64,000 nucleotides of DNA from Chlorobiota bacterium (GTDB lineage: Bacteria > Bacteroidota > Ignavibacteria > Kapaibacteriales > NICIL-2): assembly GCA_044224515.1 (NCBI GenBank), contig JBGAKH010000002.1, positions 162,151-226,150 of the forward strand, given 5' to 3'. A program made the position numbers and the translations under genes. Below, piece by piece: positions 1-64,000 of this stretch. How positions within the stretch are numbered: the first letter of the stretch is position 1; each line of letters begins with the position of its first letter. The notes beneath the pieces were generated by a model. That model was not told the origin of the DNA, did not search any database, and saw only the letters and a program-made list of their open reading frames with translations.

Positions 1-568
1 AGACAATGCACTGCATATCACTGCCTACCAAGATTTTCATCTGGGTACTTCGCCCAAGCCAATGCTGAAAGCCCTGCGCACACTTTTTCACCAAAAGCCG
101 GAGCTGCGCTCGGTTATTCAGATTAGTATTATTGGAATAGTTCGCGAGTCACACAGGGCTCTGCTTCGCAAGTGGAAACTGAATGATGTAGTGGGCATCT
201 ATCCATTGACCGACAGAAAACACGCGTTGCACCTCGTATCGCAATCCGACGCCTTGTGGTACTCAGCTTCAGACGACAGCCCTGCGGACTCTCCCGTCAT
301 TGGAGACTATCTCGGTGCGCGTAAAGCGCTGTTGCTCACCTGTCCACCCGGACAAGTCCTAAGTTCCGCTCGCGACTATGCCCCTGTCTTCCACTCGGAA
401 CCCAAAAATGTAAAGCGTATCGTTGCACAGTTGGAGGCACTGCATGCAGCGTGGTTGTCCCGCCATCTCGAACCAACAGCCGCACAGCTCGCGAAGACAC
501 ACAGTTTGAACTACAGTACTAACCTGCGCGAGGTATCAAGACTGCTGGGCATGAATATGAAGCTCTAG
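1..568 (+). CDS. 5'-truncated ORF, open from window start (no in-frame stop in 2..61); C-terminal region resembles a helix-turn-helix (…LAKTHSLNYSTNLREVSRLLGMN…); putative transcriptional regulator C-terminus
   Basis: Reading frame 2 is open from base 2. C-terminal HTH-like segment. No AAA+ or other catalytic motif seen. Confidence 0.3.
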   Translation, partial: DNALHITAYQDFHLGTSPKPMLKALRTLFHQKPELRSVIQISIIGIVRESHRALLRKWKLNDVVGIYPLTDRKHALHLVSQSDALWYSASDDSPADSPVIGDYLGARKALLLTCPPGQVLSSARDYAPVFHSEPKNVKRIVAQLEALHAAWLSRHLEPTAAQLAKTHSLNYSTNLREVSRLLGMNMKL

Positions 569-618
569 CATGTGCCATTCAAGGTCGTACTGAATATCGG
601 CTGATTTAGTACAACCAC

Positions 619-1218
619 CTACTGCATTTGCAAATCACTGAAGGCATTGTTGCGTACAATGGCATGCACCTTCATAGGGGAGTGTGCCGGAGAACGAAGC
701 ACAAGTGCATCGCAGTTAGCAAGTGTTGAATGCCCGAGAAACAGCGGTCCACAACCAATGCGAATGCTGTAGTCGGAAGCAAACGTGCTGAGGACAATCG
801 TTTGAGATTCCTTCGACGAGAGTTTAACACTGTCGCATACCATCACCAAACGGCCATCTTCTTCCACGCGCATTCCACTCTCGCTCAGAATTACGGTGAT
901 ACCGTGTCGTGGGTCGCGACGGAAGTCGGTACGTGTCGTGCGAAACTGAATTTCCATTGTACGTTCTGCACTGAAAACAGGGGTACATTCAAATCGATAC
1001 TGAGTGCAGGCAGGGGCAACAATCACTGCAATTGTATTTGAATCCATATGCATCGCTTCATCGCTGATCTGTTCAATCACCGCGGGATATGTGGCATTCC
1101 ACACGGTTTGAGCTAAACGCGTTTTTGCATTCAGACGAAATTCATCGGGAGCATACCCGGCCACCTGACTGAGAGTGGTTGGATTTACGAAAAACGATAT
1201 CAAGAAATACCAAAACAT
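619..1218 (-). CDS. hypothetical protein (199 aa), 1-nt overlap with upstream 508-aa gene
   Basis: ORF only; co-directional and overlapping (1218) with 1218..2744. Confidence 0.35.
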   Translation of the reverse strand: MFWYFLISFFVNPTTLSQVAGYAPDEFRLNAKTRLAQTVWNATYPAVIEQISDEAMHMDSNTIAVIVAPACTQYRFECTPVFSAERTMEIQFRTTRTDFRRDPRHGITVILSESGMRVEEDGRLVMVCDSVKLSSKESQTIVLSTFASDYSIRIGCGPLFLGHSTLANCDALVLRSPAHSPMKVHAIVRNNAFSDLQMQ

Positions 1219-2744
1219 CAGCGTGCTCCATATCCGGCTTTGTTGTAGCGCAGCTCTTCCTCAAAAAAGATGCGATCGAAGAGTCCAACAGAAAGACCAA
1301 TGTATGTCGACGAAAACGCTCCCAATCCACTACCAAAGGTATTGCTGAAAAAATCGCTCGAAGTATCGAATCCATCACTTGTCACGTATCCCGCAACCAG
1401 TGAAATATTCAAGGAACGCGTAGCATACAGACTGAGGCGCGCTCCAATTTGAAACATATTATTGGGGAAGTAAGAGTACTCCATGAAGGGCTCAAGCGAA
1501 AGCTCATCGCGCATCAGAGGTTGCCAATACCCCACACGAAGAGGGAGGAGGCCAAGACCGATTGCAGTGCTCGTAATCGTTTTCGGTCCTACAACTACAC
1601 GTTGTCCGCCAACGACAACCAGATTAAACAACTCCGTACCGGCATAAAAGCGATTGTTCAAGAAGGGCAGAGCCAGTGACACCGGAGCTCCTAGTAATTG
1701 AAATCCCTGGATGGGAAAATCCTTCGCAAAGAAGGAATCGTCTTGTCCGGTTCTCAACAAACTAAACTGGAAGAGCCCGATGTTCCACCCTGAATGCGGG
1801 TGGTCTTTCCACTCTACGTCGAGCTCAGGAACACGGTTTAGAAAATCCAGCACAGAAATACCGAAGCCAAAGTAGGGAGTTACAAAACTCTGTGTGGACT
1901 TCGTTGTGTTGAATGTATTGCCCGGTGCATTGACACCTCCAACGAGTCCAAGGTAGCTTCGCAGATTAAGTCCACCGAGCGAGCCTAAGTCCAGACTACC
2001 CCCCAGATTCACATACTGAGACGGATAGAGTCCAACACCAAAAAACGGGGTGATGCTCACATAGGGAATATCTTCTCGCAGATAGTAACGTTTGCGCAAA
2101 TACAGCGGAAAGTAGCTCATCAGACTTCGCTCATTCGATGCCTCCGCATAGATGGTCTCGACTATACTCGTACCTAAAGTCCAATTTGAGGCGTCTCGAA
2201 ACCAACGAAGTCGGTACTCCAAAATTCCGAAGCGGTAAAGTCCTCCACCGAATACCGCATTCGCTTTCTCGCTGACATTCTTTGCCAACAGATCTGCGGG
2301 GTTGTAATACACACCAAAGATGCCGCATCCAATGCCCTTGTCGGCGCGCGCCGAGCCGATGAGACCTGCGCTCTCGAACAAACCGAGACGTATAAATGCG
2401 GGGTATTCGTGACGTTGAATCGAGTCGGTTTGTAACACACTACGCTGGATCTCGACCACGTGAGAGGTGGGAAACACAACGCCATTTTCAATACTCCCCG
2501 GTGCATTGCGCTTGGAGTGCTGTATCGTTGTGTCTTCAATTGTACGCGTGTACACATCATCGACAGTACGAGTCATGATGAAACTACAGCTTTGCATCAA
2601 CAGCGCGCCGAGACACAAGCAGACTAGACCAAAGATTCTGAGTACGTTCAATCGCCAACCTTTCGTGTTGATGCGGTAAAAATAGGAAGCTGAGGCCGTC
2701 TTACCGCGCCTCAGCTTCCACTTCTTTGTTGTGGCCTTGCTCAC
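1218..2744 (-). CDS. putative outer-membrane beta-barrel-like protein / lipoprotein (508 aa)
   Basis: N-terminal signal with …LLMQSC… lipobox-like Cys. Gly/aromatic-rich alternating pattern typical of OM beta-strands. No enzymatic motif recognised. Confidence 0.45.
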   Translation of the reverse strand: MSKATTKKWKLRRGKTASASYFYRINTKGWRLNVLRIFGLVCLCLGALLMQSCSFIMTRTVDDVYTRTIEDTTIQHSKRNAPGSIENGVVFPTSHVVEIQRSVLQTDSIQRHEYPAFIRLGLFESAGLIGSARADKGIGCGIFGVYYNPADLLAKNVSEKANAVFGGGLYRFGILEYRLRWFRDASNWTLGTSIVETIYAEASNERSLMSYFPLYLRKRYYLREDIPYVSITPFFGVGLYPSQYVNLGGSLDLGSLGGLNLRSYLGLVGGVNAPGNTFNTTKSTQSFVTPYFGFGISVLDFLNRVPELDVEWKDHPHSGWNIGLFQFSLLRTGQDDSFFAKDFPIQGFQLLGAPVSLALPFLNNRFYAGTELFNLVVVGGQRVVVGPKTITSTAIGLGLLPLRVGYWQPLMRDELSLEPFMEYSYFPNNMFQIGARLSLYATRSLNISLVAGYVTSDGFDTSSDFFSNTFGSGLGAFSSTYIGLSVGLFDRIFFEEELRYNKAGYGAR

Positions 2745-3994
2745 GCAAGGCCTACAGAGCCCTCCGCACTCTCGTTGTCCGCCCGCTCTTCAGTAACATT
2801 CTCCGTTCCACTTTCTTCATGGTGCCAGAGAAAGAGCGCTAAGCCGGCCGCGCTATACAGTATCGCGCAGCCGGCAAGAGCCGTCGCCTGCGAATACGAG
2901 TCGGCAATCCACCCACTGAGTGGTCCTGTAACGCAAAACACGGCTCTGGTAACCAACTGTCGAATACTCAACACCGTTGCTCGCCGGTCGCTCGGTACCA
3001 AACGGTTGATGTAGGTATTGAAGATCGGGTTGTTGATACCACGCACGGCATAGAAACACAAGAGTATCGGCAGAGACCACAAGGATGCCCAGCCTGCACT
3101 TCCAAGAAATCCAAAAACCAACAAGGCCATCATCAATCCTATGACTACGCGTTCAGGCAGACTTCGTTCTATCCTGTGAGCATTCATAGAGAACAATCCG
3201 ACACTGAGATTGAACAATGTCCACGCAACACCGAAGTACCGCACATCCAACGATGCACGTTGAAAGTAGGGCTGCACGAACCACACCATCGTCAGTGTAC
3301 CTGAACCGATGACTCCGGAAAAGACAAGGAGCCAGCGTAAGCGCTTGTTGCGTATCAACGCACTGTGTGAGATCTCAAGAATGGCTCGAAAACTTCCCTG
3401 TGTTGGACGGAAGCGTTGACGCGACGGCTCAACCAAAGACCAAGCCAAAGGAATCATCACAGCCGTCGCCAGCACTTGAGCATAGAGTGGCGTGCGGAGC
3501 GACACCGCAGTCAGAAAACCGGCGAGAACACCGGCAACACTCTCCGCAAAATTTGAATACGAAAGTTGACGTCCCTCGGTTTGTACGGATCGCTCGGCAG
3601 CACCCAGTTCGCTCAAGGTGTCGAAGAGCATGGCACTATCGGTTCCTGAGATAAAACTGACGCCAACGCCAAGCACGAGCTCTGAAAGCAAGATCATCGC
3701 AAATCCATTGGACACCGTATACAGTGCAAAACCAAGTGTGCTACATATGGTTCCCAAAATGAGGGTACGACGTCGTCCGAGCACGTCTGAAAAGTACCCT
3801 GATGGAATCTCAAAGAGCACGGTCGTTGCTGAAAACACGGCTTGTGTAATCATGATATCGCGCATGCTCAGTCCCACAGACTGATAAAACACCACAATGA
3901 CCGGCATCATGATGACAAATCCTTTAAAGAACTGGAATACAGCCAACGCTTTCAGATTGTACTCCAAACTGCGATGTGCTTTCACGATACTCAT
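2741..3994 (-). CDS. MFS family transporter (417 aa)
   Basis: Multiple TM helices. MFS-like loop motif …GYFSDVLGRRRTLILG… between TM2-3 (G-x-x-x-D-R/K-x-G-R-R). Confidence 0.75.
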   Translation of the reverse strand: MSIVKAHRSLEYNLKALAVFQFFKGFVIMMPVIVVFYQSVGLSMRDIMITQAVFSATTVLFEIPSGYFSDVLGRRRTLILGTICSTLGFALYTVSNGFAMILLSELVLGVGVSFISGTDSAMLFDTLSELGAAERSVQTEGRQLSYSNFAESVAGVLAGFLTAVSLRTPLYAQVLATAVMIPLAWSLVEPSRQRFRPTQGSFRAILEISHSALIRNKRLRWLLVFSGVIGSGTLTMVWFVQPYFQRASLDVRYFGVAWTLFNLSVGLFSMNAHRIERSLPERVVIGLMMALLVFGFLGSAGWASLWSLPILLCFYAVRGINNPIFNTYINRLVPSDRRATVLSIRQLVTRAVFCVTGPLSGWIADSYSQATALAGCAILYSAAGLALFLWHHEESGTENVTEERADNESAEGSVGLA

Positions 3995-4265
3995 GTTCGT
4001 CGCCTCCGTCGCATATCTACCTCTTCTCGATAATGATTAAAAAAAGATGGTTCCGAGCGTGACAACATCACGCTTCGGACACGCTCTCACTCTCACACAG
4101 GTTGCACTCGCAGCCCGATCTCGATCGTCGATCTGTGGATCTCTGGCATCTCGTTAACATGTTGACTTCGTTCTGCGTGTCGCTCGCAAAGTCAGACTTC
4201 ATCATGAGTGGCTCCAACGACTCCAACTCGCTACGAAAGCCCGGCTCACAACCCTGTCAAACAAT

Positions 4266-4304
4266 AAAAAACCCCGCAGATCAAATGATGCTGCGGGGTT
4301 TTTC
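4266..4304. terminator. bidirectional rho-independent terminator-like hairpin (CCCCGCAG…CTGCGGGG flanked by A-run and T-run)
   Basis: 8-bp GC-rich stem 4272..4279/4291..4298, loop 11 nt, T5 downstream, A5 upstream. Confidence 0.55.
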
Positions 4305-4319
4305 TTAGTTCACTATTCG

Positions 4320-4333
4320 GCTAGTATACTAGC
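4320..4333. repeat. perfect 14-bp palindrome GCTAGTATACTAGC immediately 3' of the terminator hairpin; candidate operator site
   Basis: Sequence is its own reverse complement. Confidence 0.6.
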
Positions 4334-4770
4334 ACTTTCTGAACCCCACAGCTTTCTTCATAATACAATTAAACACAAGCGCACACCACGGCTTGGCGGC
4401 TACGTTCGGTTGCACGAGCGCTCCATGCTGCATTGACATAGTGTCTTGTAGCATGCTCACGAAATTGATGGGTGTTGAACTGTTCATGTGAAAAATGGGT
4501 CGATCAGATGCGTCTTTATGGAGTGTACTTCGACACCCTTGCTTGCAAGACGCTGCGTACAAGTATAGTGTTTTCATAGTCGTTTTGCAAATGTCATGCC
4601 GCTTCACGCTCGCAATAGCACCGAATACGACACTTCAATTCGTCTCTGCCGGACACGTGCTATTGCTGCGCTTTGGACGCTCTATGCGTCTCAATCGTAG
4701 AGAATCACGCCTATACACGCTTATTCGAGTGGATGCACTCTGTACTTCGCCAGACTCAATGCGTCTCAAC

Positions 4771-5295
4771 TTAAAGCAACAGTACCCCTTCGTGCCGCAG
4801 CAGCCACTGTTTACGGGCAAGTCCACCATTGTATCCACGCATTGCTCCGTCCGAGCCAATCACACGGTGACAGGGGATAATGATGGCAACCGGGTTCTTA
4901 CCATTGGCGGAAGCGATGGCGCGAACGCCGAGAACGTCTCCGCAGTCGCGAGCAAATTCGGTATAGGTTTTCGTGAATCCGAACGGTATCTCACTCAGCT
5001 TGCGCCACACACCGAGCTGAAAACTAGTTCCTTCGAGATCGAAGGCAAGATCGAAGGACTCTCGTTTTGCGTCGAAGTATTCACTCAGCTGTTGCGTGAC
5101 TGACTGCATGTGTGTGAACTGAGCTGCCGATTGTGAGGGCAATGGAGCATGGGGAAGACGATGCAACACACCCGGGATCGTGTCGTGATATTGTAATGAC
5201 CTCAGCCCCCGATCACTCACGCATAAACGCAGTGTACCCAGGGGCGAAGGAATATCCAATTCGGAAAGGGAGGCGTCAAATTCGTCCAGCAGCAT
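4771..5295 (-). CDS. ogt: methylated-DNA--protein-cysteine S-methyltransferase (174 aa)
   Basis: Active-site motif PCHRV (…IPCHRVIGSDGAMRGYNGGLARKQWLLRHEG…) characteristic of the Ogt/MGMT family. Confidence 0.85.
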   Translation of the reverse strand: MLLDEFDASLSELDIPSPLGTLRLCVSDRGLRSLQYHDTIPGVLHRLPHAPLPSQSAAQFTHMQSVTQQLSEYFDAKRESFDLAFDLEGTSFQLGVWRKLSEIPFGFTKTYTEFARDCGDVLGVRAIASANGKNPVAIIIPCHRVIGSDGAMRGYNGGLARKQWLLRHEGVLLL

Positions 5296-5297
5296 TC

Positions 5298-6704
5298 TTA
5301 CTTCAGGTTCAGTCCAGCCTCGAGAAGTTCATTGACGATTTTGAGAGACGCTGCCTCGGAATAGAAACGAATAAGAGGCTCAGTACCTGAGGCACGGATG
5401 AGGAGCCAAGCACCATCATCCATAATGAACTTAAATCCGTCTTTCGTCAGTATGCTACTCACGTTGTATTTGCCTAGCTTCTTGGGCATCTTGGCGCAGG
5501 CACTCATGATTTGTTGTTTTTGTTGCTCGGTCACCATGACGTCGCGACGGCGATAGCGATGCGGACCAAACTCTTCGTCGAGCTCTGCCACGAGCTGCGA
5601 CAAACTCTTTCCGCGCTTAGCCATCATTTCCATCAAGAGCAGACCATTGAACAATCCGTCTCGTTCAGGAATGTGAAGCGATGTACCGAGTCCACCGGAC
5701 TCCTCTCCACCAATAATCACATTGATTTCCGTCATCAACTTAGCCGTGTACTTAAAGCCCACCGGTGTCTCGTACAACTCAATGTTGTGTTTGGCGCAAT
5801 AAGCATTCACCATGCTCGTGAGAGACACCGTCTTTACAACGGCACCGCGTTTTTTCTTGTCTTCATAGAGATACTTTAGCAAAAGCATAAAGATGCGATG
5901 TGAATCAACAAAGTTGCCTTTGTTGTCTATTGCTCCTACGCGGTCTGCATCTCCGTCTGTGGCAATGCACACATCAAACTTACCCTTCTTCATGATGCTC
6001 ATTGCGGGCTCAAGGCACTCCGCGATGGGCTCAGGATGATCAACCTCACCAAAGGAAGGGTTGTATTCGCTGTGGATGTCTTTCACATTCTTAACCAACT
6101 GCTGCATTTGCCCAATTCCAGCCCCGTGCATCGGATCTGAAAGGATGCGAAGTGAAGAATCATTGATGGCGTCGATGTTGATCTTCTTTCTCAAATGACG
6201 AAAGTAGGCGTCTTTGGCATCGAAGGGTTTGATGAGGCGTAAGCCGCTGACATATTCATCATAACTCTTCAGCTTGAGCGTCGGCGCGCCTGCAGCTTCT
6301 ATTTTTCGGAGCTCTTTCTCAACATCGGCAATGATTTCAGGTGTCGCCGGTCCGCCATACTTTCCTTTCAGTTTGAATCCATTGTACATAGGCGGATTGT
6401 GCGATGCGGTAATCACGATTCCAAGTGTGGCTGCACGTTGTTTTGTGTGAAAGGATACCATCGGTGTCGATGAAACCGCATTCGTGATATGCACCACAAT
6501 TCCCTTTGAAGCGAGGATACGCGCTGCTTCTTGGGCAAAGGTTCCCGACATGAAACGCGTATCATATCCAATAACAACTGTCGGTGATTTTTTGTCTACT
6601 TTCTTGACGTAGGCTGCAACAGCCAACGAGACGAGTGTAAGATTGTCAAAGGTGAAATCGCGCGCAATGACGCCACGCCACCCATCGGTTCCAAAAACGA
6701 TCAT
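5298..6704 (-). CDS. alpha-D-phosphohexomutase family (phosphoglucomutase/phosphomannomutase), start moved to internal Met (MIVFGTDGWRG…)
   Basis: GTDGWRG N-terminal motif, active-site Ser loop TASHNP, metal-binding loop DGDADR. ORF track extends 31 codons further upstream (to 6797). Confidence 0.85.
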   Translation of the reverse strand: MIVFGTDGWRGVIARDFTFDNLTLVSLAVAAYVKKVDKKSPTVVIGYDTRFMSGTFAQEAARILASKGIVVHITNAVSSTPMVSFHTKQRAATLGIVITASHNPPMYNGFKLKGKYGGPATPEIIADVEKELRKIEAAGAPTLKLKSYDEYVSGLRLIKPFDAKDAYFRHLRKKINIDAINDSSLRILSDPMHGAGIGQMQQLVKNVKDIHSEYNPSFGEVDHPEPIAECLEPAMSIMKKGKFDVCIATDGDADRVGAIDNKGNFVDSHRIFMLLLKYLYEDKKKRGAVVKTVSLTSMVNAYCAKHNIELYETPVGFKYTAKLMTEINVIIGGEESGGLGTSLHIPERDGLFNGLLLMEMMAKRGKSLSQLVAELDEEFGPHRYRRRDVMVTEQQKQQIMSACAKMPKKLGKYNVSSILTKDGFKFIMDDGAWLLIRASGTEPLIRFYSEAASLKIVNELLEAGLNLK

Positions 6705-7073
6705 AAAGGCTCCGTCAAAAAAACAATTGGTGAATGACCAACCTCCATCTGCTGCTGATGTCGGTTGAAGAGGTTTTGCTGCTTTTGGCAGACACATTCT
6801 GTGCGTCGCAACGCAACGGTACTTCCCTGAACATACGAGAAAAATGGCTTCAAAGCAAGATTCGAGGGCAACTCGGAGCTGATTTAGCTCATGACATCAC
6901 CGTGAATGCACAGGTTTAATGAGGCACAACGCTCTCACATACTACAATCCCCGGCTTGAGAATTCAACTGCCACAAACAGCAATGGCTGCCCCATGGGCA
7001 GCCATTGCTTATACGGATCTATACCAATGTTCAAACGTCGATCAATATCTATCGACACCGAGATTCATCCTAT

Positions 7074-8216
7074 CTAGCAGTATTCGTAAGGATGCGAAGC
7101 CACGACTTCGATCTTCGTCTTCACAAGCTTGTCGATACTGCGCAGATAGGGCAGTTCATCCAAGGTGCAAAACGACAGAGCGATGCCTTCCTTGCCGGCA
7201 CGACCAGTACGACCAATGCGGTGCACATAGGTTTCCGGAGCCTCGGGAATTTCGTAATTGATCACGTGGCTAAGGCGGTCGATATCAATTCCACGCGACG
7301 CGATGTCGGTAGCAACCAACACGCGCAAGGATTTGTCCTTAAACTTCCGCAAGGCTTGATCACGAGCTGACTGAGACTTATCACCGTGAATGGCTTCCGC
7401 CGGAATTCCACTGCGGTGCAAGTCACGCGCCACGCGGTCTGCTCCGCGTTTTGTGCGGGTGAACACAAGTACGTGCTCAATATTGTGTTCATCGAGGACA
7501 TGCTTGAGCAAGTGACGCTTGTTCTCTTTCTCAACGTAAAACACAGACTGCTTCACAAGATGCGGAGTACGAGCACTGTTCTCAGGCGTCACATCGATGT
7601 GAATCGGATCCTTGAGCAACTGGTTCACAAGACGACGAATCTCGGGCGGAATAGTAGCCGAGAAAAACAAGGTCTGACGTTTGGTCGGCAGCTTGGTAAA
7701 AATGGCTCGCATGGGAACAATGAAACCCATGTCCAACATGCGGTCGGCTTCATCCAAGACCAAATACTCGACTTCGCGCAAGCTTACAATACCCTGATCC
7801 ATGAGATCGATGAGGCGTCCCGGTGTCGCCACCAAAATGTCCACACCACGCTTAAGCGCTTTGACTTGGTGGAACTGCGAAACACCTCCATACACCGCCG
7901 TGCTGCGCACATTGAGGTACGATGAGTACATGCTGATGTTGTCAACGATCTGTACTGCGAGCTCACGTGTCGGAGCTAAAATCAATGCTTTGATTGAACG
8001 CTGCTTGGCGGACTCCGCTCGTTGTGACAGCGCGTGAAGAATGGGAAGCGCAAAGGCAGCCGTTTTTCCGGTTCCTGTTTGTGCGCATCCAAAAATGTCA
8101 CGGCCTGCTAAAACATGCGGGATCGCCTGTTGTTGAATAGCAGTGGCGCGTGAATACCCGGCATCAACGAGCGCACGCAAAATGGCCTCGTTGATCCCTA
8201 ACTGATCAAAATTCAT
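7074..8216 (-). CDS. DEAD-box ATP-dependent RNA helicase (start at internal Met MNFDQLGI…)
   Basis: Q-motif region, motif I AQTGTGKT, motif II VLDEAD, SAT, HRIGRTGRAG. Confidence 0.9.
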   Translation of the reverse strand: MNFDQLGINEAILRALVDAGYSRATAIQQQAIPHVLAGRDIFGCAQTGTGKTAAFALPILHALSQRAESAKQRSIKALILAPTRELAVQIVDNISMYSSYLNVRSTAVYGGVSQFHQVKALKRGVDILVATPGRLIDLMDQGIVSLREVEYLVLDEADRMLDMGFIVPMRAIFTKLPTKRQTLFFSATIPPEIRRLVNQLLKDPIHIDVTPENSARTPHLVKQSVFYVEKENKRHLLKHVLDEHNIEHVLVFTRTKRGADRVARDLHRSGIPAEAIHGDKSQSARDQALRKFKDKSLRVLVATDIASRGIDIDRLSHVINYEIPEAPETYVHRIGRTGRAGKEGIALSFCTLDELPYLRSIDKLVKTKIEVVASHPYEYC

Positions 8217-8780
8217 AAAAGAAACTAAAATGGAACAATCTGTCGGCCCTGGTATAGGGCTCGCGTAGCACATGTGCTGGATCTCGTTCTCTCAAATCCT
8301 GGTAGGCGAAGGTGAAGTTCGAAGCGGTCTTCACGAAATGCGGACGTCTTCATTTACGTCCGGCTCTGTTTGCCAATGTAATAGTGTCGAGAATCGAGGT
8401 GCAATTGAAGGGAAATGCGACCGAAACGCGGGACTATGGATCCGAAATACGATACAAATGTACGACAGTCTAAGCACTTACAGGCAAATATCTTGCCGAA
8501 TTTACGAGCCTGCAGTGAACCCCGGATTTTGTCTACTCCGGAAGGCTTAGCGTCTCTCTTCACAGACGTTCTACTGCCTCTAATGGTGTTTTTTGCTCAA
8601 CAGCTAAGGGTAGACCGATAGCGCCGCTTCTCGTGAGACTCATCACCGAAGGCCGCTTCCTGTTGATGATTGCCAAAAATGTCGTTTTACTAGCCTATTT
8701 TAGGCCGGCTAACTCGTTTCACCAGTGTGCACAGAGCACGAGCATTAGGTATGGGCTCACAAGCATCTCGGATTTACACC

Positions 8781-9107
8781 ATGAAAGTTTCAGGCGTTTA
8801 CCCTCTGTACGTGCAAAAAGCGCAGAAGAAGGGTCGCACGCAGCAGGAAGTTGACGCCATTATTTTCTGGCTTACGGGCTATGACCAAGTCTCACTACAA
8901 GGTCAATTGGCGTCGCAGGTCGACTTCCAACAGTTCTTTGCGGAAGCGCCGAAGTTCAATCCTTTGGCATCGAAGATTAGCGGAGTGATTTGTGGCTATC
9001 GTGTGGAGGACATCGAAGACCCTCTCGTTCAGAAGGTTCGATATCTTGACAAGCTCATCGATGAGCTCGCAAAAGGTAAAGCGATGGAGAAAATTCTACG
9101 GAGCTAA
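8781..9107 (+). CDS. DUF2200-like small protein (start at internal Met [14 protein letters not shown]…)
   Basis: Resembles DUF2200 family N-terminus (…[15 protein letters not shown]…WLTGY…); recalled from memory. Confidence 0.5.
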
Positions 9108-9252
9108 GGCTGCACAACGAGGAAGTTTCATCAACCACGTGCGTAATTCAATTCACCATGCACGGTCCGAAGCGCCCGTGTCGTCTTCATCAATCTCCTG
9201 TTTTGTAACACACGAACATCCTGCATTTCGATAACGATTCAGCTCATCGTCT

Positions 9253-9837
9253 ATGCTTTCCTCCACAATCCTGCATGCTCTCCTCAGTTGTCTTGCGCTG
9301 GCATGCTTGAGTGCATGGCGTAGCACACTTGGTCTGCTTGCTCTACTTGCAACACAACGCTATTGGCAGTATCCGCTGGGTATCAGACCGGCAGAACCTC
9401 TGTCAACCATTCTTCTGTTTTTGTGCATTGTCGTGCTGATCATTGAGAGCTTTCGATGGCAATGGCATGCGGTCGAGTGGTTGCGACTCCATGGCAGCAC
9501 CTTCATAGCGTACCCGGCAGCAGCCTACATTGTGTGGCAATCATTGATGAGTTCTGCAAGCGGAACCTTTAGCGCATCATGGGATTTGCAGGATTCTTCC
9601 GCGGTCTTGCTGCTTATCGTCGCAATAGTGAGCACTGCCATTCCGATAGGTATACTGCGCACTGCATGGACACATCGTGAACTATTTCGTACGGTACAAC
9701 CCTGGCTTGTGAGTCTGTGTACTCTGTTAGCATGCGTGCCTGCACTTTATCTTCCATACCTCAGCGCCTCTATGCTAGCGGTACTGTGCATCGAATCGAT
9801 GTTTCATCTCGGAGCAGTGGCTCGACGAGCGCATTAG
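9253..9837 (+). CDS. hypothetical polytopic membrane protein (194 aa)
   Basis: 5-6 hydrophobic helices; no motif recognised. Confidence 0.45.
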   Translation: MLSSTILHALLSCLALACLSAWRSTLGLLALLATQRYWQYPLGIRPAEPLSTILLFLCIVVLIIESFRWQWHAVEWLRLHGSTFIAYPAAAYIVWQSLMSSASGTFSASWDLQDSSAVLLLIVAIVSTAIPIGILRTAWTHRELFRTVQPWLVSLCTLLACVPALYLPYLSASMLAVLCIESMFHLGAVARRAH

Positions 9838-10262
9838 TTGTTCTTTGCTCCTTCGAGAACCCAGCGACTGATACCTTTCTTGTGGTTCTCGGTAACGGTA
9901 TTGCTGATGGAGTAACTGTGTGCCAGTTTACCCGTCACAACTTGGACAAGTTTGGAGTTTTCAGGCTTGAAGGGTACTACCATTCCCGGCGAACCGGTCA
10001 GAATGGAGAAGTATGAATCCAGAGGTGCTGAGTTGTTTGCCGCATGACATCCGGTGAAGGCACAGCCTAAAGCCATCAAAGGTTGTACCGAAGCAGAGTA
10101 AGACACATTGGAATCGGGGAAGATGACGTCTTGGGGTCGGGTGTAACTGTCTGTGGTACACGAACTACACGACATCGTTGCTACCATCAGGACGCAGAAC
10201 AAGCCGGCGCGCGCGAAGCGCGAGCATAGTGAAAGGTTATAGGACGACAAGGTGTGAAGCAT
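9834..10262 (-). CDS. lipoprotein with a CAFTGCH (Cx4CH) module paralogous to the PSCyt-like modules of 44220..45122
   Basis: Signal peptide + Cys cluster (…MSCSSC…). Motif …LMALGCAFTGCHAANNSAPLDSYFSILTGSPG… aligns with …LNSNCAMSGCHDASAAGGFKLTTAAGVLKG…. Confidence 0.5.
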   Translation of the reverse strand: MLHTLSSYNLSLCSRFARAGLFCVLMVATMSCSSCTTDSYTRPQDVIFPDSNVSYSASVQPLMALGCAFTGCHAANNSAPLDSYFSILTGSPGMVVPFKPENSKLVQVVTGKLAHSYSISNTVTENHKKGISRWVLEGAKNN

Positions 10263-10300
10263 TGGACTTCGGTGCCAGTTGAATGCGTGAAAGGTCGCTC

Positions 10301-11065
10301 TTAATAGCTCTCTGCTTCTGAAGGAAAGCTCTGTGTGCGCACATCTTCGGTATAGCGTTGGACGGCTGACGTGATGTTTTGGTGCAGATTCTCATAACGC
10401 CGAACAAAGCGCGGATTGAAATCACGCGTCAGTCCCAGCATATCGGTGTAGACAAGAATTTGTCCGTCACACTGCGGACCGGCTCCGATACCAATAGTCG
10501 GAATAGTCACACTCGCTGACACACGGGCAGCCAACTCCGCCGGAATCTTCTCAAGGACGATTGCGAACGCGCCTGCATCTTCGAGGGCCTTCGCGTCATC
10601 GAGTATGCGTTGGGCTTCATCGGCGTCGCGTCCACGTGGACGATAGGAGCCAAACTGATTGATGCTTTGAGGAGTCAACCCGAGGTGTCCCATAACCGGA
10701 ATTCCGGCTTCGGTCATCCGAGCTACAGCTTCAACGATACGTCCGCCACCTTCGAGCTTTACGGCACCGGCTCCGGCTTCTTTCATGAGACGTCCTGCGT
10801 TACGGAAGGCTTCGTCTGCATGTACTTGGAACGACATAAATGGCATATCGGACACAACCAAGGCACGACCTGCTCCGCGCTTCACAGCTCGGGTGTGATA
10901 GATGATATCCTCGAGCGTTACAGGGATCGTGGTTTCATGTCCTTGCACCACATTGCCCAGCGAGTCGCCAACTAGCAGCACATCAACTCCTGCCTCATCC
11001 AACAGACGTGCGATGAGGGCGTCATATGCTGTAAGGCATGCAATTTTCTGGCCTTTGCGCTTCAT
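10301..11065 (-). CDS. panB: 3-methyl-2-oxobutanoate hydroxymethyltransferase (start at internal Met [15 protein letters not shown]…)
   Basis: Conserved PanB N-terminal block …KIACLTAYD…[16 protein letters not shown]… and …[14 protein letters not shown]…. Confidence 0.9.
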
Positions 11066-11456
11066 CTCCACCAGACGCAGAGTCGTAACCGGACGATTTG
11101 GGTCGTTAGCTTTCGTCGAAGACTCAATGTATGACACGGGGCAAACCTCAGATAGTGTAGGGAATGAGTCTAAGCGCCCGGTCTGCACTCTACAGGCGAG
11201 GCGGCTTCATGCGACGCTTCGTAGTCTGCAGGACCTTTGGCAGCTTCTCTACGAAAATACATGCCTTCGGCATAGATTTGCGGTAATTCTCAGCTGCATG
11301 AACTTCGAAATCAGATTTCTCCCACGTCTTTTTATCAGAGCACTCCTTGAGCTGCGTCCCAAACACCTTGGCGCAGCCGCGAGCAGCATTTGGACCTTGC
11401 TTCTGCGTCCCGGGCGCTACACCTCGTGGCGCGCCCAACCTTCGGCGCTTGACCCA

Positions 11457-11870
11457 ATGCTGTTGCTGCTTCTGAGCATACCGCTCTCATTTGTACGTTT
11501 CGCCGCGGACCCCAATGTTAATAACACCATAGGCTGGCTAGGACTTACTCTCGTCCCACACTCGCTGGGCGTCGTCCTCTTTGCGATGGGATCAGCCATT
11601 GGCGCAGTACTCATACCAATGTTTTGGTACCGTGTCCTTTCGTTGTCGTTGCCACGAGAGCTCTTCATTGCTGCAATGATTGCTATGTACGCCGTTGTTG
11701 AGATTCCCTGGGACCTGAGCAGCGTGCTGTGGATGCCCTTTGTGCATCGTGGCGATATTCCTTTCTGGCTGCCCGACTGCATCAAAACGCTGGTAGTTAC
11801 CCTCTACTGCATGCTAGCCGGCCGCTCCCTGGATCGGGCGCACCTTCCGACTCTAGAGCAGGCAGAATAA
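11457..11870 (+). CDS. hypothetical small membrane protein (C-terminal part of the 10902..11870 ORF, from Met MLLLLLSIPLSF…)
   Basis: 3-4 hydrophobic helices. The N-terminal half of the long ORF is antisense to panB and judged spurious. Confidence 0.3.
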   Translation: MLLLLLSIPLSFVRFAADPNVNNTIGWLGLTLVPHSLGVVLFAMGSAIGAVLIPMFWYRVLSLSLPRELFIAAMIAMYAVVEIPWDLSSVLWMPFVHRGDIPFWLPDCIKTLVVTLYCMLAGRSLDRAHLPTLEQAE

Positions 11871-12051
11871 ACTCATAACAGTTTTTGGGTCACGCTTCGG
11901 CTTGGACCAAGCAGCAAGCTCTAAAGATGTACAAGGAAAGTCCAAAAGCTCTGTTTCCGTGCTTGTTGAAAGTACTTCCGGTGCTAACTTGCAGCTGTGG
12001 AAATCTGTATGATTCCCACACTCGAACTGTGCAGGATTTAGGAGAAATGCG

Positions 12052-12408
12052 ATGATTGACAACTACCTTCCGGTAGCGATCATGATGCTGGTTGGCCTTG
12101 GCTTCGGCGTCGTGAACATTATAGTTGCTGAATACATTGGACCACGACGTCCCAACAAAGAAAAGAACTCTACCTATGAGTCTGGTATTGAGCCGATCAA
12201 GAGCGCTCGTGAGCGCTTCTCCGTGAAGTTTTACATGGTGGCGATGATCTTTATTTTGTTCGATATCGAAGTCGTCTTTATGTATCCCTGGGCCGTGCAA
12301 TTCAAGACTCTGGGTAGTGTGGGATACATCGCCATGGTTCTCTTTATGGTCTTGTTGTTTGCCGGCTACATTTACATCGTGAAAAAAGGAGCGTTGAAAT
12401 GGGATTAA
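12052..12408 (+). CDS. nuoA: NADH-quinone oxidoreductase subunit A
   Basis: Typical NuoA/ND3 sequence (…[35 protein letters not shown]…). AGGAG Shine-Dalgarno 8 nt upstream. Confidence 0.9.
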
Positions 12409-12932
12409 ATGAACAGTTGGCTCAAGATGGTTATGTAACGACACGCGTGGACAGCTTGGCGGATTGGCTCTCCAAGAACACGGTGGGTTGGGGTCAAGCA
12501 AATTCGATGTGGCCTATGCCCTTGGGAATTTCCTGCTGCGGAATTGAGATGATGGCTTTTGCCTCATCGCGATTTGATTCGGCACGTTTCGGTTCTGAAA
12601 AAATGGGCTTCACACCCCGTCAATCGGACCTTCTCATTGTTGCAGGTACGGTGACAAATAAGATGTCCTGGATTGTTCGCAAGATCTACGATCAAATGCC
12701 GGACCCAAAGTGGGTGATTTCGATGGGTGTGTGTGCAAGTACCGGCGGTATGTTTCGCAGCTATAACGTTGTTCAGGGTATCGACCAGTTCTTACCTGTC
12801 GACGTCTATATTTCAGGATGCCCGCCGCGTCCGGAAGCGTTGCTGAAAGCCCTCATTGCCATTCAGAATAAAACGAAGCGAACGGTGCCGACACTTTTGG
12901 ATTTTGACAAAAAGCCCGAAGCAACCGTCTAA
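12399..12932 (+). CDS. nuoB: NADH-quinone oxidoreductase subunit B (Fe-S N2 subunit)
   Basis: CCGIEMM, GxCAxTGG-like (CASTGGMF) and GCPPRPE cysteine motifs. 10-nt overlap with nuoA. Confidence 0.9.
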
Positions 12933-12957
12933 GATTCTCGGAAATTGATTTTTATAA

Positions 12958-12989
12958 GGTTTGTTGCTACGCAACAAACCTTTTTTTTT
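12958..12989 (+). terminator. rho-independent terminator after nuoB (GGTTTGTTGC-tac-GCAACAAACC + T9)
   Basis: Perfect 10-bp stem, 3-nt loop, 9 T residues. Confidence 0.75.
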
Positions 12990-13012
12990 ATCGGGAATAG
13001 TGAGGACACCGT

Positions 13013-13258
13013 ATGGGCGACTTTGACTCTGTTGTACTAATAAACAGCTCGGAAATCATAAAAATCGAACATTTTTCGTCCGAGCTCATTGTTGTGCCGA
13101 ATCCTGAAGTCTTTGCGACACCCAAGCTTTCCCAAAGCGACTGCTCTTTTGTGTCGCCTATTCTGAAAGCATTTCCGTATGTTGTGGAATTGAGAACGCC
13201 GCTACTTCAGTGGCGGGAGTCGTTCTCGCTATTTTATTTTACATTTTTAGGTTTTTTT
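13013..13258 (+). promoter_or_regulatory. long 5' leader of the cold-shock gene (in-frame open but non-coding by my judgement)
   Basis: Csp domain begins only at Met 13259. Cold-shock genes classically carry long structured 5' UTRs. Confidence 0.3.
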
Positions 13259-13450
13259 ATGCAAACAGGTGTTGTCAAGTTCTTCAACGAATCCAAAGGC
13301 TATGGCTTTATTGTTGCCGACGGCGGTGGCGAAGAGATCTTCGTTCATCAGACAGGTCTGCAAGACCGTATTCGTGAGAACGACAAAGTAACGTTCGAAA
13401 CTCAACCCGGTAAGAAGGGTACAAACGCTGTCAACGTTCGCATCCAGTAA
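13259..13450 (+). CDS. cspA: cold-shock protein, CspA family (63 aa)
   Basis: RNP1 KGYGFI and RNP2 VFVHQ motifs; MQTGVVKFFNESKGYGFI…. Confidence 0.9.
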   Translation: MQTGVVKFFNESKGYGFIVADGGGEEIFVHQTGLQDRIRENDKVTFETQPGKKGTNAVNVRIQ

Positions 13451-13474
13451 AAAGGTTTGTGATCGCAGTAGTAC

Positions 13475-13509
13475 AAAAGGCGATGGAGTTCTGCTCCATC
13501 GCCTTTTGT
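13475..13509 (+). terminator. rho-independent terminator after csp (AAAAGGCGATGGAG-ttctg-CTCCATCGCCTTTT)
   Basis: 14-bp stem, 5-nt loop, T-rich 3' side. Confidence 0.65.
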
Positions 13510-13603
13510 GTTGTATGGGTCATTTGATAGACACCCGGCTCAACTTCAAGACAGCCGAAAATTGTCTAAATTGCACGTCGTTCATCCATTCAGATTCGTA
13601 TCT

Positions 13604-13900
13604 ATGGCAGCAGCAGAAACCTCCCGTGAAACCGTTCAGCGTATTGCGGAACTTGCGAAGTTGTCGTTCAGCGAAGCAGAGATCGACGCCTTTACCGCTC
13701 AGTTTAATGACATTCTGCGATACATCGGAGAAATCGAGAAACTGGACCTGGAGGGGGTTGAGCCACTGATTCATTTGAATTCGACGGCCAATGTTTTCCG
13801 CGAGGACATTCCCCACGAATGTCTGACGCGTGAAGAGGCGCTGATGAACGCACCAAAGCGAAACGAAGCTTTCTTCAAAGTACCGAAAGTGCTGGGCTAA
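13604..13900 (+). CDS. gatC: Asp-tRNA(Asn)/Glu-tRNA(Gln) amidotransferase subunit C (start at internal Met MAAAETS…)
   Basis: GatC-like sequence …RIAELAKLSFSEAEIDAFTAQFNDILRYIGEIEKLDLEGVEP…. Confidence 0.8.
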   Translation: MAAAETSRETVQRIAELAKLSFSEAEIDAFTAQFNDILRYIGEIEKLDLEGVEPLIHLNSTANVFREDIPHECLTREEALMNAPKRNEAFFKVPKVLG

Positions 13901-14110
13901 TAATTGCCATCCTGCATAAACAATGGTGGGGCGGGCCCATCGTCACTACAAGGACTATCGGATCGATGATACAGGCAATAGTGATTGAGCTTGCGAGTTA
14001 GCACTGATCATCGTTCGAGGCTGCCACATCACATGCATTTGTATCACCATTCGATGTCAGCGTATTTGAGCATTTGTACTTTTGATTTACAGCACAAACC
14101 TCGTAGACCC

Positions 14111-15520
14111 ATGATGAAGTTCATGCTCAGCGCGTTATGCGCCTGTACATTGCTTTTTAGCATCGAAGCGTGTAAGTCCACCGCACCACGATCGGCTGAC
14201 GAAGAGATGGCAGCCACAAACCTCGAAAAGTCCGGTCCTAAGAAAACCTTGTACCTCACGGGAACCAAAGCCGCTCAAGAGCTGGCAAAAGGTGAGAACA
14301 TGCGTTACGATCTCTGGAAGATTGAATCCTCCGATTACCCCAAACAAATCAGGGCTTTTGCTCGAGTGTTCGATTCAAGCGGAAATTTCATAACACACCT
14401 GGCTCCCCCCGCGCATCCCACGCAAGAATACTGGCGACCACTTACAGAGAAATTGGGACGTCGCGTGGTGCCGGTCGAGAACTTCACTGTACGGGAATTC
14501 AGCGACGCCGATTCTATACCCTACGCTATTAGTCTGTTACTCGACTACAGCGGAAGCATGAAGTCTGTGATGGACGCGATCTATGAGGGTACCGACATGT
14601 TCGTGAATCTGAAGCAAGATCGCGATCGCATTTCCATAGCAAGCTTCAATAAAGATTATGAGCTGAAAGTTCCCTTTAGTTCGGACAAGAAACGAATCAC
14701 GAGTGACTTTCACGCCGTTCGTCAGCAAAGCTTCGGTATGTACTCCGCTTTCTACGACGGTTTGATGAAGAGTATGTCCGCCTTCGATTCTCTGCCACCC
14801 GAGATGCCGCGCATTCTTGTAGCCTTCGGTGACGGTGACGACAACTATTCAACTGCCAAGCCGCGCGACATTTTCCAAGCCGCGCAAGCGAAGAACGTTC
14901 ACATCTTTACGGTTGGCTTTGGCTATGCACATGATGACATTCTCAGCTACATCGCAGAGAATACCGGCGGTAAATCCTATCAAGTGTACTCCAAGCAAGA
15001 ACTGATTAATGTCTTCTTGGAGATCTACCGTTCACTGCGGAACTACTACTTGATCAGCTACAAGCCACCGGAGTTTGCCGGCATGCACTACGTGGCAATG
15101 CGTCTGAACTTACCCTCCGGTGATACGATGTCTGCCTATGGAAAGTATGACGAGAGCGACATCAAGTTCCCCTTCGAAAACGAAATGTTCTCAAAGCGTA
15201 TTCCCTTCGATTACAATCAAGCAACGCTGAAAGCGGAATCCCAAGTCATTATTGAAGGATTGGTCGATCAGCTCGAGCGTAATGAGAAAGTCTGGCTGGA
15301 AGTTCAGGGTCACACTGACAATATCGGCGGTGAGGAATTCAATCAACGCTTATCCGACGCTCGTGCCAAGGCTGTTGTCGATGCTCTGGTTACCCATGGC
15401 ATCGAGTCCAAACGACTGCGACCGCGCGGAATGGGAATGCTCCATCCGCTGGTGTCGAACGATAACGACTCACTGCGAGCCTTGAATCGTCGCACGGAAT
15501 TTCGCATCTTGAGAAAATAG
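14111..15520 (+). CDS. von Willebrand factor A domain + C-terminal OmpA-like domain fusion protein (start at Met MMKFMLSALCAC…)
   Basis: Signal peptide. vWA MIDAS motif DYSGSM (DxSxS). C-terminal OmpA peptidoglycan-binding motif …GHTDNIGGEEFNQRLSDARAKAV…NRRTEFRIL. Confidence 0.8.
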   Translation: MMKFMLSALCACTLLFSIEACKSTAPRSADEEMAATNLEKSGPKKTLYLTGTKAAQELAKGENMRYDLWKIESSDYPKQIRAFARVFDSSGNFITHLAPPAHPTQEYWRPLTEKLGRRVVPVENFTVREFSDADSIPYAISLLLDYSGSMKSVMDAIYEGTDMFVNLKQDRDRISIASFNKDYELKVPFSSDKKRITSDFHAVRQQSFGMYSAFYDGLMKSMSAFDSLPPEMPRILVAFGDGDDNYSTAKPRDIFQAAQAKNVHIFTVGFGYAHDDILSYIAENTGGKSYQVYSKQELINVFLEIYRSLRNYYLISYKPPEFAGMHYVAMRLNLPSGDTMSAYGKYDESDIKFPFENEMFSKRIPFDYNQATLKAESQVIIEGLVDQLERNEKVWLEVQGHTDNIGGEEFNQRLSDARAKAVVDALVTHGIESKRLRPRGMGMLHPLVSNDNDSLRALNRRTEFRILRK

Positions 15521-15580
15521 TGTCGGGAGTGTCTTTACCGTACTCTCCACACTGAGCACTCAATACCACACTGTTTCTGA

Positions 15581-15618
15581 GCAATGTGGGAGCAATGTGG
15601 GAGCAGCGTGGGAGTAGC
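15581..15618. repeat. short tandem repeat, about 3 copies of GCA(A/G)(T/C)GTGGGAG in the vWA-OmpA/lipoprotein intergenic region
   Basis: gcaatgtgggag gcaatgtgggag cagcgtgggag visible directly. Confidence 0.6.
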
Positions 15619-15706
15619 ATTGAGTTCAAAGAGATTGCATAAGCTCAGCGCCTCTACTAACTTTTTTGTATCTGTTGGGTCCTGTCGAAAAACAGGACGT
15701 ATACGC

Positions 15707-16138
15707 ATGATGAACTCACGCTTCGCATTCGGTACAGCGCTACTGTTAAGCTTTATTCTTGCATCCTGTGGAAGCAGCACCGATCTCAGCTATATCTATG
15801 ACGTGTCGGCTATGGTTGTTCCGGACACCATCTACTCCAATGCCAACCGAAAGCTTGAACTCGGCGTGAGCATTCTGGCATCTGAACGTGGCTGCTGGCA
15901 AACCGACCTCGTGGGCTATTCAAAGGACTCCAACCTTATTTCCGGCGGATACTACTACTCGATTCAGGCCAGCATGAAAAAGCCATCGAATGCAACGAAC
16001 TGTCAGAATGGCTACGACACCTTGCGAGGTAGGCTTACGATCACCTTTGATTCGGTGGGCACCTATCGACTGGATTTTCCTCAGGTCGATTCTCGCGGCA
16101 ACCTCATTACGAAGCACTACAACTATACCATTCGCTAA
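15707..16138 (+). CDS. hypothetical lipoprotein (start MMNSRFAFGTALLLSFILASCGSS…)
   Basis: Classical lipoprotein signal with LASC lipobox; no other motif. Confidence 0.5.
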   Translation: MMNSRFAFGTALLLSFILASCGSSTDLSYIYDVSAMVVPDTIYSNANRKLELGVSILASERGCWQTDLVGYSKDSNLISGGYYYSIQASMKKPSNATNCQNGYDTLRGRLTITFDSVGTYRLDFPQVDSRGNLITKHYNYTIR

Positions 16139-16162
16139 GTATCTGAGTCTCCTGAGGCGTTT

Positions 16163-16519
16163 ATGGAACACGACAGCTTACGACTAGAATGTCTGAGTCT
16201 CCCCGCCGTGCGAGAGGATATGCCATTTGGTCCGGATACCTTGGTGTTCAAGGTAGGCGGCAAGATGTTCGCTCTGCTTTCACTGGATGCATGGCCTCCT
16301 TCAATAAATCTGAAATGCGATCCTGATCGATCTCTTGAGTTGCGAGAGCGCTATAGCGCAATTGCTCCGGGCTATCACATGAACAAAAAGCACTGGAACA
16401 CCCTCACATTCGATGGCAGTTTATCTGCTCCCTTAACCAAGGAACTCATCGCGCATTCCTACTCCTTAGTGCGTAGCTCGCTTCCCAAAGCAGTTCAAGC
16501 CACGCTCGATTCCGACTGA
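16163..16519 (+). CDS. MmcQ/YjbR family DNA-binding protein (118 aa)
   Basis: Full-length similarity to YjbR-type proteins (…GKMFALL…KCDPDRSLELRERY.AI.PGYHMNKKHWNT…), recalled family pattern. Confidence 0.7.
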   Translation: MEHDSLRLECLSLPAVREDMPFGPDTLVFKVGGKMFALLSLDAWPPSINLKCDPDRSLELRERYSAIAPGYHMNKKHWNTLTFDGSLSAPLTKELIAHSYSLVRSSLPKAVQATLDSD

Positions 16520-16593
16520 TTCAAAATCTAGTTATAACTCTCCGGCTACATCGAAGGGAATTCTGATACAGAACCGCGGTGTATCCGCAAACG

Positions 16594-16620
16594 AAAAAAG
16601 CCGGCTTAGCCGGCTTTTTA
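16594..16620. terminator. bidirectional terminator hairpin (AAGCCGGC-tta-GCCGGCTT) between yjbR-like gene and tRNA-His
   Basis: 8-bp stem flanked by A5 and T4. Confidence 0.6.
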
Positions 16621-16624
16621 GAGG

Positions 16625-16698
16625 GGCGAACGACGGGGCTTGAACCCGCGACAACCGGAACCACAATCCGGGGCTCTACCAACTGAGCTACGTCCGCC
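16625..16698 (-). tRNA. tRNA-His (anticodon GTG) with genomically encoded G-1; 3' CCA not encoded
   Basis: Hand-folded cloverleaf: acceptor GCGGACG/CGTTCGC, D-arm GCTC-AGTTGGTA-GAGC, anticodon arm CCGGA-TTGTGGT-TCCGG, T-arm GCGGG-TTCAAGC-CCCGT, discriminator C. Extra 5' G pairs with C73 as in bacterial tRNA-His. Confidence 0.85.
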
Positions 16699-16845
16699 AT
16701 CTGCGACGTGAGGGTCGCTAGGACTACAAAATTAGGGCTGAGCGGGTTTGTAACCAAACGAAATTGCGCCCGGGTCATGTCGTACAGCCTCTCGGCACCC
16801 ACTTGAGCGAAACGGGTTTAACCACGCATCACTTTCAGAAACCAA

Positions 16846-16886
16846 TAAAAAACGCCGTTCGGCTAAGCCCGAACGGCGTTTGAAGT
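16846..16886 (-). terminator. rho-independent terminator 3' of the 2026-aa gene (AAACGCCGTTCGG-ctaagc-CCGAACGGCGTTT)
   Basis: 13-bp perfect stem; T-run on minus strand (A5 on plus). Confidence 0.65.
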
Positions 16887-16934
16887 GCGACCGGTTGGAG
16901 AGTCCCGGCCGTGTGTTCTGTGCGCAGAGCTGGG

Positions 16935-19900
16935 TTAGCGCACAATAACGAGTTTACGTGTCAGGGTCGTGCCCTTCGTACTGAGTTGTACGAAATAGGT
17001 GCCCGGAACAAGATCGGCGAATGAGCAATCGACATGATTCATACCTGCGCGGAAGCGCTTGTCTGTGCACACGGTTGAAACACGTTCACCGAGTGTATTG
17101 TGGATGCTCACGCTAACCGGAGCTTCCGATGCCAGATTGAAGCTGACACGACCTTCCATTTGTGCCGGATTAGGACTGAGCTGAAGTGTTTCGTTAAGGA
17201 ACTCATCAGCATCGTCGACCGAAGTTGCACCTTGAATTGAGAAGATAGCCGAACGACTATACTCAAGTTCCGGTTCACTCGGGTAGATGGCACGTAGAAC
17301 GGCGCTCTTGCTATTCACTCCCGGAACAGACCAAGTGCTGCTGGTCTTCAGTGCGCTCAATGAAGTAGCGGTGGTAGACCAAGTAGATCCACCGTCGAGC
17401 GACAACTGAAGATCAAAGTTTTGAACTTTGTTCACAGTGCGCCAACGAAGGTTTACGTTTTGTCCCTTGGTAAACACATCGTTGCTTGCAGGATTCAGCA
17501 AAGTCAACGATCCTGCCAAGACTTTGAATGGAGCGGTGCGACTAATTTCTTCACCACTCTCTTCATCGATCAAGCGAACAACTGCACTCTTGGTATTCAC
17601 CATCGGGACCTTCCAACTTGTTGAACCGTCCGTTGCGTTACGAACCGTTGTAATGCTCGTCCAGCCATCTGCACCGTTTGAAGAGAATTCGAAGTGTACG
17701 TTTGCCAGACCTTGGCTTTGCCAACGAATGATATCGCTACTTCCACCTGCGTAGATTGGATCTGCTGCTGCGGGACGTGTAATCGTTGAATTGATGTTAA
17801 CGAGCGCGAATTTCTTGGAGCGCGTCAATTCGGTTTTTGTTTCCGCATCAACCAAGCGTACAAAGCAGTCTGCTGCTGCAGTTGTTGGTGTGACAAATGA
17901 CGACTTCAACGTCTTCACGTTCACGGCACTTTGTGTTGTACGAACCCATGTACTGCCGTTGTCCGTCGAGTATTCTACATAGACGTCAGCGTCGCCGTTG
18001 GTTGTCCAGTTAACTGTAGTAGTACGACCTGTTGCCACTTTCTGAGACAAGGTCGGAGTGCTAATGCTAGCCGTGTACATGATCAAACCGTTGATGGTCG
18101 TGAAGGTTCCGTACTGGGTAAGTCCTTCACTTTGAGCACCGAGTACCGTGGTGCCCTTGTACCATGTAAAGCCAACGCTTGAAGCCGTATTCAACAATTG
18201 GAAGCGAAGTGTACCGACATAGGTCGCTGCACTCGGCACTGCCAATCCACCCTTACGTGAGAAAGCATCATAATCGACTTCGATTGTGCGAACATCAGCC
18301 AAAGCACGATCTGCGTTGTCCTTCGGAGCACTGTACATCACATTGTAACCCTTCGCTACATTGTTTGAGTACTGTACCTTTTCATTGCCTACTAATCCGA
18401 CATACTTCAACTTCTTTGGATTGAACTGGAACGCAAACGTTGCGTTACCGAGGTTGAAGGCAGTGCCGGTATTGCTGATGTATACCGGAAGGTCGACGAA
18501 GTTCTGATTGCGTTCCGGCTTTACTGACACGGTGTAGCTATACTTAGAGCCTAAGGTCTTGCTAACATGCTTCACCGGTAGGGCTGTATTGTGATCAACC
18601 GCGTCTTGACCGGCAGCATTCAGCGTCTGTGAAAGGAGCGGATCAAGTTCGCTCACAACGTTGAGCGGATTGCTCTTTGATGCTACCGGCATTTGTTCTT
18701 GAGAGCCACCGCCTGAAACAATACCCGGGAAGGATACTGCAGCGATGGAGGAGATCTTACCAAAGTTGCGGTCAACGATATCACGGTCAATCGCGCTAAC
18801 GATCTGATCACCTGTTACGTCGGAGCGAACCATAGCAGTTCCGGCATCCAAACGCACGCGTACACGGTCGGCAGCGTTGATTTGACCATCCTTTTCACAG
18901 TCACCTGCAACCATGGAAGCAATGTAGTTTGCTCCCACGCCGGTGATACCATCGCGGCCTTCGTTGAACACCAAACCGGTGTTCGAGAAGTACTGTGAGC
19001 TTGTTGTGCTCTTGCGACTTCCGTATGCAGAATAGCTTGCGTCATCGTCGGTACCGTTCCATGTTGAGAAGTCCCAACCGGATTCAATCGTCGTCGTGCT
19101 CACATCATCGCCTGAATAGTAGAAGCTGATTGGTGTGCGCGACATAATCGGCAAGTGATTCAATTGTTCAACCACTACCCAGTAGTTACCATCGGGTAAG
19201 TCAGTAAAGACAAAAGGAACTGTTGCAAACTTGGGTCCGTCGCCGGTATTTGTTCCCATGTTTGTGATAGCGCTTGCTGTAAAGGCATTGGGATCATACT
19301 GGAATTCGGATTCAGCTGTGTTGACTAATGCTCCCGGACTTCCGGAGTTGTCATTATAGAGCTTGATACGCAAGCCACCACCGGTATAGCTTGTTCCGAT
19401 GTTGTGCCATACGGATCCGGATCCGTCAAGTCCTTCGTGCAAGGCTTCTAGAAGAATGCGCAGCGTAAGGTTGCTGGGAGGAGTAATGGTAAACAGCGGT
19501 CCTTCAGAGCTGATCGACGTACTTGTACCGTTGATCGTATAGGTATTCCAAGCGCGCAAGCGAGCGTTGGTTAATGTAGCCGAAATTGTACCTTGATCGG
19601 TATAGGTTCCGTCGTCGTTCAAATCCGGATCTAGCAAAGTCATGTCGAGTTGGCAGCCAAATCTGCAGTTACCGGCTGATGATCCTGTGAAGTTCAAACC
19701 TGCGGGCAATGTCAATGAGTTTGTCTGACCGGCATGCCAATACGTGCTCCCTACAAATTGATAGGGTTGTACTACAACTCCACCGCCGCCACGAGTTGAA
19801 TACTCAACGGATGGACTTGCTCCACCGTTTGCACCGCCTGTGAAGCCGGATCCGCTGCCATTAAAGTCAAAGCCAACCCAACGTACATGAACATCCGTGG

Positions 19901-22900
19901 TTGAGTTACGAATGCGCTGATTGAAGGTGGGTTCAACGACTTTCAAATAGGGTTGTGTGGCCGTGTAACATATCGGTGTTCCCAAGATGATGGCGCGAAC
20001 GTTACCAACTTCAGAGACGACCGCACTTTGGTATCCGGTTGAGTTCATCGCTCCACCATTCAGGTCGAAAGCAACCTGAAGATTGGTAGAAGAACCACCG
20101 GTTAAGGTTGAACCCCGAACGCAAAGAGCACCTTGAATGTGTGAGGTCAATCCTGTCGGTTCCGGACCTGTTGTTGTAGCAGCACCCGGAGCACCATTCC
20201 AGAATCTGATATCACGAATGGAACCAACGAAGCTGCGAGCTGCAGAATCGCCGTTTGTGGGCTCATAGCCCAAGAAAGTCGGATAGGTATTTAGTGAGCT
20301 GACACTCAAGCTATCACCAAGTTGTGAGCTGATGCTGTCTGCACGCTGAGGATTACCGTCGACGTAGAAACGCACTTCGGATGCTCCGACACCATTGCCA
20401 AGATCAATCCAAGCAGCAACATGTGTCCATGCACTGTCGAGTGCAACACTTACCGGACGTGTAATCAACGATCCACCTGATGCGTCGCTAACTGCACGAC
20501 GTACTGTACCGGCGCGATCGGTAACACGGAGCTCAAGTTGTCCGGTAGGAAGCAAGCTCAATGAGAAGTGAGGCTTCTTCGATACGGTATCAAATTTTGA
20601 GATGATGGGGAATGAACCTTCACCTACTGTGGGGAAACGGTAGGGACGAATCCATGCTTCAACCATCGAAATCTGGCCAACCATGTTCATGGCTGTACCA
20701 TTCGGGATCATCAATTTGGTAGCAAGGGGACGTTCCATAGCGAAGTATGGGGCAACGACGAAGGAGTTCGACGAGAACAGAATTTCATTCTGGCTAGCGG
20801 AGTGTCCTTTGATACGCAACACGCATGACTTCGCATAGTCTGTCGAGACATCACGTAAGTTCTGTGCGGCACCACCATTGGTTACGGTACCTTCGTTGTT
20901 GTACGGAGTCCATGTAGCTTGACCTGCTTCAACATCGACCGAAGCAGATGCTCCGGGACCAAGGTCATAAGCGGCAGTAATACCACCCGATGTACGAGCA
21001 TAGGTCCAGGAAGTACCTCCATCTGTGCTGAATTCAATGTCAACATCAGCGCCTGATGCGGTGATATCGCCCACACCGTAGCCTACCCAACGTACGGTAA
21101 AGTTCTTTGCACTAAGATTGCAAACGCCGTCGCATCCCGTCGGTGCCGTTAAGCGCAAGTGTGCACGGTCCGGACGGAAACGGATGGATGGATTGTTTAC
21201 TACGGCATTTGAATAATACTGTACAGCTTGGTCGCCTAGCTGATAGGTAGCATTGCTCGCATCGTCGTTACGTACACCTTCCAGTGTCCAATAGGTCTCT
21301 AAACTGCGATTGATAAAGGTCGGGTCAGACGGCACGGAACCTACTGTTGAAGGTGTTGCCAAGCCGGCGATACGTGTGCGGATTTGTGATTGCGACAATT
21401 CTGTGCGCCAAACTTGTACACCTTTGATACCACCGTTCAAATAGCGTGAGGAATCCAACGTAATATTGGGGTTTACGCCAATCCAGATCGGCAGGTTTGT
21501 TGTCTGCATACGGATATTGGTCGCAGAGTCGTTGATGACTTCTTCTACCATCTCACCGTTTACATACAGACGCACGCGATTGTTTGCAACAGATGCAGCA
21601 AGGTGCATCCAGTTATCACCGTGAGCGGTGCTTAGGGGAGCTGAATCGCTTGCTGCGTTGAGTGCTTCAGGCGATACAATGTTTGCAATGTATCCGCCCA
21701 CACCACGACCGAGAATTTCTCGTGCACGGAAAGCCGGATACTTACCGTCTTTCAAATACAACATCCAAGCACCTTCTTCAGTTGCAACGGGTCCACCACT
21801 GGTGCAAATCACGCCAACTTCTGACCCGGTCGCTTTAATCTGGTTCAAATTGACCCAAGCGCCAACGGTGAGTTGTGTTGAGTTTGAAAATGATCCTGAT
21901 GTACGGAAATACTGTGATGAGCCGTTGAGCTGTGCGAAGAACAGACGACCCAAGACGAAGTCGGTATCACTCACGTCCAAACGCGTTGTGCGTGAACGTG
22001 TCGTCAACGAACCGGAAGCCGAAAGCTGTGTTATACGAATTCGTGCCGCTTCAGAGCGACCGGCAAATATTGTATTGCGTGTCCAAATCGTACGAACGAT
22101 TTCTCGACCATTCGCTGCGGGTAATGTTCCGCTTGTTGTTGTGACCGCGAGTGTGTCAATTTCATTGAGGTAGCTGATGCTGTCTTCTGCTGCACGTCCG
22201 AATTCGGAGAATGACGAACCACCGTTGAGCGAGTAGTCGAATGCATAGGCGACACCGGCTACGCCGTATCCGCCCGCTGCTACGAGACCGCTACGTTCAA
22301 AGTAAATGGGATATCCGGTTGGGACAGATTGATAGGTTTTGTCGCGATCTACCACTTCACTCGGACCGTTAGGATTGAGAACGGTTACGCCCACGATCGT
22401 GAAGTTGGCCGGATCGTTAAAGTTGACATTCGATTTAATGTTGTTGTCAGCAAAGTCAAACATTACCACGGTGCCAAGACCCAGACTGGAGCTCCAGGCG
22501 ATTTGAGTCAACGAGGTGTCCGTTAAACCGCTACTAATAATATCAAAGCGGAGCTTTCCAACGAAAGTTCCACGTCCGTTACTATCCGGCACAAGTCCGG
22601 CAATCGAACCAAACACTTTGCGCACTTCCAATGAGTAATACCCAACCCCATAGGATTGTGTCGCTAGTGACTGATATCCGTTGGTTCCATCGAAGGGAGA
22701 GCTAAGATGTTGAATGGGATTCGACACATCAACATCAAATGCCACGGTATCGGTGGTGGCTGGTGCCTGCGTTGCTGAGGGTACAAGCTGTTGCGAGTTG
22801 TACTGCAACACAAGCGATGACTCACCAAGCTTCGGTGCGGAAGCGCTCAACGACTTAATCCACACTTCAACTTCGAGCTGATCGCCGCGGCGACGTTGCT

Positions 22901-23015
22901 GCAATGTTGCTTTATACACTTGCGCAATGCTGTCTGTGCCTAGCGCAATAAGGAGCAGAACGAGCAGAGCACTACGCCATGCTGTGCGACGACTCGATGT
23001 CCCTAATGAAGTCAT
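16935..23015 (-). CDS. giant secreted surface protein (2026 aa): signal peptide, two LamG/concanavalin-like domains, multiple ~90-aa modules carrying BNR/Asp-box motifs (SxDxGxTW), T9SS C-terminal sorting domain
   Basis: N-terminal signal MTSLGTSSRRTAWRSALLVLLLIALG. LamG-like blocks (…TVGAWVNLNQ…WMHLAASVANNRVRLYVNGE…; …WTHVAAWIDLG…VRFYVDGN…). Asp-boxes YSTDNGSTW, FSTDGGTSW, SLDGGSTW. C-terminus …LVPGTYFVQLSTKGTTLTRKLVIVR typical of T9SS CTD. Confidence 0.8.
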   Translation of the reverse strand: MTSLGTSSRRTAWRSALLVLLLIALGTDSIAQVYKATLQQRRRGDQLEVEVWIKSLSASAPKLGESSLVLQYNSQQLVPSATQAPATTDTVAFDVDVSNPIQHLSSPFDGTNGYQSLATQSYGVGYYSLEVRKVFGSIAGLVPDSNGRGTFVGKLRFDIISSGLTDTSLTQIAWSSSLGLGTVVMFDFADNNIKSNVNFNDPANFTIVGVTVLNPNGPSEVVDRDKTYQSVPTGYPIYFERSGLVAAGGYGVAGVAYAFDYSLNGGSSFSEFGRAAEDSISYLNEIDTLAVTTTSGTLPAANGREIVRTIWTRNTIFAGRSEAARIRITQLSASGSLTTRSRTTRLDVSDTDFVLGRLFFAQLNGSSQYFRTSGSFSNSTQLTVGAWVNLNQIKATGSEVGVICTSGGPVATEEGAWMLYLKDGKYPAFRAREILGRGVGGYIANIVSPEALNAASDSAPLSTAHGDNWMHLAASVANNRVRLYVNGEMVEEVINDSATNIRMQTTNLPIWIGVNPNITLDSSRYLNGGIKGVQVWRTELSQSQIRTRIAGLATPSTVGSVPSDPTFINRSLETYWTLEGVRNDDASNATYQLGDQAVQYYSNAVVNNPSIRFRPDRAHLRLTAPTGCDGVCNLSAKNFTVRWVGYGVGDITASGADVDIEFSTDGGTSWTYARTSGGITAAYDLGPGASASVDVEAGQATWTPYNNEGTVTNGGAAQNLRDVSTDYAKSCVLRIKGHSASQNEILFSSNSFVVAPYFAMERPLATKLMIPNGTAMNMVGQISMVEAWIRPYRFPTVGEGSFPIISKFDTVSKKPHFSLSLLPTGQLELRVTDRAGTVRRAVSDASGGSLITRPVSVALDSAWTHVAAWIDLGNGVGASEVRFYVDGNPQRADSISSQLGDSLSVSSLNTYPTFLGYEPTNGDSAARSFVGSIRDIRFWNGAPGAATTTGPEPTGLTSHIQGALCVRGSTLTGGSSTNLQVAFDLNGGAMNSTGYQSAVVSEVGNVRAIILGTPICYTATQPYLKVVEPTFNQRIRNSTTDVHVRWVGFDFNGSGSGFTGGANGGASPSVEYSTRGGGGVVVQPYQFVGSTYWHAGQTNSLTLPAGLNFTGSSAGNCRFGCQLDMTLLDPDLNDDGTYTDQGTISATLTNARLRAWNTYTINGTSTSISSEGPLFTITPPSNLTLRILLEALHEGLDGSGSVWHNIGTSYTGGGLRIKLYNDNSGSPGALVNTAESEFQYDPNAFTASAITNMGTNTGDGPKFATVPFVFTDLPDGNYWVVVEQLNHLPIMSRTPISFYYSGDDVSTTTIESGWDFSTWNGTDDDASYSAYGSRKSTTSSQYFSNTGLVFNEGRDGITGVGANYIASMVAGDCEKDGQINAADRVRVRLDAGTAMVRSDVTGDQIVSAIDRDIVDRNFGKISSIAAVSFPGIVSGGGSQEQMPVASKSNPLNVVSELDPLLSQTLNAAGQDAVDHNTALPVKHVSKTLGSKYSYTVSVKPERNQNFVDLPVYISNTGTAFNLGNATFAFQFNPKKLKYVGLVGNEKVQYSNNVAKGYNVMYSAPKDNADRALADVRTIEVDYDAFSRKGGLAVPSAATYVGTLRFQLLNTASSVGFTWYKGTTVLGAQSEGLTQYGTFTTINGLIMYTASISTPTLSQKVATGRTTTVNWTTNGDADVYVEYSTDNGSTWVRTTQSAVNVKTLKSSFVTPTTAAADCFVRLVDAETKTELTRSKKFALVNINSTITRPAAADPIYAGGSSDIIRWQSQGLANVHFEFSSNGADGWTSITTVRNATDGSTSWKVPMVNTKSAVVRLIDEESGEEISRTAPFKVLAGSLTLLNPASNDVFTKGQNVNLRWRTVNKVQNFDLQLSLDGGSTWSTTATSLSALKTSSTWSVPGVNSKSAVLRAIYPSEPELEYSRSAIFSIQGATSVDDADEFLNETLQLSPNPAQMEGRVSFNLASEAPVSVSIHNTLGERVSTVCTDKRFRAGMNHVDCSFADLVPGTYFVQLSTKGTTLTRKLVIVR

Positions 23016-23164
23016 AATTCCTCCAGTAAATCATGATGCCACATCCTGTGGCTGGGTCAGTTATACATTTGCGCTTGCATACAACCTCTGTGGTTCAGTA
23101 TACAGCACACCTCATCGCGTAGTTATCGGCAAGAATCAGGCCGTTCTTTATGACAAGTAGGCTA

Positions 23165-23186
23165 TTGTGGTGAAGAATTGCCACAA
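23165..23186. promoter_or_regulatory. inverted repeat TTGTGG-N10-CCACAA upstream of mntH-usp; possible metalloregulator operator
   Basis: 6-bp arms seen directly. Location 230 bp upstream of mntH start. Function inferred only. Confidence 0.2.
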
Positions 23187-23418
23187 TTCATCTGGTGTAG
23201 GAGAGTGACTCACAGAGCCGCCAATGCTGTGTAGGACTAATTCCTAGCATCACTGCTTTAACAGCTTTAAGAGTAAAATGTCTGAGCCTTTATTGTTCGA
23301 AGAATTCAGCTTTTAGTGTCGCAACATCTTTTCTAAATCCTTCGGGGACTATGATTCTTCGATACAGCGGACTTCGCAATGCAGTATTTTAGCAAGCGAT
23401 ATCTCGCCGTGCTCCTCT

Positions 23419-25311
23419 ATGCATAAAAGCGCTCCGACAACAGTTTCACTCCCCGAAGTTCATCGTTCGGTCGATGTAGAACACCACGCTTCTAAATGGA
23501 AGCGTCTTGCCGCCTTTCTTGGTCCGGCCTACTTGATTAGCGTTGGGTACATGGATCCCGGCAATTGGGCAACAGATATTGAGGGCGGCTCACGCTTTGG
23601 CTACGCGCTGATTTGGGTGTTACTGATGTCCAACCTCATGGCTGTGTTACTGCAGACTTTATCAGCACGTTTGGGTATCGCAAGTGGTCGTGACTTGGCT
23701 CAGTCTTGTCGCGACAATTACTCGCGACCGGTTTCTTATGCGCTCTGGTTCGTCTGCGAAATAGCTATCGCTGCCTGCGACCTTGCAGAGGTCCTCGGCA
23801 CTGCCATCGGTCTCAACCTCCTGTTTCACATACCCATGCTTGGTGGTATCGTGATCACGGCTGTAGACTCGATTCTCTTACTCGCCATTCAGAATATGGG
23901 GGTGAGAAAATTTGAAGCCTTTATTCTCTCACTGGTCTTTACGGTTGGCCTGTGTTTTCTGTATGAGTTACTACTAGCTGAGCCCTCGTGGTCGCTCGTG
24001 GCAAGTGGTTTCGCTCCTTCTCTGCCTCCGGAAGCACTCTACGTTGCGATTGGAATCATCGGTGCCACTGTGATGCCACACAATCTGTACTTGCATTCTG
24101 CATTGGTGCAGACCCGGTCCTTCGCTGCTACCGATGAAGGAAAGCGACGTGCAGCACGTTATAATTTGTTTGACACTGCCATTGCTCTTAATGCGGCGTT
24201 CTTTGTGAATGCGGCCATACTCATTCTGGCTGCTTCGGTTTTTTGGAAGAACAATCTGGTGGTGACGCAGTTGCAGCAAGCCCATGAACTCTTGGCTCCG
24301 ATGCTTGGTACCAAAGCTGCGGCTGTGGCCTTCGCTCTAGCATTGTTGGCGGCGGGACAGTCATCGACCTTGACGGGTACTCTGGCCGGACAAATCGTGA
24401 TGGAGGGCTTTCTCAATTTTAAGATGCGTCCATTCCTCAGACGTCTCATTACACGTCTGTTAGCCATTATTCCCGCGGTCTTGGTCTTACTAAGCTCCGG
24501 TGAAAGCGGAACCTATTCCTTGTTGATTCTTTCTCAAGTTGTTTTGAGTCTTCAACTTCCCTTTGCCGTTATTCCGCTGATCCATTTCACGAGCAGCGAA
24601 CGCATTATGTCCACACTGCGCAGCGCACTTTGGGTTCGAGTTCTGGCATGGCTTAGCGCAGCCATCATCGTGAGTCTCAATCTACGCTTGGCTTACTCAA
24701 CGATAAGTGAGTGGATTGGCTCTTCTTCAAATCCGACTCTCATCAGTATCATTGTGCTTCCTATAGCGGCTGCTTTATTGTTGCTGTTATTGATTGTGAC
24801 ATTCCAGCCGTGGATTCGAACAAAGACTCAGCGTGGTGTGGCTAGCTGGGAGTCTGTGGTTGCAGGCCTGGGTAATCTGAACCAAGCGGATAATGCACCA
24901 AACTTCCGACATATCGCTGTTGCTCTTGCTCACGATGATGCCGATACCCGTATCCTCCGGCATGCCTGCGCGCTGTGTCGCAACCATAACGCAGAGCTCT
25001 TGCTCATCCACGTCGTCGAAGGCGCAGTAGGATCCGTCTTCGGAGCTCAAACCTTCGACGCCGAAACTCGCAGCGATGAAGAGTACGTTCAAAAAGTTGC
25101 AGAGGCCTTACAGGCTCAAGGTATACGCTGCAGCTCATATCTGGGATATGGTTCGGCCCCTCGTGAGATTATCCGCATCGTTCACGAAACGCATGCGGAT
25201 GCATTGGTAATGGGAGGGCATGGTCACCGAGGAATTAAAGACTTGGTCTTCGGAGCAACGATATCTCCCGTCCGACATGCGTTGTCGATCCCGGTTCTTA
25301 TCATTCGATAG
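23419..25311 (+). CDS. mntH: Nramp-family divalent metal (Mn2+/Fe2+) transporter fused to a C-terminal universal stress protein (UspA) domain (630 aa)
   Basis: Nramp signature …GYMDPGNWATDIEGG…; ~11 TM helices. C-terminal Usp domain with ATP-binding-like G-x2-G-x9-G(S/T) (…MGGHGHRGIKDLVFGATIS…). Confidence 0.85.
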   Translation: MHKSAPTTVSLPEVHRSVDVEHHASKWKRLAAFLGPAYLISVGYMDPGNWATDIEGGSRFGYALIWVLLMSNLMAVLLQTLSARLGIASGRDLAQSCRDNYSRPVSYALWFVCEIAIAACDLAEVLGTAIGLNLLFHIPMLGGIVITAVDSILLLAIQNMGVRKFEAFILSLVFTVGLCFLYELLLAEPSWSLVASGFAPSLPPEALYVAIGIIGATVMPHNLYLHSALVQTRSFAATDEGKRRAARYNLFDTAIALNAAFFVNAAILILAASVFWKNNLVVTQLQQAHELLAPMLGTKAAAVAFALALLAAGQSSTLTGTLAGQIVMEGFLNFKMRPFLRRLITRLLAIIPAVLVLLSSGESGTYSLLILSQVVLSLQLPFAVIPLIHFTSSERIMSTLRSALWVRVLAWLSAAIIVSLNLRLAYSTISEWIGSSSNPTLISIIVLPIAAALLLLLLIVTFQPWIRTKTQRGVASWESVVAGLGNLNQADNAPNFRHIAVALAHDDADTRILRHACALCRNHNAELLLIHVVEGAVGSVFGAQTFDAETRSDEEYVQKVAEALQAQGIRCSSYLGYGSAPREIIRIVHETHADALVMGGHGHRGIKDLVFGATISPVRHALSIPVLIIR

Positions 25312-25390
25312 CACGTTGCACACATCAGTCTTGCAGTCTTGAGGTTCAATACTGTGCAAGCGTTGTTGAGTTCGGTTGTGCGTGGAACAT

Positions 25391-26902
25391 TTACATGAAG
25401 TTGAGCACTACACTTCTACTAACAATGTGACCGTCGTACATCTGCACCCGCACAAGGTAGAGCCCCGCCGATAGCTGCGACACGTCAAAACTGTAGAAAC
25501 CGCTTTGCGATTGGCCGCGGGCCACGCAACGTCCGTCTTCGGACCAGAGTTCCATGGTCGCTGCTCCACACTCCGCCGCCTTAAGCTCAACATCAAGTGA
25601 TTTTTCTTCTGACACGCGAATGTTCATTCCGCGTTGGACAGCGGTTTGCTCGTCGTTTATTGCATTTGCAGTTAATGGGGCACTTCGCATCACGATTGTT
25701 CCACGCGCATCATCTTGGTATACCACATACACCGTTGAGTTTGATATGGCGACATCGACGTTGACCAGCTTTCCTAAGTCGGCATTCGCCACGCTTTGAG
25801 CGGCATCTGCATAACCTTTCAAGCGGTCGGCTGTAAAGTTTGTCATGATGTACGACCGAGAGTTTTCGTTTTGCACCCAGGCTTCTATCAGCGAACGATT
25901 GTTCGCGCTCAGACGCGGATAGTTTTGTAGCGTTACTGAAGAAGCTGTCGTGACAATGGTAGGTGCTTTTACCGGAGCTGCACCGTGCAGTGCGCTAACG
26001 GAATGATAGACTCGTGACTTGCCACTGGCGGCGGAACAAAAGACCGAGTAGAGTGAGTCTCCAACCAACGCCACGTCAGGTCCTGTTGCCGGACAAGCAT
26101 TAATCTTCCATCCGTTGTTATCGATGTTCTCTCCTCGCTTAAAACTCCTGGCACCATCTTCTGAAATCCCGATCCAGGTGTCGCGTATGTTGGATGCGTT
26201 GTTACGATACGCCATAATCACCATTCCTGACCCTGCTATGATGGATCCCGGACAACAATCGCATATTGTTTCATCATTGAATCCCGATGCTTTTGTATCG
26301 CTTTGAAAACTCTTGGCGGCATCCACAGATCGAACCACAGCCCAGCGAGACTGTTCGTAGGTGGCATTGAACTTCATAAATCCAACCAGCGGGTTTCCTG
26401 CATCATCAATTGCAACACATGGAAAACGGGACAACGAGTCGGCAATGGTGTCTACACGTACCGGTGGAGCAAAGGTCCTCGCACCGTCGAACGATGCGCA
26501 ACAGTACACATGATTCTTCTCCTCGGGTGTTTGCTTGAACACGACATAGATAGTATCTCCCTTCGCGGCAATATCGGGTCCGGCCCAATTCTCATAGAAC
26601 GCCGGTTTCGTCCCGTCGTTTACTATACTCTGAACAAACTGTGAACCGTTCCATCGTGCTATCCGAACACGCCCCGTTCCTGCTTGTCCAAACAACACAA
26701 TTGGATTGCCCACGGCATCAAGGACAATGCGCGGATGGAGGTTGCCGGCGCCGGAAGGTGCTACATCGCGTTGTTCAGACCAACTCAGTTGGGCAGTGGT
26801 TTCGACTACCAAACAAGCTAGCACAAAACAGACAGTAGTCAATAGTCGATTGCCGACGATCAGTGAATGACGCGTCGGACTCTCAACGAATGATGATTTC
26901 AT
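25391..26902 (-). CDS. secreted BNR/Asp-box repeat (sialidase-like beta-propeller) protein with T9SS C-terminal domain (503 aa)
   Basis: Signal peptide. Asp-box-like repeats SFDGARTF, SVDAAKSF, SEDGARSF. C-terminus …LSAGLYLVRVQMYDGHIVSRSVVLNF resembling T9SS CTD. Confidence 0.65.
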   Translation of the reverse strand: MKSSFVESPTRHSLIVGNRLLTTVCFVLACLVVETTAQLSWSEQRDVAPSGAGNLHPRIVLDAVGNPIVLFGQAGTGRVRIARWNGSQFVQSIVNDGTKPAFYENWAGPDIAAKGDTIYVVFKQTPEEKNHVYCCASFDGARTFAPPVRVDTIADSLSRFPCVAIDDAGNPLVGFMKFNATYEQSRWAVVRSVDAAKSFQSDTKASGFNDETICDCCPGSIIAGSGMVIMAYRNNASNIRDTWIGISEDGARSFKRGENIDNNGWKINACPATGPDVALVGDSLYSVFCSAASGKSRVYHSVSALHGAAPVKAPTIVTTASSVTLQNYPRLSANNRSLIEAWVQNENSRSYIMTNFTADRLKGYADAAQSVANADLGKLVNVDVAISNSTVYVVYQDDARGTIVMRSAPLTANAINDEQTAVQRGMNIRVSEEKSLDVELKAAECGAATMELWSEDGRCVARGQSQSGFYSFDVSQLSAGLYLVRVQMYDGHIVSRSVVLNFM

Positions 26903-27049
26903 GTGTATGAGTATATGACTATGCTTGGGATTTGAATCTGCTCAATGCTCAGAACAACGATCAACTCAGACGAAAATAGACTGCGCGAAGAGACTTTTGT
27001 TTCATGCGCAGCGCAAGCGCTGCGCACAAACCAAAGATTCGATGCGAAA

Positions 27050-29527
27050 TCAAGGTTCTACTTCCAGAGTAAAGAACCAATGACGTTCAGCTGCCGGGAA
27101 GAACTCCTTGCCGTTGGCTGCTGCGGCATAGAGGGTGTTACCAATGTTATTTACGCTGGCGCGAAGTCTCAGGGCTGACAATGACAACACATCACGAAGC
27201 TCGTAGGAAATGTTTGCATTGAGGACGAGTGCAGCCTCAACAACGTTATCGGTGTAATCGATGCTACCGGGGTAGTCTTTTCTGATAGTGCTAAGCGAAC
27301 TGCCAAAGTTATCCGAGTACATCGATCCAATCGAGCGCAGACCAAGATCCAGGAGCAATGAACGGAGTCGTAGAACGGCGTGAAGGTTTGCTATAAAATC
27401 AGGAAAGGCAGCGATGGGCTTACCCGACATATCAATGCTGTTCTTTCCGAGCACATAGCTGTAGTCCACGAAACGATTTCGACTATAGGTTGCATTCGCG
27501 ATGAGATGAATAGAACTTTCTTGGGCTGACCATAATTCTGCGTCGGCTTGAACTTCGAGACCCATGTGATTCGTGTGTGCAGCATTTCCGACAATGGGAT
27601 TGCCAAAGATGTCGCGTCCGCCATTGCGAACGAGTTCGTCATGAAAGTCCATCCAGTACACGGTAGCTGCCGCTTGGATCGTGCTACTCGAGAACTTCCA
27701 GCCAAGCTCAACGTCGATCATAGACTCAGGCTTAATGAGAGGCTGCGAGAAATTGTAACGCTGTACGCCGTTGAGCGTGTCTCCGCCGAAGAGCGGTCCG
27801 GATGCACTATAGAATGTCTCCTCGGCAGCGTAGAGGTTCGCCATGCGTGGCTCACGTTTTGTTTGAGCTATACACACATAGGCACTGTGCTGCGTGCCCG
27901 GATTCCAGGTCAGACCAATTCGCGGATTGAAGAAGTTGTAGTTCACAGAAAAGAGTTCCGCGCCGTTCGTTAGTGTACGGCCGTCTATGGTGGTATACGA
28001 TGTATAAACAAGACCTGCCTTCTCGTTCGAAAGCGCGTACGATGACTGCGTGAATTGAGCTTCAAGACTCAGTTTGAGCGAAGAACCAAGATCCAGTATC
28101 TCGCGTGCAAAGAGCGATGTAATTGCCCGGTGTCCCTCGTACGAATACACACGAAAATCCGGATCAAAACCACTCGGCAAATTCTCCGCATACGCAATAT
28201 TGGCCCAGTGTTCAGAGTTGTGCGAGCGCAGCTCAACACCACCGACGAGTTCGCCTCCACCATGTCGCCAACGCACTTGCGGTATCCATCCGATCTGCTT
28301 GTTTGCTACCCAGGCCCGAATCAATGTATTGCCGGGAGAGCTGATGCTGTCGCTGCCTCCATAGGCAGCTGTTAAACGCAGTGTCGCAGCATCCGCCCAT
28401 GAGGCATCATAATCAAAGTAGCCGCGTCCGGTATAGTAGAAGAGTCGCGAGCTGACTTCGACGGTAGGACTCAATGTCACACTGTTCAATAGCTCGAAGT
28501 GTGGTTGCGAAAATCCCTCACGCTCTTGCGGTCGACGCGAAGCACGATAGCCCACCGCGCCAGTGCTGTCGTACTCCCAATAGTTGTCGTTGGATCGACG
28601 GAGTGCCGGGTCAGTGATAAAACTCTTCGGCATACCCGTGTATGCTAAACCGTCACTGATGGGTCCGCCAAACACATTGATCTGCACACTGTAGTCTTCT
28701 TGAAAACTCGCAGCACTTACAAAGAAACTCTGTAGACTGGACCAAGAGTTATCTCGGTATCCTCTAGATTGAATCTCAGAAATACGGGCGTAAAACGAAG
28801 TGTTGTGAGCATCCAGTCCTGTACACAATTCCACGGCTTTACGTGTTGCGGCAATGGAACTGAATTCTGATGGCGCAGCGTTGATTCCGGCAGCTCCATG
28901 TTCTTGTAGTCCGGCGCCTAGACTAATCTTGGCGAAGCGCGAACGAGCGATGTTCACGGTACTGAGGTTGATACTGCCACCAATTGCGGGTGCACCGTAC
29001 GACACTAATCCGGCTCCTCGTTGTACTTGAATGTTGTCCAACGACGAACTCAGATCCGGAAAATCAATCCAATACACATTGTGATCTTCGGGATCGTTTT
29101 GAGGAATGCCGTTGATTAGCACTGCTATACGTCGCTGGTCAAAACCACGCATCGTCAAGTACGAATAGCCAATGCCATTGGCATTGTCGGAATAAAACAA
29201 GGTTGAAGGTAGATCGGCAAGCAACGCAGGTACATCATACACATGTTGCTTCTCTTTGAGTTGGGAAGCCGAGAGCTCGTTATACGTTATGGGCTGTGCA
29301 TCGAGTGAATTTGCGCGCGCTGCACTTACCGTTACTTCAGAGGTGCGACTATGCAGGGTGTCTGATTTCTTCTTGGCATGTGCCGAACTTTGTTGCGCAT
29401 TGACGACAAGGTTCAACGATGTGAGCAAGCAGAATGACAGTGCAAAAAGCGCTCGGCACAGACGCGAAGAAAGCGCAGGGCAAACAAAAACAGTGTTGGA
29501 CATAAGGCATCTTGAAAAGTGAAACAA
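27050..29527 (-). CDS. TonB-dependent outer-membrane receptor (825 aa)
   Basis: Signal peptide. TonB-box-like TSEVTVSAAR. Plug-domain motifs …GIGYSYLTMRGF… and …IQVQRGAGLVSYGAPAIGGSINL…. Long beta-barrel region. Confidence 0.8.
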   Translation of the reverse strand: MFHFSRCLMSNTVFVCPALSSRLCRALFALSFCLLTSLNLVVNAQQSSAHAKKKSDTLHSRTSEVTVSAARANSLDAQPITYNELSASQLKEKQHVYDVPALLADLPSTLFYSDNANGIGYSYLTMRGFDQRRIAVLINGIPQNDPEDHNVYWIDFPDLSSSLDNIQVQRGAGLVSYGAPAIGGSINLSTVNIARSRFAKISLGAGLQEHGAAGINAAPSEFSSIAATRKAVELCTGLDAHNTSFYARISEIQSRGYRDNSWSSLQSFFVSAASFQEDYSVQINVFGGPISDGLAYTGMPKSFITDPALRRSNDNYWEYDSTGAVGYRASRRPQEREGFSQPHFELLNSVTLSPTVEVSSRLFYYTGRGYFDYDASWADAATLRLTAAYGGSDSISSPGNTLIRAWVANKQIGWIPQVRWRHGGGELVGGVELRSHNSEHWANIAYAENLPSGFDPDFRVYSYEGHRAITSLFAREILDLGSSLKLSLEAQFTQSSYALSNEKAGLVYTSYTTIDGRTLTNGAELFSVNYNFFNPRIGLTWNPGTQHSAYVCIAQTKREPRMANLYAAEETFYSASGPLFGGDTLNGVQRYNFSQPLIKPESMIDVELGWKFSSSTIQAAATVYWMDFHDELVRNGGRDIFGNPIVGNAAHTNHMGLEVQADAELWSAQESSIHLIANATYSRNRFVDYSYVLGKNSIDMSGKPIAAFPDFIANLHAVLRLRSLLLDLGLRSIGSMYSDNFGSSLSTIRKDYPGSIDYTDNVVEAALVLNANISYELRDVLSLSALRLRASVNNIGNTLYAAAANGKEFFPAAERHWFFTLEVEP

Positions 29528-29922
29528 GAAGCCCCGTGGGTGTGGCGTAGTTGGTGGGATCGCGACTGTATCGCGTACCGTTTTCCTTCGCCGGAATTAC
29601 CCGGATCAGGTTCCAAGAGTATCATCTCAGCAAGCGCGTCGAACAGACGAAACGCAAGCACCTCTAACGGAGCCATGCAACTTACGAAAAGACGAGGGAT
29701 TCTGTGGATGGAGACGACTATGCGTATTCAACCCTTCCATCAGGTAGATCGTTCGCACACTTCACAAAAGAAAAAAGGGTGCAGTATCGACGATACCTAC
29801 ACCCTTATTACTACTTCAGCCTAGAACCAGAGGTTTGGAGCAGAAGAATACCTGTGCTACGTACCACAAAAAATCATGGTGCAGCTCGTCATGAAATCAA
29901 CGCCGTCAGTTGGAAAACGATC

Positions 29923-31845
29923 TCATGCATTTTTTTGCTTTAGCATTTGTCGTTTGAGCTTTGTCTGCTCGGGACTAGGGTTTGGCAAAGCTTCCAGGAC
30001 GTTGCGTTTCATGACTTTCTTTTCGACCGGGGCTGCCTTGAGTTCAATTTCTTTGCCTTCGCGGTGTACGGTTAAGGTTACGGTCTTGTCAGACTTAGGC
30101 GCCCAGATAAACATGCCGAACATTTCCATTTTATTGTCGGGATTGACCTGGATGTCATTGATTTTTACAAGTGTGTCTCCGTCCACGACTCCGAAGTCGT
30201 TCTCACTGTGACTTGTGAGAACTACAGCATCCGAGATTCCGCGCTTAAAGAACATTCGAGCAGAGTTAAATGCAAAGCCATTAACCTCTGCGGAATCAGC
30301 AAAGCGATAGCCGACATTTTCAAAAAACTGCGCGTAGGGGATCGACTTCTTTCCGATGATGTAGTCGTCAATGAATGGCTTCATATCTGATCCCACAAGT
30401 CTTGTTATCTCATCGAAGAGTTCGTCGTCTTTGAACGGACGATCCGGACCATAGTTCTCACTCAGTTTGCGAATCATCCCAAGCAAATCCAGCTTATTTC
30501 CGCTCACCTGACGAATACGCTGATCCATGCAGAAAGCAAGTACTGCACCGGATTCATAAATGATGGGATAGAGTTCCTGGTTTTCCTCTGTGAGGACGTT
30601 TCTACTGAACTCTGTGAGAGAGAAGCCTTTGTCTTTGGTCATCAATCTACTCGCCATGATTTTGTGACGCATTTGATCGAAGAACTCCTTCTCCGACATG
30701 AGCGTGTCTTGCGCGCGACTCAGCAGGGAAAAGTACTCGGTGCATCCTTCATACAACCACAGATGCTGCGACATCTTGGGTTCTTTAAAATCAAAGTAGT
30801 GCACTTCTTCACTGTGGAGATTCAAGGGCACCAAGATGTGCAGAAACTCGTGTCCGGCTGTGTTGCGCACCGACTCGGAGACGCCTTGTCGACCGCCCTC
30901 CAACAAGAAGTAAAAACTGGATTGCGAATGTTCGAGCGCACCATAGCTGAAGCGGTGCGATAGGGTCATTCTCTTAATATCAGCGAAGTAGAAAATGAAG
31001 GTATACCGCGTAACAGGCATAATGCCAAAGAACGAGCCCAACGCTCCGCTCAGAGGTAATAAGTCTTCAGCCACTTGACTCGCGAGCACTTTCTTGTTCG
31101 GAGAATACACCGCTATCATCACGTTCATGTTGTTTTGCATGAACGAGAACGTATCCGGTACGCAGTACATAACCGGATTGTCAACCAGGTGCGGATATGA
31201 TTTAGCCGACAAGATGTCGGTGGTGTCGTTCAACTCCAAGCGGTCGAGCGATGTTGCGCCATAAAAACCCTTGGGCTTGAGTACTTGAACCTCGTAGGGC
31301 AACATCTCGTACCCTTCATAATACCCGATGAAAGCATGGGTATTGATGGCAAAGTTTGTGTCTTTCTGAATATTCGAGCCGGTAGGTTGAAACACATTAA
31401 CGGCTTCGGGATCATCCCACGTATCATTCACCCAGTACTCTAAGCGAGCCACTTTGGCATCGATGAGAATATCACCGGAGTCACGTCGCACTGCGAGCTC
31501 TGCTCCGCTCCGATCATAAGCCTTAGGGTTGACAACAAAGCGACCGTAGTCATCTTTCGAATAGGTTCCGGGCACGGAACGTGGCATGATGTACCGAAAG
31601 CGCTCACCCTTCATTTCCGGGGAAAAGACACTGACGTGTACTTGATCATTCTTGCATCCCTTTAAATCTAGAAGCACCTTGACAGGGTTCTGTTGTGCAG
31701 AGAGGGCATCCGCTATGACTAACAAAACAACAGCCGAAAAAAGAAGAGTACGGAGGATCATAGGAAATTCAATAGCTACAAAATCATGAGAGAATGTGCT
31801 CACGAGATACCGCGCATTCGGGTTGCGAATATAGCAGAGCGTCAC
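29923..31845 (-). CDS. zinc metallopeptidase, M61 (glycyl aminopeptidase)-like with C-terminal PDZ domain (640 aa)
   Basis: Signal peptide. HExxH zinc motif (TAGHEFLHIL). C-terminal PDZ-like segment (…GDTLVKINDIQV…VTLTVHREGKEIELKA…). Family assignment from memory of M61+PDZ architecture. Confidence 0.65.
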   Translation of the reverse strand: MTLCYIRNPNARYLVSTFSHDFVAIEFPMILRTLLFSAVVLLVIADALSAQQNPVKVLLDLKGCKNDQVHVSVFSPEMKGERFRYIMPRSVPGTYSKDDYGRFVVNPKAYDRSGAELAVRRDSGDILIDAKVARLEYWVNDTWDDPEAVNVFQPTGSNIQKDTNFAINTHAFIGYYEGYEMLPYEVQVLKPKGFYGATSLDRLELNDTTDILSAKSYPHLVDNPVMYCVPDTFSFMQNNMNVMIAVYSPNKKVLASQVAEDLLPLSGALGSFFGIMPVTRYTFIFYFADIKRMTLSHRFSYGALEHSQSSFYFLLEGGRQGVSESVRNTAGHEFLHILVPLNLHSEEVHYFDFKEPKMSQHLWLYEGCTEYFSLLSRAQDTLMSEKEFFDQMRHKIMASRLMTKDKGFSLTEFSRNVLTEENQELYPIIYESGAVLAFCMDQRIRQVSGNKLDLLGMIRKLSENYGPDRPFKDDELFDEITRLVGSDMKPFIDDYIIGKKSIPYAQFFENVGYRFADSAEVNGFAFNSARMFFKRGISDAVVLTSHSENDFGVVDGDTLVKINDIQVNPDNKMEMFGMFIWAPKSDKTVTLTVHREGKEIELKAAPVEKKVMKRNVLEALPNPSPEQTKLKRQMLKQKNA

Positions 31846-31968
31846 TCAGCCACGCTGAATGACGCTCGAAAAAGTACCGGAGCCGGGCCAAACAAAGCAC
31901 TACGCGGGATGCGATGAGGAGTTTCTTAAGTCTATGTTAAACCTTGTGTTAATCTCGGTTCAAGCTAC

Positions 31969-32448
31969 CTATTCCGCCGCTACTTTGTACCATTTGAGTC
32001 CATCGGCAACCGAGTCGATGCTGCGTTCAAGATCGCGCAATCCCGGAGGGGGATTAAAGCGGTCGGTAACGGTCTTCGTGGAGTCATGCAATGTGTACTT
32101 CACTGTGTATGTCGGTATATCGGTTACCATGGCATCATACACATCATTCAACTCATAAAAGCGAATACGCTCAAAGGCAGCCATGAGAAAACGCAGCGAT
32201 TGCTCGTCAACTTTGGCACGATACGCTCCTACCTTTTCTACATTCGACTTGCCGATATAGCTCGCAGATCCGTCGCCGCGCAGTACTAAGGTGTAGGCAG
32301 GACATGCCCCAAAACAACCACTTCGGTCAAGAGTGATAGCCGGAAAATTAGCCTCAAGTTTCGGCTCGGGTTTGGTCGATGCACAAGCGCCAAGTGTCAG
32401 CACGAGGGCAAGACCGGTACAAAGACTGCGAATAGTTGTCGTTTTCAT
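31969..32448 (-). CDS. hypothetical lipoprotein (start MKTTTIRSLCTGLALVLTLGACAS…), GCFGACPAYT motif
   Basis: Lipobox LGAC; conserved-looking …SGCFGACPAYTLVLRGDG… block (DUF6438-like by memory; uncertain). Confidence 0.45.
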   Translation of the reverse strand: MKTTTIRSLCTGLALVLTLGACASTKPEPKLEANFPAITLDRSGCFGACPAYTLVLRGDGSASYIGKSNVEKVGAYRAKVDEQSLRFLMAAFERIRFYELNDVYDAMVTDIPTYTVKYTLHDSTKTVTDRFNPPPGLRDLERSIDSVADGLKWYKVAAE

Positions 32449-32531
32449 AACTGAATACCAATGTTTGGTGTTTGGTGATAGGACAAGGAATGAGTCAGCG
32501 GGGTTCACATGGCGCGAAGAAAAAATAAACT

Positions 32532-33101
32532 CTATGTCGACCTCGGCTCCCCACCCAATACTTCAGGTTCTTCCGCTTCCGCGATAGTATACTCAACTTG
32601 AATAAGTGAAGAGTCAAATGTCTTCACGGATTGTAGGTTGAAACGATGAACGGAGGAATCATTTCCAAACAAGCGGGTTCCGCTTCCGAGCATACAGGGG
32701 ATGTACGACAAGACCATCGTGTCAATGCTGTTGCTACGCAACAGCTGTTGAACAATCTCTGCACCACCATCAATGAAAATGCTCTGACCTTCTTGCACTC
32801 GTAGTTCGGCAATGAGGCTCGTTGGGTCTTGGTTGACAAAGTGCACGGAACCTTCTGAAGGTCTCGGATTACGTGTTAGCACGTAACACTCGCGATCCGC
32901 ATGCGGAAATCCGATGCCAAAGCTTAGAACTTTATCGTAGGTTTTGCGACCCAATACAACGGTATCGACGGTTGACATAAAAGCCGCGTAGCCGTAGTCT
33001 TCACCGGCGCGCTCGACAATCTGCAGAAAACTCAGATCGTCGTCGGGACCGGCTATAAAGCCATCTAAACTCAGTGCGATATACAAGACAACGTTGCGCA
33101 C
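32532..33101 (-). CDS. dihydrofolate reductase family protein (RibD C-terminal-like reductase domain, 189 aa)
   Basis: N-terminus MRNVVLYIALSLDGFIAGPDDDLSFL… and …VVLGRKTYD… typical of the RibD_C/DHFR-like family. Confidence 0.7.
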   Translation of the reverse strand: MRNVVLYIALSLDGFIAGPDDDLSFLQIVERAGEDYGYAAFMSTVDTVVLGRKTYDKVLSFGIGFPHADRECYVLTRNPRPSEGSVHFVNQDPTSLIAELRVQEGQSIFIDGGAEIVQQLLRSNSIDTMVLSYIPCMLGSGTRLFGNDSSVHRFNLQSVKTFDSSLIQVEYTIAEAEEPEVLGGEPRST

Positions 33102-33103
33102 GA

Positions 33104-34873
33104 CTAGAAGTCGCGACGCAATCGTGCAACGGGAATCTTGAGTTGTTCACGATACTTTGCAACGGTGCGACGCGCAACGTTGTATCCCATCTTCTTCAGC
33201 TCTTTGCCGAGCTTGTCGTCGCTCCAAGGCTTCGACTTCGATTCCTTGCTGATGATATCGCGAATCTTCTCTTTAATAATGGTCGTTGATACTTCATCCC
33301 CTTCGTCGTTGGTTAGAGACTCCGAGAAGAAGAAACGTAACTCAAAGATCCCGAACTCGGTTTGAACGTACTTGTTGTTAACCACACGACACACTGTGCT
33401 GATATCCATTCCTGATTCTTCAGCAACATCTTTGTAGATCAGTGGACGCAGGCCGGCAGGTCCTTCTTCAAAGAATCCTTTCTGAAGCTCAACGATGGTA
33501 GTCATCACTTTAAGCATGGTCGACTTCCGCTGCTTGATAGCGTTGATAAGGAACTTCGCGTCTTCATGCTTCTTACGCATCCAATCGCGCGTGTCCTTGT
33601 TGAACTTCTTGTAGCGCGCTTCGCGTTTCAATTTTTCGTAGGCTTTGCTGACGCGAAGCTGAGGCATTGTGGCATCGTTCAACGAGATGATAAAGTCCTT
33701 CGCGTCCTCGGTGCGCTCAACACTAAAATCAGGGATAATGGTGTTAATGCCCTGCGTTGAAGAACCGTAACCGGGTTTCGGATTCAGACGCCGAATCACA
33801 TCAATTGCTTCACGCAAATACTCTTCCGTCACTTCCAAATTGGCTGCTATCTGTTGGTAGTGCTTCATTGCAAACTGCTGATAGGCTTTTGTGAGCACTT
33901 CAAGCGCCAACTTCTGTGCGGCGTTCATTTTTGGTAGAGCGCGAAGCTGGGCAACCAGACATTCCTGCACTGTTCGAGATGCACAGCCTGTCGGCTCCAA
34001 CTCCTGGATCTGACGCAACACCTGCTCAGCTTGCGCCGTCGTTAAACGTCGAAGTAGAGAAAGCTGCGAGTCGTTGTACGCTGCATATTCAGCAGATGCA
34101 GTGGTGGATTTCGATTTCTTCTGTGCGGCATTATCACTCTCCAGTGCAGCCAGACGTCGCTCATGATTGGTGTCGTCGATGATCGCATTGGCATCATCCA
34201 GGACTTCACGCAACTCGCGACGCAGATAGCCATCATCTTCCAGATTGCCAATAATCTGCTCACCAAGAATCATTTCCTCGTCGTTGAGGTCGGCAAAGTT
34301 CAGCTGCTCAAGCAGGTCTTCCTCAAAGCTCTTGACGTCTTTGATCTGAAAGGGTTCGTAATCCATGTCGTCGTCATTGGGCGACGATTCGGTATTTGCT
34401 TTTGGTCCGCCACCGTCTTCCTGCCAGAGCATTTTATAAAACTCAAATGCATCGGAATCATCCGGTATATCCTGATCGTAACTGAAGTCGCCGGAGTCGG
34501 GGCCATCATAACTTACCAGCGCAGGTTCAGAAGCTGCAGCGGTCCTCGACGCTGCTTTTTCTTCGGCTTCACTCATCTCGTAAATATCCGGCATGGTGTC
34601 GGCCGGCGTAGCGGACTGCTTCATGTGCGAAGTAGCAGCTTCCATCGCCAGATCCGCTGCCTCGTTCACGGCCGCAGGAGCGGAGAGACCAATCTCTTCA
34701 GAGAGTGATGAGCCATCGTCAGACACCTCCTCAACCATCGGATTCTGCTCAATTTCCTGTCGGATGTGTTGTTCCATCTGCAGCGAAGGGAGCTGCAGCA
34801 ACTTTAGATACTGTATTTGTTGCGGTGTCAGAGTTTGTTGCAACCCGACATTGAGTTGTAATCCAAGCTTCAT
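33104..34873 (-). CDS. rpoN: RNA polymerase sigma-54 factor (start at internal Met MKLGLQLNV…)
   Basis: RpoN box ARRTVAKYR near C-terminus. Gln/Leu-rich N-terminal region I (…LQQTLTPQQIQYLKLLQLPSLQMEQ…). Acidic region II. Confidence 0.9.
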   Translation of the reverse strand: MKLGLQLNVGLQQTLTPQQIQYLKLLQLPSLQMEQHIRQEIEQNPMVEEVSDDGSSLSEEIGLSAPAAVNEAADLAMEAATSHMKQSATPADTMPDIYEMSEAEEKAASRTAAASEPALVSYDGPDSGDFSYDQDIPDDSDAFEFYKMLWQEDGGGPKANTESSPNDDDMDYEPFQIKDVKSFEEDLLEQLNFADLNDEEMILGEQIIGNLEDDGYLRRELREVLDDANAIIDDTNHERRLAALESDNAAQKKSKSTTASAEYAAYNDSQLSLLRRLTTAQAEQVLRQIQELEPTGCASRTVQECLVAQLRALPKMNAAQKLALEVLTKAYQQFAMKHYQQIAANLEVTEEYLREAIDVIRRLNPKPGYGSSTQGINTIIPDFSVERTEDAKDFIISLNDATMPQLRVSKAYEKLKREARYKKFNKDTRDWMRKKHEDAKFLINAIKQRKSTMLKVMTTIVELQKGFFEEGPAGLRPLIYKDVAEESGMDISTVCRVVNNKYVQTEFGIFELRFFFSESLTNDEGDEVSTTIIKEKIRDIISKESKSKPWSDDKLGKELKKMGYNVARRTVAKYREQLKIPVARLRRDF

Positions 34874-35025
34874 ATCAAGGCCTGTAGTGAATGTGAGGAC
34901 CGACATACCATCTCGCTTCACGCGACGTGCGAAGCACGACGCAGGAAGAAAAAACTCTTGATTGTATGACGTGAGGACGGATGCATCCCCTCTATCGTAA
35001 TCTGAATGCTGCGCAGATCACGAGG

Positions 35026-35589
35026 TTAGTATGTGCGGGAGCGAGCTACTTCTTCTAAAGCCGTAACCCATTCTTCGCCATATTCTCGAATCAAAGCATC
35101 ACGTGTGATGTCTTTTACTTTCAAACCCAGCTCTTTGCCATGTGGTATGGCCGGTCGGCATTCAGTGAACACATCATAATACAGATAGGGTCCACCGAAG
35201 TCCGCTACGCGAATGGGAAAGAGGTGACACGAAATCGGCTTGCGAAACTCCGTTTTTCCGTCCACATATGCTTTCTCAAGCGCGCAACGAGCAATACCTT
35301 CATCAAAGAACACAAACACACATTGGGCGTCGTCGATACAACCAACGGTGCGATTTCCGTATTCTCCTGTCAACCACCCGTGCCGCGCGATATGTGCGCG
35401 TGACTCAGGCGTCAAATATTCAAGTGCGGCAGCCTTACTTTGCTCAACCCGGTCAATTTCAAGTTCTCGCAATGGAGCTCCGCTTCCACCGCTCAAGGTA
35501 CAGCAGGCACCTTTACAAGCCTTAAGATCGCAGGCAAAGGGTTGCGTCAGAATGTGCTCGTCGAGCGCTATGTCGTGAACAACAATCAT
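35026..35589 (-). CDS. DUF3109 family protein (187 aa)
   Basis: Cys-rich N-terminal motif FACDLKACKGACC… typical of DUF3109 (from memory). Confidence 0.6.
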   Translation of the reverse strand: MIVVHDIALDEHILTQPFACDLKACKGACCTLSGGSGAPLRELEIDRVEQSKAAALEYLTPESRAHIARHGWLTGEYGNRTVGCIDDAQCVFVFFDEGIARCALEKAYVDGKTEFRKPISCHLFPIRVADFGGPYLYYDVFTECRPAIPHGKELGLKVKDITRDALIREYGEEWVTALEEVARSRTY

Positions 35590-35941
35590 GTCTGCTCTTA
35601 TCTTCGTTACAGCTCTGCCGGCTCGCAGGTCGTGCCACGCTCCCGGTCATTGCTCTCGAATGCACGCACACGCCACACTGTCCACTGCTCATCGTCTCGA
35701 TGAACAAATGACAGGGTGCCTCAATGCTGCTGCCTTCGCTTCCGTGCTGATTACACTGCAAGTTTTTTGGGATCCGTAGCACCGGCTGCACGGCCTACGA
35801 GTCTTGAGCGGCGGACGTACCGATGCTCAACTCAAAAGTACAAATTCCAATACGAGCAGACAAGGGGGAGAGTGGGTTTAATTGTGTAGGAGAGGGGACT
35901 ACAAGGCTCTGCGCAAAAGGCAGCCGTGCCTTGGGTTTCGA

Positions 35942-37045
35942 CTAGATTCCGTACGAAGGAGCAAGGGGAAGCTCAATGTTCAGTACGGTTCCGACATTCT
36001 GTTCACTGTGAATGATAAAGGTACCTTTGTGCAGCTCTACAAGACGTCGAGCGATGATAAATCCCAAGCCGACTCCTTGTTGTTCGTGTACCATGCGACC
36101 AAATTGATTGTACGCACCGGTAGCGGCGATTTGTGCAGCACTCATGCCATAGCCACGGTCGGTGATTTTAATACTCAGCATGTCTTCACGCAACATGGCA
36201 TCCACGTCCACTCGGGTGCCACGCTCAGAGAACTTGAAGGAGTTATCGAGAAACTCATCGAAGATTTTGTGAAGGTTCTCGTTGGATATTGACAAGGTCA
36301 CGCCTTCGATACTACAGTTCAAACTCAAGTCATCAAAGCGATCGTAGGATTGTGCTTTGGTTTGCGCTATATCTGAGATTACGGCAGGCGCTTCTTGACT
36401 ACGATCCTCCAGCAGTGCATCGCAGGCTGCGGGATTGGCTGCAATGGATTCGAGTTGCGCGTAGACCAAAAAGTTCTCGGTGATTTTCAACAATCGTTTG
36501 GCGCTTGTGATGATATCGCCGGCAATCTCGCCCACGGATATCTTATCTTCACTTTCGCTTTGAGCAGTACTCAGAAAACTGGCTGAACCGATGATCTGAT
36601 TAAGTGCAGTGCGAAACTCATGAGGCAAGGCGTACGTAACGCTCATCTTAATCTCTTCGTAGCCGCGCTGGATGCTTTCGCGTTTCTTCCATTGCGCGTC
36701 GATGGCCGAGAGCAATTCTTCCACCGTAAATGGCTTGAGCAAGTAGTCGTCTGCACCAAACTCCATGCCCGTACGCATGTCGCCTTTGTCGGAGCGGGCA
36801 GTGAGAAACATAAAACGTATGGACTCTGTGTCTTTGTGACGTCGCAATTCCTGCAGCACTTCGAAACCGTCCATCGTCGGCATCGAGATATCGCAGATAA
36901 CAAGATCCGGATGATGCGTCATTGCAAGCTCTACACCGTCGGCGCCATTGTTAGCCGTCAAGACTTCATAGCCTTCAAAGCGTAAGAGGGCTGAGGTTCC
37001 GTCGACAATGTAATCTGAGTCGTCTATCAGAAGGATTTTTTTCAT
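35942..37045 (-). CDS. hybrid two-component protein: N-terminal receiver (REC) domain followed by HisKA + HATPase_c kinase core (367 aa)
   Basis: REC: …LLIDDSDYIVDG…DLVICDISMPTMDGFEVL…LTARSD…YLLKPFT. Kinase core with G-box …QQGVGLGFIIARRLVELHKGTF… ATGA overlap with upstream kinase gene. Confidence 0.8.
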   Translation of the reverse strand: MKKILLIDDSDYIVDGTSALLRFEGYEVLTANNGADGVELAMTHHPDLVICDISMPTMDGFEVLQELRRHKDTESIRFMFLTARSDKGDMRTGMEFGADDYLLKPFTVEELLSAIDAQWKKRESIQRGYEEIKMSVTYALPHEFRTALNQIIGSASFLSTAQSESEDKISVGEIAGDIITSAKRLLKITENFLVYAQLESIAANPAACDALLEDRSQEAPAVISDIAQTKAQSYDRFDDLSLNCSIEGVTLSISNENLHKIFDEFLDNSFKFSERGTRVDVDAMLREDMLSIKITDRGYGMSAAQIAATGAYNQFGRMVHEQQGVGLGFIIARRLVELHKGTFIIHSEQNVGTVLNIELPLAPSYGI

Positions 37046-39102
37046 GCGTCCAATGCAGAGTCGGTTGACAGAACATCCGTGTCGTCGAGTAGCAGGGGCA
37101 AACTAATCATGACCGTTGTACCAATACCCACACGTGAGCTGATCTCAACGGATCCGCCGTGTAGTTCGATGAACTCCTTGGCAATGGAGATACCCAATCC
37201 ACTGCCCGGTGCCTTGTTTCCGTTGGTACCGCGATAATACGGCGTGAAGAGACGTTCGATTTCATCCTCGGGAATTCCCATCCCTTCGTCGATCACGGTA
37301 ACTCGTACATCATCGTCGGAGCGATGGACTCGGATTTGAATGGCCGAGTTCTCCGTGGAATACTGCACAGCGTTCAGCAATATATTGCGAATGGCGTGAC
37401 GCAACAAGCGTTCATCCCCGTTTATCATTGCCGGAATCTCAGCGAAGTCATAGACTAAAAGCTGTTTACGGTCTACGGCGGCAGAGCGTACCTCTTCGAT
37501 AATTTTTCGCAGCACCGGAACAACGTCAACACGCACCGGACTAAAAGTATCCCGCATGGTGTGAAGATTCGATTGGGTGGTGAATCGGGAAACCAGACTC
37601 ACCAATTCCTGCACACGTGCACGTATGGCTTGAATGTGCATTCCGCGCTCTGTGAGCGACATATTCTCATCGTAGCGCTGTAACAACTCCGCGGATATAC
37701 TAATACCTGTGAGCGGGGTGCGAAACTCGTGTGAAATAGTATCCAAGAATGTTGACCTGAGGAGACTCAATGCTCGTTCCTTTTCCAATGACTCTCGCAA
37801 CTCTTCTTCGGCTAACTTCATCGTTGTCACGTTGTGACAGAACACGCGATACACCTGCGCTTCGGGCATGTAGTAGAAGTGCTGATCGTAGTAGTTGAGA
37901 CTCACGCTGATCATTCGCTTCGACAAGGGTGAGTCTTCGTGCAACTCAAGTTTGATGCTATCGAAACCCTGTAACAACGGATGTTGTGCGTTGAGTTGAC
38001 GAAGATTCTTAAACTCTCGTTCGGCTGCGGCATTGGCATAGGTGACTTCTCCCTCAGCATTCACTTCGAAGATGGGTGTTACGCTTTGTTCGAGATACGA
38101 CGCCAAGTGACGCAGTTGTTTTTCGTTTTCGTGCGAACCGGTGATGTCCATGACAGCCTGCACGCACACCAAGTTGCCTTCTTCCGAATGAAACTTGACC
38201 ATGTAGTTCTGGAAGATGCGGTACGCGCCATTGCGGTGTTGAAAGCGGTACTTGAGACGCAGTGTGCTATCGTCGTTCTTTGCCATCCACTCCAGCCAAC
38301 GATCGCGAACATTTTCTCGATCTTCCCGATGAATCATCTCGTTGCGTTGAGCAGCGCTCATGTTCCAAAGCTCATCAACGCTGTAACCGGAAATACGCTG
38401 GAACTCGGCATTCACTACTTCGTTATGAACATGTCCGTCTGCATGGACTTCCTGCTTGAGAATACCAACAGGCACGTTATCGATTACCATTCTGAAGAGA
38501 TGCTCGGAGCTGCGGAGCTGTCGCTCGATTTCTTTTTGTCCGCTAATGTCCGTCAACGACCCAACAACCTCTCGAATGTCGTCATGATAATCGTCGATTA
38601 GCGGAGCGTAGTGTCGGATATAGGAGCGTCCGCCAACGCTGTACTCCATGTGTACTGTTTCTCCTTCAAATGCCTTTTGGATTTGCGGCAACACAGTTTG
38701 GAGCTCTTCGTCACTTAAGTACTCGTTCAATGGCTTGTTACGAACGACACTTGTAGTATCACTACCCGCCAAGCGTCCTTCACGCATCACATACAGAATC
38801 GAACCATCGGCTTCGCGTCGGAGGCGGACCACCAGGTTTTGGAGGTTGCGGATCGTGCGCATTTCTTCGCATGAGTCTTCAGCACGGGCATCCTCTTTGA
38901 TCTTGGCTATCATGTTGATGGGTAAACGCGCTGCATGCTTTCGCAGAGAGAGCTTCAAATCGTTGACAAACTGTTGAATCGTCGGGTCAACAGCATTGAG
39001 TTGTCCGAAGTGCTTTTGCACCAGCGCACCTACCAAATGCTCCGCATCCGTAGCGGTATGCGGTAGTGCGGTAAGCAGCTTCTGTAGTTTCTCGTGTTGC
39101 AT
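37042..39102 (-). CDS. PAS-domain sensor histidine kinase (686 aa)
   Basis: H-box …ISHEFRTPLTGI…; N, G1, G2 boxes (…GSGLGISIAKEFIELHGGSVEISS…); central PAS-like repeats. Confidence 0.85.
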   Translation of the reverse strand: MQHEKLQKLLTALPHTATDAEHLVGALVQKHFGQLNAVDPTIQQFVNDLKLSLRKHAARLPINMIAKIKEDARAEDSCEEMRTIRNLQNLVVRLRREADGSILYVMREGRLAGSDTTSVVRNKPLNEYLSDEELQTVLPQIQKAFEGETVHMEYSVGGRSYIRHYAPLIDDYHDDIREVVGSLTDISGQKEIERQLRSSEHLFRMVIDNVPVGILKQEVHADGHVHNEVVNAEFQRISGYSVDELWNMSAAQRNEMIHREDRENVRDRWLEWMAKNDDSTLRLKYRFQHRNGAYRIFQNYMVKFHSEEGNLVCVQAVMDITGSHENEKQLRHLASYLEQSVTPIFEVNAEGEVTYANAAAEREFKNLRQLNAQHPLLQGFDSIKLELHEDSPLSKRMISVSLNYYDQHFYYMPEAQVYRVFCHNVTTMKLAEEELRESLEKERALSLLRSTFLDTISHEFRTPLTGISISAELLQRYDENMSLTERGMHIQAIRARVQELVSLVSRFTTQSNLHTMRDTFSPVRVDVVPVLRKIIEEVRSAAVDRKQLLVYDFAEIPAMINGDERLLRHAIRNILLNAVQYSTENSAIQIRVHRSDDDVRVTVIDEGMGIPEDEIERLFTPYYRGTNGNKAPGSGLGISIAKEFIELHGGSVEISSRVGIGTTVMISLPLLLDDTDVLSTDSALDA

Positions 39103-39453
39103 GTGTGTTCCATTGACAGCGGAGGTGCATGTCTATCCGGCCCGCTTCGCGGTCCGCAGACGGAGACTCTGCAGTTCAGGGCAAAGTATCGGCAGTTTTA
39201 GCGCTGTTTTGAAGCGCGGAATTGAAATATGCTGTTGAAACGCTATAATAGAGTGGGTTGCTCGTTGGACTCAGGCTAGTTTTGAGCCCGAAGCTCGATA
39301 TCAACGCGTAGATTGGAGCCGCTTGTGTCGCAGTACACGTACTCGCTTCACCTACGTTGTCTGAGGGATCGGTCTTCATTACATACCCCATTTTTGTAAA
39401 CATCCCGTGAATCCGAATTGCGTTTTGGATACCGAGGGTCTGAGGAGAAGAGC

Positions 39454-39774
39454 ATGCAAGAAGATTTGAAGGAGTACTACGCGGTGATATTCACCAGTAT
39501 ACAGTCAGACGAATTAGAAGGTTACGCGGAGGCGGCGGAGCGAATGGTCGAGTTAGCTCGCGAGCAGCCGGGATTTTTGGGAATAGAGTCCGCGAGATCC
39601 GGGATCGGTATCACGGTTTCGTATTGGAAAGACGAAGAATCGATTAGGGCATGGAGAAACAATGCCGAGCATAGTCTGGCACGTGAGCAAGGACGTAATC
39701 ACTGGTACAAAGCGTTTAGAACGCGAGTTTGCAAAGTAGTGCGCGACTATGGTAAGGGCGAACTCGACGGTTGA
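39454..39774 (+). CDS. small ABM (antibiotic-biosynthesis-monooxygenase-like)/Dabb-fold protein (start MQEDLKEYYAVIF…)
   Basis: Length and pattern (…YYAVIFTS…GFLGIESARS…ITVSYWKDEESIRAWRNNAEH…) consistent with ABM domain. GAGGAG SD upstream. Confidence 0.45.
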   Translation: MQEDLKEYYAVIFTSIQSDELEGYAEAAERMVELAREQPGFLGIESARSGIGITVSYWKDEESIRAWRNNAEHSLAREQGRNHWYKAFRTRVCKVVRDYGKGELDG

Positions 39775-39817
39775 TGACGTCATAGCCATAGTCTGCCGAG
39801 CCCTTAGATCCAATATC

Positions 39818-40534
39818 TTAGAAGTCTTGGGGAACATCACCTTCGCTAGGTGCGTTCCAGATATCACCAACATCTTCGCCGGTCAATTGACGGTGGCGAA
39901 CGACCTTGGCTTCAGAGAGGAAGATGACGTTTTCGGCGATATTGGTTGCGCGGTCGGCAATGCGTTCGATGTTGTGCAAACCAACGATTAGGCGTGTTCC
40001 GCACTTTATGAGAACCGGGTTTTCCTCCATCAGTCGCACAATCTCTGCGCTGATTTCCACTTCAAGTTCGTCGACGTTATCGTCGGTCGACAACACATGA
40101 TGCGCCAGCTTTGCATCGTTGTTGATGAAGGAGTCAAGCGACGCCTTAACCATCTTGAAGGTATTGGTCGTGATTCTATCGAATCCAACTTCATCCACGA
40201 TGTGGCGAATACCATCTTGAAACGTGAGCCGCGCGATAACCAGGGCGGCATCGCCAATACGCTCCAACTCGTTATTAATCTTAATGGCAGCTAGTAACAA
40301 TCGCAAGTCACTCGCAACCGGTTGCTGAAGAGCAAACAAGCGTTGCACTTGGCGATCAATTTTCAAATCGAGCTTATCGACTTTATCGTCACGTTCAATA
40401 ACCAGATGAGCAAGCGACTCGTTCGTCGTTAGCAACGCACGGAACGCGTACTCCACTTGCTCTTCCACCAATGAACCCATGCGGATGAGACGGGTACGGA
40501 GTTTATCGAAGTCGTCTTCAAAATGTCTGTGCAT
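39818..40534 (-). CDS. phoU: phosphate signalling complex protein PhoU (238 aa)
   Basis: Two PhoU repeats with conserved E/D-x3-D…RIGD-like blocks (…NNELERIGDAA…; …LHNIERIADRATNIAE…). Confidence 0.85.
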   Translation of the reverse strand: MHRHFEDDFDKLRTRLIRMGSLVEEQVEYAFRALLTTNESLAHLVIERDDKVDKLDLKIDRQVQRLFALQQPVASDLRLLLAAIKINNELERIGDAALVIARLTFQDGIRHIVDEVGFDRITTNTFKMVKASLDSFINNDAKLAHHVLSTDDNVDELEVEISAEIVRLMEENPVLIKCGTRLIVGLHNIERIADRATNIAENVIFLSEAKVVRHRQLTGEDVGDIWNAPSEGDVPQDF

Positions 40535-40678
40535 GACGTATTCCTGCTATGGTGCTGCGTAACAAAAATCAGGTGTTGTTTGCTGCAACCACCTGAGCCG
40601 GCATCGTTTTGATAACGAGGTCCCGGACTTTATAGTATCGGACATTGAGAGCGCAGCCTGAGGGTAGGCACACAACTC

Positions 40679-41539
40679 TTAACCGAAACGTCCTGTAATG
40701 TAATCTTCGGTCTGCTTCTTTGTCGGATTGGTGAAAATCGCACGAGTGCGTCCGGCTTCAACCAATTCACCCATGTACATGAAGGCCGTGTAGTCACTGA
40801 CGCGAGCGGCCTGCTGCATATTGTGTGTAACAATAACAATTGTGTAGCGACTTTTGAGGTCGTGAATCAACTCCTCAATTTTTGCAGTCGCAATGGGATC
40901 CAAAGCGCTCGTCGGTTCGTCCATCAGCAAGATTTCGGGTTCAACCGCCATTGCGCGTGCAATGCACAAGCGCTGCTGTTGACCACCGGAGAGCGACATC
41001 GCAGGTTCTTTCAAGCGATCTTTTACTTCATCCCACAGCGCCGCTTTTTGTAGCGCGTCTTCAGCCACCTCTTTGAGCAAACTGCGCTTGCGAACACCGT
41101 TAAAGCGAAGACCCGCAACGGTATTCTCAAAAATGCTCATTGTGGGAAAAGGATTGGGCTTTTGGAACACCATTCCGATACGTCGGCGAACGTGTACGGC
41201 GTCCATCTTCATCACATCTTCTCCATCCAGCAAAATCTCACCCACGACCTTTGCTCCGGGAACAATATCATGCATGCGATTCAGAGAACGCAGTAGTGTT
41301 GACTTGCCGCAGCCGCTGGGACCAATAATAGCCGTAGCACGATTGTCATGAAAGTTGATGTTGATATTTCGAATGGCAAAATTGCCATTGAAGATCACCC
41401 CGACACCACGAACGCTCAAGCGTGGATGTTGGTTCTCAACGTCATGCTGGTGAAGATCCTGATTCAACTCGGGCTTCGACAGTGGTGACACCGTCAGCTC
41501 GCTTTGTTGTTGCTCTTCAGTCATACACTCCTCGGCCAT
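40679..41539 (-). CDS. pstB: phosphate ABC transporter ATP-binding protein
   Basis: Walker [13 protein letters not shown] signature LSGGQQQRL, Walker [13 protein letters not shown]. PstB-specific N-terminal …[14 protein letters not shown]…. Confidence 0.9.
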
Positions 41540-41638
41540 TCATTGGTGATAGAATTTCGCATTGCAGTCAACAAAGAACAGACCGGCTGCTCTCTGCTTG
41601 CTGCGCTCTCGTCACGTGGCTGCATGTGCAACAACGTC

Positions 41639-42511
41639 TTACTGCTGAACCGTAAACTTACCGCCGCTAACCAGTCGCACAACCACACTCAAAATGAAGA
41701 CAATCACGATGAGTACGGTGGCGCCTGCCCACGCTTGTGCGTGCCAATCGTCGTAAGGCGAAGTTGCATAGGTATAGATCTGCACCGGTAACGACGCAAT
41801 GGGTTGGTCTAAACCGGTATGCCAAAATCTGTTATTTAAGGCAGTGAACAACAAGGGAGCGGTCTCTCCCGCTGCTCGTGCAACGGCAAGCATAACTGCT
41901 GTAACAATACCTTTTGCTGCCGCGCTTAGAACGATTCGCGTATTGACAATCCATCTCGGTGCACCGAGTGCTAGTCCTGCCTCACGTAACGTAAGCGGTA
42001 CCAGCTTCAATAACTCTTCTGTTGTTTTGGTGATCGTCGGGATCATGAGTACGGCAAGGGCAACAGAACCTGCATAGGCAGAGAAGTGTCCCATAGGTTT
42101 CACCACCAAAGCATAAGCGAAAATCCCCACGATGATAGAAGGCAAACCGCTCATTACTTCGGTCAAGAAGCGAACAATGGACGAAAATGTATTCGTTCCG
42201 TACTCAGCCAGGTAGATACCACAGAGCAAACCTATGGGAACAGCAATGAGGGCTGACATTCCCATCATGATTAACGTCCCAACAATAGCATTACCCATAC
42301 CACCGCCACTTTCTCCAACCGGCTTCGGCAGATGCGTAAAGAACTCCCAGTTCAACGCACTAATACCTTCACGCACCGTGTAGAACAAAATCAAGGCCAG
42401 CGGCACAAGCGCAATGACCACGCACAGTGCACACAAACCAATCATAAGATTGTTGAACACATTGCGACGAACGATGGTCGACTGCTTGAACTGCAAACGA
42501 CGAGTGCTCAT
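41639..42511 (-). CDS. pstA: phosphate ABC transporter permease PstA
   Basis: 6-TM permease with EAA-like loop; second permease in pstC-pstA-pstB order. ATGA overlap with pstC. Confidence 0.8.
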   Translation of the reverse strand: MSTRRLQFKQSTIVRRNVFNNLMIGLCALCVVIALVPLALILFYTVREGISALNWEFFTHLPKPVGESGGGMGNAIVGTLIMMGMSALIAVPIGLLCGIYLAEYGTNTFSSIVRFLTEVMSGLPSIIVGIFAYALVVKPMGHFSAYAGSVALAVLMIPTITKTTEELLKLVPLTLREAGLALGAPRWIVNTRIVLSAAAKGIVTAVMLAVARAAGETAPLLFTALNNRFWHTGLDQPIASLPVQIYTYATSPYDDWHAQAWAGATVLIVIVFILSVVVRLVSGGKFTVQQ

Positions 42512-43509
42512 TGACGTCCTCCGGCGATTTTCTTGCGACTAACACTCCAAACTAGCAGACGTGCCAGAGTGTTTACGACAAAAGTGGTGAGTAACAACAC
42601 CAGGCCAACCTCGATCAGGGCAGAAACATAAGTGCCCGACGTTGCTTCGTTAAACTCGTTGGCGATAACCGAAGCCATGGTATAACCCGGTTGAAAGATG
42701 CTTGCCGTGATCTGCGGTGAATTACCAATCACCAGCGTCACAGCCATGGTCTCACCCAAAGCGCGACCCAAGCCCAAAATTACCGCACCGAGAATGCCCC
42801 AGCGAGCATTCGCGACGACAATGAGGATCGCTTCCCACTTGGTGCTTCCCAATGCTAAGGCAGCTTCACGTTGCGACATCGGAATGGCCAACATGACATC
42901 TCGCGAAATACTGGTGATAATCGGAAGAATCATGACGATCAGAATACAAGCCGCTGCAAACATATTGGGACCTACGACAGGTCCGGCAAACAGCGGAAAG
43001 GAATTCCCAAGCAGATTCGATAAAGGCTGCGAAAGATGCGTCTGCAAATAGGGAACCATGACAAAAACACCCCACACACCGTAGACGATGGATGGAATGG
43101 CTGCCAGAGTTTCAACAAGAAAGGAGAGGACTGTTCGCATCGTCTGACCGGACACTTCCACCAGGAAGATGGCAATGCCCAAGCTTAAGGGTAAAGCCAT
43201 TGCCAAGCCTAATAGCGACGAAACAATGGTACCATAGAGGAAGGGTGCTGCGCCATATACTTCATTAACGGGATCCCAAGTCTTCGATGTGAAAAACGAG
43301 GTTCCGAACTTATTGATGGTTTCATTGGAGCTGGCAACTAACTCCCAGATGAGTCCACCAATGACCACAACGATAATAATAGCCGCGCTTGCGCACAGCA
43401 CATAGAACACACCATCACCAATCTGCGATTTCACTTTGGTGACGAGTGAGCGTATTTCAGCCGAACGTCCGTGCGACGTAGCTTCAGGTAGCGCAGATGT
43501 TGTGCCCAT
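42508..43509 (-). CDS. pstC: phosphate ABC transporter permease PstC
   Basis: Polytopic ABC permease, first gene of the pstCAB-phoU string. Confidence 0.8.
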   Translation of the reverse strand: MGTTSALPEATSHGRSAEIRSLVTKVKSQIGDGVFYVLCASAAIIIVVVIGGLIWELVASSNETINKFGTSFFTSKTWDPVNEVYGAAPFLYGTIVSSLLGLAMALPLSLGIAIFLVEVSGQTMRTVLSFLVETLAAIPSIVYGVWGVFVMVPYLQTHLSQPLSNLLGNSFPLFAGPVVGPNMFAAACILIVMILPIITSISRDVMLAIPMSQREAALALGSTKWEAILIVVANARWGILGAVILGLGRALGETMAVTLVIGNSPQITASIFQPGYTMASVIANEFNEATSGTYVSALIEVGLVLLLTTFVVNTLARLLVWSVSRKKIAGGRQ

Positions 43510-44219
43510 AAGTCCTGCAATTTACTGAATCATCCGCTCAATAACACCGCCAATGCTAGGCTGTTATTGAATCGTAATGAGATGATCCTTGCTTCTCCGG
43601 CATGAATTCAAGGGCTTCGCGAATGTAGTAATCGCAACGCTCTACACAACCGAAGTTTCGGAAGAAACACTCCGACCTTTTCTGGCTGTATCTACTTCTC
43701 AATTCTCGTGTTACTTAGTGAAAGCACGTACGACATGTCGTTGCCGGCAAACACCACGATTCCCTCTTGGTGTTCACCTACTATCCTTCAACAGGGCAAA
43801 ACTCTTTGAGATGCAGAGACTGAGAAGGAAAGCCTAGCAAATGCGATAGCGACTGTCAAGCAACACCGTAGCATTTTTGCAGTTGAAGACGAGAGCCACA
43901 CAGTGGTTATCACAGTAGTACGTACCGTACTCGATACGGTACTTGAGAACGTTATCATGTAAAGGGCGGTTCAGCGTGAATCGAGCTGAAACAGAACCGT
44001 GGGCTTTGTTGTCTTTGCCTTTTGGGCAGTCGGCAGTCGTCAACAAATATGTGTGCATTTTTTGTTTCACATTGACTTTTTACAGCAGACGCCCGGTCGA
44101 TCGAAAGCTAAAAAATGGTTATATAAGGCTTTTTTCGGCTAATTTGATGGCTCAACATTAAGTTTTTCACTCCTATATTGCCAACCATTCACTATTCACT
44201 AACCAGTCATTCACAGTTT

Positions 44220-45122
44220 ATGAAGAGATTTCTAATCTTTGCCATACTTGCCCTTCCGGCAGTACTCCCCCTCGAGAGTTTTATCGAGAAACCGAGTTCA
44301 GAAGGTATCGCAGCGGACACAATTTGTTTCTCACGTGATATTCTTCCCATGTTGAACTCAAATTGCGCCATGTCCGGTTGCCACGATGCTTCCGCTGCAG
44401 GTGGTTTTAAACTTACGACTGCTGCGGGTGTGCTCAAGGGTGTTAAAGCAGGATCACCTTCGACCAGCAGCATCTACCGTGAAATCAACTCCGGCTCAAT
44501 GCCCCGCTCTCCGTGGAAGCGTCTACCGGATTCACTCAAGACCCGTTTGTCAGCGTGGATTACAGCCGGTGCAAAAACAGCGGAGTGTGTTGAAGCATTC
44601 TGCGATACATCCAACGTCACCTACGCAAAAGATATCAAACCCATCATCCAAACTGCGTGTGTTGGATGTCATCAAACCACGTCCGCAGAAGGTGGCTTCC
44701 ATATGGATGTTGACGCCACCAACCAAGAAAACAAGGTTCGTATTTACGAATCTGCAGCACACATAAATGGTGCTGCTGCAATGCCGCGAAACATTGCTCA
44801 ACTGAGTGCATGCCAAATTGCCAAGCTGCGTATCTGGGCTCTGGGCACGAGTGAAGTGGCAAACGATCCAAGTGCGGACGATGCATTCAGTATTGTACAA
44901 GACAATGGTGAGGAAGTCCTCCGCTTCCAATTAGCACTAAGCACGCAGGCAAGTGTGAACGTGTATAGTGCGGATGGACGTGTTATCACAAGCATACCAA
45001 GCAGTGTTTATGCTGCCGGTTACAACCAGGTTCGTCTTGGAACCTCGATGCAAGCACATGGCTTGTACTTCGTTCGATTCGTTAGCCAAGGCACAACCCG
45101 TTCGATGAAATTCTTGCGTTAG
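44220..45122 (+). CDS. secreted protein with two tandem Planctomycete-type cytochrome c-like (PSCyt1-like) modules (Cx4CH and CxxCH) and a T9SS C-terminal domain (start MKRFLIFAILALPAV…)
   Basis: Module 1 …RDILPMLNSNCAMSGCHDASAAGGFKLTT…MPRSP…LSAWITAGAK. Module 2 …KDIKPIIQTACVGCHQTTSAEGGFHMD…MPRNIAQLSACQIAKLRIWALG. C-terminus …HGLYFVRFVSQGTTRSMKFLR. Confidence 0.6.
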   Translation: MKRFLIFAILALPAVLPLESFIEKPSSEGIAADTICFSRDILPMLNSNCAMSGCHDASAAGGFKLTTAAGVLKGVKAGSPSTSSIYREINSGSMPRSPWKRLPDSLKTRLSAWITAGAKTAECVEAFCDTSNVTYAKDIKPIIQTACVGCHQTTSAEGGFHMDVDATNQENKVRIYESAAHINGAAAMPRNIAQLSACQIAKLRIWALGTSEVANDPSADDAFSIVQDNGEEVLRFQLALSTQASVNVYSADGRVITSIPSSVYAAGYNQVRLGTSMQAHGLYFVRFVSQGTTRSMKFLR

Positions 45123-45148
45123 TCGTAGTGTATCTCGACATTAAAAGT

Positions 45149-45183
45149 AAAAGCCCAACGGCGTTGCCGTTGGGCTTTTTTAT
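45149..45183. terminator. bidirectional rho-independent terminator (GCCCAACGGC-gtt-GCCGTTGGGC + T-run) between convergent genes
   Basis: Perfect 10-bp stem; T6 downstream, A-rich upstream. Confidence 0.65.
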
Positions 45184-45244
45184 TACTTCTACTTCACGCT
45201 TTGGCAGCCGGATCTGAGGTAGACTTCAATTCCGGATGCGGAAG

Positions 45245-47464
45245 TTAGGGATTCTCAACGGGTGTCTCAACGACAATGTTCACCGTCCGGTTGTACATGC
45301 GACCTTCAGGGAAATTGTTGTCGTAAAGTTCTTGCTCTTTTCCATAACCTTTGGCGGTTGATGAAGGAAGATTGAGAGCCTTCGCTGTATAATCAGCTCG
45401 TTTGGTGCTTAGCATCATGTTGTACTCAGCGCTTCCACTTCGGTCGGTGTGGCCGGTGATCACGTAGGTGGACTTAGGACTCGAATGTTCCTTAATGTAT
45501 TTGATCAACGCTAAATGCGAGGCTGTGTGAGTGTAGCTACCGAATTCGTAGAGAATGAGCGAGTATTTGTCAACGTACTTGTCATTCACGCGCTCGCGAT
45601 CTTGTCTTGTCTGCATCTCTACCGGAAAGGTTTGCGTGATTCTGCGCAGCGAATCGAGTTTGTCGTGCACGTCAAAACGAATACGAATGTCATGCAAATC
45701 GCGAGGCCCGCGCGAGAGATCTTTATTGATATCCCATTGCAAGTGTTTATCAGGCATACTGCGACCGCTCATTGCAACGAATACACTGTCGTTCAAGACC
45801 GAGTGCACCGACCAATCCTTGACACCCACAGAACTCTTTACAGTTGGATAGAAGTGTAGTGAGCTCACGTGTTGTGCGCGTAAAACCGTATCTAGCAATA
45901 CGACGTTGCGAAGAATCTCAGGATCGTTGGAGCTGATTTCGACGCGACGGTTCTCGTCGATACCATCTTGACTCTTTGCACTGGAGGGCACAGCCGGAAG
46001 GTTTTGCGCTTTTACTTTCAAGCGTGCCGGATCAATTCCCCATACCTTTTCGAAATAGTCGCGCACGCGTTCTGCGCGTGCTTTCGACAATGCGGTGTTT
46101 GCCTTTTCCGGTCCCAGATCCTGATTACATCCTGTAAAAGTCAACACTGCTTTTGAGTTGTCGCGCATACGATTGCCTATGATATTCAGCACTTGTCTGT
46201 AGATTTCAAGTGCTGAGCTCTTTCGAAGCGCATTGACGTTGAATGATTCGGTTTGCTGAGCCGGAACTTGCACGTAGCGTTCCGGTATCACATCACTATT
46301 TTCATCAAAAAAGATATAGGGAAGCAGTGGTTGTATGGAATTGCCCACAACTTCTTCAATCTTCACCGTAACGATGTCTTTCTCCTCACCGTCTTGATCC
46401 GACGCTTTGAGCTTCATCGCTGTCTCAAGGCAATACGGTCGCTTTTCCGGGAGGGTCTTTACATAGCTCTGCCATACTTCGGTCAATAGGGTAAGCGTGT
46501 TGTATCCTGACTCAATTTCTTGTTCGTCGGTGGAATCATGCTTGAGTTCAATCTGCACCGCGCTAATGTCATAGGATTTCTCCACTGTTGTGTCGCGATG
46601 ATACACTGTATCGTAACGCATCAGTGGAGGAACAATCGGATTGTATCGCACAGACGCACCTACCTGCAGAGCGCTGATATGCCAGTCAATTTCCTTGCTT
46701 ACACTCGGTAAGAGTCGTGTGTAATTCAGCTCAGGCGAAAGGATCAATGTTTTCTTCTTGTTCAAGGGCACGTCAATACGCAACCCCACTCGAGCCATGA
46801 GATAAAGACTGATAGCCTGCGGTAGCTCTTGCGCGTTGAACTCGTTGCGTGTGCGCAAACCACTCGGAAAGAACACGCCCTCTTGATCCGCAGCCAGTTT
46901 CTCAACCTGATCGAATTGCGTTCGAAGACTACTGCAGATCGGCAATGAAGCACTTAGCCAAAAGCCACTGACCGGCTGGAAGAGTATGGCAGGCTCAAGG
47001 TTAAGATTTGAGATGTGCGCCGTGATCGAATGGTCTATGCGAGCCTGCTCCGTGCCGGTTGATGTGGTGACGGTCGTCAGCGAATCCTGTTCGCGCGCAG
47101 TGAGAATTCCTCCCAATGATTCAAAACCCAGACGAAGTTGTGCGGACCACAACGGACTAAGTACGTACTCACCAAAGATGGCTGCATGGATTCCACTTCC
47201 ACTGCCCCTTTCAAAATGTGGACAGCAGTTCGGGTAACCGGGTATCTTCTGAAAATTCGTCGTATGGTTCAATGACGAGTAGTCGACCGCCACTCCCACG
47301 CTATACGGGAAGTGCGGCTTCTCAGACTGTGAATACACTTGTACGCCGATAAGTGAATGCACAATGAAGAGTGAAACGATGCCGCTTAAGCGAAGTCCAT
47401 GCAATAGCCGCTTTGAGCTACTAGCAAGAATGTCTTTGATGCTTCGTGTCATGCTACTGCTCAT
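45245..47464 (-). CDS. large OmpA-family outer-membrane protein (739 aa): N-terminal beta-barrel-like region, two OmpA-like peptidoglycan-binding segments
   Basis: C-terminal …YVITGHTDRSGSAEYNMMLSTKRADYTAKAL… (OmpA_C motif) and internal …LTFTGCNQDLGPEKANTALSKARAERVRDYF…. ATGA start/stop overlap with upstream 2438-aa gene. Confidence 0.75.
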   Translation of the reverse strand: MSSSMTRSIKDILASSSKRLLHGLRLSGIVSLFIVHSLIGVQVYSQSEKPHFPYSVGVAVDYSSLNHTTNFQKIPGYPNCCPHFERGSGSGIHAAIFGEYVLSPLWSAQLRLGFESLGGILTAREQDSLTTVTTSTGTEQARIDHSITAHISNLNLEPAILFQPVSGFWLSASLPICSSLRTQFDQVEKLAADQEGVFFPSGLRTRNEFNAQELPQAISLYLMARVGLRIDVPLNKKKTLILSPELNYTRLLPSVSKEIDWHISALQVGASVRYNPIVPPLMRYDTVYHRDTTVEKSYDISAVQIELKHDSTDEQEIESGYNTLTLLTEVWQSYVKTLPEKRPYCLETAMKLKASDQDGEEKDIVTVKIEEVVGNSIQPLLPYIFFDENSDVIPERYVQVPAQQTESFNVNALRKSSALEIYRQVLNIIGNRMRDNSKAVLTFTGCNQDLGPEKANTALSKARAERVRDYFEKVWGIDPARLKVKAQNLPAVPSSAKSQDGIDENRRVEISSNDPEILRNVVLLDTVLRAQHVSSLHFYPTVKSSVGVKDWSVHSVLNDSVFVAMSGRSMPDKHLQWDINKDLSRGPRDLHDIRIRFDVHDKLDSLRRITQTFPVEMQTRQDRERVNDKYVDKYSLILYEFGSYTHTASHLALIKYIKEHSSPKSTYVITGHTDRSGSAEYNMMLSTKRADYTAKALNLPSSTAKGYGKEQELYDNNFPEGRMYNRTVNIVVETPVENP

Positions 47465-50400
47465 CGAACTATCTCCAGTCTCTGCGTCTTCATTTCAGTA
47501 GCCGTGTGGAGAATGACTTGATATACACCGGACGGTATGGTTGCACACGAAGCTTTGTACTGCCACTCGGCAGCAGGTGGCATACCTTCATATAGCACCT
47601 GCGCAACACGTCCCATCGCGTCAACAACTTCAATGCGCACTGCTGCTCGTTCAGGGGTGCTCAGGTCTACCGTAATGTTACCGTCAGCCGGATTCGGGTA
47701 CACAGAGCGTAGTGCAATAGCTTTAGCCCTATCAAATAGACGTGTTCCTCCATCTGTGCACTGACCGGAAATAGAAATTTTCGCATCCTTAGAACTCAGC
47801 GTTGCACTACCACCATTGGCAACAACGTTGCTGAAGTGCATTGCAGTCTGTACGTCATTTCCTAATGCTGCTTGCAATTCAAGTATTGCCAGAATTGAAT
47901 CTTGGGCATCGATAGCTTGGCTTTCGATCGACACGGTACGCGTTGGCCCGTCTTCAACACTGCTCAGTAGCGAACCGTGGCGCACACTACGTAACGACAG
48001 CAGTGTGGTATTCCACTGGAGTTGAGCGCTCATAGTAGATATACCTGCCAACTTCGCACCGCGCACATCATGTATGTACAGCGGATACTCGAAGACCTGG
48101 CCGATCTGCACCGTCGTATCCAAGGCATACACCGAAATTTCAGCCCGCAGGTTGGCAGAGAGTTCAACAGGGTTTTCGCGACCGCAATTGTCGCGGTAAC
48201 TCAGTGTCTCGCGAATCCATCCACTCGAGTCCGGTGCATCGAAGTGCATATAGGCCACTCCTTGGGTGTACAACGGAAGCGGATTCGGAGAGATGGAATC
48301 AATGGTGAAGTACTGTCCTCGAATCGGCGTCGGCACCACTTGCTCAAGCGAACCATCGTTCACAATAACCATTGTGGCACTGTACTGTTGACTCCGATTC
48401 ACAATGCCATAGAAGAAGGGATTATCCTTCCAAATCATGTCAACGGAATCTTTAAGTACCTTCAATGCAATGCTACGTTCAGCGTTTGTACTACTGTCCG
48501 TATTTGAAATCAAAACCAACTCCGCACTACGCATACCTGTGTAAGAATGCGAAAGGTGTCGCAGAAGAACCAAATGCTGTGCTGACGGCTCGAGTTCAAA
48601 GGAACTGTCGTTCACAATTGTAAACTCATTGGCTTGTGCACCCCGTAAGAACATGCGACTGACAAGCAGATTATCACCACCGGTATTTTTGACGACGACT
48701 GTGGTATCGAGAGATGGATAGCACTGCTCGTGAGCGGATAGTTCGGTGATTGACTGCAAGTGTGCCGGAACAATTTTCATAACCTCGATGACCACCGCCA
48801 ATCGATGTGCGGTTGCACAGCTGTCAAAAACTGTGATCGTATCGCGGTAGACTCCGGCGCTGTCTCCAGCAAAGCGCACATAGGCAATTGCGGAATCACC
48901 AACCGGCACAGGATTCTTCGACAAAGAGTCGAGCGAGAACTTATTGCGAGTTACCGGTGTTGCAATGCGCAAAGGCAAACTTCCGGTGTTGTAGACAACA
49001 ATCTGCTGCGTTGTCTTGCGCCATTCGCGAAGCGTCGGAAAACTCAGCACGGTTGAAGCAAAACGCATATCTGCTCGCTGAACTTCCACCGACAATGAGA
49101 GAACCAGAATCGAATCCTTTTCAGAGTTCGAGTAAATGGAAATTGTCGAAGGAATGCTTTGCGATGTTGCGCCACTACCGCTGGCATCGCAACGAATACG
49201 CAAAGTATCAACAGCACCGGGCAGAACGATTCTAGGAAGGGGTGTAATCAGACTCATGCTAAGCAGAGCCGATTGTGAGAATGCGACTGAGTCGATGCGC
49301 AACGTATCAAGTCCGCTGTTTCGTACGACGACTGAGGTGTCTCGTTTTGGCGTGCACGGGACAGCAAAGGTTTTTGGAGGAGTGAGACTAATTCGTGGAC
49401 GCAGACTTTGCACCTGAGCATGGATACGCAAAGGCTGCGCCTTTGCACACTGATCCTGCACGTTGAGTGTGTCGTAGACCGACGTTCCGCTCGGTGCTCC
49501 GGCAAAACGCAGAGTATAGATAGCAGAAGCTCCGGCGGGCGTTGGATTGGGAACGACTGAGACAAGGCTAAAGAGACCTCGCTGCTGCGGAACTGTCCAC
49601 TGTATCTCGGCGCTACCGGTATTAACAAGGGTGTCGCTAAGCGTCGCAGCCGTATTTGGAGCAATATCAATGAACTCCTGTGCGGCGGTATCAAATCGAA
49701 ACGCGGTATAATTCCAGTGAGCACTAAGAGGAATCAGTGTCTGACCATTTGTTGTGTTTTGAGCGTTCGATTCAATGACGAGCGAAGCACCGGTAGAGTT
49801 GAGTTCCTTTGGAGTATAGCGAATAACGATTGAGTCGAGAGCATCAGGATCTATCGTTGATGCCGGTTTGCGGACAATGCTGAATTGCTGCAAACTGTCG
49901 TTGATGATACGTAGGTCTTTTATCGACAAGGGCATCATGCCTACGTTAGTGATAATAATAGTCGTATCGAATTGCGATTGGCATGTGCGACTCTGTATAT
50001 CAAGATTCGACAAAATGTACACAGTAGCTTTAGGACTCTGTGTGAAGGCTCGAAGACGAGCCGAAACTTCTCCCCCGCACGTATCACGAACAGTGTACAG
50101 TGTGTCGTACACCATGGAGGTATCTCCGTTATTAAAGTTCACAAAGATCCGTGCGCTTTGTCCGGAAGGTATGGGGTTTGGCGCGATGGACATTATCGTG
50201 AACTTGCCCAGCTTCACAGGTGTCGGCAGGTACATACCCACACTTCCTCGATTGACAATGGTTAGGAAGCCATCAACCGATGTGAAGGGTCGCACATTAA
50301 GGAAATCCAGCGTTTGAGTCGGGAAGAACCAAATAACCGTGTCACGTTTTGCGGTCAAGCCCACGTCCAAAACACCCTTGGGAGTATTCTGTGCATTTGA

Positions 50401-53400
50401 GTAGACTCTGAGCGTTGCAGCCCGTGATCCGGAAAACTGCGGTAGATATTGGACGCGAATGTTTTTAAACGATGCTGCGGAAATGGTATCTGGAAACACA
50501 CTCACTACTTTAAAGTAAATGGAGTCTGAACCAATGATACGCACGCTATCAATCTGCATCACACCGGTTCCCGTATTGTTGATACGAATCACGGTGTCGA
50601 TGGGATTAAGAGCCGAACAAATGGGAGACAGCATCGCATAGTCTTTCTGTGCTGAAGCAATGCGTGGAATACCTATGCCCTCTCCCGCCAATAGGATGGT
50701 TGCGGGCGAGCCAAGGAAAGCATGGTAGAAAGCAAGCCGAGCACTGGTGAGTGCTATTCGGGTCGGGGCGAATCGCAGGGTGATGACCCGAGTCTCATTC
50801 GGCTGTAGAACAAAACTTCCGCCTCCGCTAACGATGGAGAATTGAACCGTGTCCGGACCCAGTATCCGTGTATTCGTTATGGTTAAGGCTGAAGATGTAA
50901 CGTTTTTGATAGTTGCCGTTACTGTGGTGTCTTTCTTTGTTGTGATTTCGACCTTTCCGAAATCAATCTGTTCAATAAGATTGTTCGTTGGTGGATTGAC
51001 CGACTCACCGATCAACACAAAACGCAGTGTATCACACAGGGTCACAACCGTCATCGTCACTTGTTTGATACCCACGACTTTGGTTCGTGGAATGAAGCCT
51101 AATTCATAGCTGAGCGATTGACCCGGATAGAGGTAAAGTCCCGTGTTCTTTTTTACAATCCTGAACTCATCTTTGTTATATCCTTCAATCGTTACCGAAT
51201 AGATGTAATCCCATGAAGAACCGATATTCATGATGATTTGATTGATCACGGAATCACGCGCTCCGTTGTTCAGCACTTTACCGAAGTTGATGGTATCTTT
51301 CTTAATCAGCTGCGAGGTGCCAATCACGAAGGGTGTCTTCGTGGTATCCATCTGAATTGGTGAGGCTAAGCAGTCCCACAACCAAGCATTACCGTCGTGA
51401 GAACAAATCAACGCGCGCGAGGAGTTTTCCGACAATGCGATTTGTGATACCGCGTACCCCTGGTGAGGGTTAACAGTGCGGATCACAGCTCTATCCGACG
51501 TCCGCCATAGACGTGCTTGATTGTTGGTGATCATTGGACCAACCACGTAACCTGCATTCGGACAAATCGCTTGCACGTTGTCGCTGATACTTCCCAGCAG
51601 ACTCAAAGTTGAGTCAAGAATGAAACTACGGTTTGTGGCTTGGTGGTAGATCGTGGTGTATTTCGCACCCGGCGCGTAACTGATTTTTGAGCACTCTCCA
51701 CCAAATCCATAAGTGTCCGTAAAGCGCATGGTTTCCGTCCAGCTTGCGGTGCTGATCGACACAACACTCATGTTCGTTGCCGATGCAAGTCCGGCAACCA
51801 GCAGGCTGTTGTCATTGTAACCGTAAACCAGATCACGCCCCGCGACAAAATTGTTGATTGTCAGCGTGCGAATCAGTGCTCCTGTCGCAGTCGCGAAAAC
51901 ACGAACGGTGTTATCAGCTACAACCGCCACGTATTGACTGTTCCCGGAGAATGCCGGACCGTAGCCGGCACTGCTAATGCGTGTGATTAACTGACCGCTA
52001 AGGACATTCCAAAGGGCCATTGAGTTGTCGGTCGACAAGGCAGCCAAGTAGATTCCGTTGGGACTTACCCGAAGCTGGTTGACTTTCGATGCCGTGGCAG
52101 CCAAGTCATAGAAGCACTTCAGCGTATCACGCGTTGCAACGTCATGCACGTAGACAGATCCGTCTTCGCCCATGGTTGCCACATTCTGGTCGTTGTTGAA
52201 GAAACAGCCCGATACCACGGCACCGCGCGCAGCATTACGCAACAGCAGTTGCTTTTCGTGCGTGCCACTCGAGGTCCACTGATTCACGCCACCAAATCCC
52301 GATGCCGTCAGAATGTGTGATCCATCGGAAGAAAACTGCGCAGACATACTGCGCCATGCGTGTTGATTCAATCGTCCACTGCCGTCAAAGCTGAATATCT
52401 GCGAAGCGGTCGACGGATCCCACACTACCACCGCTCCTCGGTAGGCATCAGGAACTCCCACCGCTGTTTCACCGCAGCTCAATACTCGGGTGCCACTTGC
52501 ATTGAAGCAAGCGTAGTAGTGTGCACCGATAGAGCCACTGAAATTCTTGAGTTCACTGGAGCTCGACGTGCTGAAGATTCTAGAGTAACCACCCAGGTAA
52601 CTCACAAGTACTTGATCTATTGAGGTCGGGTTGAAACTGACTGAGCTTACCGCTGTAATCTTGGAAGGATCGAGATTCGTTATGCGAGTGCCGCTGCCAA
52701 CGTACCAGACTACTGTTCGGCTTCCCACGTCTCCACTCGCCAATCGTGTTCCGTCTGCGCTGAAGGCAAGCGCGGACACCGGTGAGCTGTGATAAACTAA
52801 GGTACTGATGAGACTGCCATTGCTAAAGTCGTAGATGCGAATCGCATTATTCAATGAGTTTACGCCGACTGCAATACGTGAGCCTGCCGCATTCAAACTC
52901 ATGCACGTAAAGGTTGTCGTGAGGTCAACTATTGTTCGCACCAATGCATAGGTGCTGGCGTTCCAAATCTGGATGTACGCCCCGGGACTACCGTTTGAAA
53001 GCGTCAGGATGTAGCTGCCGTCCGGTGTCCATGCTACAGCACTCACCACGCGACCCGAACCCGGGTTCAAGGTTGCGAGAGTATCTCCGCTTTGCAAACT
53101 CAGTACGTATGCTTTTCGCGTTGACAGATAACTGTTGTCAGGATTCAGACATGCAACAGCTTGGTTGTTGTTTTGTGGATTGTAGACGACTTGCTTCATC
53201 TGTCCCGCGTGTCCCAGCTTCAGAAACTGTGTTCTGTCGTTCTGGAATTTCAGGTGTGAGATACGAATGCGATTGTTCGAACCCGTGCGGGGAGGAGTGC
53301 GAAACCACTGCTCAAAGTTTCCGCTGAAGTTGTCGACCAGCATTGTCCATGTTTTTGCATCGTCGTAGCTCCATTCCACACGAACAGAGTCGCCGGCAGC

Positions 53401-54777
53401 CACACCATCCCATCGGAAATAGGTGTAGTAGCACGAGTTGTAATTATCCGGCGCGCTAGGATACAACGCTACAAGAGTTTTTTGCGGTACAGTTCGTGAT
53501 TGATATCCGGCAGAGGCTCCAACCCATTGCCAGTAACACATGTTGCTCTGCAGATTGAGATTGCCAAACTGATAGGTCGTATCCGTTGCCGTATAGCGTA
53601 CCGTCAACACACGAGTAGTACCGGAGTCTATAACAAAAGGTGGAGAACTTCCACCCCAGTTAATCACTTGAAAGTGAGCATTGGTAAACGAACCGGCATC
53701 TATGGTGATTGCTGCGTTATAGGCATACAATGTCAGGGTTTTATCAACGTAGGTTCCAGGGGTGACAGCACCGTACGTGAGGGAATAAGGAGACTGCGAG
53801 ACGTAGGGAATCTTTGATTGCGGCATCAAGTAGTATTGTCCGACGGCCGGCATTCCCATGGACGGCACTGCAATACTGACATATCTCCAATTCACATAAC
53901 AATAGCGATCGGCCCACCAATGAAGAGTACAGGGAGGAATTCCTTGCGCATGCACATAGGCAGCACGAAGTGCTGCTTTAAGCATAACCTCTGTGCCCAT
54001 TGATTCACGATTTAAATCACCCTGTTCTATACCACCGGTTTGCACAGCCATGTCATAGAGTATCTGTGGTGCTTGAAGGTGATAGGAGATGGTGTAAATC
54101 GTGATGTTATAGAGTCGAGCGAAATTGACGATGGAATCAAGTTTGCCACCGCCATCACCATCGGTTACCAAAATCACAACGCGCTTATATTGTCCACGTG
54201 TTGCGACATTTAATGCTCCCGTCGGCGCAGCCAATAAAGCGTTATTATAATCCGTTGCGCCTTGAGGTTGTAGGGTTCCAACCGCTTGTAGTAGTGCAGA
54301 GCGACTCGTGGTAAAATCCTGATTAATGTAACTCAGGTGATCAAACGATGTCAGCGCAACTTCGTTTTGCGTTGTATCGATCATCGAAATAAGCTGCGAT
54401 GCTGCGTTTCGTACGGTGGACATGCGGCTCGGACTATCTTGACTCATGGAGCCCGAAACATCTAAGCACAAGACAACGGATAATTTTTGAGCAGTGGCGG
54501 AGGGAGGACAACTCACGGACGTGACTTGCATTGACGTTGAACCATTGTTCACGACAAAGTCACTCGTTTGAAAATTCCTAATTAATCTGTTTTGCGCATC
54601 AAAAGCATAAAAATCACAGCTGTGATCCTGAAATGCATTTACCGTGTAGGAAATTGGCGCAAGGCTCTGCGTCCACAAGTTCGTGGAACACATAAAGATA
54701 GCCAGGAGACCCAGAATTCGTCGCGACAGGGACATGTGACTCCGCAGATTAGGAGAAATTCCACACCGAATTGTCAT
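47461..54777 (-). CDS. giant T9SS-secreted protein (2438 aa): signal peptide, vWA domain, beta-propeller-like repeat region, nine or more Ig-like (HYDIN/choice-of-anchor-D-like) repeats, T9SS C-terminal domain
   Basis: vWA MIDAS DVSGSM (…VVLCLDVSGSMSQDS…VVILVTDGDGG…). Repeats with conserved [ILV]xNxG core (IVNRGSVG…, LVNTGSAE…, VYNTGSLP…, IVNDGSLE…). C-terminus …IPSGVYQVILHTATEMKTQRLEIVR. Alternative start at 54735 (MSLSRRILGLLAIF… signal peptide). Confidence 0.8.
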   Translation of the reverse strand: MTIRCGISPNLRSHMSLSRRILGLLAIFMCSTNLWTQSLAPISYTVNAFQDHSCDFYAFDAQNRLIRNFQTSDFVVNNGSTSMQVTSVSCPPSATAQKLSVVLCLDVSGSMSQDSPSRMSTVRNAASQLISMIDTTQNEVALTSFDHLSYINQDFTTSRSALLQAVGTLQPQGATDYNNALLAAPTGALNVATRGQYKRVVILVTDGDGGGKLDSIVNFARLYNITIYTISYHLQAPQILYDMAVQTGGIEQGDLNRESMGTEVMLKAALRAAYVHAQGIPPCTLHWWADRYCYVNWRYVSIAVPSMGMPAVGQYYLMPQSKIPYVSQSPYSLTYGAVTPGTYVDKTLTLYAYNAAITIDAGSFTNAHFQVINWGGSSPPFVIDSGTTRVLTVRYTATDTTYQFGNLNLQSNMCYWQWVGASAGYQSRTVPQKTLVALYPSAPDNYNSCYYTYFRWDGVAAGDSVRVEWSYDDAKTWTMLVDNFSGNFEQWFRTPPRTGSNNRIRISHLKFQNDRTQFLKLGHAGQMKQVVYNPQNNNQAVACLNPDNSYLSTRKAYVLSLQSGDTLATLNPGSGRVVSAVAWTPDGSYILTLSNGSPGAYIQIWNASTYALVRTIVDLTTTFTCMSLNAAGSRIAVGVNSLNNAIRIYDFSNGSLISTLVYHSSPVSALAFSADGTRLASGDVGSRTVVWYVGSGTRITNLDPSKITAVSSVSFNPTSIDQVLVSYLGGYSRIFSTSSSSELKNFSGSIGAHYYACFNASGTRVLSCGETAVGVPDAYRGAVVVWDPSTASQIFSFDGSGRLNQHAWRSMSAQFSSDGSHILTASGFGGVNQWTSSGTHEKQLLLRNAARGAVVSGCFFNNDQNVATMGEDGSVYVHDVATRDTLKCFYDLAATASKVNQLRVSPNGIYLAALSTDNSMALWNVLSGQLITRISSAGYGPAFSGNSQYVAVVADNTVRVFATATGALIRTLTINNFVAGRDLVYGYNDNSLLVAGLASATNMSVVSISTASWTETMRFTDTYGFGGECSKISYAPGAKYTTIYHQATNRSFILDSTLSLLGSISDNVQAICPNAGYVVGPMITNNQARLWRTSDRAVIRTVNPHQGYAVSQIALSENSSRALICSHDGNAWLWDCLASPIQMDTTKTPFVIGTSQLIKKDTINFGKVLNNGARDSVINQIIMNIGSSWDYIYSVTIEGYNKDEFRIVKKNTGLYLYPGQSLSYELGFIPRTKVVGIKQVTMTVVTLCDTLRFVLIGESVNPPTNNLIEQIDFGKVEITTKKDTTVTATIKNVTSSALTITNTRILGPDTVQFSIVSGGGSFVLQPNETRVITLRFAPTRIALTSARLAFYHAFLGSPATILLAGEGIGIPRIASAQKDYAMLSPICSALNPIDTVIRINNTGTGVMQIDSVRIIGSDSIYFKVVSVFPDTISAASFKNIRVQYLPQFSGSRAATLRVYSNAQNTPKGVLDVGLTAKRDTVIWFFPTQTLDFLNVRPFTSVDGFLTIVNRGSVGMYLPTPVKLGKFTIMSIAPNPIPSGQSARIFVNFNNGDTSMVYDTLYTVRDTCGGEVSARLRAFTQSPKATVYILSNLDIQSRTCQSQFDTTIIITNVGMMPLSIKDLRIINDSLQQFSIVRKPASTIDPDALDSIVIRYTPKELNSTGASLVIESNAQNTTNGQTLIPLSAHWNYTAFRFDTAAQEFIDIAPNTAATLSDTLVNTGSAEIQWTVPQQRGLFSLVSVVPNPTPAGASAIYTLRFAGAPSGTSVYDTLNVQDQCAKAQPLRIHAQVQSLRPRISLTPPKTFAVPCTPKRDTSVVVRNSGLDTLRIDSVAFSQSALLSMSLITPLPRIVLPGAVDTLRIRCDASGSGATSQSIPSTISIYSNSEKDSILVLSLSVEVQRADMRFASTVLSFPTLREWRKTTQQIVVYNTGSLPLRIATPVTRNKFSLDSLSKNPVPVGDSAIAYVRFAGDSAGVYRDTITVFDSCATAHRLAVVIEVMKIVPAHLQSITELSAHEQCYPSLDTTVVVKNTGGDNLLVSRMFLRGAQANEFTIVNDSSFELEPSAQHLVLLRHLSHSYTGMRSAELVLISNTDSSTNAERSIALKVLKDSVDMIWKDNPFFYGIVNRSQQYSATMVIVNDGSLEQVVPTPIRGQYFTIDSISPNPLPLYTQGVAYMHFDAPDSSGWIRETLSYRDNCGRENPVELSANLRAEISVYALDTTVQIGQVFEYPLYIHDVRGAKLAGISTMSAQLQWNTTLLSLRSVRHGSLLSSVEDGPTRTVSIESQAIDAQDSILAILELQAALGNDVQTAMHFSNVVANGGSATLSSKDAKISISGQCTDGGTRLFDRAKAIALRSVYPNPADGNITVDLSTPERAAVRIEVVDAMGRVAQVLYEGMPPAAEWQYKASCATIPSGVYQVILHTATEMKTQRLEIVR

Positions 54778-54949
54778 AAACTACAAAATCTGTTCATAGA
54801 ATGGATACGTAGATCTACGCAGGCAAGAGAGCTCTCTATCTCCAATAGAAGTCATTTTCTTTGGGAGCGACTGTGGAGAGCTTCCCGAGTACATGCTATC
54901 GGCCACCCGTATTTTTGAGCGCACTGTCTCAGATTAGCACAAATGACCC

Positions 54950-56308
54950 ATGAACAGCCTTTTCGACGATGAATTTGCAGCGCATTCTGCAGCAGCGGAG
55001 GACCCACGAATGCGACCTTTGGCAGACCGGATGCGTCCCAAAAGTCTGGCCGAAGTGCTAGGTCAGGAGCATTTACTGTCAGAAAACGGCCCTTTGCACC
55101 GATTTCAAGTTCAAGGACGCTTTCCATCTATCATCTTTTGGGGTCCACCCGGTGTTGGAAAAACCACGTTGGCTATGTTGATGAGTCGCGAAGCAGGATA
55201 CACCTTTGTCCAGCTCTCGGCAATCGAGTCCGGCGTCAAGGACTTACGAGAGGTCATAGCCACTGCGACCAGGTTGAAGCAAAAGGGCGGACGTACTCTC
55301 TTATTCATCGATGAAATTCATCGCTTTAACAAGAATCAACAGGATGCTCTACTCCATGCCGTAGAAAAGGGAGTTGTGACGCTCATAGGAGCGACCACCG
55401 AGAATCCCTCGTTTGAAGTCAACGCAGCGCTGCTGTCACGCTGTCAAGTCTATCGCCTGCGTGCACTTAGTGACGACGACATACGACGTGTTCTTGAACA
55501 TGCATTGGCAAGCGACCCAATTCTACTAGACTCGGGTGTTTCTGTTCAGGATTGGGATGCTCTGCTAACTATAAGCGGCGGTGACGCGCGAACTGCTCTG
55601 AACGCCTTGGAATTGGCGGCACATGTCGCGGAAGAAATAGATGCAAAGCGTGTTGTCACTCGCGCGGTGATTGAAAACGCCTTGCAGCAGAAGACGGCTC
55701 AGTATGATAAAAAAGGAGAGTCACACTACGACACCATTTCAGCTTTTATAAAGTCCATGCGTGGCTCTGATCCGGATGCTGCTCTGTTTTGGCTTGCCAA
55801 AATGATTGACGCCGGTGAAGACGCGCGCTTCATTGCACGAAGAATGGTCATCTTCGCATCGGAGGATATTGGGAATGCCGACCCTTCTGCTCTACCCTTG
55901 GCCGTGGCTGTGTTTCAGGCAGTGGAGCTTATCGGTATGCCCGAAGCACGCATCAATCTGGCGCATGGTGTGAGCTATCTGGCGTCGACGCATAAGTCCA
56001 ATGCCGCCTATCGCGGTATCGACATCGCCTTAGAGAAGATTCGCGGTGGCATCAGTATGAGTGTGCCCCTCCACCTGCGCAATGCACCAACGCGCTTGAT
56101 GAAACAGGAAGGATACGGTCAGGAGTACCGCTATCCACATAGCTATACGGAACACTTTGTACGCGAACACTACTTCCCGTCAGACTTACAGCCACTCAGC
56201 TTCTATCAACCTACACGTATTGGTGCGGAAGCAGCATTGCAAGAACGACTGCAACGACTGTGGGGCAGCAGATTTCTCAGTGAAGAAACAGATCCCAATC
56301 AAGACTAA
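54950..56308 (+). CDS. rarA: replication-associated recombination protein A (AAA+ ATPase RarA/MgsA)
   Basis: Walker A GPPGVGKTT, Walker B LFIDEIHRFNK, sensor/arginine finger region, MgsA C-terminal helical domain. Confidence 0.9.
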   Translation: MNSLFDDEFAAHSAAAEDPRMRPLADRMRPKSLAEVLGQEHLLSENGPLHRFQVQGRFPSIIFWGPPGVGKTTLAMLMSREAGYTFVQLSAIESGVKDLREVIATATRLKQKGGRTLLFIDEIHRFNKNQQDALLHAVEKGVVTLIGATTENPSFEVNAALLSRCQVYRLRALSDDDIRRVLEHALASDPILLDSGVSVQDWDALLTISGGDARTALNALELAAHVAEEIDAKRVVTRAVIENALQQKTAQYDKKGESHYDTISAFIKSMRGSDPDAALFWLAKMIDAGEDARFIARRMVIFASEDIGNADPSALPLAVAVFQAVELIGMPEARINLAHGVSYLASTHKSNAAYRGIDIALEKIRGGISMSVPLHLRNAPTRLMKQEGYGQEYRYPHSYTEHFVREHYFPSDLQPLSFYQPTRIGAEAALQERLQRLWGSRFLSEETDPNQD

Positions 56309-56481
56309 CATTCCCGGACTCGCTCCGGAGGCATGATGAGCAAGTATGAGTATCGGACGTAGATCTTCACACCATTCTCGTTGTTCTACGACCGGCTGTT
56401 ATGCATAAAACACGGTCGGGTCAGCGCAGGCAATGATGCCTGACGAAATAATGGGTGACTCCGGAACTGATGTCCGGCGCA

Positions 56482-56934
56482 TTACACGCCGAATTGCTGC
56501 ATGTGATGATCAAAATGCTTATAGAACAACGTGTTCCATTCTTGGGTACTCAGTGGACCAAAGGATAGCGACTCGCGGCCGCTAAATGAGCTCTCGCCAT
56601 CCTGCTGTACTCGCTGCATGAAATCGATGAGACGTTTCTTTTCGTTTTCAAAATCACGGTGACCGGAGATTTTAAAGGCGGGTGCTGTGGCTATATTCTT
56701 TTTATAGGGCTTGGGTCCGACAACAGCTTCTTTTACAAACATCTTGACTAAGAAACGAGCCACCGGGTTGGGTTTCGGGTGCTTGTCCGTGTAGACCATT
56801 TCATAACTAACGCAGACGTGCGCCAGCATTTGATCGACCGTCATTTTACCCCACAGAGCTTTTGTGTCCGGCTTGAGTTTATTGACACGAGCTATAGCTT
56901 CTTCAACATCTGCTTTAGAAAAAACGGATTTCAT
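56482..56934 (-). CDS. DinB_2/DUF1569-like four-helix-bundle protein (start at internal Met MKSVFSKAD…)
   Basis: C-terminal …HFDHHMQQFG… His-rich motif typical of DinB_2/DUF1569 family (memory-based). Confidence 0.5.
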   Translation of the reverse strand: MKSVFSKADVEEAIARVNKLKPDTKALWGKMTVDQMLAHVCVSYEMVYTDKHPKPNPVARFLVKMFVKEAVVGPKPYKKNIATAPAFKISGHRDFENEKKRLIDFMQRVQQDGESSFSGRESLSFGPLSTQEWNTLFYKHFDHHMQQFGV

Positions 56935-57110
56935 GGAAATACTGTTTGAGTGAAACAAGAGATTCATTGCAAAATACCTGTTTTACTGACCGAACCTAGC
57001 TCTACACCGGCAAGTTTCCCACCACCGCTCATTCTACCTCGTATTGGACTGCTCTTAGCTATTTTTAGTATCAATTCAGTTCCGCACATCACCTCGGTGT
57101 ACAACAGCTT

Positions 57111-60100
57111 TTGTCACGACGGATACTACTACCGATGCTGCTTAAGACAGATCATCTGCACAACATAGTGCATGCCAACGAGCGCAGAGACAACGAGCAG
57201 ACCGTTGCGCTGTTGAGTCTCAAGCGGAGTTGGTCCATCGCGCTCAGCTTGACCCTTTTCTTTGTCCTTCTCCTACCACTTCAAGCCACTCAGCGCTTAG
57301 ACAGCACAAACATTGGGAGCATTGATATTGTTCACGCGGAGCAAGTAGCCGGACATTTCGCTCTCGACAAATCCCTATCGAACTCGGCGTTAACCATAGC
57401 CTTGAACGACTACGACCGTGGCCTATGCATTGAGGCAGGACATACCGTTCGTATCTACGTCGACAGTCGATGCGTGTCACTGCAAGCATTCATCGGTATA
57501 GACAACAGTATAGTGCCACACATAGACAGTTGTGAATTCATCGTTGTGGGCGATGTGGATACGCTTTGGCGAAGTCCGAAGCTCATTACGGGTCGTTTAG
57601 CAACGTATATGAACGTTGACATAACAGGAAGGAAGTCGCTCTTTCTGATCACCCGATCACTGTCTAGTTCTAAAAACGTTGTTCCGATCGACTTTGCAGG
57701 ACTGCAAATAGTTCGCTCGTTTAACGCTGCTCACGTCACGCCACTGGCTGATACCGTTACGTTCGACAGTACTGCCGTGCTAAGTTCAGCCCAAGATTTT
57801 GCTACACTGCGATACAATCGATCCACGGATGCCAACACCCTACGCGTCGCTGCAAAAAGCTACGATAGTGGATTGGGAACACACGCAGGGAGTGAAATCG
57901 AAGTAGCACTGGCTCCGCATTGTCGTGAATTCCGAGTGGATGTTGGAGCAGACGACGAAACGCTGCCGAACAAAGCTTCCATACGATTTTCTGTACTGCA
58001 CGAGACTGATACACTCTGGAAAAGCGGCCTGATGAGCACAACGAATGCCGCGCGCTTATGTCGTCTTGATGTTGCAAACTACAAGACACTGCGATTGTGC
58101 GTTGACGATGGCGGAGATGGCACCGCTTTCGATCACGCGGACTGGCTACACCCGCAGTTCTTATGCGACCGACTCCTTCCCGCTGCCTTCGATACGATAC
58201 TCATCGACAAAACGCTGATTAGTTACGAACAGGTCTTGTACGATTCGGTGAAGGTCAACGCCTCGTATCTGGGCCTACCCATGATCATCGCGAACACAAC
58301 GTATGCTCATGGTTTGGGACACCATGCTTGGGCTAACATCGGTATATCCTATCGTCCAAATTGGTTAACCTTTATGGCCGACGTCGGTGTCGATGCACGC
58401 TCATTGCCTGAGAAGGGAAGTGTCGAGTTCTTTGTTATTGCCAACTATCGCGACACATTGTGGCGCAGCGGCATCATGCGTTCAGGCGAAGAAGCCAAGC
58501 ACTGCGAAGTATCCCTCAACGGGGTATATCAACTTCAACTTGCTACCAACAACGGCGGAGACAATATCTCCTACGATCATTGCGATTGGGCTAACGCAAG
58601 CATTATCGTGGATCAAAGCGTCAGCTATGACAAGTACGAGTTTCCTATCCAAAGTATTCCATGTATAGATATGGTTATCGAGGAGGTGCTAGACTACTTG
58701 CCCCGCATCAACCGATCTTTTGGAAATCTTCCTATTCGCATCGGCAGCCGACAGTTCAGTAGCGGAGTTGGCCTCCATGCGAAAACAACCGTGCCTCTCT
58801 GGTTGAATGGCCATGCACGACGACTACACTTTCTAGCAGGAGCCGACCGGTCCGGTCTCACTGTCGGATTTGGCATCGGAAGCGTGCGCGTGCGAGTTCT
58901 GGGCGACGGCGATATTCTTTGGCAAAGCAGTGTCATGAAGACAGGCGACGAGGCGCAAGTATGCGACATCGATGTATCGAACATTCACTACCTGGAAATC
59001 ATTGCCGACGACGGCGACAATGGTGTCAGCTTCGACCATTGCTCTTTGGCCGATGGCTACTTCACGATGCAGTATCCCTTTGCTCCGGTTCAGTACAAAG
59101 CCGCAGCCGCTCCATTCGTTATTCGCACGCCGGAGGATAGTACGCCGCACATCAACGGACCAACAATGGTAGGCACTCAACCCGGTCGAGAACTGCTGTA
59201 TCACATTCCTATCAGCGGGGCACGTCCTATGGATATTAGCATATCCGACATTCCCGATGGATTGGTTTACGATACTGCCTCCCACAGTTTGCGCGGCACC
59301 CTCAATCAACGCGGTACCTACACTGTCACTGTTGAGGCACATAATCTCCACGGACAAGATCTTCGCCGGATTGGCATACGAGTAGGTGATACTATTGCTC
59401 TTAGTCCACCAATGGGGTGGAACAGTTGGTTGGTTAGCCACGTGGACATTGACGAAAACAACCTTCTCGAACAATTGCGTGCGTACCGCAGTCTCCCGCT
59501 GCGTGATTACGGATACAATTACTTCAACATCGACGATGCATGGCAGGGACAGCGCAATGCAAAGGGCGAGATCGGATGGGATACGACGAAGTTTCCGCAT
59601 GGACTCAAGAGTCTCATCGACAGCGTCCACGCGTCGGGCTTCTTGGCAGGGCTCTATACTTCGCCGGGCGTCATTACTTGTGCCGAACTTCCGGGCAGTT
59701 ACAATCACGAAGAACAGGACGTTGAAAGTTATTGTCGCTGGGGTGTTGATGCCTTAAAGAGTGACTGGTGCGCCACTAATGAGCTCTTGGATCCCAAGCA
59801 AAACATCTCTGCACAGATGAAGGCTTTGCATAAGCGTATGTCGGACGCCATTCGCCGCAACTCTCGCAACATTCTCCTTATGCTCGATCATTATGATGTC
59901 AATGCAGTGTTGGAGTGGGGACAAGAAATTGGCGCAAACACGTGGAGAACCGGCAACGATGGAATTGACACTTGGCGCAACATCAGCCTGGACAATGGAT
60001 TCAAGAACTCGAATTTCGCGGCTTATGTGGGCAATGGGCATTGGAATGACTATGACGTCTTAACGGTTGGAAATTTTTACGTCAATGCTTCCGGACACAA

Positions 60101-60833
60101 ACACACCCGACTGTCGGCGGCGGAGCAGTACACACAAATGACCTTATGGTGCATTGGAAAGAGTTTATTGCTAATGAGCTGTGATCTGAGTACTATGGAC
60201 CCTTTCACTTTGGCACTCTTGTGCAATCGTGAGGTTCTAGCCATCCATCAGGACCTGAATCCGACAGCGGGTAGACTTGTTGCACGCAACAGTCTGTATC
60301 AAGATGTATGGGCGAACAGAATGAGTGATTCCTCCATTGCGGTCGCACTCTTTAATCGCGATAATTACGCCACAAAAAACGTGATCGTGCGGTGGGAAGA
60401 CCTCGGTTTAAACGCGACTACAAAGGTTCGAGTACGAGATTGCTGGAGGTACAAAGATCTCGGTGTCTTTGTTGGAGCAATTGAGTTGCCGGTTGGTAGA
60501 CATGACACCGAGTTATTGCGCTTTTATCCTGAGAATCATGTCGGAGTTGTTCCGGAGAATGATCCAACGATTGCACTGCGTATTGTACCGCAACCTGTAG
60601 TAGAGAGTCCCATCCGCGTCCACTTGACCACGCCCTTCCCGGTTTCTCTTCGCTTCGACCTGTTTAACCAGCTTGGCGAGAAAGTCTACCAAACTGAGTC
60701 CATGCGCTACGAGGTAGGTGATTTTGACTTAGTAGTTCCTACAACACTTGATCTCAGCGCCGGACTTTACTCTCTACGCGCCACATGGTCCACAGGCACG
60801 CTATCTCTTCCCTTCATCTACCTACGTCGATAG
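57111..60833 (+). CDS. secreted glycoside hydrolase: four NPCBM/NEW2 carbohydrate-binding repeats + GH27 alpha-galactosidase/alpha-N-acetylgalactosaminidase catalytic domain + T9SS C-terminal domain (1240 aa)
   Basis: Four ~140-aa repeats each ending …DGGDG(T/N)…DH(A/C)DW(L/A)…. GH27 N-terminal signature PPMGWNSW and …YFNIDDAWQ…. C-terminus …LSAGLYSLRATWSTGTLSLPFIYLRR. Confidence 0.8.
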   Translation: MSRRILLPMLLKTDHLHNIVHANERRDNEQTVALLSLKRSWSIALSLTLFFVLLLPLQATQRLDSTNIGSIDIVHAEQVAGHFALDKSLSNSALTIALNDYDRGLCIEAGHTVRIYVDSRCVSLQAFIGIDNSIVPHIDSCEFIVVGDVDTLWRSPKLITGRLATYMNVDITGRKSLFLITRSLSSSKNVVPIDFAGLQIVRSFNAAHVTPLADTVTFDSTAVLSSAQDFATLRYNRSTDANTLRVAAKSYDSGLGTHAGSEIEVALAPHCREFRVDVGADDETLPNKASIRFSVLHETDTLWKSGLMSTTNAARLCRLDVANYKTLRLCVDDGGDGTAFDHADWLHPQFLCDRLLPAAFDTILIDKTLISYEQVLYDSVKVNASYLGLPMIIANTTYAHGLGHHAWANIGISYRPNWLTFMADVGVDARSLPEKGSVEFFVIANYRDTLWRSGIMRSGEEAKHCEVSLNGVYQLQLATNNGGDNISYDHCDWANASIIVDQSVSYDKYEFPIQSIPCIDMVIEEVLDYLPRINRSFGNLPIRIGSRQFSSGVGLHAKTTVPLWLNGHARRLHFLAGADRSGLTVGFGIGSVRVRVLGDGDILWQSSVMKTGDEAQVCDIDVSNIHYLEIIADDGDNGVSFDHCSLADGYFTMQYPFAPVQYKAAAAPFVIRTPEDSTPHINGPTMVGTQPGRELLYHIPISGARPMDISISDIPDGLVYDTASHSLRGTLNQRGTYTVTVEAHNLHGQDLRRIGIRVGDTIALSPPMGWNSWLVSHVDIDENNLLEQLRAYRSLPLRDYGYNYFNIDDAWQGQRNAKGEIGWDTTKFPHGLKSLIDSVHASGFLAGLYTSPGVITCAELPGSYNHEEQDVESYCRWGVDALKSDWCATNELLDPKQNISAQMKALHKRMSDAIRRNSRNILLMLDHYDVNAVLEWGQEIGANTWRTGNDGIDTWRNISLDNGFKNSNFAAYVGNGHWNDYDVLTVGNFYVNASGHKHTRLSAAEQYTQMTLWCIGKSLLLMSCDLSTMDPFTLALLCNREVLAIHQDLNPTAGRLVARNSLYQDVWANRMSDSSIAVALFNRDNYATKNVIVRWEDLGLNATTKVRVRDCWRYKDLGVFVGAIELPVGRHDTELLRFYPENHVGVVPENDPTIALRIVPQPVVESPIRVHLTTPFPVSLRFDLFNQLGEKVYQTESMRYEVGDFDLVVPTTLDLSAGLYSLRATWSTGTLSLPFIYLRR

Positions 60834-60846
60834 CCGGCGATCCACA

Positions 60847-61830
60847 ATGCTCAAACTCGATCGCTTACTTTCTATAGTCTTGATGTTGCATTCCAAGCGA
60901 TTGCTGCGAGCAACCGATTTGTCAGCCCATTTCGGGGTGAGTTTGCGGACGATTTACAGAGACATCAACACCTTGTGTGAAGCGGGCGTGCCTATTGCCG
61001 CCGAAGCAGGAGTTGGTTACTCCCTTGTAAAAGGATACAGTCTTCCGCCGGTCATGTTCTCAAACGAGGAAGCAACTGCTCTACTCATTGCTACCGAGTT
61101 TCTAAAGAAGATGTCACCGAACATCGATCTACGAAATCACAGTGCATCCGCTGTGGCAAAAATCACCTCCATCCTGCCGGATGATCTGAAAGAGCGCATT
61201 CATGATTTGCAGAATACGACTGCGGTTTTGAGTTCTCGTGCAGCAGATCCGCAGCATATAGCTGTGCCGACGGTGTTTAGCGATCTGCAACGTGCCATCG
61301 CGGAGCGTCGGCTTGTGCAAGTGCAGTATATCAGCGCTCAAGAGAAGCAGAGCTCACGAAGCATCGAGCCACTCGGCATGGTCTATTACGGGAACTCGTG
61401 GCATTGCATCGCCTATTGTCGGCTGCGACAAGACATGCGAGATTTTCGCTCAGACCGAATCGCCGCTCTCGAAATCAGCGACGAGCGCTTTAATGCTCGT
61501 CCCGGATTCAACATTCTGGAGTTCCTTCGCGAGCAATACTCCTCAGAATCGCCTATCACGGTGCGTGTGTTGTTTGAGAGGTCGACCGCACGGTACGTTA
61601 GCAACCGACATTACTACGGATTTGTGAGCGAAGTCAAACGCGAGGAGGGAGTCGAAATGACGTTCTTGAGCCCAAGTCTGCACTACATCGGACGCTGGCT
61701 CTTTAGCTTTGCCGACCGCGTAGAAATCCTTGAACCCGCGGAACTCAAAGACATCTTTCGACGCTTTGCACAAGGTGTACTCAACAAGCTCAACGAAGAA
61801 TTACTCGAAGAATCCACGAAGTCTTCCTAG
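60847..61830 (+). CDS. YafY-family transcriptional regulator (HTH + WYL + C-terminal extension), start at internal Met MLKLDRLLSI…
   Basis: N-terminal HTH_11-like …LDRLLSIVLMLHSKRLLRATDLSAHFGVSLRTIYRDINTL…. Central WYL-like region (…VYYGNSWHCIAYCRLRQDMRDFRSDRI…). Confidence 0.8.
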   Translation: MLKLDRLLSIVLMLHSKRLLRATDLSAHFGVSLRTIYRDINTLCEAGVPIAAEAGVGYSLVKGYSLPPVMFSNEEATALLIATEFLKKMSPNIDLRNHSASAVAKITSILPDDLKERIHDLQNTTAVLSSRAADPQHIAVPTVFSDLQRAIAERRLVQVQYISAQEKQSSRSIEPLGMVYYGNSWHCIAYCRLRQDMRDFRSDRIAALEISDERFNARPGFNILEFLREQYSSESPITVRVLFERSTARYVSNRHYYGFVSEVKREEGVEMTFLSPSLHYIGRWLFSFADRVEILEPAELKDIFRRFAQGVLNKLNEELLEESTKSS

Positions 61831-62207
61831 TCGACCCCTCATCTCATTCAGTCCGGGGGGCTTACTACTTCCTCATGGCGATTGATCTGTATGGTAGGGC
61901 TGCGCCCTCCCAAACTCCGGCCTGCCAAGTAGCTCCGTACTCCGCTCCCTAAGCGTAACATTCATGATTCACCTTTATCATTTTGCCTACCGAGAATTGT
62001 GTTTCAATGATCATATCTAAAGAAGTCAATTTGTCTTCAACCTTTCTCAAAGCCTACTGACATACCCTTGTCACCCCACCCCCTTAGCTTGCATCCATAA
62101 GCTCAATCAGCAACGATTTTCGCTCCAAAGCTAGCGCCGATCGACGCATAGATGATGAGATGATGAACACACTACGTTTTGTATCACCTTTTTGAAAGTC
62201 TCAGGCT

Positions 62208-62699
62208 ATGGACATGATTTCAGTATTGTTACACGATATGGATTTAGAAATCCAGACGACTCGCAAGATGTTGTCGCGTATTCCTAATGATAAGTACGAC
62301 TACAAACCACACGAACGAAGCATGGTCATGCAAAGTTTGGCAATACACATTGCCGAACTACCCACATGGGTTAGCATGGCTTTGGATACGGAAGGGCTCG
62401 ACTTCGCTGCCACTCCGTACAATCCCCCTCAGATACGCGACACCACAGAACTCTGTGCTCACGCTGAAGAGTGCTTTGCTAGTGGTCGCGCGCGTCTTGC
62501 CACTGCCGCGGAAGAGGAGTTGCTGAAAACGTGGACTTTGCGCCATGGAGAAGCAATTCTGTATCAGGCCTCTGTTTTGGATGTCATTCGTATGAGCTTC
62601 AACCAGATCGTTCACCATCGAGCTCAACTGGGAGTTTACCTGCGTCTGCTGAACGTGCCTATTCCGGGAAGCTATGGTCCTAGCGCCGATGAACAATAA
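62208..62699 (+). CDS. DinB/YfiT-like metal-dependent hydrolase superfamily protein (163 aa)
   Basis: Four-helix-bundle-like with conserved His spacing (…HIAELPTW…IVHHRAQLGVYLRL…), DinB-family pattern. Confidence 0.55.
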   Translation: MDMISVLLHDMDLEIQTTRKMLSRIPNDKYDYKPHERSMVMQSLAIHIAELPTWVSMALDTEGLDFAATPYNPPQIRDTTELCAHAEECFASGRARLATAAEEELLKTWTLRHGEAILYQASVLDVIRMSFNQIVHHRAQLGVYLRLLNVPIPGSYGPSADEQ

Positions 62700-62791
62700 G
62701 TGCTTCCACGCACCACGGCTATAGGTCTTTAATCGAGCTCATTGATTTGTTTTTTCCTATCCATTGTTTCACAGTAAAGAGGAGTCGTTCC

Positions 62792-63163
62792 ATGATGAAT
62801 TCTTTGAATTGGTTTGAAATCGCTTCGAGCGATTTTGCTCGCGCAGTTACCTTTTATTCCGCTGTATGGAATACAAGTTTGAAAGTTGAAGAGATGGGAG
62901 ATCTGCGTATGGCAGTGTTTCCTTCAGAAGGAGAAGGGAGCTGCGCAGGGGCAGTGGTGGGCAGCGCTTTCCACAAACCATCGGCTGAAGGTACTTTAGT
63001 GTACCTCAATGCAAACAGCGGTATGGATGCAATGTTGGAACGTATTAGCAATGCAGGCGGTTCGATCGTTATGCCCCGCACTCTCATCACACCGGAGATC
63101 GGCTATATGGCAGTTTTCCGCGACAGCGAAGGCAATCACGTTGCGTTGCACTCAAACCACTAA
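62792..63163 (+). CDS. VOC (glyoxalase/bleomycin-resistance/dioxygenase) family protein (start MMNSLNWFEI…)
   Basis: …WFEIASSDFARAVTFYSAVW… and …GYMAVFRDSEGNHVALHS… typical VOC-fold blocks. AAGAGGAG SD upstream. Confidence 0.75.
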   Translation: MMNSLNWFEIASSDFARAVTFYSAVWNTSLKVEEMGDLRMAVFPSEGEGSCAGAVVGSAFHKPSAEGTLVYLNANSGMDAMLERISNAGGSIVMPRTLITPEIGYMAVFRDSEGNHVALHSNH

Positions 63164-63360
63164 GCTGCAAGTGGACAATACGTCTCTTACGCTCAGCGTT
63201 AATGCGTTCGAGTGCTTAAAACAACTCACGCCTAGGTGCGCTCTTGGTGTCTGACCCGGAGTGCACCTAAGCGTGTACTATATCAAAAAATGAAGTACAC
63301 TCGGAAAACCAGCTGCGCAGTCACCGAAGCGTAAAGGTTGTGGTAGGTTCCAGGCGCTAA

Positions 63361-63408
63361 GGTGTTAGGTGTTACATGTTAGGTGCTCAATGCTAGATGT
63401 TAGTCGCT
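63361..63408. repeat. six tandem degenerate heptamers (RTGYTMR: GTGTTAG GTGTTAC ATGTTAG GTGCTCA ATGCTAG ATGTTAG) followed by TTGACA
   Basis: Seen directly in intergenic region between convergent genes. Confidence 0.6.
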
Positions 63409-63551
63409 GTTGACAAACAGATACGGTGCAATACGGAAATCGAAGCGCAGTACATTAATCGTTCCACTGCCTTTTTTGCGTGTACGAAGTGTCGGTAAAC
63501 ACTGCGTCAATCTATGCGTACGCCGAATGCAGTGCACTCTAAAGTAGCAAC

Positions 63552-63920
63552 TCAGTTTCTGCTGCTTGTCCAGCGCAGTGCTGCTTCTTCAATATTGGCG
63601 ACAAACAAGACGCGGCCCGCGCGATTACTCTCGTTCATGAAGAAACGAAGACTGTTGGACCTAACATCGGAATAGTCTCCAAGGATCGCCAAAGCCAAGC
63701 GGTAGTTCGATACTTTCTGCAAGATGTCGCCCGCCAAACCCGACTGCAGATGGAAAAACTCCGGATCCAAATTTGTGGCGTAAAGCACATAGTACTCTAT
63801 ACCTTCTTCGCCGACGTCCATCAGCATTTGAAGCACTTCTTGAGCAGAGTTCAGACATTGATTGGTGTGCGACATCAATGCCATTCGTACACCGCTGTGT
63901 TCTATGATGGTCATGGACAT
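63552..63920 (-). CDS. hypothetical protein, DUF4180-like (122 aa)
   Basis: ORF with plausible start; weak recollection of DUF4180 pattern. Confidence 0.35.
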   Translation of the reverse strand: MSMTIIEHSGVRMALMSHTNQCLNSAQEVLQMLMDVGEEGIEYYVLYATNLDPEFFHLQSGLAGDILQKVSNYRLALAILGDYSDVRSNSLRFFMNESNRAGRVLFVANIEEAALRWTSSRN

Positions 63921-64000
63921 AATCGTCTCTCAGATCTGTTGCAAAAAGATTCTATCGAAACATCTGCGCTATTAGAGTGTACTGAGCGGGAACCTGACAT

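Follow-up and report, generated by a model that had tools for sequence, protein, structure and literature searches.

[quoted passage not shown] For type A sorting domains the general shuttle is reported to be PorV, after which the cargo is either attached to anionic LPS or released (PMC12618676). Type A cargoes are thought to have one common shuttle and one common attachment route.

The vWA proteins of the Bat group are anchored by membrane helices and are encoded with MoxR, DUF58 and TPR genes. In Shewanella, SO2194 (PdsO, an OmpA-family protein), SO2195 (a sortase target of the inter-alpha-trypsin-inhibitor family) and SO2196 (the sortase) are encoded together (bioRxiv 10.1101/2023.05.05.539549), and Makarova and Koonin have described operons of FtsZ-like, vWA and OmpA genes (PMC2875224). 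The window considered here, by which is meant the whole stretch of 64,000 nucleotides that was analysed, carries vWA and OmpA domains at two loci, within a single chain at one and on two coupled genes at the other. An earlier note had taken this recurrence as Rosetta-stone evidence for a single functional linkage. Are these, then, two forms of one partnership or two different modules? The interpretation that we favour, and regard as probable, is that they are separate envelope modules made from common domain types, one being a wall-tethered vWA lipoprotein and the other a T9SS-exported giant with a wall-anchored partner.

The fused lipoprotein gene (14111..15520, forward strand) encodes a beta-sandwich, a vWA domain and an OmpA-like domain, as seen with Pfam, NCBIfam, homologues and an AF2 model. 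The fusion is as the earlier note described it, but not the length of 511 aa, which belongs to the maximal ORF opened by TTG 13985; from ATG 14111 the protein has 469 aa, as have the homologues and P0001, a public protein of identical sequence. Full-length homologues share 43-76% identity with it. Read from the sequence, the chain begins with a signal peptide and the lipobox MMKFMLSALCACTLLFSIEAC (14111..14173, forward), where Cys21 is the predicted lipidation site, with a conservation of at least 90% across alignment A1. In the AF2 model (pLDDT 86, pTM 0.78) residues 19-43 form a disordered linker after Cys21, and the secondary structure reveals an N-terminal beta-sandwich (residues 51-130; 14261..14500, forward) that packs on the vWA domain (residues 139-310; 14525..15040, forward; Pfam VWA and VWA_2). 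The Pfam VWA match itself covers residues 140-297 with an E of 1.4e-10, exceeding the cut-off. Within the domain the sequence DYSGSM (residues 145-150) provides the MIDAS, D145-x-S147-x-S149 (14543..14557, forward). Across 26 homologues (A1) D145, S147, S149 and D241 never vary, and conservation at S212 and D216 is at least 90%, so that DxSxS is complemented by the Thr/Ser and Asp that coordinate the metal further along the chain in what is predicted to be a functional MIDAS.

The OmpA-like peptidoglycan-binding domain of the same protein (residues 359-468; 15185..15514, forward) is matched by Pfam OmpA over residues 366-460 with an E of 2.4e-17, and a PDB profile search with it leads to the C-domains of OprF, OmpA, Pal and PorE. 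Its D403 and R418 are invariant in A1 and occupy what we take to be the positions of the diaminopimelate-binding Asp/Arg pair, as with D271/R286 of A. baumannii OmpA. The top Foldseek matches of the whole model are ITIH1 and ArnB, both of which combine vWA with a beta-sandwich, and OmpA-like folds are also matched. The VWFA-related family TIGR03436, on which a literature search returned nothing, scores 63.8 bits over residues 131-322, short of the curated cut-off of 81.25, and the match amounts to a resemblance only.

In terms of mechanism, the protein would be exported by Sec and lipidated at Cys21. Some 25 flexible residues would connect this site to a stiff core, made of the beta-sandwich and the vWA domain, in which the metal-ion site is intact, and the C-terminal OmpA-like domain would hold peptidoglycan non-covalently. 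The combination of lipidation at Cys21 with a peptidoglycan-binding OmpA-like domain places the protein, by prediction, in the periplasm, bridging the outer membrane and the wall. The MIDAS face could then grip a protein ligand, giving a tether of the Pal/PorE style with a vWA adaptor; both this adaptor function and the topology are what we infer from the sequence. To this extent the earlier note is supported: the family is uncharacterised, and the protein is predicted to be a vWA protein of the envelope that is tethered to peptidoglycan.

The family to which the fused protein belongs is very large, with at least 1645 representatives of 50%-identity clusters scoring as strongly as E<=1e-30, and is composed of predicted wall-tethered periplasmic vWA proteins. 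Most of its best 150 matches span profile positions of about 40-469 in one piece, and some distant members have an N-terminal WD40 propeller. A metagenome scan with A1 returned mainly generic OmpA-domain matches and only about 9 full-length relatives. The neighbours of the gene are nuoAB, csp, gatC and yjbR in the window, and in 10 homologous loci they are housekeeping genes that vary by lineage (MlaD/O-methyltransferase/amine oxidase; glycerate kinase; pyruvate kinase; an ECF sigma factor). A conserved operon partner of the fused gene is thereby rejected. The small lipoprotein gene that had been reported downstream does exist (15707..16138, forward; 143 aa), complete with a classical lipobox, LASC, and the question had been raised as to whether it is conserved beside the fusion. 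It has no Pfam or NCBIfam match, it is represented in a database of 5.8 billion sequences by 2 proteins, namely itself and one that is 60% identical, and in 9 further loci with the fused gene it is absent from the neighbourhood. As a conserved partner it is rejected, since outside the window it occurs in the closest relative only, and it is lineage-restricted. A promoter and terminator scan from the fused gene to the small lipoprotein gene gave nothing above shuffled expectation.

The second locus is a two-gene operon on the reverse strand, in which, as the earlier note had it, the vWA domain is found on a giant and the OmpA domains on a coupled partner. The giant (47461..54777; 2438 aa by Pfam and NCBIfam) consists of a signal peptide, a vWA head, WD40 propellers, Ig-like repeats, a cohesin-like domain and a type A sorting domain, and orthologues of 2419-2439 aa are arranged alike in three related loci (L006, L010 and L011). 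Its vWA domain (residues 101-243; 54049..54477, reverse) is matched by Pfam VWA_2 (E 2.3e-15) and VWA (E 5.5e-12), and the MIDAS was read from the sequence as the DxSxS motif alone (D105-x-S107-x-S109). TIGR03436 gives a partial match of 46.3 bits to this vWA region, again under the cut-off of 81.25. Towards the other end of the protein lie a cysteine motif, GQCTDGGTRL (residues 2338-2347; 47737..47766, reverse), identified by motif comparison, and then the C-terminal sorting domain (residues 2359-2434; 47476..47703, reverse), which reaches 34.1 bits with PF18962 (cut-off 27) and 30.9 bits with TIGR04183 (cut-off 23). With an N-terminal signal peptide and both sorting-domain models over their cut-offs the giant classes as a T9SS type A cargo, and since it carries such a domain its vWA should be extracellular. 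It would resemble an adhesin, leaving the cell through the T9SS and displaying its vWA head on the outside.

The partner gene (45245..47464, reverse; 739 aa by Pfam, NCBIfam and AF2) begins within the end of the giant gene, its ATG overlapping the TGA of the giant by 4 nt (ATGA), such that the two are translationally coupled. A strong bidirectional terminator hairpin of 14 pairs (45149..45179), detected in a terminator scan, closes the operon, and the genes on either side encode cytochrome c and MgsA. The partner has a signal peptide followed by an outer-membrane beta-barrel (residues 54-274; 46643..47305, reverse) and a double-OmpA module (45260..46318, reverse; NCBIfam and AF2), which comprises OmpA-like domain 1 (residues 383-512), an Ig-like domain (521-618) and OmpA-like domain 2 (629-735). 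The AF2 model, at a pLDDT of 86.6, is matched in Foldseek by full-length OmpA, Ail, OmpT and OpcA, the best match being the model of full-length E. coli OmpA, and PF13568 is precomputed for several homologues. The profile matches to the two OmpA-like domains cover residues of about 416-512 and 637-732. In OmpA-like domain 2 neither D674 nor R689 varies among 49 homologues. OmpA-like domain 1 has Q448 at the Asp position, with only the Arg (R463) invariant, and may for this reason be degenerate. The module as a whole is kept at 34-42% identity in the proteins P0133 and P0199. We would therefore expect of the partner, from its predicted fold, that it forms an outer-membrane barrel with two periplasmic OmpA-like domains, cognate to the giant.

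Further relatives of the partner were sought by scanning genomes with A3, an alignment of 7 module sequences, which found 497, and genes in the related loci were called with a simple in-house ORF procedure. In 74 related loci genes of at least 900 aa make up 40 of the 140 that flank the partner against 18 of the 680 others that these loci contain (Fisher p 4e-20), with the qualification, for this and the other Fisher tests, that related loci share ancestry and the tests overstate independence. Of the 50 partner loci with sufficient flank, 29 have a neighbour on the same strand that reaches 900 aa or more; a large neighbour is missing for about 40% of the partner homologues whose flanks are long enough to judge. 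In 80 related loci 37 of the 41 partnered large cargoes bear a sorting domain, either Por_Secre_tail (type A, 35 cargoes) or CHU_C (2 cargoes). Each partner clade keeps one cargo class, and several paralogous cargo-partner pairs occur per genome. The cysteine motif follows the pairing, being present in 39 of the 46 sorting-domain genes adjacent to a partner and in 6 of the 56 that are not (Fisher p 9e-15). A vWA domain, on the other hand, is borne by 10 of the 41 partnered cargoes and is missing from 31, and is thus an optional head of such cargoes and not the cause of the pairing. Conserved synteny indicates that giant and partner are functionally linked; physical binding between them, and anchoring, may be inferred from it. 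A literature search on the T9SS of Ignavibacteria in connection with OmpA found nothing.

How, then, do the two loci relate to one another? The vWA and OmpA assignments hold at both (Pfam), and from this starting point the Rosetta-stone reading would make the fused protein the single-chain form of the giant/partner partnership, with vWA and OmpA in contact within one wall-anchored complex. In its favour, genes with a vWA domain occur next to the double-OmpA module more often than elsewhere in the loci (10 of the 140 flanking genes against 4 of the 680 others, p 8.5e-6), the vWA regions of both loci match TIGR03436 in part, and a third family, P0197/P0199, has vWA fused directly to a double-OmpA module of the partner type (34% identity, 376 aa), its vWA being nearer to that of the fused protein (22.5% over 213 aa, E 2e-12). 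Combinations of vWA and OmpA do therefore recur, as had been claimed, and the enrichment and the P0197/P0199 fusions together allow for some deeper link between the two domains. However, the vWA of the giant is predicted to be extracellular by virtue of its sorting domain and the OmpA domains periplasmic, the majority of partnered cargoes have no vWA at all, and in none of 10 loci inspected does the fused family adjoin a gene of the partner type or a giant. The identities across the two loci, at 20% for the vWA domains and 30% over 82 residues for the OmpA domains, represent a generic likeness only. The linkage of giant and partner thus stands, through synteny, whereas the equation of the fused protein with that pair falls on compartment and on the 31 of 41 cargoes, and we consider the Rosetta-stone reading very improbable. 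For two common envelope domains that occur twice in one window to count as Rosetta-stone evidence, compartment, phylogeny and neighbourhood would all have to agree, which they do not do here.

With the two modules taken separately, the most likely role for the partner is that of a static anchor, which would reach through the outer membrane and fasten its own cargo to the cell wall. A dedicated anchor would not be expected for the giant given that type A cargo is reported to use PorV and the anionic LPS route, and this counts against the anchor. The partner could instead be a cargo-specific T9SS shuttle, similar to PorP/SprF or PorV, that fetches the cargo at the translocon; one-to-one genetic pairing with translational coupling and a specific cargo motif adjoining the sorting domain would suit such a role, and published type B cargoes depend on a cognate shuttle from the adjacent gene (PMC12618676). 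Yet no PorP_SprF Pfam match is found in the partner, whose fold is that of the small OmpA/Ail/OpcA-type barrels and fits 14-stranded FadL-type barrels poorly, which leaves a barrel of PorP/SprF or PorV type unsupported. The two peptidoglycan-binding domains speak for immobility and the sorting domain of the giant is of the type reported with PorV, all of which makes a shuttle unlikely. As for the fused protein, lipoproteins in this bacterial group may be surface exposed, and this counts for its being a surface-exposed vWA adhesin. CglB of Myxococcus provides the precedent, as a vWA-bearing outer-membrane lipoprotein (PMC9946355). A periplasmic location is nevertheless required for the conserved OmpA-like domain, with its invariant D403/R418, to reach peptidoglycan, and the context of the gene contains no gliding or adhesin genes; a CglB-like role is accordingly highly improbable. 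Membership of a Bat-like, MoxR-dependent aerotolerance system is harder still to credit. The likeness consists of an envelope vWA domain with a MIDAS, and the BatB vWA structure 3ibs appears at rank 32 among the fold matches of the fused protein, but the latter has a lipoprotein signal in place of a membrane-helix anchor, and MoxR, DUF58 and TPR neighbours are absent from both the window and 10 homologous loci. The verdict of the earlier note that the protein is not Bat is upheld.

If the partner is an anchor, what might fix the cargo to it? The cysteine motif of the cargo and a vicinal Cys-Cys motif in the partner, NCCPHF (residues 79-84; 47213..47230, reverse), together suggest a possible disulfide tether. 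The vicinal pair lies in the loop between model strands 1 (54-71) and 2 (84-101), predicted to be the first extracellular loop of the barrel, where it could form a strained disulfide. The attacking residue would be the invariant-like Cys of the motif G-x-C-x-x-G-G-x-R-L, positioned just upstream of the sorting domain, and the product would be an intermolecular disulfide joining the adhesin to peptidoglycan by way of the barrel and its two OmpA-like domains. Thiol-disulfide exchange chemistry has recently been shown for SprF/PorG-GldK (PMC12635249). Of 74 distinct partners 59 have the CC motif, which does not correlate with the presence of a cargo neighbour, being family-wide with or without a motif-bearing cargo nearby. 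Covalent fixing of type A cargo in this manner, for several cognate pairs per genome in Kapabacteria and Ignavibacteria, is put forward as a speculative proposal that is considerably more likely to be wrong than right. Were it true, it would be an undescribed way to fix type A T9SS cargo and the type A counterpart of the PorP/PorE anchor. More broadly, a family of barrels that are anchored to the wall and each dedicated to a cargo bearing the matching motif would, if real, constitute a second type A route, one that would explain the retention of giant adhesins in lineages beyond the well-studied Bacteroidia.

Set against the described systems, neither locus belongs with the operons of Makarova and Koonin, which can be ruled out because no FtsZ-like, GTPase or kinase genes flank them. 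The fused protein resembles Pal and PorE in the order of its parts, with a lipoprotein signal, periplasmic interaction domains and lastly the OmpA-like domain that bears the D/R pair, and differs in that its interaction module is a beta-sandwich/vWA core. It shares the lipidated Cys of Pal, as Cys21, although it scores 61.4 bits against TIGR02802 through the OmpA domain only, where the cut-off is 125.35, and neither a tol-pal cluster nor a porP neighbour is found around the gene in the window or in 10 other loci. Against PorE (NF052230) it scores 75.3 bits, in the OmpA region only, where at least 600 is required; PorE has TPR, beta-propeller and CRD ahead of its OmpA_C domain, where the fused protein has beta-sandwich and vWA. 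The N-terminal WD40 propeller of PorE does recur in the distant members of the fused family already mentioned.

The proteobacterial dedicated sortase system is similar in that a vWA-type sorted protein adjoins an OmpA-family protein, the inter-alpha-trypsin-inhibitor type being, as we understand it, a vWA family, and ITIH1 is the best fold match of the fused protein. The first OmpA domain of the partner has a sub-threshold match of 53.1 bits to PdsO (TIGR03789, cut-off 152.2). That system is found in a different lineage, no sortase lies beside the giant/partner operon, and the giant has its T9SS sorting domain at the C-terminus, where sortase targets bear their signal. Together, the fused family and the sortase-linked vWA/PdsO system point to an unexplored role for vWA at the Gram-negative wall. 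With OmpA and OprF the partner shares an N-terminal beta-barrel and a periplasmic OmpA-like domain, to which it adds a second OmpA-like domain, an Ig-like domain between the two, the vicinal Cys pair and a cargo-specific gene pairing. The type B modules, such as PG1035-PorP-PorE of P. gingivalis and Fjoh_3952-3951-3950 of F. johnsoniae, likewise have a large adhesin-like cargo adjoining a barrel and an OmpA-type peptidoglycan binder, and the conserved adjacency of cargo to these two elements is found here as well, as is the presence of several paralogous pairs in a genome. The differences are that the partnered cargoes are of type A in 35 of 41 cases, with 2 of CHU_C, instead of type B, that the barrel is OmpA/Ail-like and not of the PorP/SprF family, that the partner is without the TPR/propeller body of PorE, and that barrel and two OmpA-like domains are here united in one polypeptide.

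The relationship that is conserved across genomes is that of a large type IX secretion system (T9SS) cargo with a cognate barrel/double-OmpA partner, the vWA domain being one possible head of the cargo. In the window the pair is formed by the giant (2438 aa, 47461..54777, minus strand), with a VWA domain at residues 101-243 (Pfam), WD40 propellers, many Ig-like/choice-of-anchor D/DUF1573 domains (Pfam, NCBIfam) and a C-terminal type IX secretion sorting domain that exceeds both curated cut-offs, and by the partner (739 aa, 45245..47464, minus strand), with two OmpA-like domains (Pfam, NCBIfam). The division of vWA and OmpA between two coupled genes, as the earlier note had described it, is thereby borne out. 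The ATG of the partner overlaps the TGA of the giant (ATGA), a strong terminator hairpin follows the partner gene (45149..45179) and opposite-strand genes for a cytochrome c and MgsA flank the pair, which together identify a two-gene operon. The c-type cytochrome gene (44178-45122, plus strand), convergent with the partner gene, itself gives a sub-threshold C-terminal Por_Secre_tail match (E 4.6e-4; 20.8 bits against a cut-off of 27), and the sorting-domain HMM built here also matched both it and its orthologue at L010, such that this cytochrome may be secreted. Other genes in the window include a single ORF joining an Nramp metal transporter to a C-terminal universal stress protein domain (23419-25311, plus strand) and a 1240-aa protein with four NPCBM domains before an alpha-galactosidase catalytic domain (57111-60833, plus strand).

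The AlphaFold model of the partner (pLDDT 86.6) contains a beta-barrel (residues 54-274), more beta structure (281-378), a first OmpA-like domain (383-512), an Ig-like domain (521-618) and a second OmpA-like domain (629-735). Its fold matches a full-length OmpA model and the small barrels Ail, OmpA, OmpT, OpcA and NspA, and FadL-type 14-stranded barrels poorly. The 96 homologues share the C-terminal module of OmpA-like 1, Ig-like domain and OmpA-like 2 but vary towards the N-terminus, where most have an outer-membrane barrel (several with PF13568), some have PF20230 and one family (P0194, P0197-P0199, P0201, P0203, P0205) has a signal peptide and vWA. In P0197 and P0199 (the latter at L009, 10001-12064) the vWA replaces the barrel in front of a partner-type double-OmpA module, and the P0199 gene stands alone amid unrelated genes in a 3.9-Mb contig. 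Among 49 homologues D674 and R689 of OmpA-like 2 are invariant, whereas OmpA-like 1 has a Gln (Q448) in place of the Asp and keeps just the Arg, R463, as an invariant residue, which points to OmpA-like 2 as the likelier wall binder of the two.

What, then, accompanies this module in other genomes? A scan of one genome per species gave 497 double-OmpA module relatives, of which 80 loci were kept, with genes taken as simple longest-ORF calls and searched with HMMs built in the analysis; several genomes have at least two copies, and several at least two cargo-partner pairs. A same-strand gene of at least 900 aa very often adjoins the module gene, usually directly upstream with a gap of -4 to about +100 nt, and among the 50 loci flanked by 3 kb or more on each side, 29 have a large same-strand neighbour. 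Genes of at least 900 aa make up 40 of 140 genes flanking the module versus 18 of 680 others in the same loci (p 4e-20, indicative given that the loci share descent). Among 41 distinct large neighbours the last 130 residues contain a Por_Secre_tail in 35 and a CHU_C domain in 2 (Pfam), while a vWA is found in only 10 by a Pfam census of the first 450 residues; the remaining heads include DUF7948, SBBP propellers, Ig_7, TPR, IgGFc-binding and laminin-G domains. In a neighbour-joining tree of the modules each clade keeps one cargo class, either a vWA cargo of ~1190 aa downstream, a vWA cargo of ~2440 aa upstream, a non-vWA cargo of ~1700, 970 or 2100 aa upstream, or no large neighbour. Since the module lies beside sorting-domain cargoes of which a minority have a vWA, the pairing is one of cargo and partner and not of vWA and OmpA.

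Partnered cargoes also have a C-terminal motif in common, G-x-(F/L)-T-L-x-G-x-C-x-x-G-G-x-R-L, just before the sorting domain, seen in the giant as GQCTDGGTRL (residues 2338-2347; 47737-47766, minus strand). With each distinct sorting-domain ORF of every locus counted once, the motif is present in 39 of 46 partner-adjacent ORFs, with a near variant in three more, versus 6 of 56 non-adjacent ones (p 9e-15, again indicative for loci related by descent). Two of these six (L006, L010) actually abut a partner gene missed in the adjacency table, and the other four (L014, L023, L053, L087) have a partner gene in the same locus, two or three genes away where both were called. On the partner side, 59 of 74 distinct proteins contain a vicinal cysteine pair, LPG(V/I)P(N/S)CCP (47213-47230, minus strand, in the window), which the AlphaFold model places in the loop between barrel strands one and two, predicted from standard barrel topology to be extracellular. 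Its presence across the 74 partners shows no correlation with a cargo neighbour in the locus. The pair is a possible disulfide-exchange site: SprF and PorG bind GldK through thiol attack on a strained neighbouring-cysteine disulfide (PMC12635249), and this chemistry, taken with the cysteine of the cargo motif, makes a cargo-partner intermolecular disulfide a putative, if rather unlikely, candidate.

The other vWA-OmpA locus encodes both domains in one protein (14111..15520, plus strand), as the earlier note stated; Pfam scores VWA (residues 140-297, E 1.4e-10) and OmpA (366-460, E 2.4e-17) higher than the curated cut-offs. Its length has to be corrected: 511 aa is the maximal ORF from TTG 13985 in the ORF list, and not the gene, because the ATG at 14111, the same start as in that note, gives 469 aa, as in P0001, a public protein of identical sequence, and in every close homologue. 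A signal peptide closing on a lipobox Cys forms the N-terminus, MMKFMLSALCACTLLFSIEAC. An alignment of 26 homologues has this Cys at least 90% conserved, MIDAS residues D145, S147, S149 and D241 invariant, S212 and D216 nearly so, and D403 and R418 of the OmpA-like domain invariant; the last two we take to be the positions of the diaminopimelate-binding pair in structures of OmpA domains with peptidoglycan. The family profile matches the solved C-domains of OprF, OmpA, Pal, YiaD, YfiB, PorE and MotB. A confident AlphaFold model (pLDDT 86, pTM 0.78) consists of a disordered linker (19-43), beta-sandwich (51-130), vWA fold (139-310), extra strands (312-347) and OmpA-like domain (359-468); its top fold matches are two proteins that likewise combine a vWA with a beta-sandwich, ITIH1 and archaeal ArnB, ahead of OmpA C-domains. 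Of 712 matches among 5.8 billion proteins, the best 120 are nearly all full-length (identity 43-76%), come from metagenome-assembled Kapabacteria, Ignavibacteria, Chlorobiota and Bacteroidota genomes, and are named solely "OmpA family protein" or "VWA domain-containing protein". The profile finds 1645 cluster representatives at E<=1e-30 among 1.84 billion, and most of the top 150 cover positions ~40-469 unbroken, often after an extra N-terminal region, so that the architecture is a common one rather than a rare one, if functionally uncharacterised; the fused protein adds a new member to this large architecture, which is known to databases without functional study. In distant members P0300 and P0327 the extra region is a WD40/beta-propeller, giving a PorE-like layout of propeller, interaction module and OmpA domain.

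The small lipoprotein gene downstream (15707..16138, plus strand; 143 aa, classical lipobox LASC) is real, and the protein has no Pfam or NCBIfam family match. The window and its closest relative (76% identity) have the same arrangement of gatC, fused gene, small lipoprotein and yjbR; at 56% identity gatC alone is retained, with a 390-aa protein of unknown function after the fused gene, at 51% the fused gene adjoins an ECF sigma factor and a cation-efflux gene, and in seven further full-length loci the neighbours include MlaD/O-methyltransferase/amine oxidase, glycerate kinase and pyruvate kinase. All-against-all comparison finds lineage-specific synteny blocks and nothing beyond, and the lipoprotein has exactly one homologue in 5.8 billion proteins, in the closest relative. 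The fused gene is thus a stand-alone gene, and the lipoprotein, whose conservation beside it the earlier note had proposed to check, is a lineage-restricted neighbour. The 186-nt gap between the two contains a short tandem repeat, GAGCAATGTGG GAGCAATGTGG GAGCAGCGTGG (~15576-15612, plus strand). Convergent to the locus is a 2026-aa T9SS cargo with laminin-G-like domains (16935-23015, minus strand), which lacks the cargo motif, has no adjoining OmpA-type partner gene and is kept in the closest relative (L001). That relative also has a second double-OmpA paralogue with a ~979-aa cargo gene (L057; JBGAVD010000003.1, 634407-655540), ~20 kb from its own fused gene.

T9SS cargo is exported to the cell surface, and OmpA-like domains have their target, peptidoglycan, in the periplasm. 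This bears on the Rosetta-stone reading of the earlier note, in which the fused protein is the single-chain equivalent of giant plus partner: the giant's sorting domain predicts a surface location, so its vWA would have no compartment in common with the OmpA-like domains. The partner's pairing is, moreover, independent of vWA, the two loci are only distantly similar (vWA 20% identical, pairwise E 1e-3; OmpA 30% over 82 residues), and no partner-type or giant gene lies beside the fused family in the loci examined. A looser, recurrent vWA/OmpA theme fares better. Genes with vWA occur beside the module more often than elsewhere in the loci (10 of 140 versus 4 of 680, p 8.5e-6, a rough value as the loci are non-independent); in the P0197/P0199 family a true homologue of the partner module (34% over 376 aa) is joined to a vWA that resembles the fused protein's (E 2e-12) more than the giant's; and Shewanella encodes OmpA-family PdsO, to which the window partner gives a sub-threshold match, together with a sortase target of inter-alpha-trypsin-inhibitor type (bioRxiv 10.1101/2023.05.05.539549). 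With four points against equivalence and three for the theme, the interpretation is partly supported: the theme recurs, and the fused/split equivalence does not stand.

The fused protein would instead act as a periplasmic tether-adaptor, its lipid anchor predicted to lie in the inner leaflet of the outer membrane and its OmpA-like domain on the wall, while the MIDAS face would hold a partner protein by an acidic residue, dependent on metal. The giant/partner operon would encode an adhesin-anchor pair, in which the giant is secreted by the T9SS and held at the predicted surface by the partner barrel, whose OmpA-like domains would fix the complex to the wall. The value of this cargo-partner system and its motif signature is that they are specific, statistically strong and directly testable. 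No description of the pair was found in the literature searched, outside which a paper may exist. The closest published system is the module of type B cargo, PorP(SprF)-like barrel and PorE-like protein, in which the barrel is connected to peptidoglycan through PorE, and static adhesins anchored to the wall are the proposed products of operons that include a PorE homologue (PMC9143113, PMC12618676). In contrast, the giant's sorting domain is type A, the partner barrel is not PorP/SprF-like and the locus has no PorE body. By analogy, the giant and partner are proposed to work like that module without being a member of it, and as a pair they add a new variant to the T9SS adhesin-anchor theme.

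Follow-up and report, generated by a model that had tools for sequence, protein, structure and literature searches.

In model organisms, cytochromes of the cell surface get outside via the type II system or porin-cytochrome complexes. We know of no route for surface cytochromes in the Bacteroidota, and the known cargo of the T9SS (type IX secretion system) is made up of hydrolases, adhesins and proteins of gliding motility. Ignavibacteria and their relatives have repeatedly been linked to iron cycling and to electrodes (PMC7399161, PMC11495043).

Several described proteins are close to the one analysed here. FoxE, the dihaem Fe(II) oxidoreductase of Rhodobacter ferrooxidans SW2 (5mab), is periplasmic, carries two CxxCH motifs and is encoded with foxY (PQQ protein) and foxZ (inner-membrane transporter). 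PccH of Geobacter sulfurreducens (4rlr, PF22297) is a periplasmic cytochrome with a single module and one His/Met haem, and represents an unusual subtype of class I. The C-terminal haem domain of hydrazine synthase alpha (5c2v, NF052339), with a canonical CxxCH, sits in an 800-aa anammox enzyme subunit, and the Planctomycete PSCyt1 proteins combine PF07635 with PSCyt2, DUF1549/PSD1 and DUF1553. In the window (the whole 64-kb stretch of DNA that was analysed), the gene at 44220..45122 most likely encodes a small two-haem electron carrier which, judged from its sequence, bears the T9SS export tag of the Bacteroidota.

The gene and its two cytochrome modules

The coding sequence at 44220..45122 (plus strand, stop codon included) specifies a 300-aa precursor, which the ORF list and the profile matches point to as a putative T9SS-sorted dihaem c-type cytochrome. 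It starts with ATG, and the protein opens MKRFLIF. An in-frame TTG at 44178 was considered as an alternative start and rejected, because all homologues begin MK(R/K)(L/F)L and their N-termini give it no support. The GC content of the gene is 0.495 and that of the window 0.498; horizontal acquisition was rejected since the two are equal.

The PSCyt1 profile (PF07635) matched the protein with 34.7 bits against a gathering cut-off of 22 (E=2.7e-8) in two stretches, the top one at residues 53-95, and precomputed PF07635 matches were present on 25 of the 28 homologues. Module 1 (residues 31-122; 44310..44585, plus strand) is PSCyt1/FoxE-like, as assigned from PSCyt1, FoxE and hydrazine synthase profile matches and hhalign, and it corresponds to residues 202-289 of FoxE (5mab) and residues 640-690 of hydrazine synthase alpha (5c2v). 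Module 2 (residues 126-212; 44595..44855, plus strand) is PSCyt1/PccH-like, with matches to the Cytochrome_CBB3 profile (25.2 bits, residues 137-203) and the PccH profile (24.4 bits, residues 134-166). When the profiles of the two modules were compared with each other, hhalign gave a probability of 98.9% and E=1.4e-17 over 80 columns, and the tandem of PSCyt1-like modules proposed in the sequence-only reading is therefore upheld. That reading had also named a profile search against cytochrome and PSCyt families as its refuting test, and significant matches were obtained. Among solved haem c proteins, the PDB profile search found FoxE (5mab, E=3.7e-5) as the best match of the cytochrome profile, followed by PccH (4rlr, E=4e-4 with the profile, E=0.0049 when the single sequence was searched) and hydrazine synthase alpha (5c2v, E=8.6e-4).

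The two haem motifs differ, as had been read before, and direct translation gave both. Module 1 carries the atypical haem c motif CAMSGCH (Cx4CH, residues 49-55; 44364..44384, plus strand), with C49, C54 and H55 as the predicted proximal ligand, while module 2 carries the canonical CVGCH (residues 147-151; 44658..44672, plus strand), with C147, C150 and H151. Downstream of the first motif lies Met94-Pro95 (44499..44504, plus strand), which is invariant in 28 sequences, aligns with the MPP of FoxE and is the putative distal (sixth) haem ligand of module 1. Conservation likewise points to Met188-Pro189 (44781..44786, plus strand) as the putative distal ligand of module 2. Invariant in the 28 aligned sequences, besides that first Met-Pro pair, are C54, H55, C147, G149, C150, H151 and P189; C49 and M188 are each conserved in at least 90%. 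Further conserved cysteines of the protein are C36, C123, C128 and C198.

The same pairing of motif and methionine was found across 176 family proteins. A Met-Pro or Met-Ser follows 213 of the 214 Cx4CH motifs (median 43 residues downstream) and 246 of the 249 CxxCH motifs (median 38 residues downstream), or 459 of 463 when both types are pooled, with few Met-Ser among them. A CxnCH motif with Met-Pro about 40 residues later fits a His/Met haem c. The consensus of the 214 Cx4CH motifs is C-A-x-S-G-C-H. The best alignment of the haem site was with hydrazine synthase alpha (FRRDIQPILDAKCAM--CHD versus FSRDILPMLNSNCAMSGCHD), and since CAMSGCH aligns there to CAM--CH, we read it as a CxxCH with a two-residue insertion. 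Cx4CH is accepted in the literature as a site of haem c attachment (PMC11492766) and is recognised as such elsewhere (PMC10734462).

The sequence-only reading had left room for a metal-binding role of these residues. We reject it because of the CxnCH/Met-Pro conservation pattern, which is that of a His/Met haem c. A broader form, in which the Cys/His motifs are metal-ion sites, form redox-active disulfides or belong to a non-covalent haem scavenger, would draw on the atypical Cx4CH, on the lack of visible cytochrome c maturation genes within the 64-kb window, and on the precedent of haem-binding T9SS cargo in Porphyromonas gingivalis, such as HBP35. Against it stand the significant similarity to cytochrome c profiles and solved haem c proteins, the nearly perfect pairing across the family motifs, the canonical motif of module 2, and the residue-by-residue alignment of the Cx4CH, apart from the inserted two residues, with a genuine CxxCH haem site. 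We regard this explanation as highly improbable. Other c-type cytochrome enzymes, namely NrfAH and an aa3 oxidase, are present in Kapabacteria genomes (PMC7509429), and therefore the clade matures cytochromes c. By these comparisons, the product of 44220..45122 is very probably a dihaem cytochrome c.

The export signal and the C-terminal domain

A Sec-type signal peptide, MKRFLIFAILALPAVLPLES, was read by eye at 44220..44279 (plus strand). By inspection, it consists of MKR followed by a 15-residue hydrophobic run, which is conserved in the homologues, and it contains no lipobox cysteine. The precursor is likely cleaved by signal peptidase I after the L-x-S. All 17 homologues that bear a C-terminal domain (CTD) have an N-terminus of similar type without a lipobox. 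The two anchors are exclusive in the family: a lipobox was found in 0 of the 17 CTD-bearing homologues and a lipobox cysteine in 144 of the 159 that have no CTD.

The type A T9SS C-terminal sorting domain occupies residues 222-300 (44883..45119, plus strand), just after an acidic linker, VANDPSADD, and was assigned from TIGR04183, the AF2 fold, Foldseek and alignment. The NCBIfam model TIGR04183 (T9SS type A sorting domain) scored 24.4 against a cut-off of 23, whereas Pfam Por_Secre_tail (PF18962) scored 17.9, below its cut-off of 27. PF18962 was precomputed on six homologues, and several homologues are above the Pfam cut-off. In the AF2 model, residues 223-299 form a seven-strand β-sandwich with a pLDDT of 82-95, and Foldseek matched this model to the CTD of mirolase (8qb1, E=7e-4) and to the RemA/RemZ CTDs in 8gl6 and 8gl8 (chain 8gl6_D being the RemA CTD). 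CTD motif D (HGLYFVRF) and motif E (KFLR) are present. The PNP-type motif B is missing from the window copy, which has IVQDNG there; the relatives have (S/T/A)PN. The domain aligns with two other CTDs of the window, with which it shares G-x-Y-F-V and a terminal K-x-x-x-R. The two window proteins that carry these CTDs, encoded at 16935..23015 and 47461..54777, are above the Pfam cut-off, and there is one weak candidate besides. The sorting domain claimed before is thus supported by TIGR04183, if not by Pfam's own model, and by a modelled sandwich that matches solved CTDs.

If the C-terminal sandwich were a degenerate remnant or an Ig-like spacer, the protein would be an ordinary periplasmic electron carrier, e.g., one that feeds electrons to a terminal oxidase or reductase, and of minor interest only. 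The Por_Secre_tail score and the missing PNP motif favour that view, and so does the fact that no core T9SS genes were found within the 64-kb window. His/Met class-I-like cytochromes are, moreover, typically periplasmic. On the other side, TIGR04183 passes its cut-off and the confidently modelled fold matches solved T9SS CTDs, several homologues exceed the Pfam cut-off, and the CTD is kept in 17 homologues down to 36% identity, strictly taking the place of the lipid anchor. At least two other clear CTD proteins are also encoded in the window. We therefore consider a purely periplasmic carrier unlikely. The product of 44220..45122 is probably a genuine T9SS cargo, given its sequence and its model, and on balance we favour the combined reading that the gene encodes a dihaem cytochrome c that the T9SS exports.

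Neighbourhood, paralogue and wider family

The gene is flanked by pstCAB-phoU, a gene for an OmpA-like protein and one for a giant T9SS protein. This arrangement is kept at all five of the five Kapabacteria-clade loci, with pstCAB-phoU divergent and the OmpA-like and giant T9SS protein genes convergent; the closest locus in the scan of genome contigs encodes a protein 64% identical to the window product. The neighbours were considered as a clue to the redox partner and set aside, because the conserved synteny holds nothing related to redox, and no gene for such a partner adjoins 44220..45122 in the window. There are two further genomic contexts: an Ignavibacteria-like one, with a SpoIIE phosphatase gene upstream of the cytochrome gene and a gene for an unknown 204-aa protein downstream, and one with purL downstream.

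A hairpin resembling a bidirectional intrinsic terminator (45149..45179), with a 14-bp stem and T runs on both strands, was found by a terminator scan between the gene and the convergent OmpA-like gene, and it implies a monocistronic unit. The spacer upstream of the gene is unusually long (710 nt), and about 420 nt of it are extra, being missing in the four syntenic relatives. A regulatory RNA or a small gene in this spacer was considered and rejected by Rfam, Pfam and promoter scans: Rfam gave no match at E<=1 between 43400 and 45300 besides noise on the terminator, the four small ORFs of the spacer had no Pfam match, and promoter-like matches were no more frequent than the shuffled expectation.

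A second protein of the window belongs to the same family. The single-module lipoprotein encoded at 9834..10262 (minus strand, 142 aa) is a paralogue of module 1 by family HMM and hhalign, as the sequence-only reading had proposed. Searched alone, it had no match in Pfam or NCBIfam, but it scored 60.9 bits against the family HMM (E=7.8e-18), and the profile-profile comparison with module 1 gave a probability of 99.4% and E=3.1e-21. Its Cx4CH motif, by translation, is CAFTGCH (residues 67-73; 10044..10064, minus strand). In an alignment of eight clusters, the lipobox cysteine C35, C67, C72 and H73 are invariant. A conserved histidine (H116, in LAH) stands in place of Met-Pro, and its column aligns with the MPP of P0184, the sole CxxCH member of that alignment. 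The lipoprotein is, to judge from these residues, probably a bis-His monohaem cytochrome, for which a lower potential is predicted.

The profile search for the di-module family returned 895 clusters (50% identity) at E<=1e-30. Most are from Bacteroidota, so the earlier view that a stand-alone, duplicated PSCyt1 is unusual outside Planctomycetes and Verrucomicrobia does not hold. Most family members are lipoproteins whose operon also holds YceI-like and DUF5777-barrel genes; the hosts of the Bacteroidota relatives include Chitinophagaceae, Pedobacter, Daejeonella and Aquirufa. Among the 176 family proteins, 98 have exactly the order Cx4CH then CxxCH and another 49 have this order with one extra module. 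The CTD-bearing subfamily is small, and its source MAGs carry the labels Chlorobiota, Kapaibacterium or Ignavibacteria. It includes multihaem versions with three and seven haems: P0029 (seven haem motifs, Por_Secre_tail 31.4), P0075 (Por_Secre_tail 35.3) and, at locus L088, a CTD protein with seven haem motifs (Por_Secre_tail 25.8).

In the Bacteroidota, a five-gene operon encodes a dihaem cytochrome, a monohaem cytochrome, an OB-fold protein, a YceI-like protein and a DUF5777 barrel. In the flanks of 80 genome loci, the DUF5777 barrel was found at 48 and the YceI-like protein at 44, and at one locus (L080) a CcsBA-like gene adjoins the cytochrome operon. The conserved operon is absent around 44220..45122 and the DUF5777 barrel from the window. 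NCBIfam has no name for the Bacteroidota lipoprotein orthologues, and the full-text literature search found no paper on DUF5777. As far as its sequences tell, this is a large uncharacterised Bacteroidota family, with a conserved putative Cx4CH His/Met haem and an operon that includes an outer-membrane barrel.

Proposed role and comparison with known systems

We propose that the precursor would be exported by Sec, and that the periplasmic cytochrome c maturation machinery, which in the Kapabacteria lineage would be System II (CcsBA), would then join one haem to each motif via thioether bonds, with His as the proximal and Met as the distal axial ligand. With such His/Met ligation, redox potentials are usually mid to high. 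The T9SS would recognise the CTD and carry the folded holoprotein over the outer membrane; the CTD would be cleaved, and the cytochrome of about 200 residues would stay attached to the cell surface or be set free. In that position it could carry single electrons between the envelope of the cell and a partner outside. Candidate partners are Fe(II)/Fe(III) or some other redox species, mineral or soluble, by analogy with FoxE, and a secreted redox enzyme, by analogy with the cytochrome domain of Cellvibrio Cbp2D. The exclusivity of lipid anchor and CTD, the operon of the Bacteroidota orthologues with DUF5777 and YceI, and the CTD versions with three and seven haems all support a predicted site at the outer membrane or the surface. 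Extracellular or surface electron transfer as the job of the protein is a tentative assignment, with somewhat less than an even chance of being right. A dihaem protein beyond the outer membrane would still need a conduit for electron exchange with the cell.

The T9SS tag on a cytochrome suggests an undescribed way to place cytochromes on or outside the cell surface, and in the full-text literature no paper on T9SS-sorted c-type cytochromes was found, in line with the novelty that had been claimed. Such a protein is a concrete, testable candidate for the surface route in Bacteroidota and would widen the T9SS cargo to proteins with redox cofactors. More speculatively, and with a rather low chance of being correct, the T9SS might export a series of PSCyt1-type cytochromes (with two, three and seven haems) in Kapabacteria and Ignavibacteria as the outermost part of an unrecognised extracellular electron-transfer system of the Bacteroidota. 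If so, the widespread operon of lipoprotein cytochromes, YceI and DUF5777 barrel would be the Bacteroidia version of that system, the Cx4CH His/Met haem would be its signature, and the gene at 44220..45122 would encode the first cytochrome to be recognised as T9SS cargo. Genetics is feasible on the lipoprotein-operon family because cultured hosts exist (Aquirufa, Daejeonella, Pedobacter).

Like FoxE, the window protein is built from a pair of related modules, and in both proteins every module has a haem motif, an M-P downstream of it and a W-I-x-x-G-A helix at its close; the two proteins are of similar size without further domains, and share His/Met ligation (putative in the window protein) and an extra disulfide (PMC10654088), for which C36, C123, C128 and C198 could serve here. 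A specific, non-exclusive version of our explanation is thus a surface Fe(II) oxidase, which would take electrons from extracellular Fe(II) and keep the Fe(III) precipitate out of the periplasm. FoxE is indeed the best match among solved structures, but the match is weak, partial and at the level of single modules. Similarity at the level of orthology, with two CxxCH motifs, was not found, and haem 1 would be on a Cx4CH. FoxE has no CTD, and foxY and foxZ are absent next to 44220..45122 and in the syntenic loci. No electron route back over the outer membrane was found either, and the Bacteroidota relatives are in heterotrophs. Iron oxidation is not known in such hosts as Chitinophagaceae, Pedobacter, Daejeonella and Aquirufa. 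We judge the Fe(II) oxidase version to be quite unlikely.

Cbp2D-type CBM-containing proteins are exported by the type II system in their group. Their X183/X132 domains (Cellvibrio japonicus, Teredinibacter) are small exported c-type cytochrome domains of these large proteins, have a YceI-like association and serve as electron carriers to extracellular enzymes of a Gram-negative cell (PMC8981238, PMC10916295). The CjX183 domain, with a midpoint of +193 mV, reduces LPMOs (PMC8981238). By analogy, the window cytochrome could be the extracellular electron donor or acceptor of other T9SS-secreted redox enzymes. The YceI-like protein that is co-operonic with the Bacteroidota homologues fits this proposal, as do loci L082 and L083, where a T9SS-sorted, hydrazine-synthase-alpha-like protein with one CxxCH is encoded two genes upstream. 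Yet the L082 association comes from a single genomic context, neither the window nor any of the four closest syntenic loci has the gene of such an enzyme next to the cytochrome gene, and the PDB search gave no X183 similarity at E<=1. An enzyme partner of this type therefore seems improbable, and we retain the T9SS-exported dihaem carrier as the best explanation.

The remaining systems resemble the window protein in single features. Porin-cytochrome conduits (Cyc2, MtrAB/PioAB, Pcc) have a fused or co-encoded barrel, whereas the protein encoded at 44220..45122 contains no β-barrel and none is encoded next to it. Cytochrome c3-type proteins are compact multihaem folds of low potential with bis-His ligation, and they bear no relation to the PSCyt1 module. 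They nevertheless share the expanded Cx4CH motif, which is accepted as haem-binding in these multihaem proteins (PMC11492766). The start of PccH, V-T-Y-x-K-D-I-K-P-I-x-x-x-x-C-x-G-C-H, is nearly identical to that of module 2, but the alignment spans only the first ~30 residues and PccH has no CTD. Compared with hydrazine synthase alpha, the window modules stand alone and module 1 has its insertion. The window protein scores above threshold for the Pfam family of the Planctomycete PSCyt1 proteins. It is set apart from them by its phylum, its Cx4CH variant and its T9SS CTD, and DUF1549/PSD1, DUF1553 and PSCyt2 had no Pfam match on it at E<=10. The Bacteroidota lipoprotein orthologues are uncharacterised, N-terminally lipidated, without a CTD and encoded in the five-gene operon. 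They have the same di-module of Cx4CH and CxxCH at 32-38% identity over the cytochrome part, and they share the conserved Cys and Met residues with the window protein.

Probable cytochrome identity of the tandem modules

The gene at 44220..45122 (+) encodes 300 amino acids, and the ATG at 44220 was taken as its start because all homologues in the alignment begin MK(R/K)(L/F)L at that point. Direct translation gave a signal peptide (MKRFLIFAILALPAVLPLES) without a lipobox cysteine, module 1 (residues 31-122; CAMSGCH at 49-55, Met94-Pro95), module 2 (residues 126-212; CVGCH at 147-151, Met188-Pro189), an acidic linker and a C-terminal domain of ~80 residues. The sequence-only reading had described tandem duplicated PSCyt1-like modules, Cx4CH then CxxCH, and the profile searches bore this out. 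The Pfam PSCyt1 model matched two stretches of the protein at 34.7 bits (cut-off 22), which makes it a PSCyt1 family member by Pfam's own criterion, and hhalign showed the modules to be homologous (98.9%, E=1.4e-17). Module 2 also matched Cytochrome_CBB3 (25.2) and PccH (24.4) in Pfam, and sub-threshold NCBIfam matches were the Leptospira LIC11213 lipoprotein family and hydrazine synthase alpha residues 666-716.

A profile built from 28 homologues matched the solved structures of FoxE (5mab, E=3.7e-5), PccH (4rlr, E=4e-4) and hydrazine synthase alpha (5c2v, E=8.6e-4). Both FoxE modules have the M-P and W-I-x-x-G-A features of the profile alignment. The hydrazine synthase alpha haem site, FRRDIQPILDAKCAM--CHD, aligned with FSRDILPMLNSNCAMSGCHD, and therefore Cx4CH corresponds to a canonical CxxCH with two inserted residues. 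Membership tests did not place the protein among FoxE orthologues, planctomycete PSCyt1-DUF1549/1553 proteins or porin-cytochromes.

Residues C54, H55, M94, P95, C147, G149, C150, H151 and P189 were invariant in the 28 sequences. Among 176 family proteins, Met-Pro (in a few cases Met-Ser) followed Cx4CH in 213 of 214 motifs at a median of 43 residues and CxxCH in 246 of 249 motifs at a median of 38. At the sequence level, this pattern is a His/Met haem c signature, and its conservation is the strongest argument for the predicted cytochrome identity. Cx4CH is an accepted haem c attachment motif (PMC11492766; PMC10734462). Four more cysteines (C36, C123, C128 and C198) were conserved and may form disulfides by analogy to FoxE, which has one (PMC10654088).

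The probable sorting domain and its alternatives

The proposed T9SS sorting domain (CTD) scored 24.4 with TIGR04183 (cut-off 23) and 17.9, below the cut-off of 27, with the Pfam CTD model; the score is thus borderline. The AF2 model of this domain was a seven-strand beta-sandwich (pLDDT 82-95) with solved T9SS CTDs among its best PDB matches, namely those of mirolase (8qb1, E=7e-4) and of translocon-bound RemA/RemZ (8gl6, 8gl8). Two giant proteins of the window, both above the Pfam threshold, have CTDs that align with this domain and share with it G-x-Y-(F/Q)-V and a basic C-terminus; the PNP motif is absent here and present in relatives. These two cargo candidates are a 2026-aa LamG/cohesin-like protein (16935..23015, -) and a protein of 2438 aa that combines VWA, WD40 propellers, ASH/HYDIN Ig-like domains and DUF1573 (47461..54777, -). 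A 503-aa candidate (25391-26902, -) gave only a weak CTD match (20.9 against 23). With further CTD-tagged proteins in the window, the organism therefore uses CTD-tagged cargo; core T9SS genes were not found within the 64 kb.

None of the 17 CTD proteins had a lipobox, and 144 of the 159 CTD-less proteins had a lipobox cysteine, so that lipid anchor and CTD are mutually exclusive alternatives. Because the two replace each other, this dichotomy points to a predicted action at the outer membrane or cell surface. In the lipoprotein homologues (P0013-P0176) a conserved motif C-[KRQT]-H-[ED]-P comes right after the lipidated Cys, with His at +2 in 106 of 144; it is unlike the known acidic export signal of Bacteroidota lipoproteins, and may serve in sorting or as a ligand.

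The CTD forms were in MAGs carrying the label Chlorobiota, Candidatus Kapaibacterium or Ignavibacteria, with a few under generic labels, and the closest relative in the genome scan (64% identity) was from a Chlorobiota MAG. Larger CTD-tagged versions were P0075 (392 aa, multi-module; Por_Secre_tail 35.3), P0029 (749 aa, seven haem motifs; 31.4) and an ORF at L088:1310-3334 (674 aa, seven haem motifs; 25.8). Tagging for the T9SS thus recurs on this module type, up to chain-like multihaem proteins, and from their motifs these three are possible extracellular haem chains. In two related loci the CTD form lies two genes downstream of an 827-aa T9SS-sorted protein (L082:6046-8529, also in L083) whose middle domain is of the hydrazine-synthase-alpha type (PF18582) and which carries a single CASCH motif; by its sequence this protein is a possible further type of T9SS haem c cargo. 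Other CTD forms lie downstream of a SpoIIE phosphatase gene. In a Candidatus Kapaibacterium MAG (L009:10001-11919) the orthologue is broken into 150-aa and 217-aa ORFs by a ~0.8 kb insert, which is due either to a mobile element or to faulty assembly. In Ignavibacteria-like loci, the gene for the CTD-tagged cytochrome is immediately followed by one for a conserved 204-aa protein (L005:3379-3993, L006:11081-11692, L007:7805-8443, L008:5663-6277) without Pfam or NCBIfam match, with a signal peptide and a hydrophobic C-terminal helix ending TVRSQ that resembles a sorting or anchor signal.

Family spread and genomic surroundings

A word-indexed search returned only 28 clusters; an exhaustive profile search raised this to 895 50%-identity clusters at E<=1e-30 and 9574 at E<=1e-10. 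The motif order was exactly Cx4CH then CxxCH in 98/176 family proteins, two Cx4CH then CxxCH in 31/176, and CxxCH, Cx4CH, CxxCH in 18/176. In this family, therefore, stand-alone duplicated modules are the norm, and the earlier premise that they are unusual did not hold. As judged from sequence, the novelty lies in bringing together a Cx4CH His/Met haem conserved in the module type, a stand-alone di-module and, above all, the T9SS CTD. A full-text literature search found no published precedent for a T9SS sorting domain on a cytochrome, in agreement with the suggestion that such delivery was undescribed.

Most of the 103 relatives in the genome scan were Bacteroidota (Chitinophagaceae, Sphingobacteriaceae, Pedobacter, Daejeonella, Aquirufa, Lewinellaceae), where the dihaem gene is the first of a conserved operon (L010-L080; e.g., L013:9893-13454, L025:10001-13000, L057:9857-13000). 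Besides the dihaem Cx4CH/CxxCH lipoprotein (~230 aa), it encodes a paralogous cytochrome with one haem (~125 aa), an OB-fold protein of the 'tRNA_anti-like' type, a YceI-like protein and an outer-membrane barrel of the DUF5777 family, with DUF4920 as a frequent addition. Of the 80 genome loci, 48 had the barrel and 44 the YceI-like protein in their flanking sequence; a Reg_prop/Y_Y_Y histidine kinase and a LytTR regulator lay upstream in ten. Small dihaem c7-like proteins occur in some loci as well, and two Rieske proteins in Aquirufa. No operon protein had an NCBIfam name and no paper found in the full-text search mentioned DUF5777; the operon is apparently widespread and uncharacterised. A 1066-aa ORF (L080:5236-8436) with the CcsA WWD haem-handling motif, by sequence probably a CcsBA fusion, lies three genes upstream of one such operon and was the only maturation gene in the window and the 80 loci scanned.

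The only other window ORF with a haem c motif is the 142-aa lipoprotein 9834..10262 (-). It had no Pfam or NCBIfam match of its own, and its proposed paralogy was confirmed by the family HMM (60.9 bits, E=7.8e-18) and by hhalign of its family (8 clusters) against module 1 (99.4%, E=3.1e-21). Cys35 (lipoprotein) and Cx4CH are invariant there, and a conserved His (L-x-H) occupies the Met-Pro position of other modules; P0184, the sole CxxCH member, retains MPP at the His position. We infer a bis-His monohaem cytochrome of lower potential.

The cytochrome gene is predicted to be monocistronic because its flanking genes are on the opposite strand; a bidirectional terminator (14-bp stem, 45149-45179) lies 3' of its stop codon, and its GC content (0.495) matches the window's (0.498). 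Synteny is fixed in the five closest loci, with OmpA-like and giant T9SS proteins convergent and a pstC-pstA-pstB-phoU operon (39818-43509, -, without pstS) divergent and adjacent in 5/5 Kapabacteria-clade loci (W, L001, L002, L003, L012). Phosphate co-regulation is conceivable, and this synteny revealed no redox partner. The pstC-cytochrome spacer is 668-710 nt, against 66-248 nt in the four syntenic relatives; its extra ~420 nt (43590-44010) had no Pfam or Rfam match and was not conserved. W, L003 and L012 share a conserved block of ~20 nt adjoining pstC, TGTTAYnnAATCGTAA. Elsewhere in the window, a TPP riboswitch (29566-29675, -; 63.9 bits against 54.3) immediately 5' of the gene for a TonB-dependent receptor (27050..29527, -) suggests putative thiamine-regulated outer-membrane uptake, and 23419-25311 (+) encodes an Nramp divalent-metal transporter with a universal stress protein domain fused at its C-terminus.

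Proposed route and known systems

Alongside the observed domain architecture, motifs, conservation and anchor dichotomy, we propose that the 300-aa precursor would be exported by Sec and receive haem at both motifs in the periplasm via System II, usual in the phylum; in one relative (L080) the CcsBA-like gene neighbours the operon, and NrfAH and aa3 oxidase are encoded in Kapabacteria (PMC7509429). The haems would be His/Met ligated, and the folded holoprotein would be translocated by the T9SS before CTD removal, leaving a mature cytochrome tethered to the surface or released, which could shuttle single electrons to an extracellular partner. That the T9SS exports a family of cytochromes for extracellular electron transfer across Bacteroidota is possible, though less likely than not. 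Precedents for the proposed mechanism are FoxE, with Fe(II) as its electron source (PMC10654088), and the secreted Cellvibrio Cbp2D, which joins YceI-like and cytochrome c domains and whose X183 domain (+193 mV) reduces LPMOs (PMC8981238).

Follow-up and report, generated by a model that had tools for sequence, protein, structure and literature searches.

A giant T9SS cargo gene coupled to an OmpA-family gene: a candidate outer-membrane/peptidoglycan carrier-anchor module of Kapabacteria and Ignavibacteria

The T9SS has been studied almost wholly in Bacteroidia and Flavobacteriia, with type-A cargo being handled via PorV and type-B cargo via a private PorP/SprF protein. Two modes of cargo attachment are known: type A is linked to A-LPS, whereas type B is bound non-covalently by PorP/SprF. 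In the PorP/SprF systems, retention of the cargo results from its continued binding to the barrel, and both dedicated carriers of type-B cargo and a PorE-PorP-PG1035 complex have been described (PMC9143113, PMC12618676). The trimeric autotransporter adhesin AtaA of Acinetobacter is co-encoded with the OmpA-like peptidoglycan-binding protein TpgA, which forms a stable complex with the AtaA membrane anchor that withstands mechanical extraction (PMC12523085, PMC13082670). For SprF/PorG and GldK, it was proposed that a lone cysteine (GldK Cys343) attacks an intramolecular twin-Cys disulfide (PMC12635249). The initial annotation of the locus presented here could name no described system that it matches; however, the PorP/SprF carriers, the PorE-PorP-cargo complex, and AtaA-TpgA represent clear conceptual precedents.

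The locus is part of a window of 64,000 nucleotides (the whole stretch of DNA analyzed) and consists of two genes on the minus strand, on which all features described below are located unless stated otherwise. As initially annotated, the two ORFs encode a T9SS cargo protein and putative adhesin of 2438 aa (47461..54777) and an OmpA-family partner of 739 aa (45245..47464), joined by a 4-nt ATGA stop/start overlap (47461..47464; junction cgATGAgc). The ORF of the giant gene stands as given, but its true start is probably Met15 at 54735, because the orthologues measure 2424 and 2419 aa and their alignment begins at the mature N-terminus. A Shine-Dalgarno-like GGAGA was found 9 nt upstream of the ATG of the partner gene, and the two-gene operon is closed by a bidirectional, intrinsic-terminator-like hairpin with a 14-bp stem (45149..45179, not assigned to a strand), located between the convergent OmpA-family and cytochrome c genes. 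The overlap was retained in orthologues of 76% and 59% identity and in nine more distant pairs, with the flanks of the 59% identity pair differing entirely (YidC upstream and a type I restriction-modification system downstream). Since a sigma-70 promoter scan returned fewer sites than shuffled sequence, it was regarded as uninformative for this phylum. Comparison of both proteins with all ORFs of the window by phmmer detected no paralogues; the sole other match was the OmpA domain of a vWA-OmpA fusion (13985-15520). The other T9SS cargo protein of the window (2026 aa, Laminin_G) possesses neither a partner nor the cohesin-like/Cys/CTD tail introduced below.

The giant protein appears to start with a Sec signal peptide, judged by inspection from the hydrophobic segment RRILGLLAIFMCSTNLWTQ, after which the mature N-terminus is conserved across orthologues. 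It is followed by a vWA domain (residues 96-260; 53998..54492) detected by PF13519 (57.6 bits) and PF00092 (46.7 bits), both above their cutoffs, with the VWA/VWA_2 match in the profile scan covering residues 101-243. According to the motif positions, its MIDAS is complete (D106-x-S108-x-S110, T175, and D206). A WD40-type beta-propeller region spans residues ~520-1150 (51328..53220; PF00400 with 63-85 bits, and many other propeller families). The jackhmmer repeat search, together with Pfam and NCBIfam matches, identified nine tandem Ig-like repeats (residues 1159-2106; 48460..51303) and a tenth between the vWA domain and the propellers (residues 332-419; 53521-53784), all of the HYDIN/ASH/Cep192_D4/DUF1573/choice-of-anchor-D type. 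At the C-terminus, a T9SS type-A sorting domain (CTD; residues 2359-2438; 47464..47703) was recognized over residues 2359-2434 by Por_Secre_tail (PF18962; 34.1 bits, cutoff 27) and by TIGR04183 (30.9 bits, cutoff 23). The profiles thus support the vWA/MIDAS, propeller, and sorting domains assigned initially and raise the count from at least nine Ig-like repeats to ten; the earlier inventory had missed a cohesin-like domain. Given its CTD and signal peptide, the giant protein is predicted to be a type-A CTD cargo of the T9SS, and its passenger, which combines a vWA domain whose MIDAS is complete with WD40 propellers and a stalk of some ten Ig-like repeats, looks like that of an adhesin.

The cohesin-like domain (residues ~2212-2335; 47773..48144) is located directly N-terminal of the CTD and was deduced from a weak Pfam match together with a family profile. 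As a single sequence, the giant protein matched Pfam Cohesin (PF00963) with E=8.7e-4 and 19.9 bits, below the cutoff of 24.1, and a profile built from 52 cargo tails matched at least 14 solved cohesins (E=1.7e-4 to 1e-2). Structure prediction from the single sequence, with no alignment, reached a pLDDT of only 36.7, and the matches of a homologue search with the cargo-tail profile spanned the CTD alone (profile positions 173-258), while a search with the 268-aa cargo tail as a single query yielded no match, the query protein included. Cohesins are protein-binding modules. A dockerin in the 739-aa partner was set aside for now, as no such family was present among its Pfam matches. Between the cohesin-like domain and the CTD lies the linker motif C-T-D-G-G-T-R-L (residues 2340-2347; 47737..47760), the family consensus being C-x-E-G-G-x-R-L. 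Its cysteine, Cys2340, was found to be invariant in all 52 partner cargo tails, and in minimal cargo proteins of ~300 aa it represents the sole cysteine of the mature form. A second cysteine occurs ~140 residues upstream in ~80% of the tails and could form an intramolecular pair with the invariant one.

For the 739-aa protein, the initially proposed OmpA family membership and N-terminal barrel agree with a Pfam OmpA match of 66 bits, in two stretches (~416-512 and 653-732), and with an AlphaFold2 model (pLDDT 87.4). In this model, an N-terminal signal-peptide helix precedes an outer-membrane beta-barrel domain (residues 54-274; 46643..47305) and extra beta-hairpins (residues 281-378). OmpA-like domain 1 (residues 380-512; 45929..46327), delimited by the model, the alignment, and matches to NCBIfam pdsO and MotY over 416-512, is separated from OmpA-like domain 2 (residues 629-735; 45260..45580) by an Ig-like beta-sandwich evident from the AlphaFold2 secondary structure (residues 521-618; 45611..45904). 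Of the two peptidoglycan-binding segments suggested previously, both are present as OmpA-like domains, but the canonical T-D-x-x-G...R-A motif was kept in the second alone (GHTDRSG...N..LS..RA), where G671, D674, and R689 are invariant across the family; domain 1 carries Asn in place of the canonical Asp (GCNQDLG...RA). Between barrel strands 1 and 2, a P-N-C-C-P loop harbors the twin cysteines C80-C81 (47222..47227; local pLDDT 91-95). Family conservation of this feature is high: among 84 members, 77 have two cysteines (CC or CPSC) in the loop, six have one, and one has none. The loop is expected to face the cell exterior, a deduction based on how outer-membrane barrels are generally oriented and not on model coordinates.

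Altogether, the protein shows the OOP (OmpA/OprF-type) pattern of a small barrel at the N-terminus and, at the C-terminus, an OmpA-like domain that has the Asp and Arg for peptidoglycan binding. It differs from OmpA and OprF in being about twice their size and in its extra beta-hairpins, two OmpA-like domains, and inserted Ig-like domain, as well as in the conserved twin-Cys loop, the several paralogues per genome, and the tight linkage to T9SS cargo. The family was found in Kapabacteria and Ignavibacteria only, with ~800-1200 clusters at 50% identity, is annotated merely as 'OmpA family protein', and no earlier account of it or of its pairing was found in the open-access literature.

The assumption that the partner is not a known T9SS component was likewise substantiated. 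No match to the PorP/SprF barrel models of Pfam and NCBIfam was obtained, and the genetic pairing also speaks against PorP/SprF, the CTD of the partner cargo being type A and not type B. PorE, for which an architecture of TPR plus WD40 plus CRD plus OmpA_C was used as criterion, was rejected because the 739-aa protein scored 25.1 bits (NF052230; cutoff 600), with the OmpA_C part alone aligning (637-711), and because the AlphaFold2 model contains a barrel but neither TPR nor WD40. The CHU_0125 family outer membrane integrity protein (NF053607) was matched with 25.8 bits (cutoff 620) through the OmpA domain only. The NCBIfam model of TpgA (NF047726; cutoff 350) reached 38.9 bits, and the cargo is a predicted T9SS substrate and not a trimeric autotransporter. 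PorG, taken as an 8-stranded barrel of ~230 aa with its cysteines in a periplasmic C-terminal tail, was absent from the best 25 of the 26 matches at E<=0.1; in addition, the Cys motif of the 739-aa protein resides in the strand 1-2 loop, and ~460 residues follow its barrel.

Compared with the described systems, the locus shares with the PorP/SprF carriers and their type-B cargo (SprF-SprB, PorP-PG1035, and the Fjoh pairs) a dedicated barrel gene adjoining that of a large T9SS cargo protein or adhesin. It deviates from them in lacking PF11751 or any other PorP/SprF match, in its small, OmpA/OprF-like barrel, in the type-A CTD (TIGR04183) of the cargo, in the fusion of the partner to peptidoglycan-binding domains, and in its lineage, Kapabacteria and Ignavibacteria. 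In one relative, an SprB-repeat adhesin gene was observed next to a family member (loci L026/L038). With P. gingivalis PorE (PG1058) and the complex PorE-PorP-PG1035, the locus has in common a peptidoglycan-binding OmpA_C-like domain, a barrel, and a surface cargo, and by analogy the module looks like the functions of PorP and PorE merged into one chain. As in AtaA-TpgA, a giant adhesin gene is followed by an OmpA-like peptidoglycan-binding gene in one operon; in contrast, AtaA belongs to the T5SS, and TpgA, a periplasmic protein, has a BamE-like N-domain but no barrel. The SprF/PorG-GldK pairs resemble the locus in combining conserved twin cysteines in a T9SS-associated barrel with an invariant lone cysteine in the partner or, here, candidate partner. 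However, the SprF/PorG motif is C-x-C in the periplasmic C-tail and its partner is GldK, a track/hub lipoprotein, whereas the first barrel loop carries the motif here, as CC or CxxC, and the cysteine it might pair with would be that of the cargo.

To evaluate the linkage across the family, 85 non-duplicate members from other genomes with 25-35% identity were analyzed. An adjacent T9SS-CTD gene on the same strand was present for 60 of the 85, which, together with the 59% identity pair in its different surroundings, indicates that the pairing is conserved in relatives. One of the family members with a pair comes from a Melioribacter MAG (L065). CTD genes were found at position -1 (immediately upstream) in 44 of 75 cases (59%) and at position +1 in 16 of 73, compared with ~5% at a distance of three to six genes in both directions. 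The gaps between family member and cargo gene measured mostly -4 to +35 nt. Several paralogues occur per genome, each adjoining its own cargo gene. Of the 60 members with an adjacent CTD gene, 56 have the cohesin-like tail in that neighbor. In the comparison of cargo proteins, a cohesin-like segment was detected in 53 of 60 adjacent CTD proteins and in 13 of 64 non-adjacent ones, these 13 being mostly scoring misses or second cargo genes of the same cluster. Passengers were variable and cargo lengths ranged from ~300 to 2700 aa. The expectation that giant vWA cargo genes co-occur with OmpA-family genes did not hold: a vWA domain was present in just 14 of the 60 partner cargo proteins and was ruled out as the linked feature. 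Instead, the feature linked to the OmpA-family gene is the cargo tail, consisting of the cohesin-like domain, the invariant cysteine, and the type-A CTD, irrespective of vWA domain or gene size.

Mirror-tree correlations amounted to 0.47 between barrel and cohesin-like domain and 0.45 between barrel and CTD, values that none of 300 permutations reached, whereas OmpA-like domain 1 yielded 0.15 and -0.01, respectively; shared ancestry and unequal domain rates act as confounders here. A barrel-only paralogue that kept the motif as PSCCP is located after a gene whose cargo product carries the cohesin-like/Cys/CTD tail. Both results point to the barrel as the cargo-linked part of the partner protein, with the confounding by shared ancestry applying to the mirror-tree signal.

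Based on the directly observed domain architectures, operon structure, family-wide gene linkage, tail specificity, and conserved cysteines, we consider it somewhat probable, at slightly better than even confidence, that the operon of surface adhesin and partner encodes a carrier-anchor of outer membrane and peptidoglycan that is dedicated to a single subclass of T9SS cargo. The OmpA/OprF-like barrel would place the 739-aa protein in the outer membrane, its C-terminal OmpA-like domain or domains would bind peptidoglycan, and the barrel would recognize the cargo tail with its cohesin-like domain, C-x-E-G-G-x-R-L linker, and CTD. The adhesin would thereby be held on the cell and mechanically coupled to the cell wall, and one polypeptide would cover the jobs performed for type-B cargo by PorP/SprF (barrel carrier) and PorE (peptidoglycan binding). 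Physical binding between partner and cargo, anchoring rather than assistance in export, and the adhesin function are what we infer from these sequence features. It counts against a dedicated anchor that the general carrier PorV normally suffices for cargo with a type-A CTD, so that no private partner is required (PMC12635249).

The fold of the 739-aa protein is that of OmpA/OprF, the family annotation goes no further, and an adjacent CTD gene is missing in 19 of the 74 members for which both flanks could be inspected. All this would suit a general OmpA/OprF-type tether between outer membrane and peptidoglycan, or a porin, that is co-transcribed with the cargo gene without specific cargo contact and, for example, reinforces the envelope where heavy adhesins are displayed. 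Nearly all of the 19 retain the twin cysteines, so that the barrel motif may serve a cargo-independent role. Nevertheless, a general tether seems decidedly unlikely, as it would have to account for genomes with multiple paralogues that each adjoin a separate cargo gene, for linkage to one particular tail and not to T9SS cargo generally, for a barrel that co-diversifies with this tail more than the peptidoglycan-binding domains do, and for the pairing of even a barrel-only paralogue with cargo. Alternatively, the partner could act in export, either as a shuttle that docks to SprA and extracts the cargo subclass, in the way that PorV serves type A and PorP/SprF serve type B, or by bonding its twin cysteines to the invariant cysteine of GldK/PorK, which would connect it with the T9SS hub instead of the cargo. 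In favor of this, the mirror-tree correlation of the barrel is as strong for the CTD as for the cohesin-like domain, the secretion of type-B cargo requires dedicated carriers (PMC12618676), and the SprF and PorG twin-Cys motifs bond to GldK Cys343 (PMC12635249). We regard an export role as quite unlikely, however, since those motifs reside in a periplasmic C-terminal tail and the one described here in the first inter-strand loop, outside by the usual topology, since two peptidoglycan-binding domains favor a static anchor over a mobile shuttle, and since the invariant and often unpaired cargo cysteine would be left unexplained.

This cysteine is also the basis of the boldest extension of the carrier-anchor proposal, a third mode of T9SS attachment in which the tail is tethered covalently, by a disulfide, to the twin-Cys loop of a private, peptidoglycan-fixed barrel. 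Such a bond between cargo Cys2340 and C80/C81 is more speculative than the proposed binding and anchoring, and we rate the third mode as tentative and, at present, unlikely. A larger share of our expectation, although still on the doubtful side, falls to purely structural cysteines, with the twin cysteines stiffening loop 1 by a local disulfide, Cys2340 pairing with Cys2198, and any association of partner and cargo being non-covalent, for instance through the cohesin-like domain as protein-protein interface. Both the CC and the CxxC variant fit a local disulfide, a cysteine occupies the column of Cys2198 in 34 of 52 tails and lies nearby in most others, and protein binding is what cohesins do. 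Conversely, nine tails contain no other cysteine within 260 residues of the invariant one, the ~300-aa cargo proteins have a single mature cysteine, and a lone invariant cysteine would be unusual in an exported protein if structure were its only purpose. The disulfide reading predicts a DTT-sensitive adduct of cargo and partner and an effect of Cys-to-Ser mutants.

The carrier-anchor proposal suggests that surface retention was solved differently in the deep-branching Kapabacteria and Ignavibacteria, apparently through a distinct cargo tail in combination with barrels of another family, to which peptidoglycan-binding domains are fused. The signature of cohesin-like domain, C-x-E-G-G-x-R-L linker, and CTD can serve to annotate hundreds of proteins from environmental genomes that are listed as hypothetical or as 'OmpA family proteins'. 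If the third mode of attachment were true, it would represent a load-bearing link between adhesin, outer membrane, and cell wall that is specific to Kapabacteria and Ignavibacteria, and a load-bearing link of this kind would be relevant to the coupling between giant adhesins and the cell wall in diderm bacteria. The pairing across both lineages may constitute a so far undescribed way to hold T9SS cargo on the cell.

The two genes lie on the minus strand, with the 2438-aa ORF of the giant T9SS cargo protein at 47461..54777 and the 739-aa ORF of its OmpA-family partner at 45245..47464. The stop/start overlap proposed in the initial annotation was borne out by the junction sequence (...GTT CGA TGA GCA...), in which the cargo TGA and the partner ATG share 4 nt; GGAGA is located 9 nt 5' of this ATG. 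A hairpin with a 14-bp stem (45149-45179) follows the second gene and the MgsA/RarA gene upstream is divergent from the cargo gene, which together make the unit a two-gene operon. Orthologues of the giant are 2424 and 2419 aa long, suggesting that its true start is Met15. A 314-aa c-type cytochrome (44178-45122, plus strand) converges on the partner gene from beyond the hairpin, and a pstC-pstA-pstB-phoU phosphate-transport operon (39818-43509, minus strand) is located further downstream; both are syntenic in the closest relative only and are thus unrelated to the module.

Domain searches corroborated the architecture initially described for the giant. They placed a vWA domain at residues 101-243, its MIDAS being complete (D106, S108, S110, T175, and D206), and WD40-type propellers at approximately 520-1150; they also gave ten Ig-like repeats (HYDIN/ASH/choice-of-anchor-D type) and a type-A T9SS C-terminal sorting domain (CTD) scoring above both curated cutoffs. 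Directly N-terminal to the CTD, a cohesin-like module (approximately 2212-2335) was found, which was absent from the earlier domain list.

For the partner, Pfam returned OmpA only (66 bits, two stretches), and matches to the NCBIfam models PorE, CHU_0125, TpgA, Pal, MotB, and others were confined to the OmpA-like domain and far below the cutoffs. Membership tests for PorP/SprF, PorE, PorG, CHU_0125, and TpgA each failed, so that the claim that the partner is no known T9SS component held in these searches. From 62 homologues, AlphaFold2 gave a confident model (pLDDT 87.4) that contains an N-terminal signal-peptide helix, a beta-barrel (54-274), a lineage-specific beta-hairpin insert (281-378), a first OmpA-like domain (380-512), an Ig-like sandwich (521-618), and a second OmpA-like domain (629-735), in agreement with the predicted barrel and two OmpA-like segments; the DSSP string is compatible with either 10 or 12 barrel strands. 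The second OmpA-like domain has an invariant Asp and Arg (D674 and R689) at the canonical peptidoglycan-contacting positions, which bind diaminopimelate in OmpA-like domains; in the first, the Arg is kept and the Asp is replaced by Asn.

The pairing is conserved in relatives. An orthologue with 76% identity retains the entire neighbourhood and is hence uninformative, and one with 59% identity retains both genes and their 4-nt overlap between different flanks (YidC upstream and a type I restriction-modification system downstream). At 79 further loci (25-35% identity), ORFs were called and domains were marked with profiles seeded from the giant. A T9SS CTD was encoded in the same-strand gene immediately upstream of the family member in 44 of 75 cases and immediately downstream in 16 of 73, compared to a rate of approximately 5% at a distance of three to six genes in either direction. 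Under a refined neighbour definition, 60 of 85 family members had an adjacent CTD gene. Intergenic gaps in the pairs were mostly -4 to +35 nt, with the identical 4-nt overlap in nine additional pairs.

The proposed pairing with giant vWA cargo specifically was not upheld: vWA occurred in only 14 of the 60 partner-adjacent cargo proteins, whose sizes ranged from approximately 300 to 2700 aa, which rules out both vWA and size as the linked feature. As judged from sequence, the common element is instead the C-terminal tail. Of 60 adjacent CTD proteins, 53 had a cohesin-like segment, versus 13 of the 64 that were not adjacent; the majority of these 13 are neighbours missed by the gene-picking rule or second cargo genes of the same cluster. 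A profile of 52 such tails matched at least 14 solved cellulosomal cohesins through its positions 34-157 (E=1.7e-4 to 1e-2), and T9SS CTDs through positions 175-256. Between both domains lies a C-x-E-G-G-x-R-L motif, the Cys of which (Cys2340 in the giant) is invariant (52/52). The minimal cargo of approximately 300 aa consists of a signal peptide, a short N-terminal region, the cohesin-like domain, and the CTD, and this Cys is the sole one of its mature chain. A second large T9SS cargo in the window (2026 aa, 16935-23015, minus strand; Laminin_G_3/ConA-like domains and Por_Secre_tail) has neither a cohesin-like tail nor an OmpA-family neighbour gene and therefore serves as an internal negative control; tRNA-His (16623-16697, minus strand) is located just downstream of it.

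Other genes of the window were also noted. A 1240-aa protein (57111-60833, plus strand) that combines an alpha-galactosidase domain (Melibiase_2) with four NPCBM/NEW2 domains is probably another T9SS-secreted glycosidase, since its orthologue in the closest relative (L001) showed a weak Por_Secre_tail match. In a 511-aa fusion protein (13985-15520, plus strand), a vWA domain (182-339) is joined with an OmpA-like domain at the C-terminus (408-502). Such fusions were also obtained among homologues of the partner's C-terminal half (P0074 and P0077-P0085), the copy at locus L010 standing alone, and together with the neighbouring genes they indicate that vWA and OmpA-like modules recur together in these genomes. 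A 630-aa protein (23419-25311, plus strand) is an Nramp metal transporter with a universal stress protein (Usp) domain fused to its C-terminus.

Homologues of the partner come from MAGs named Candidatus Kapaibacterium, Kapabacteria, Ignavibacteria, or 'Chlorobiota'. Among 1.84 billion representatives, its N-terminal 380 residues alone recruited 1234 clusters (50% identity level), 810 of them at E<=1e-10. Nearly all members are 660-750 aa long, some are barrel-only (250-290 aa), and several paralogues per genome are frequent; none besides the 739-aa protein was found in the window. No account of this family or pairing was found in the open-access literature.

Variant arrangements were also observed. 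At L061 (3-9873), L082 (2-5528), and L087 (3-4120), a repeat giant (1068 to 2969+ aa, truncated where the contig ends) with no detected CTD and uninformative Pfam results is followed by a protein of approximately 300 aa and an OmpA-family gene. This small protein comprises only a signal peptide, a conserved N-terminal motif (HPSSVIGAGGETM...GFWY), a cohesin-like domain, and a CTD, and could be an adaptor carrying or docking the CTD-less giant. At L026 (4084-12046) and L038 (4009-11971), the OmpA-family gene overlaps the 3' end of a gene whose 1956-aa product combines SprB repeats with PKD and 'Ig_7 CHU_C-associated' domains and resembles a type-B gliding adhesin; a type-A CTD was not detected in this product and its C-terminus looks frameshifted. 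The partner family may thus also serve SprB-like adhesins. Further conserved components may exist in some lineages, as L041, L055, and L065 share the order OmpA-family gene, vWA/propeller/Ig cargo, OmpA-family gene, a protein of approximately 370 aa, and one of approximately 650-670 aa with two cohesin-like matches.

Within the partner, the barrel is most conserved in the loop that joins strands 1 and 2 (consensus N-x-H-x-A-x-F-x-x-L-P-G-x-P-[NS]-C-C-P-x-F-x-x-G-x-G). Outer-membrane barrels usually have both termini in the periplasm, and by this general topology rule the twin-Cys loop would be extracellular loop 1. Distance-matrix correlations (mirror-tree) over 51 partner/cargo pairs gave 0.47 and 0.45 for the barrel against the cohesin-like domain and the CTD, respectively, values reached in 0 of 300 permutations, and 0.15 and -0.01 for the first OmpA-like domain; within the partner itself, the barrel correlated with the remaining domains at 0.17-0.48. 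These values point to the barrel as the cargo-linked part, and are suggestive only, because they are confounded by shared ancestry and unequal rates. A barrel-only paralogue keeping PSCCP is encoded directly 3' of a cargo gene with the cohesin-like/Cys/CTD tail.

Type-A T9SS substrates, normally handled by the general carrier PorV, are subsequently released or linked to A-LPS, type-B substrates remain bound to private PorP/SprF carriers, and PorP forms a complex with the peptidoglycan-binding PorE and the cargo PG1035 (PMC12635249; PMC9143113; PMC12618676). The best explanation, which we hold to be somewhat better than an even bet, is that the module is a private carrier-anchor for a cargo subclass with a type-A-like CTD, in which a single partner chain would combine the barrel with peptidoglycan-binding domains. 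Alternatively, the partner could be a generic structural OmpA. Its fold is an elaborated version of the OmpA/OprF type, its homologues are annotated as 'OmpA family protein' only, and 19 of the 74 members with both flanks visible have no adjacent CTD gene; against this reading stands the link of the family to one particular cargo tail.

The invariant, often unpaired Cys approximately 15 residues before the CTD would stay on the mature cargo after CTD removal, opposite the conserved twin Cys of the partner. SprF and PorG show twin Cys chemistry with GldK Cys343 (PMC12635249), where the twin Cys meets a lone Cys of the binding partner; here, the lone Cys is on the cargo. This likeness suggests a disulfide tether, a reading we consider rather unlikely. 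The partner might instead act as a shuttle in export or link to GldK/PorK, or the cysteines might be purely structural and partner-cargo binding non-covalent. Two loop cysteines (CC or C-P-S-C) are present in 77 of 84 members and a single one in 6 members; the last member lacks both and is not flanked by a cargo gene.

In function, the module comes closest to the PorP/SprF type-B pairs, the PorE-PorP-cargo complex, and AtaA-TpgA, the last of which pairs a giant adhesin with an OmpA-like peptidoglycan anchor encoded alongside it (PMC12523085). The host organisms are uncultured and all function of the module is inferred; it would be classed as a dedicated T9SS cargo carrier or anchor, and the strong comparative signal makes this a sharp, testable hypothesis.
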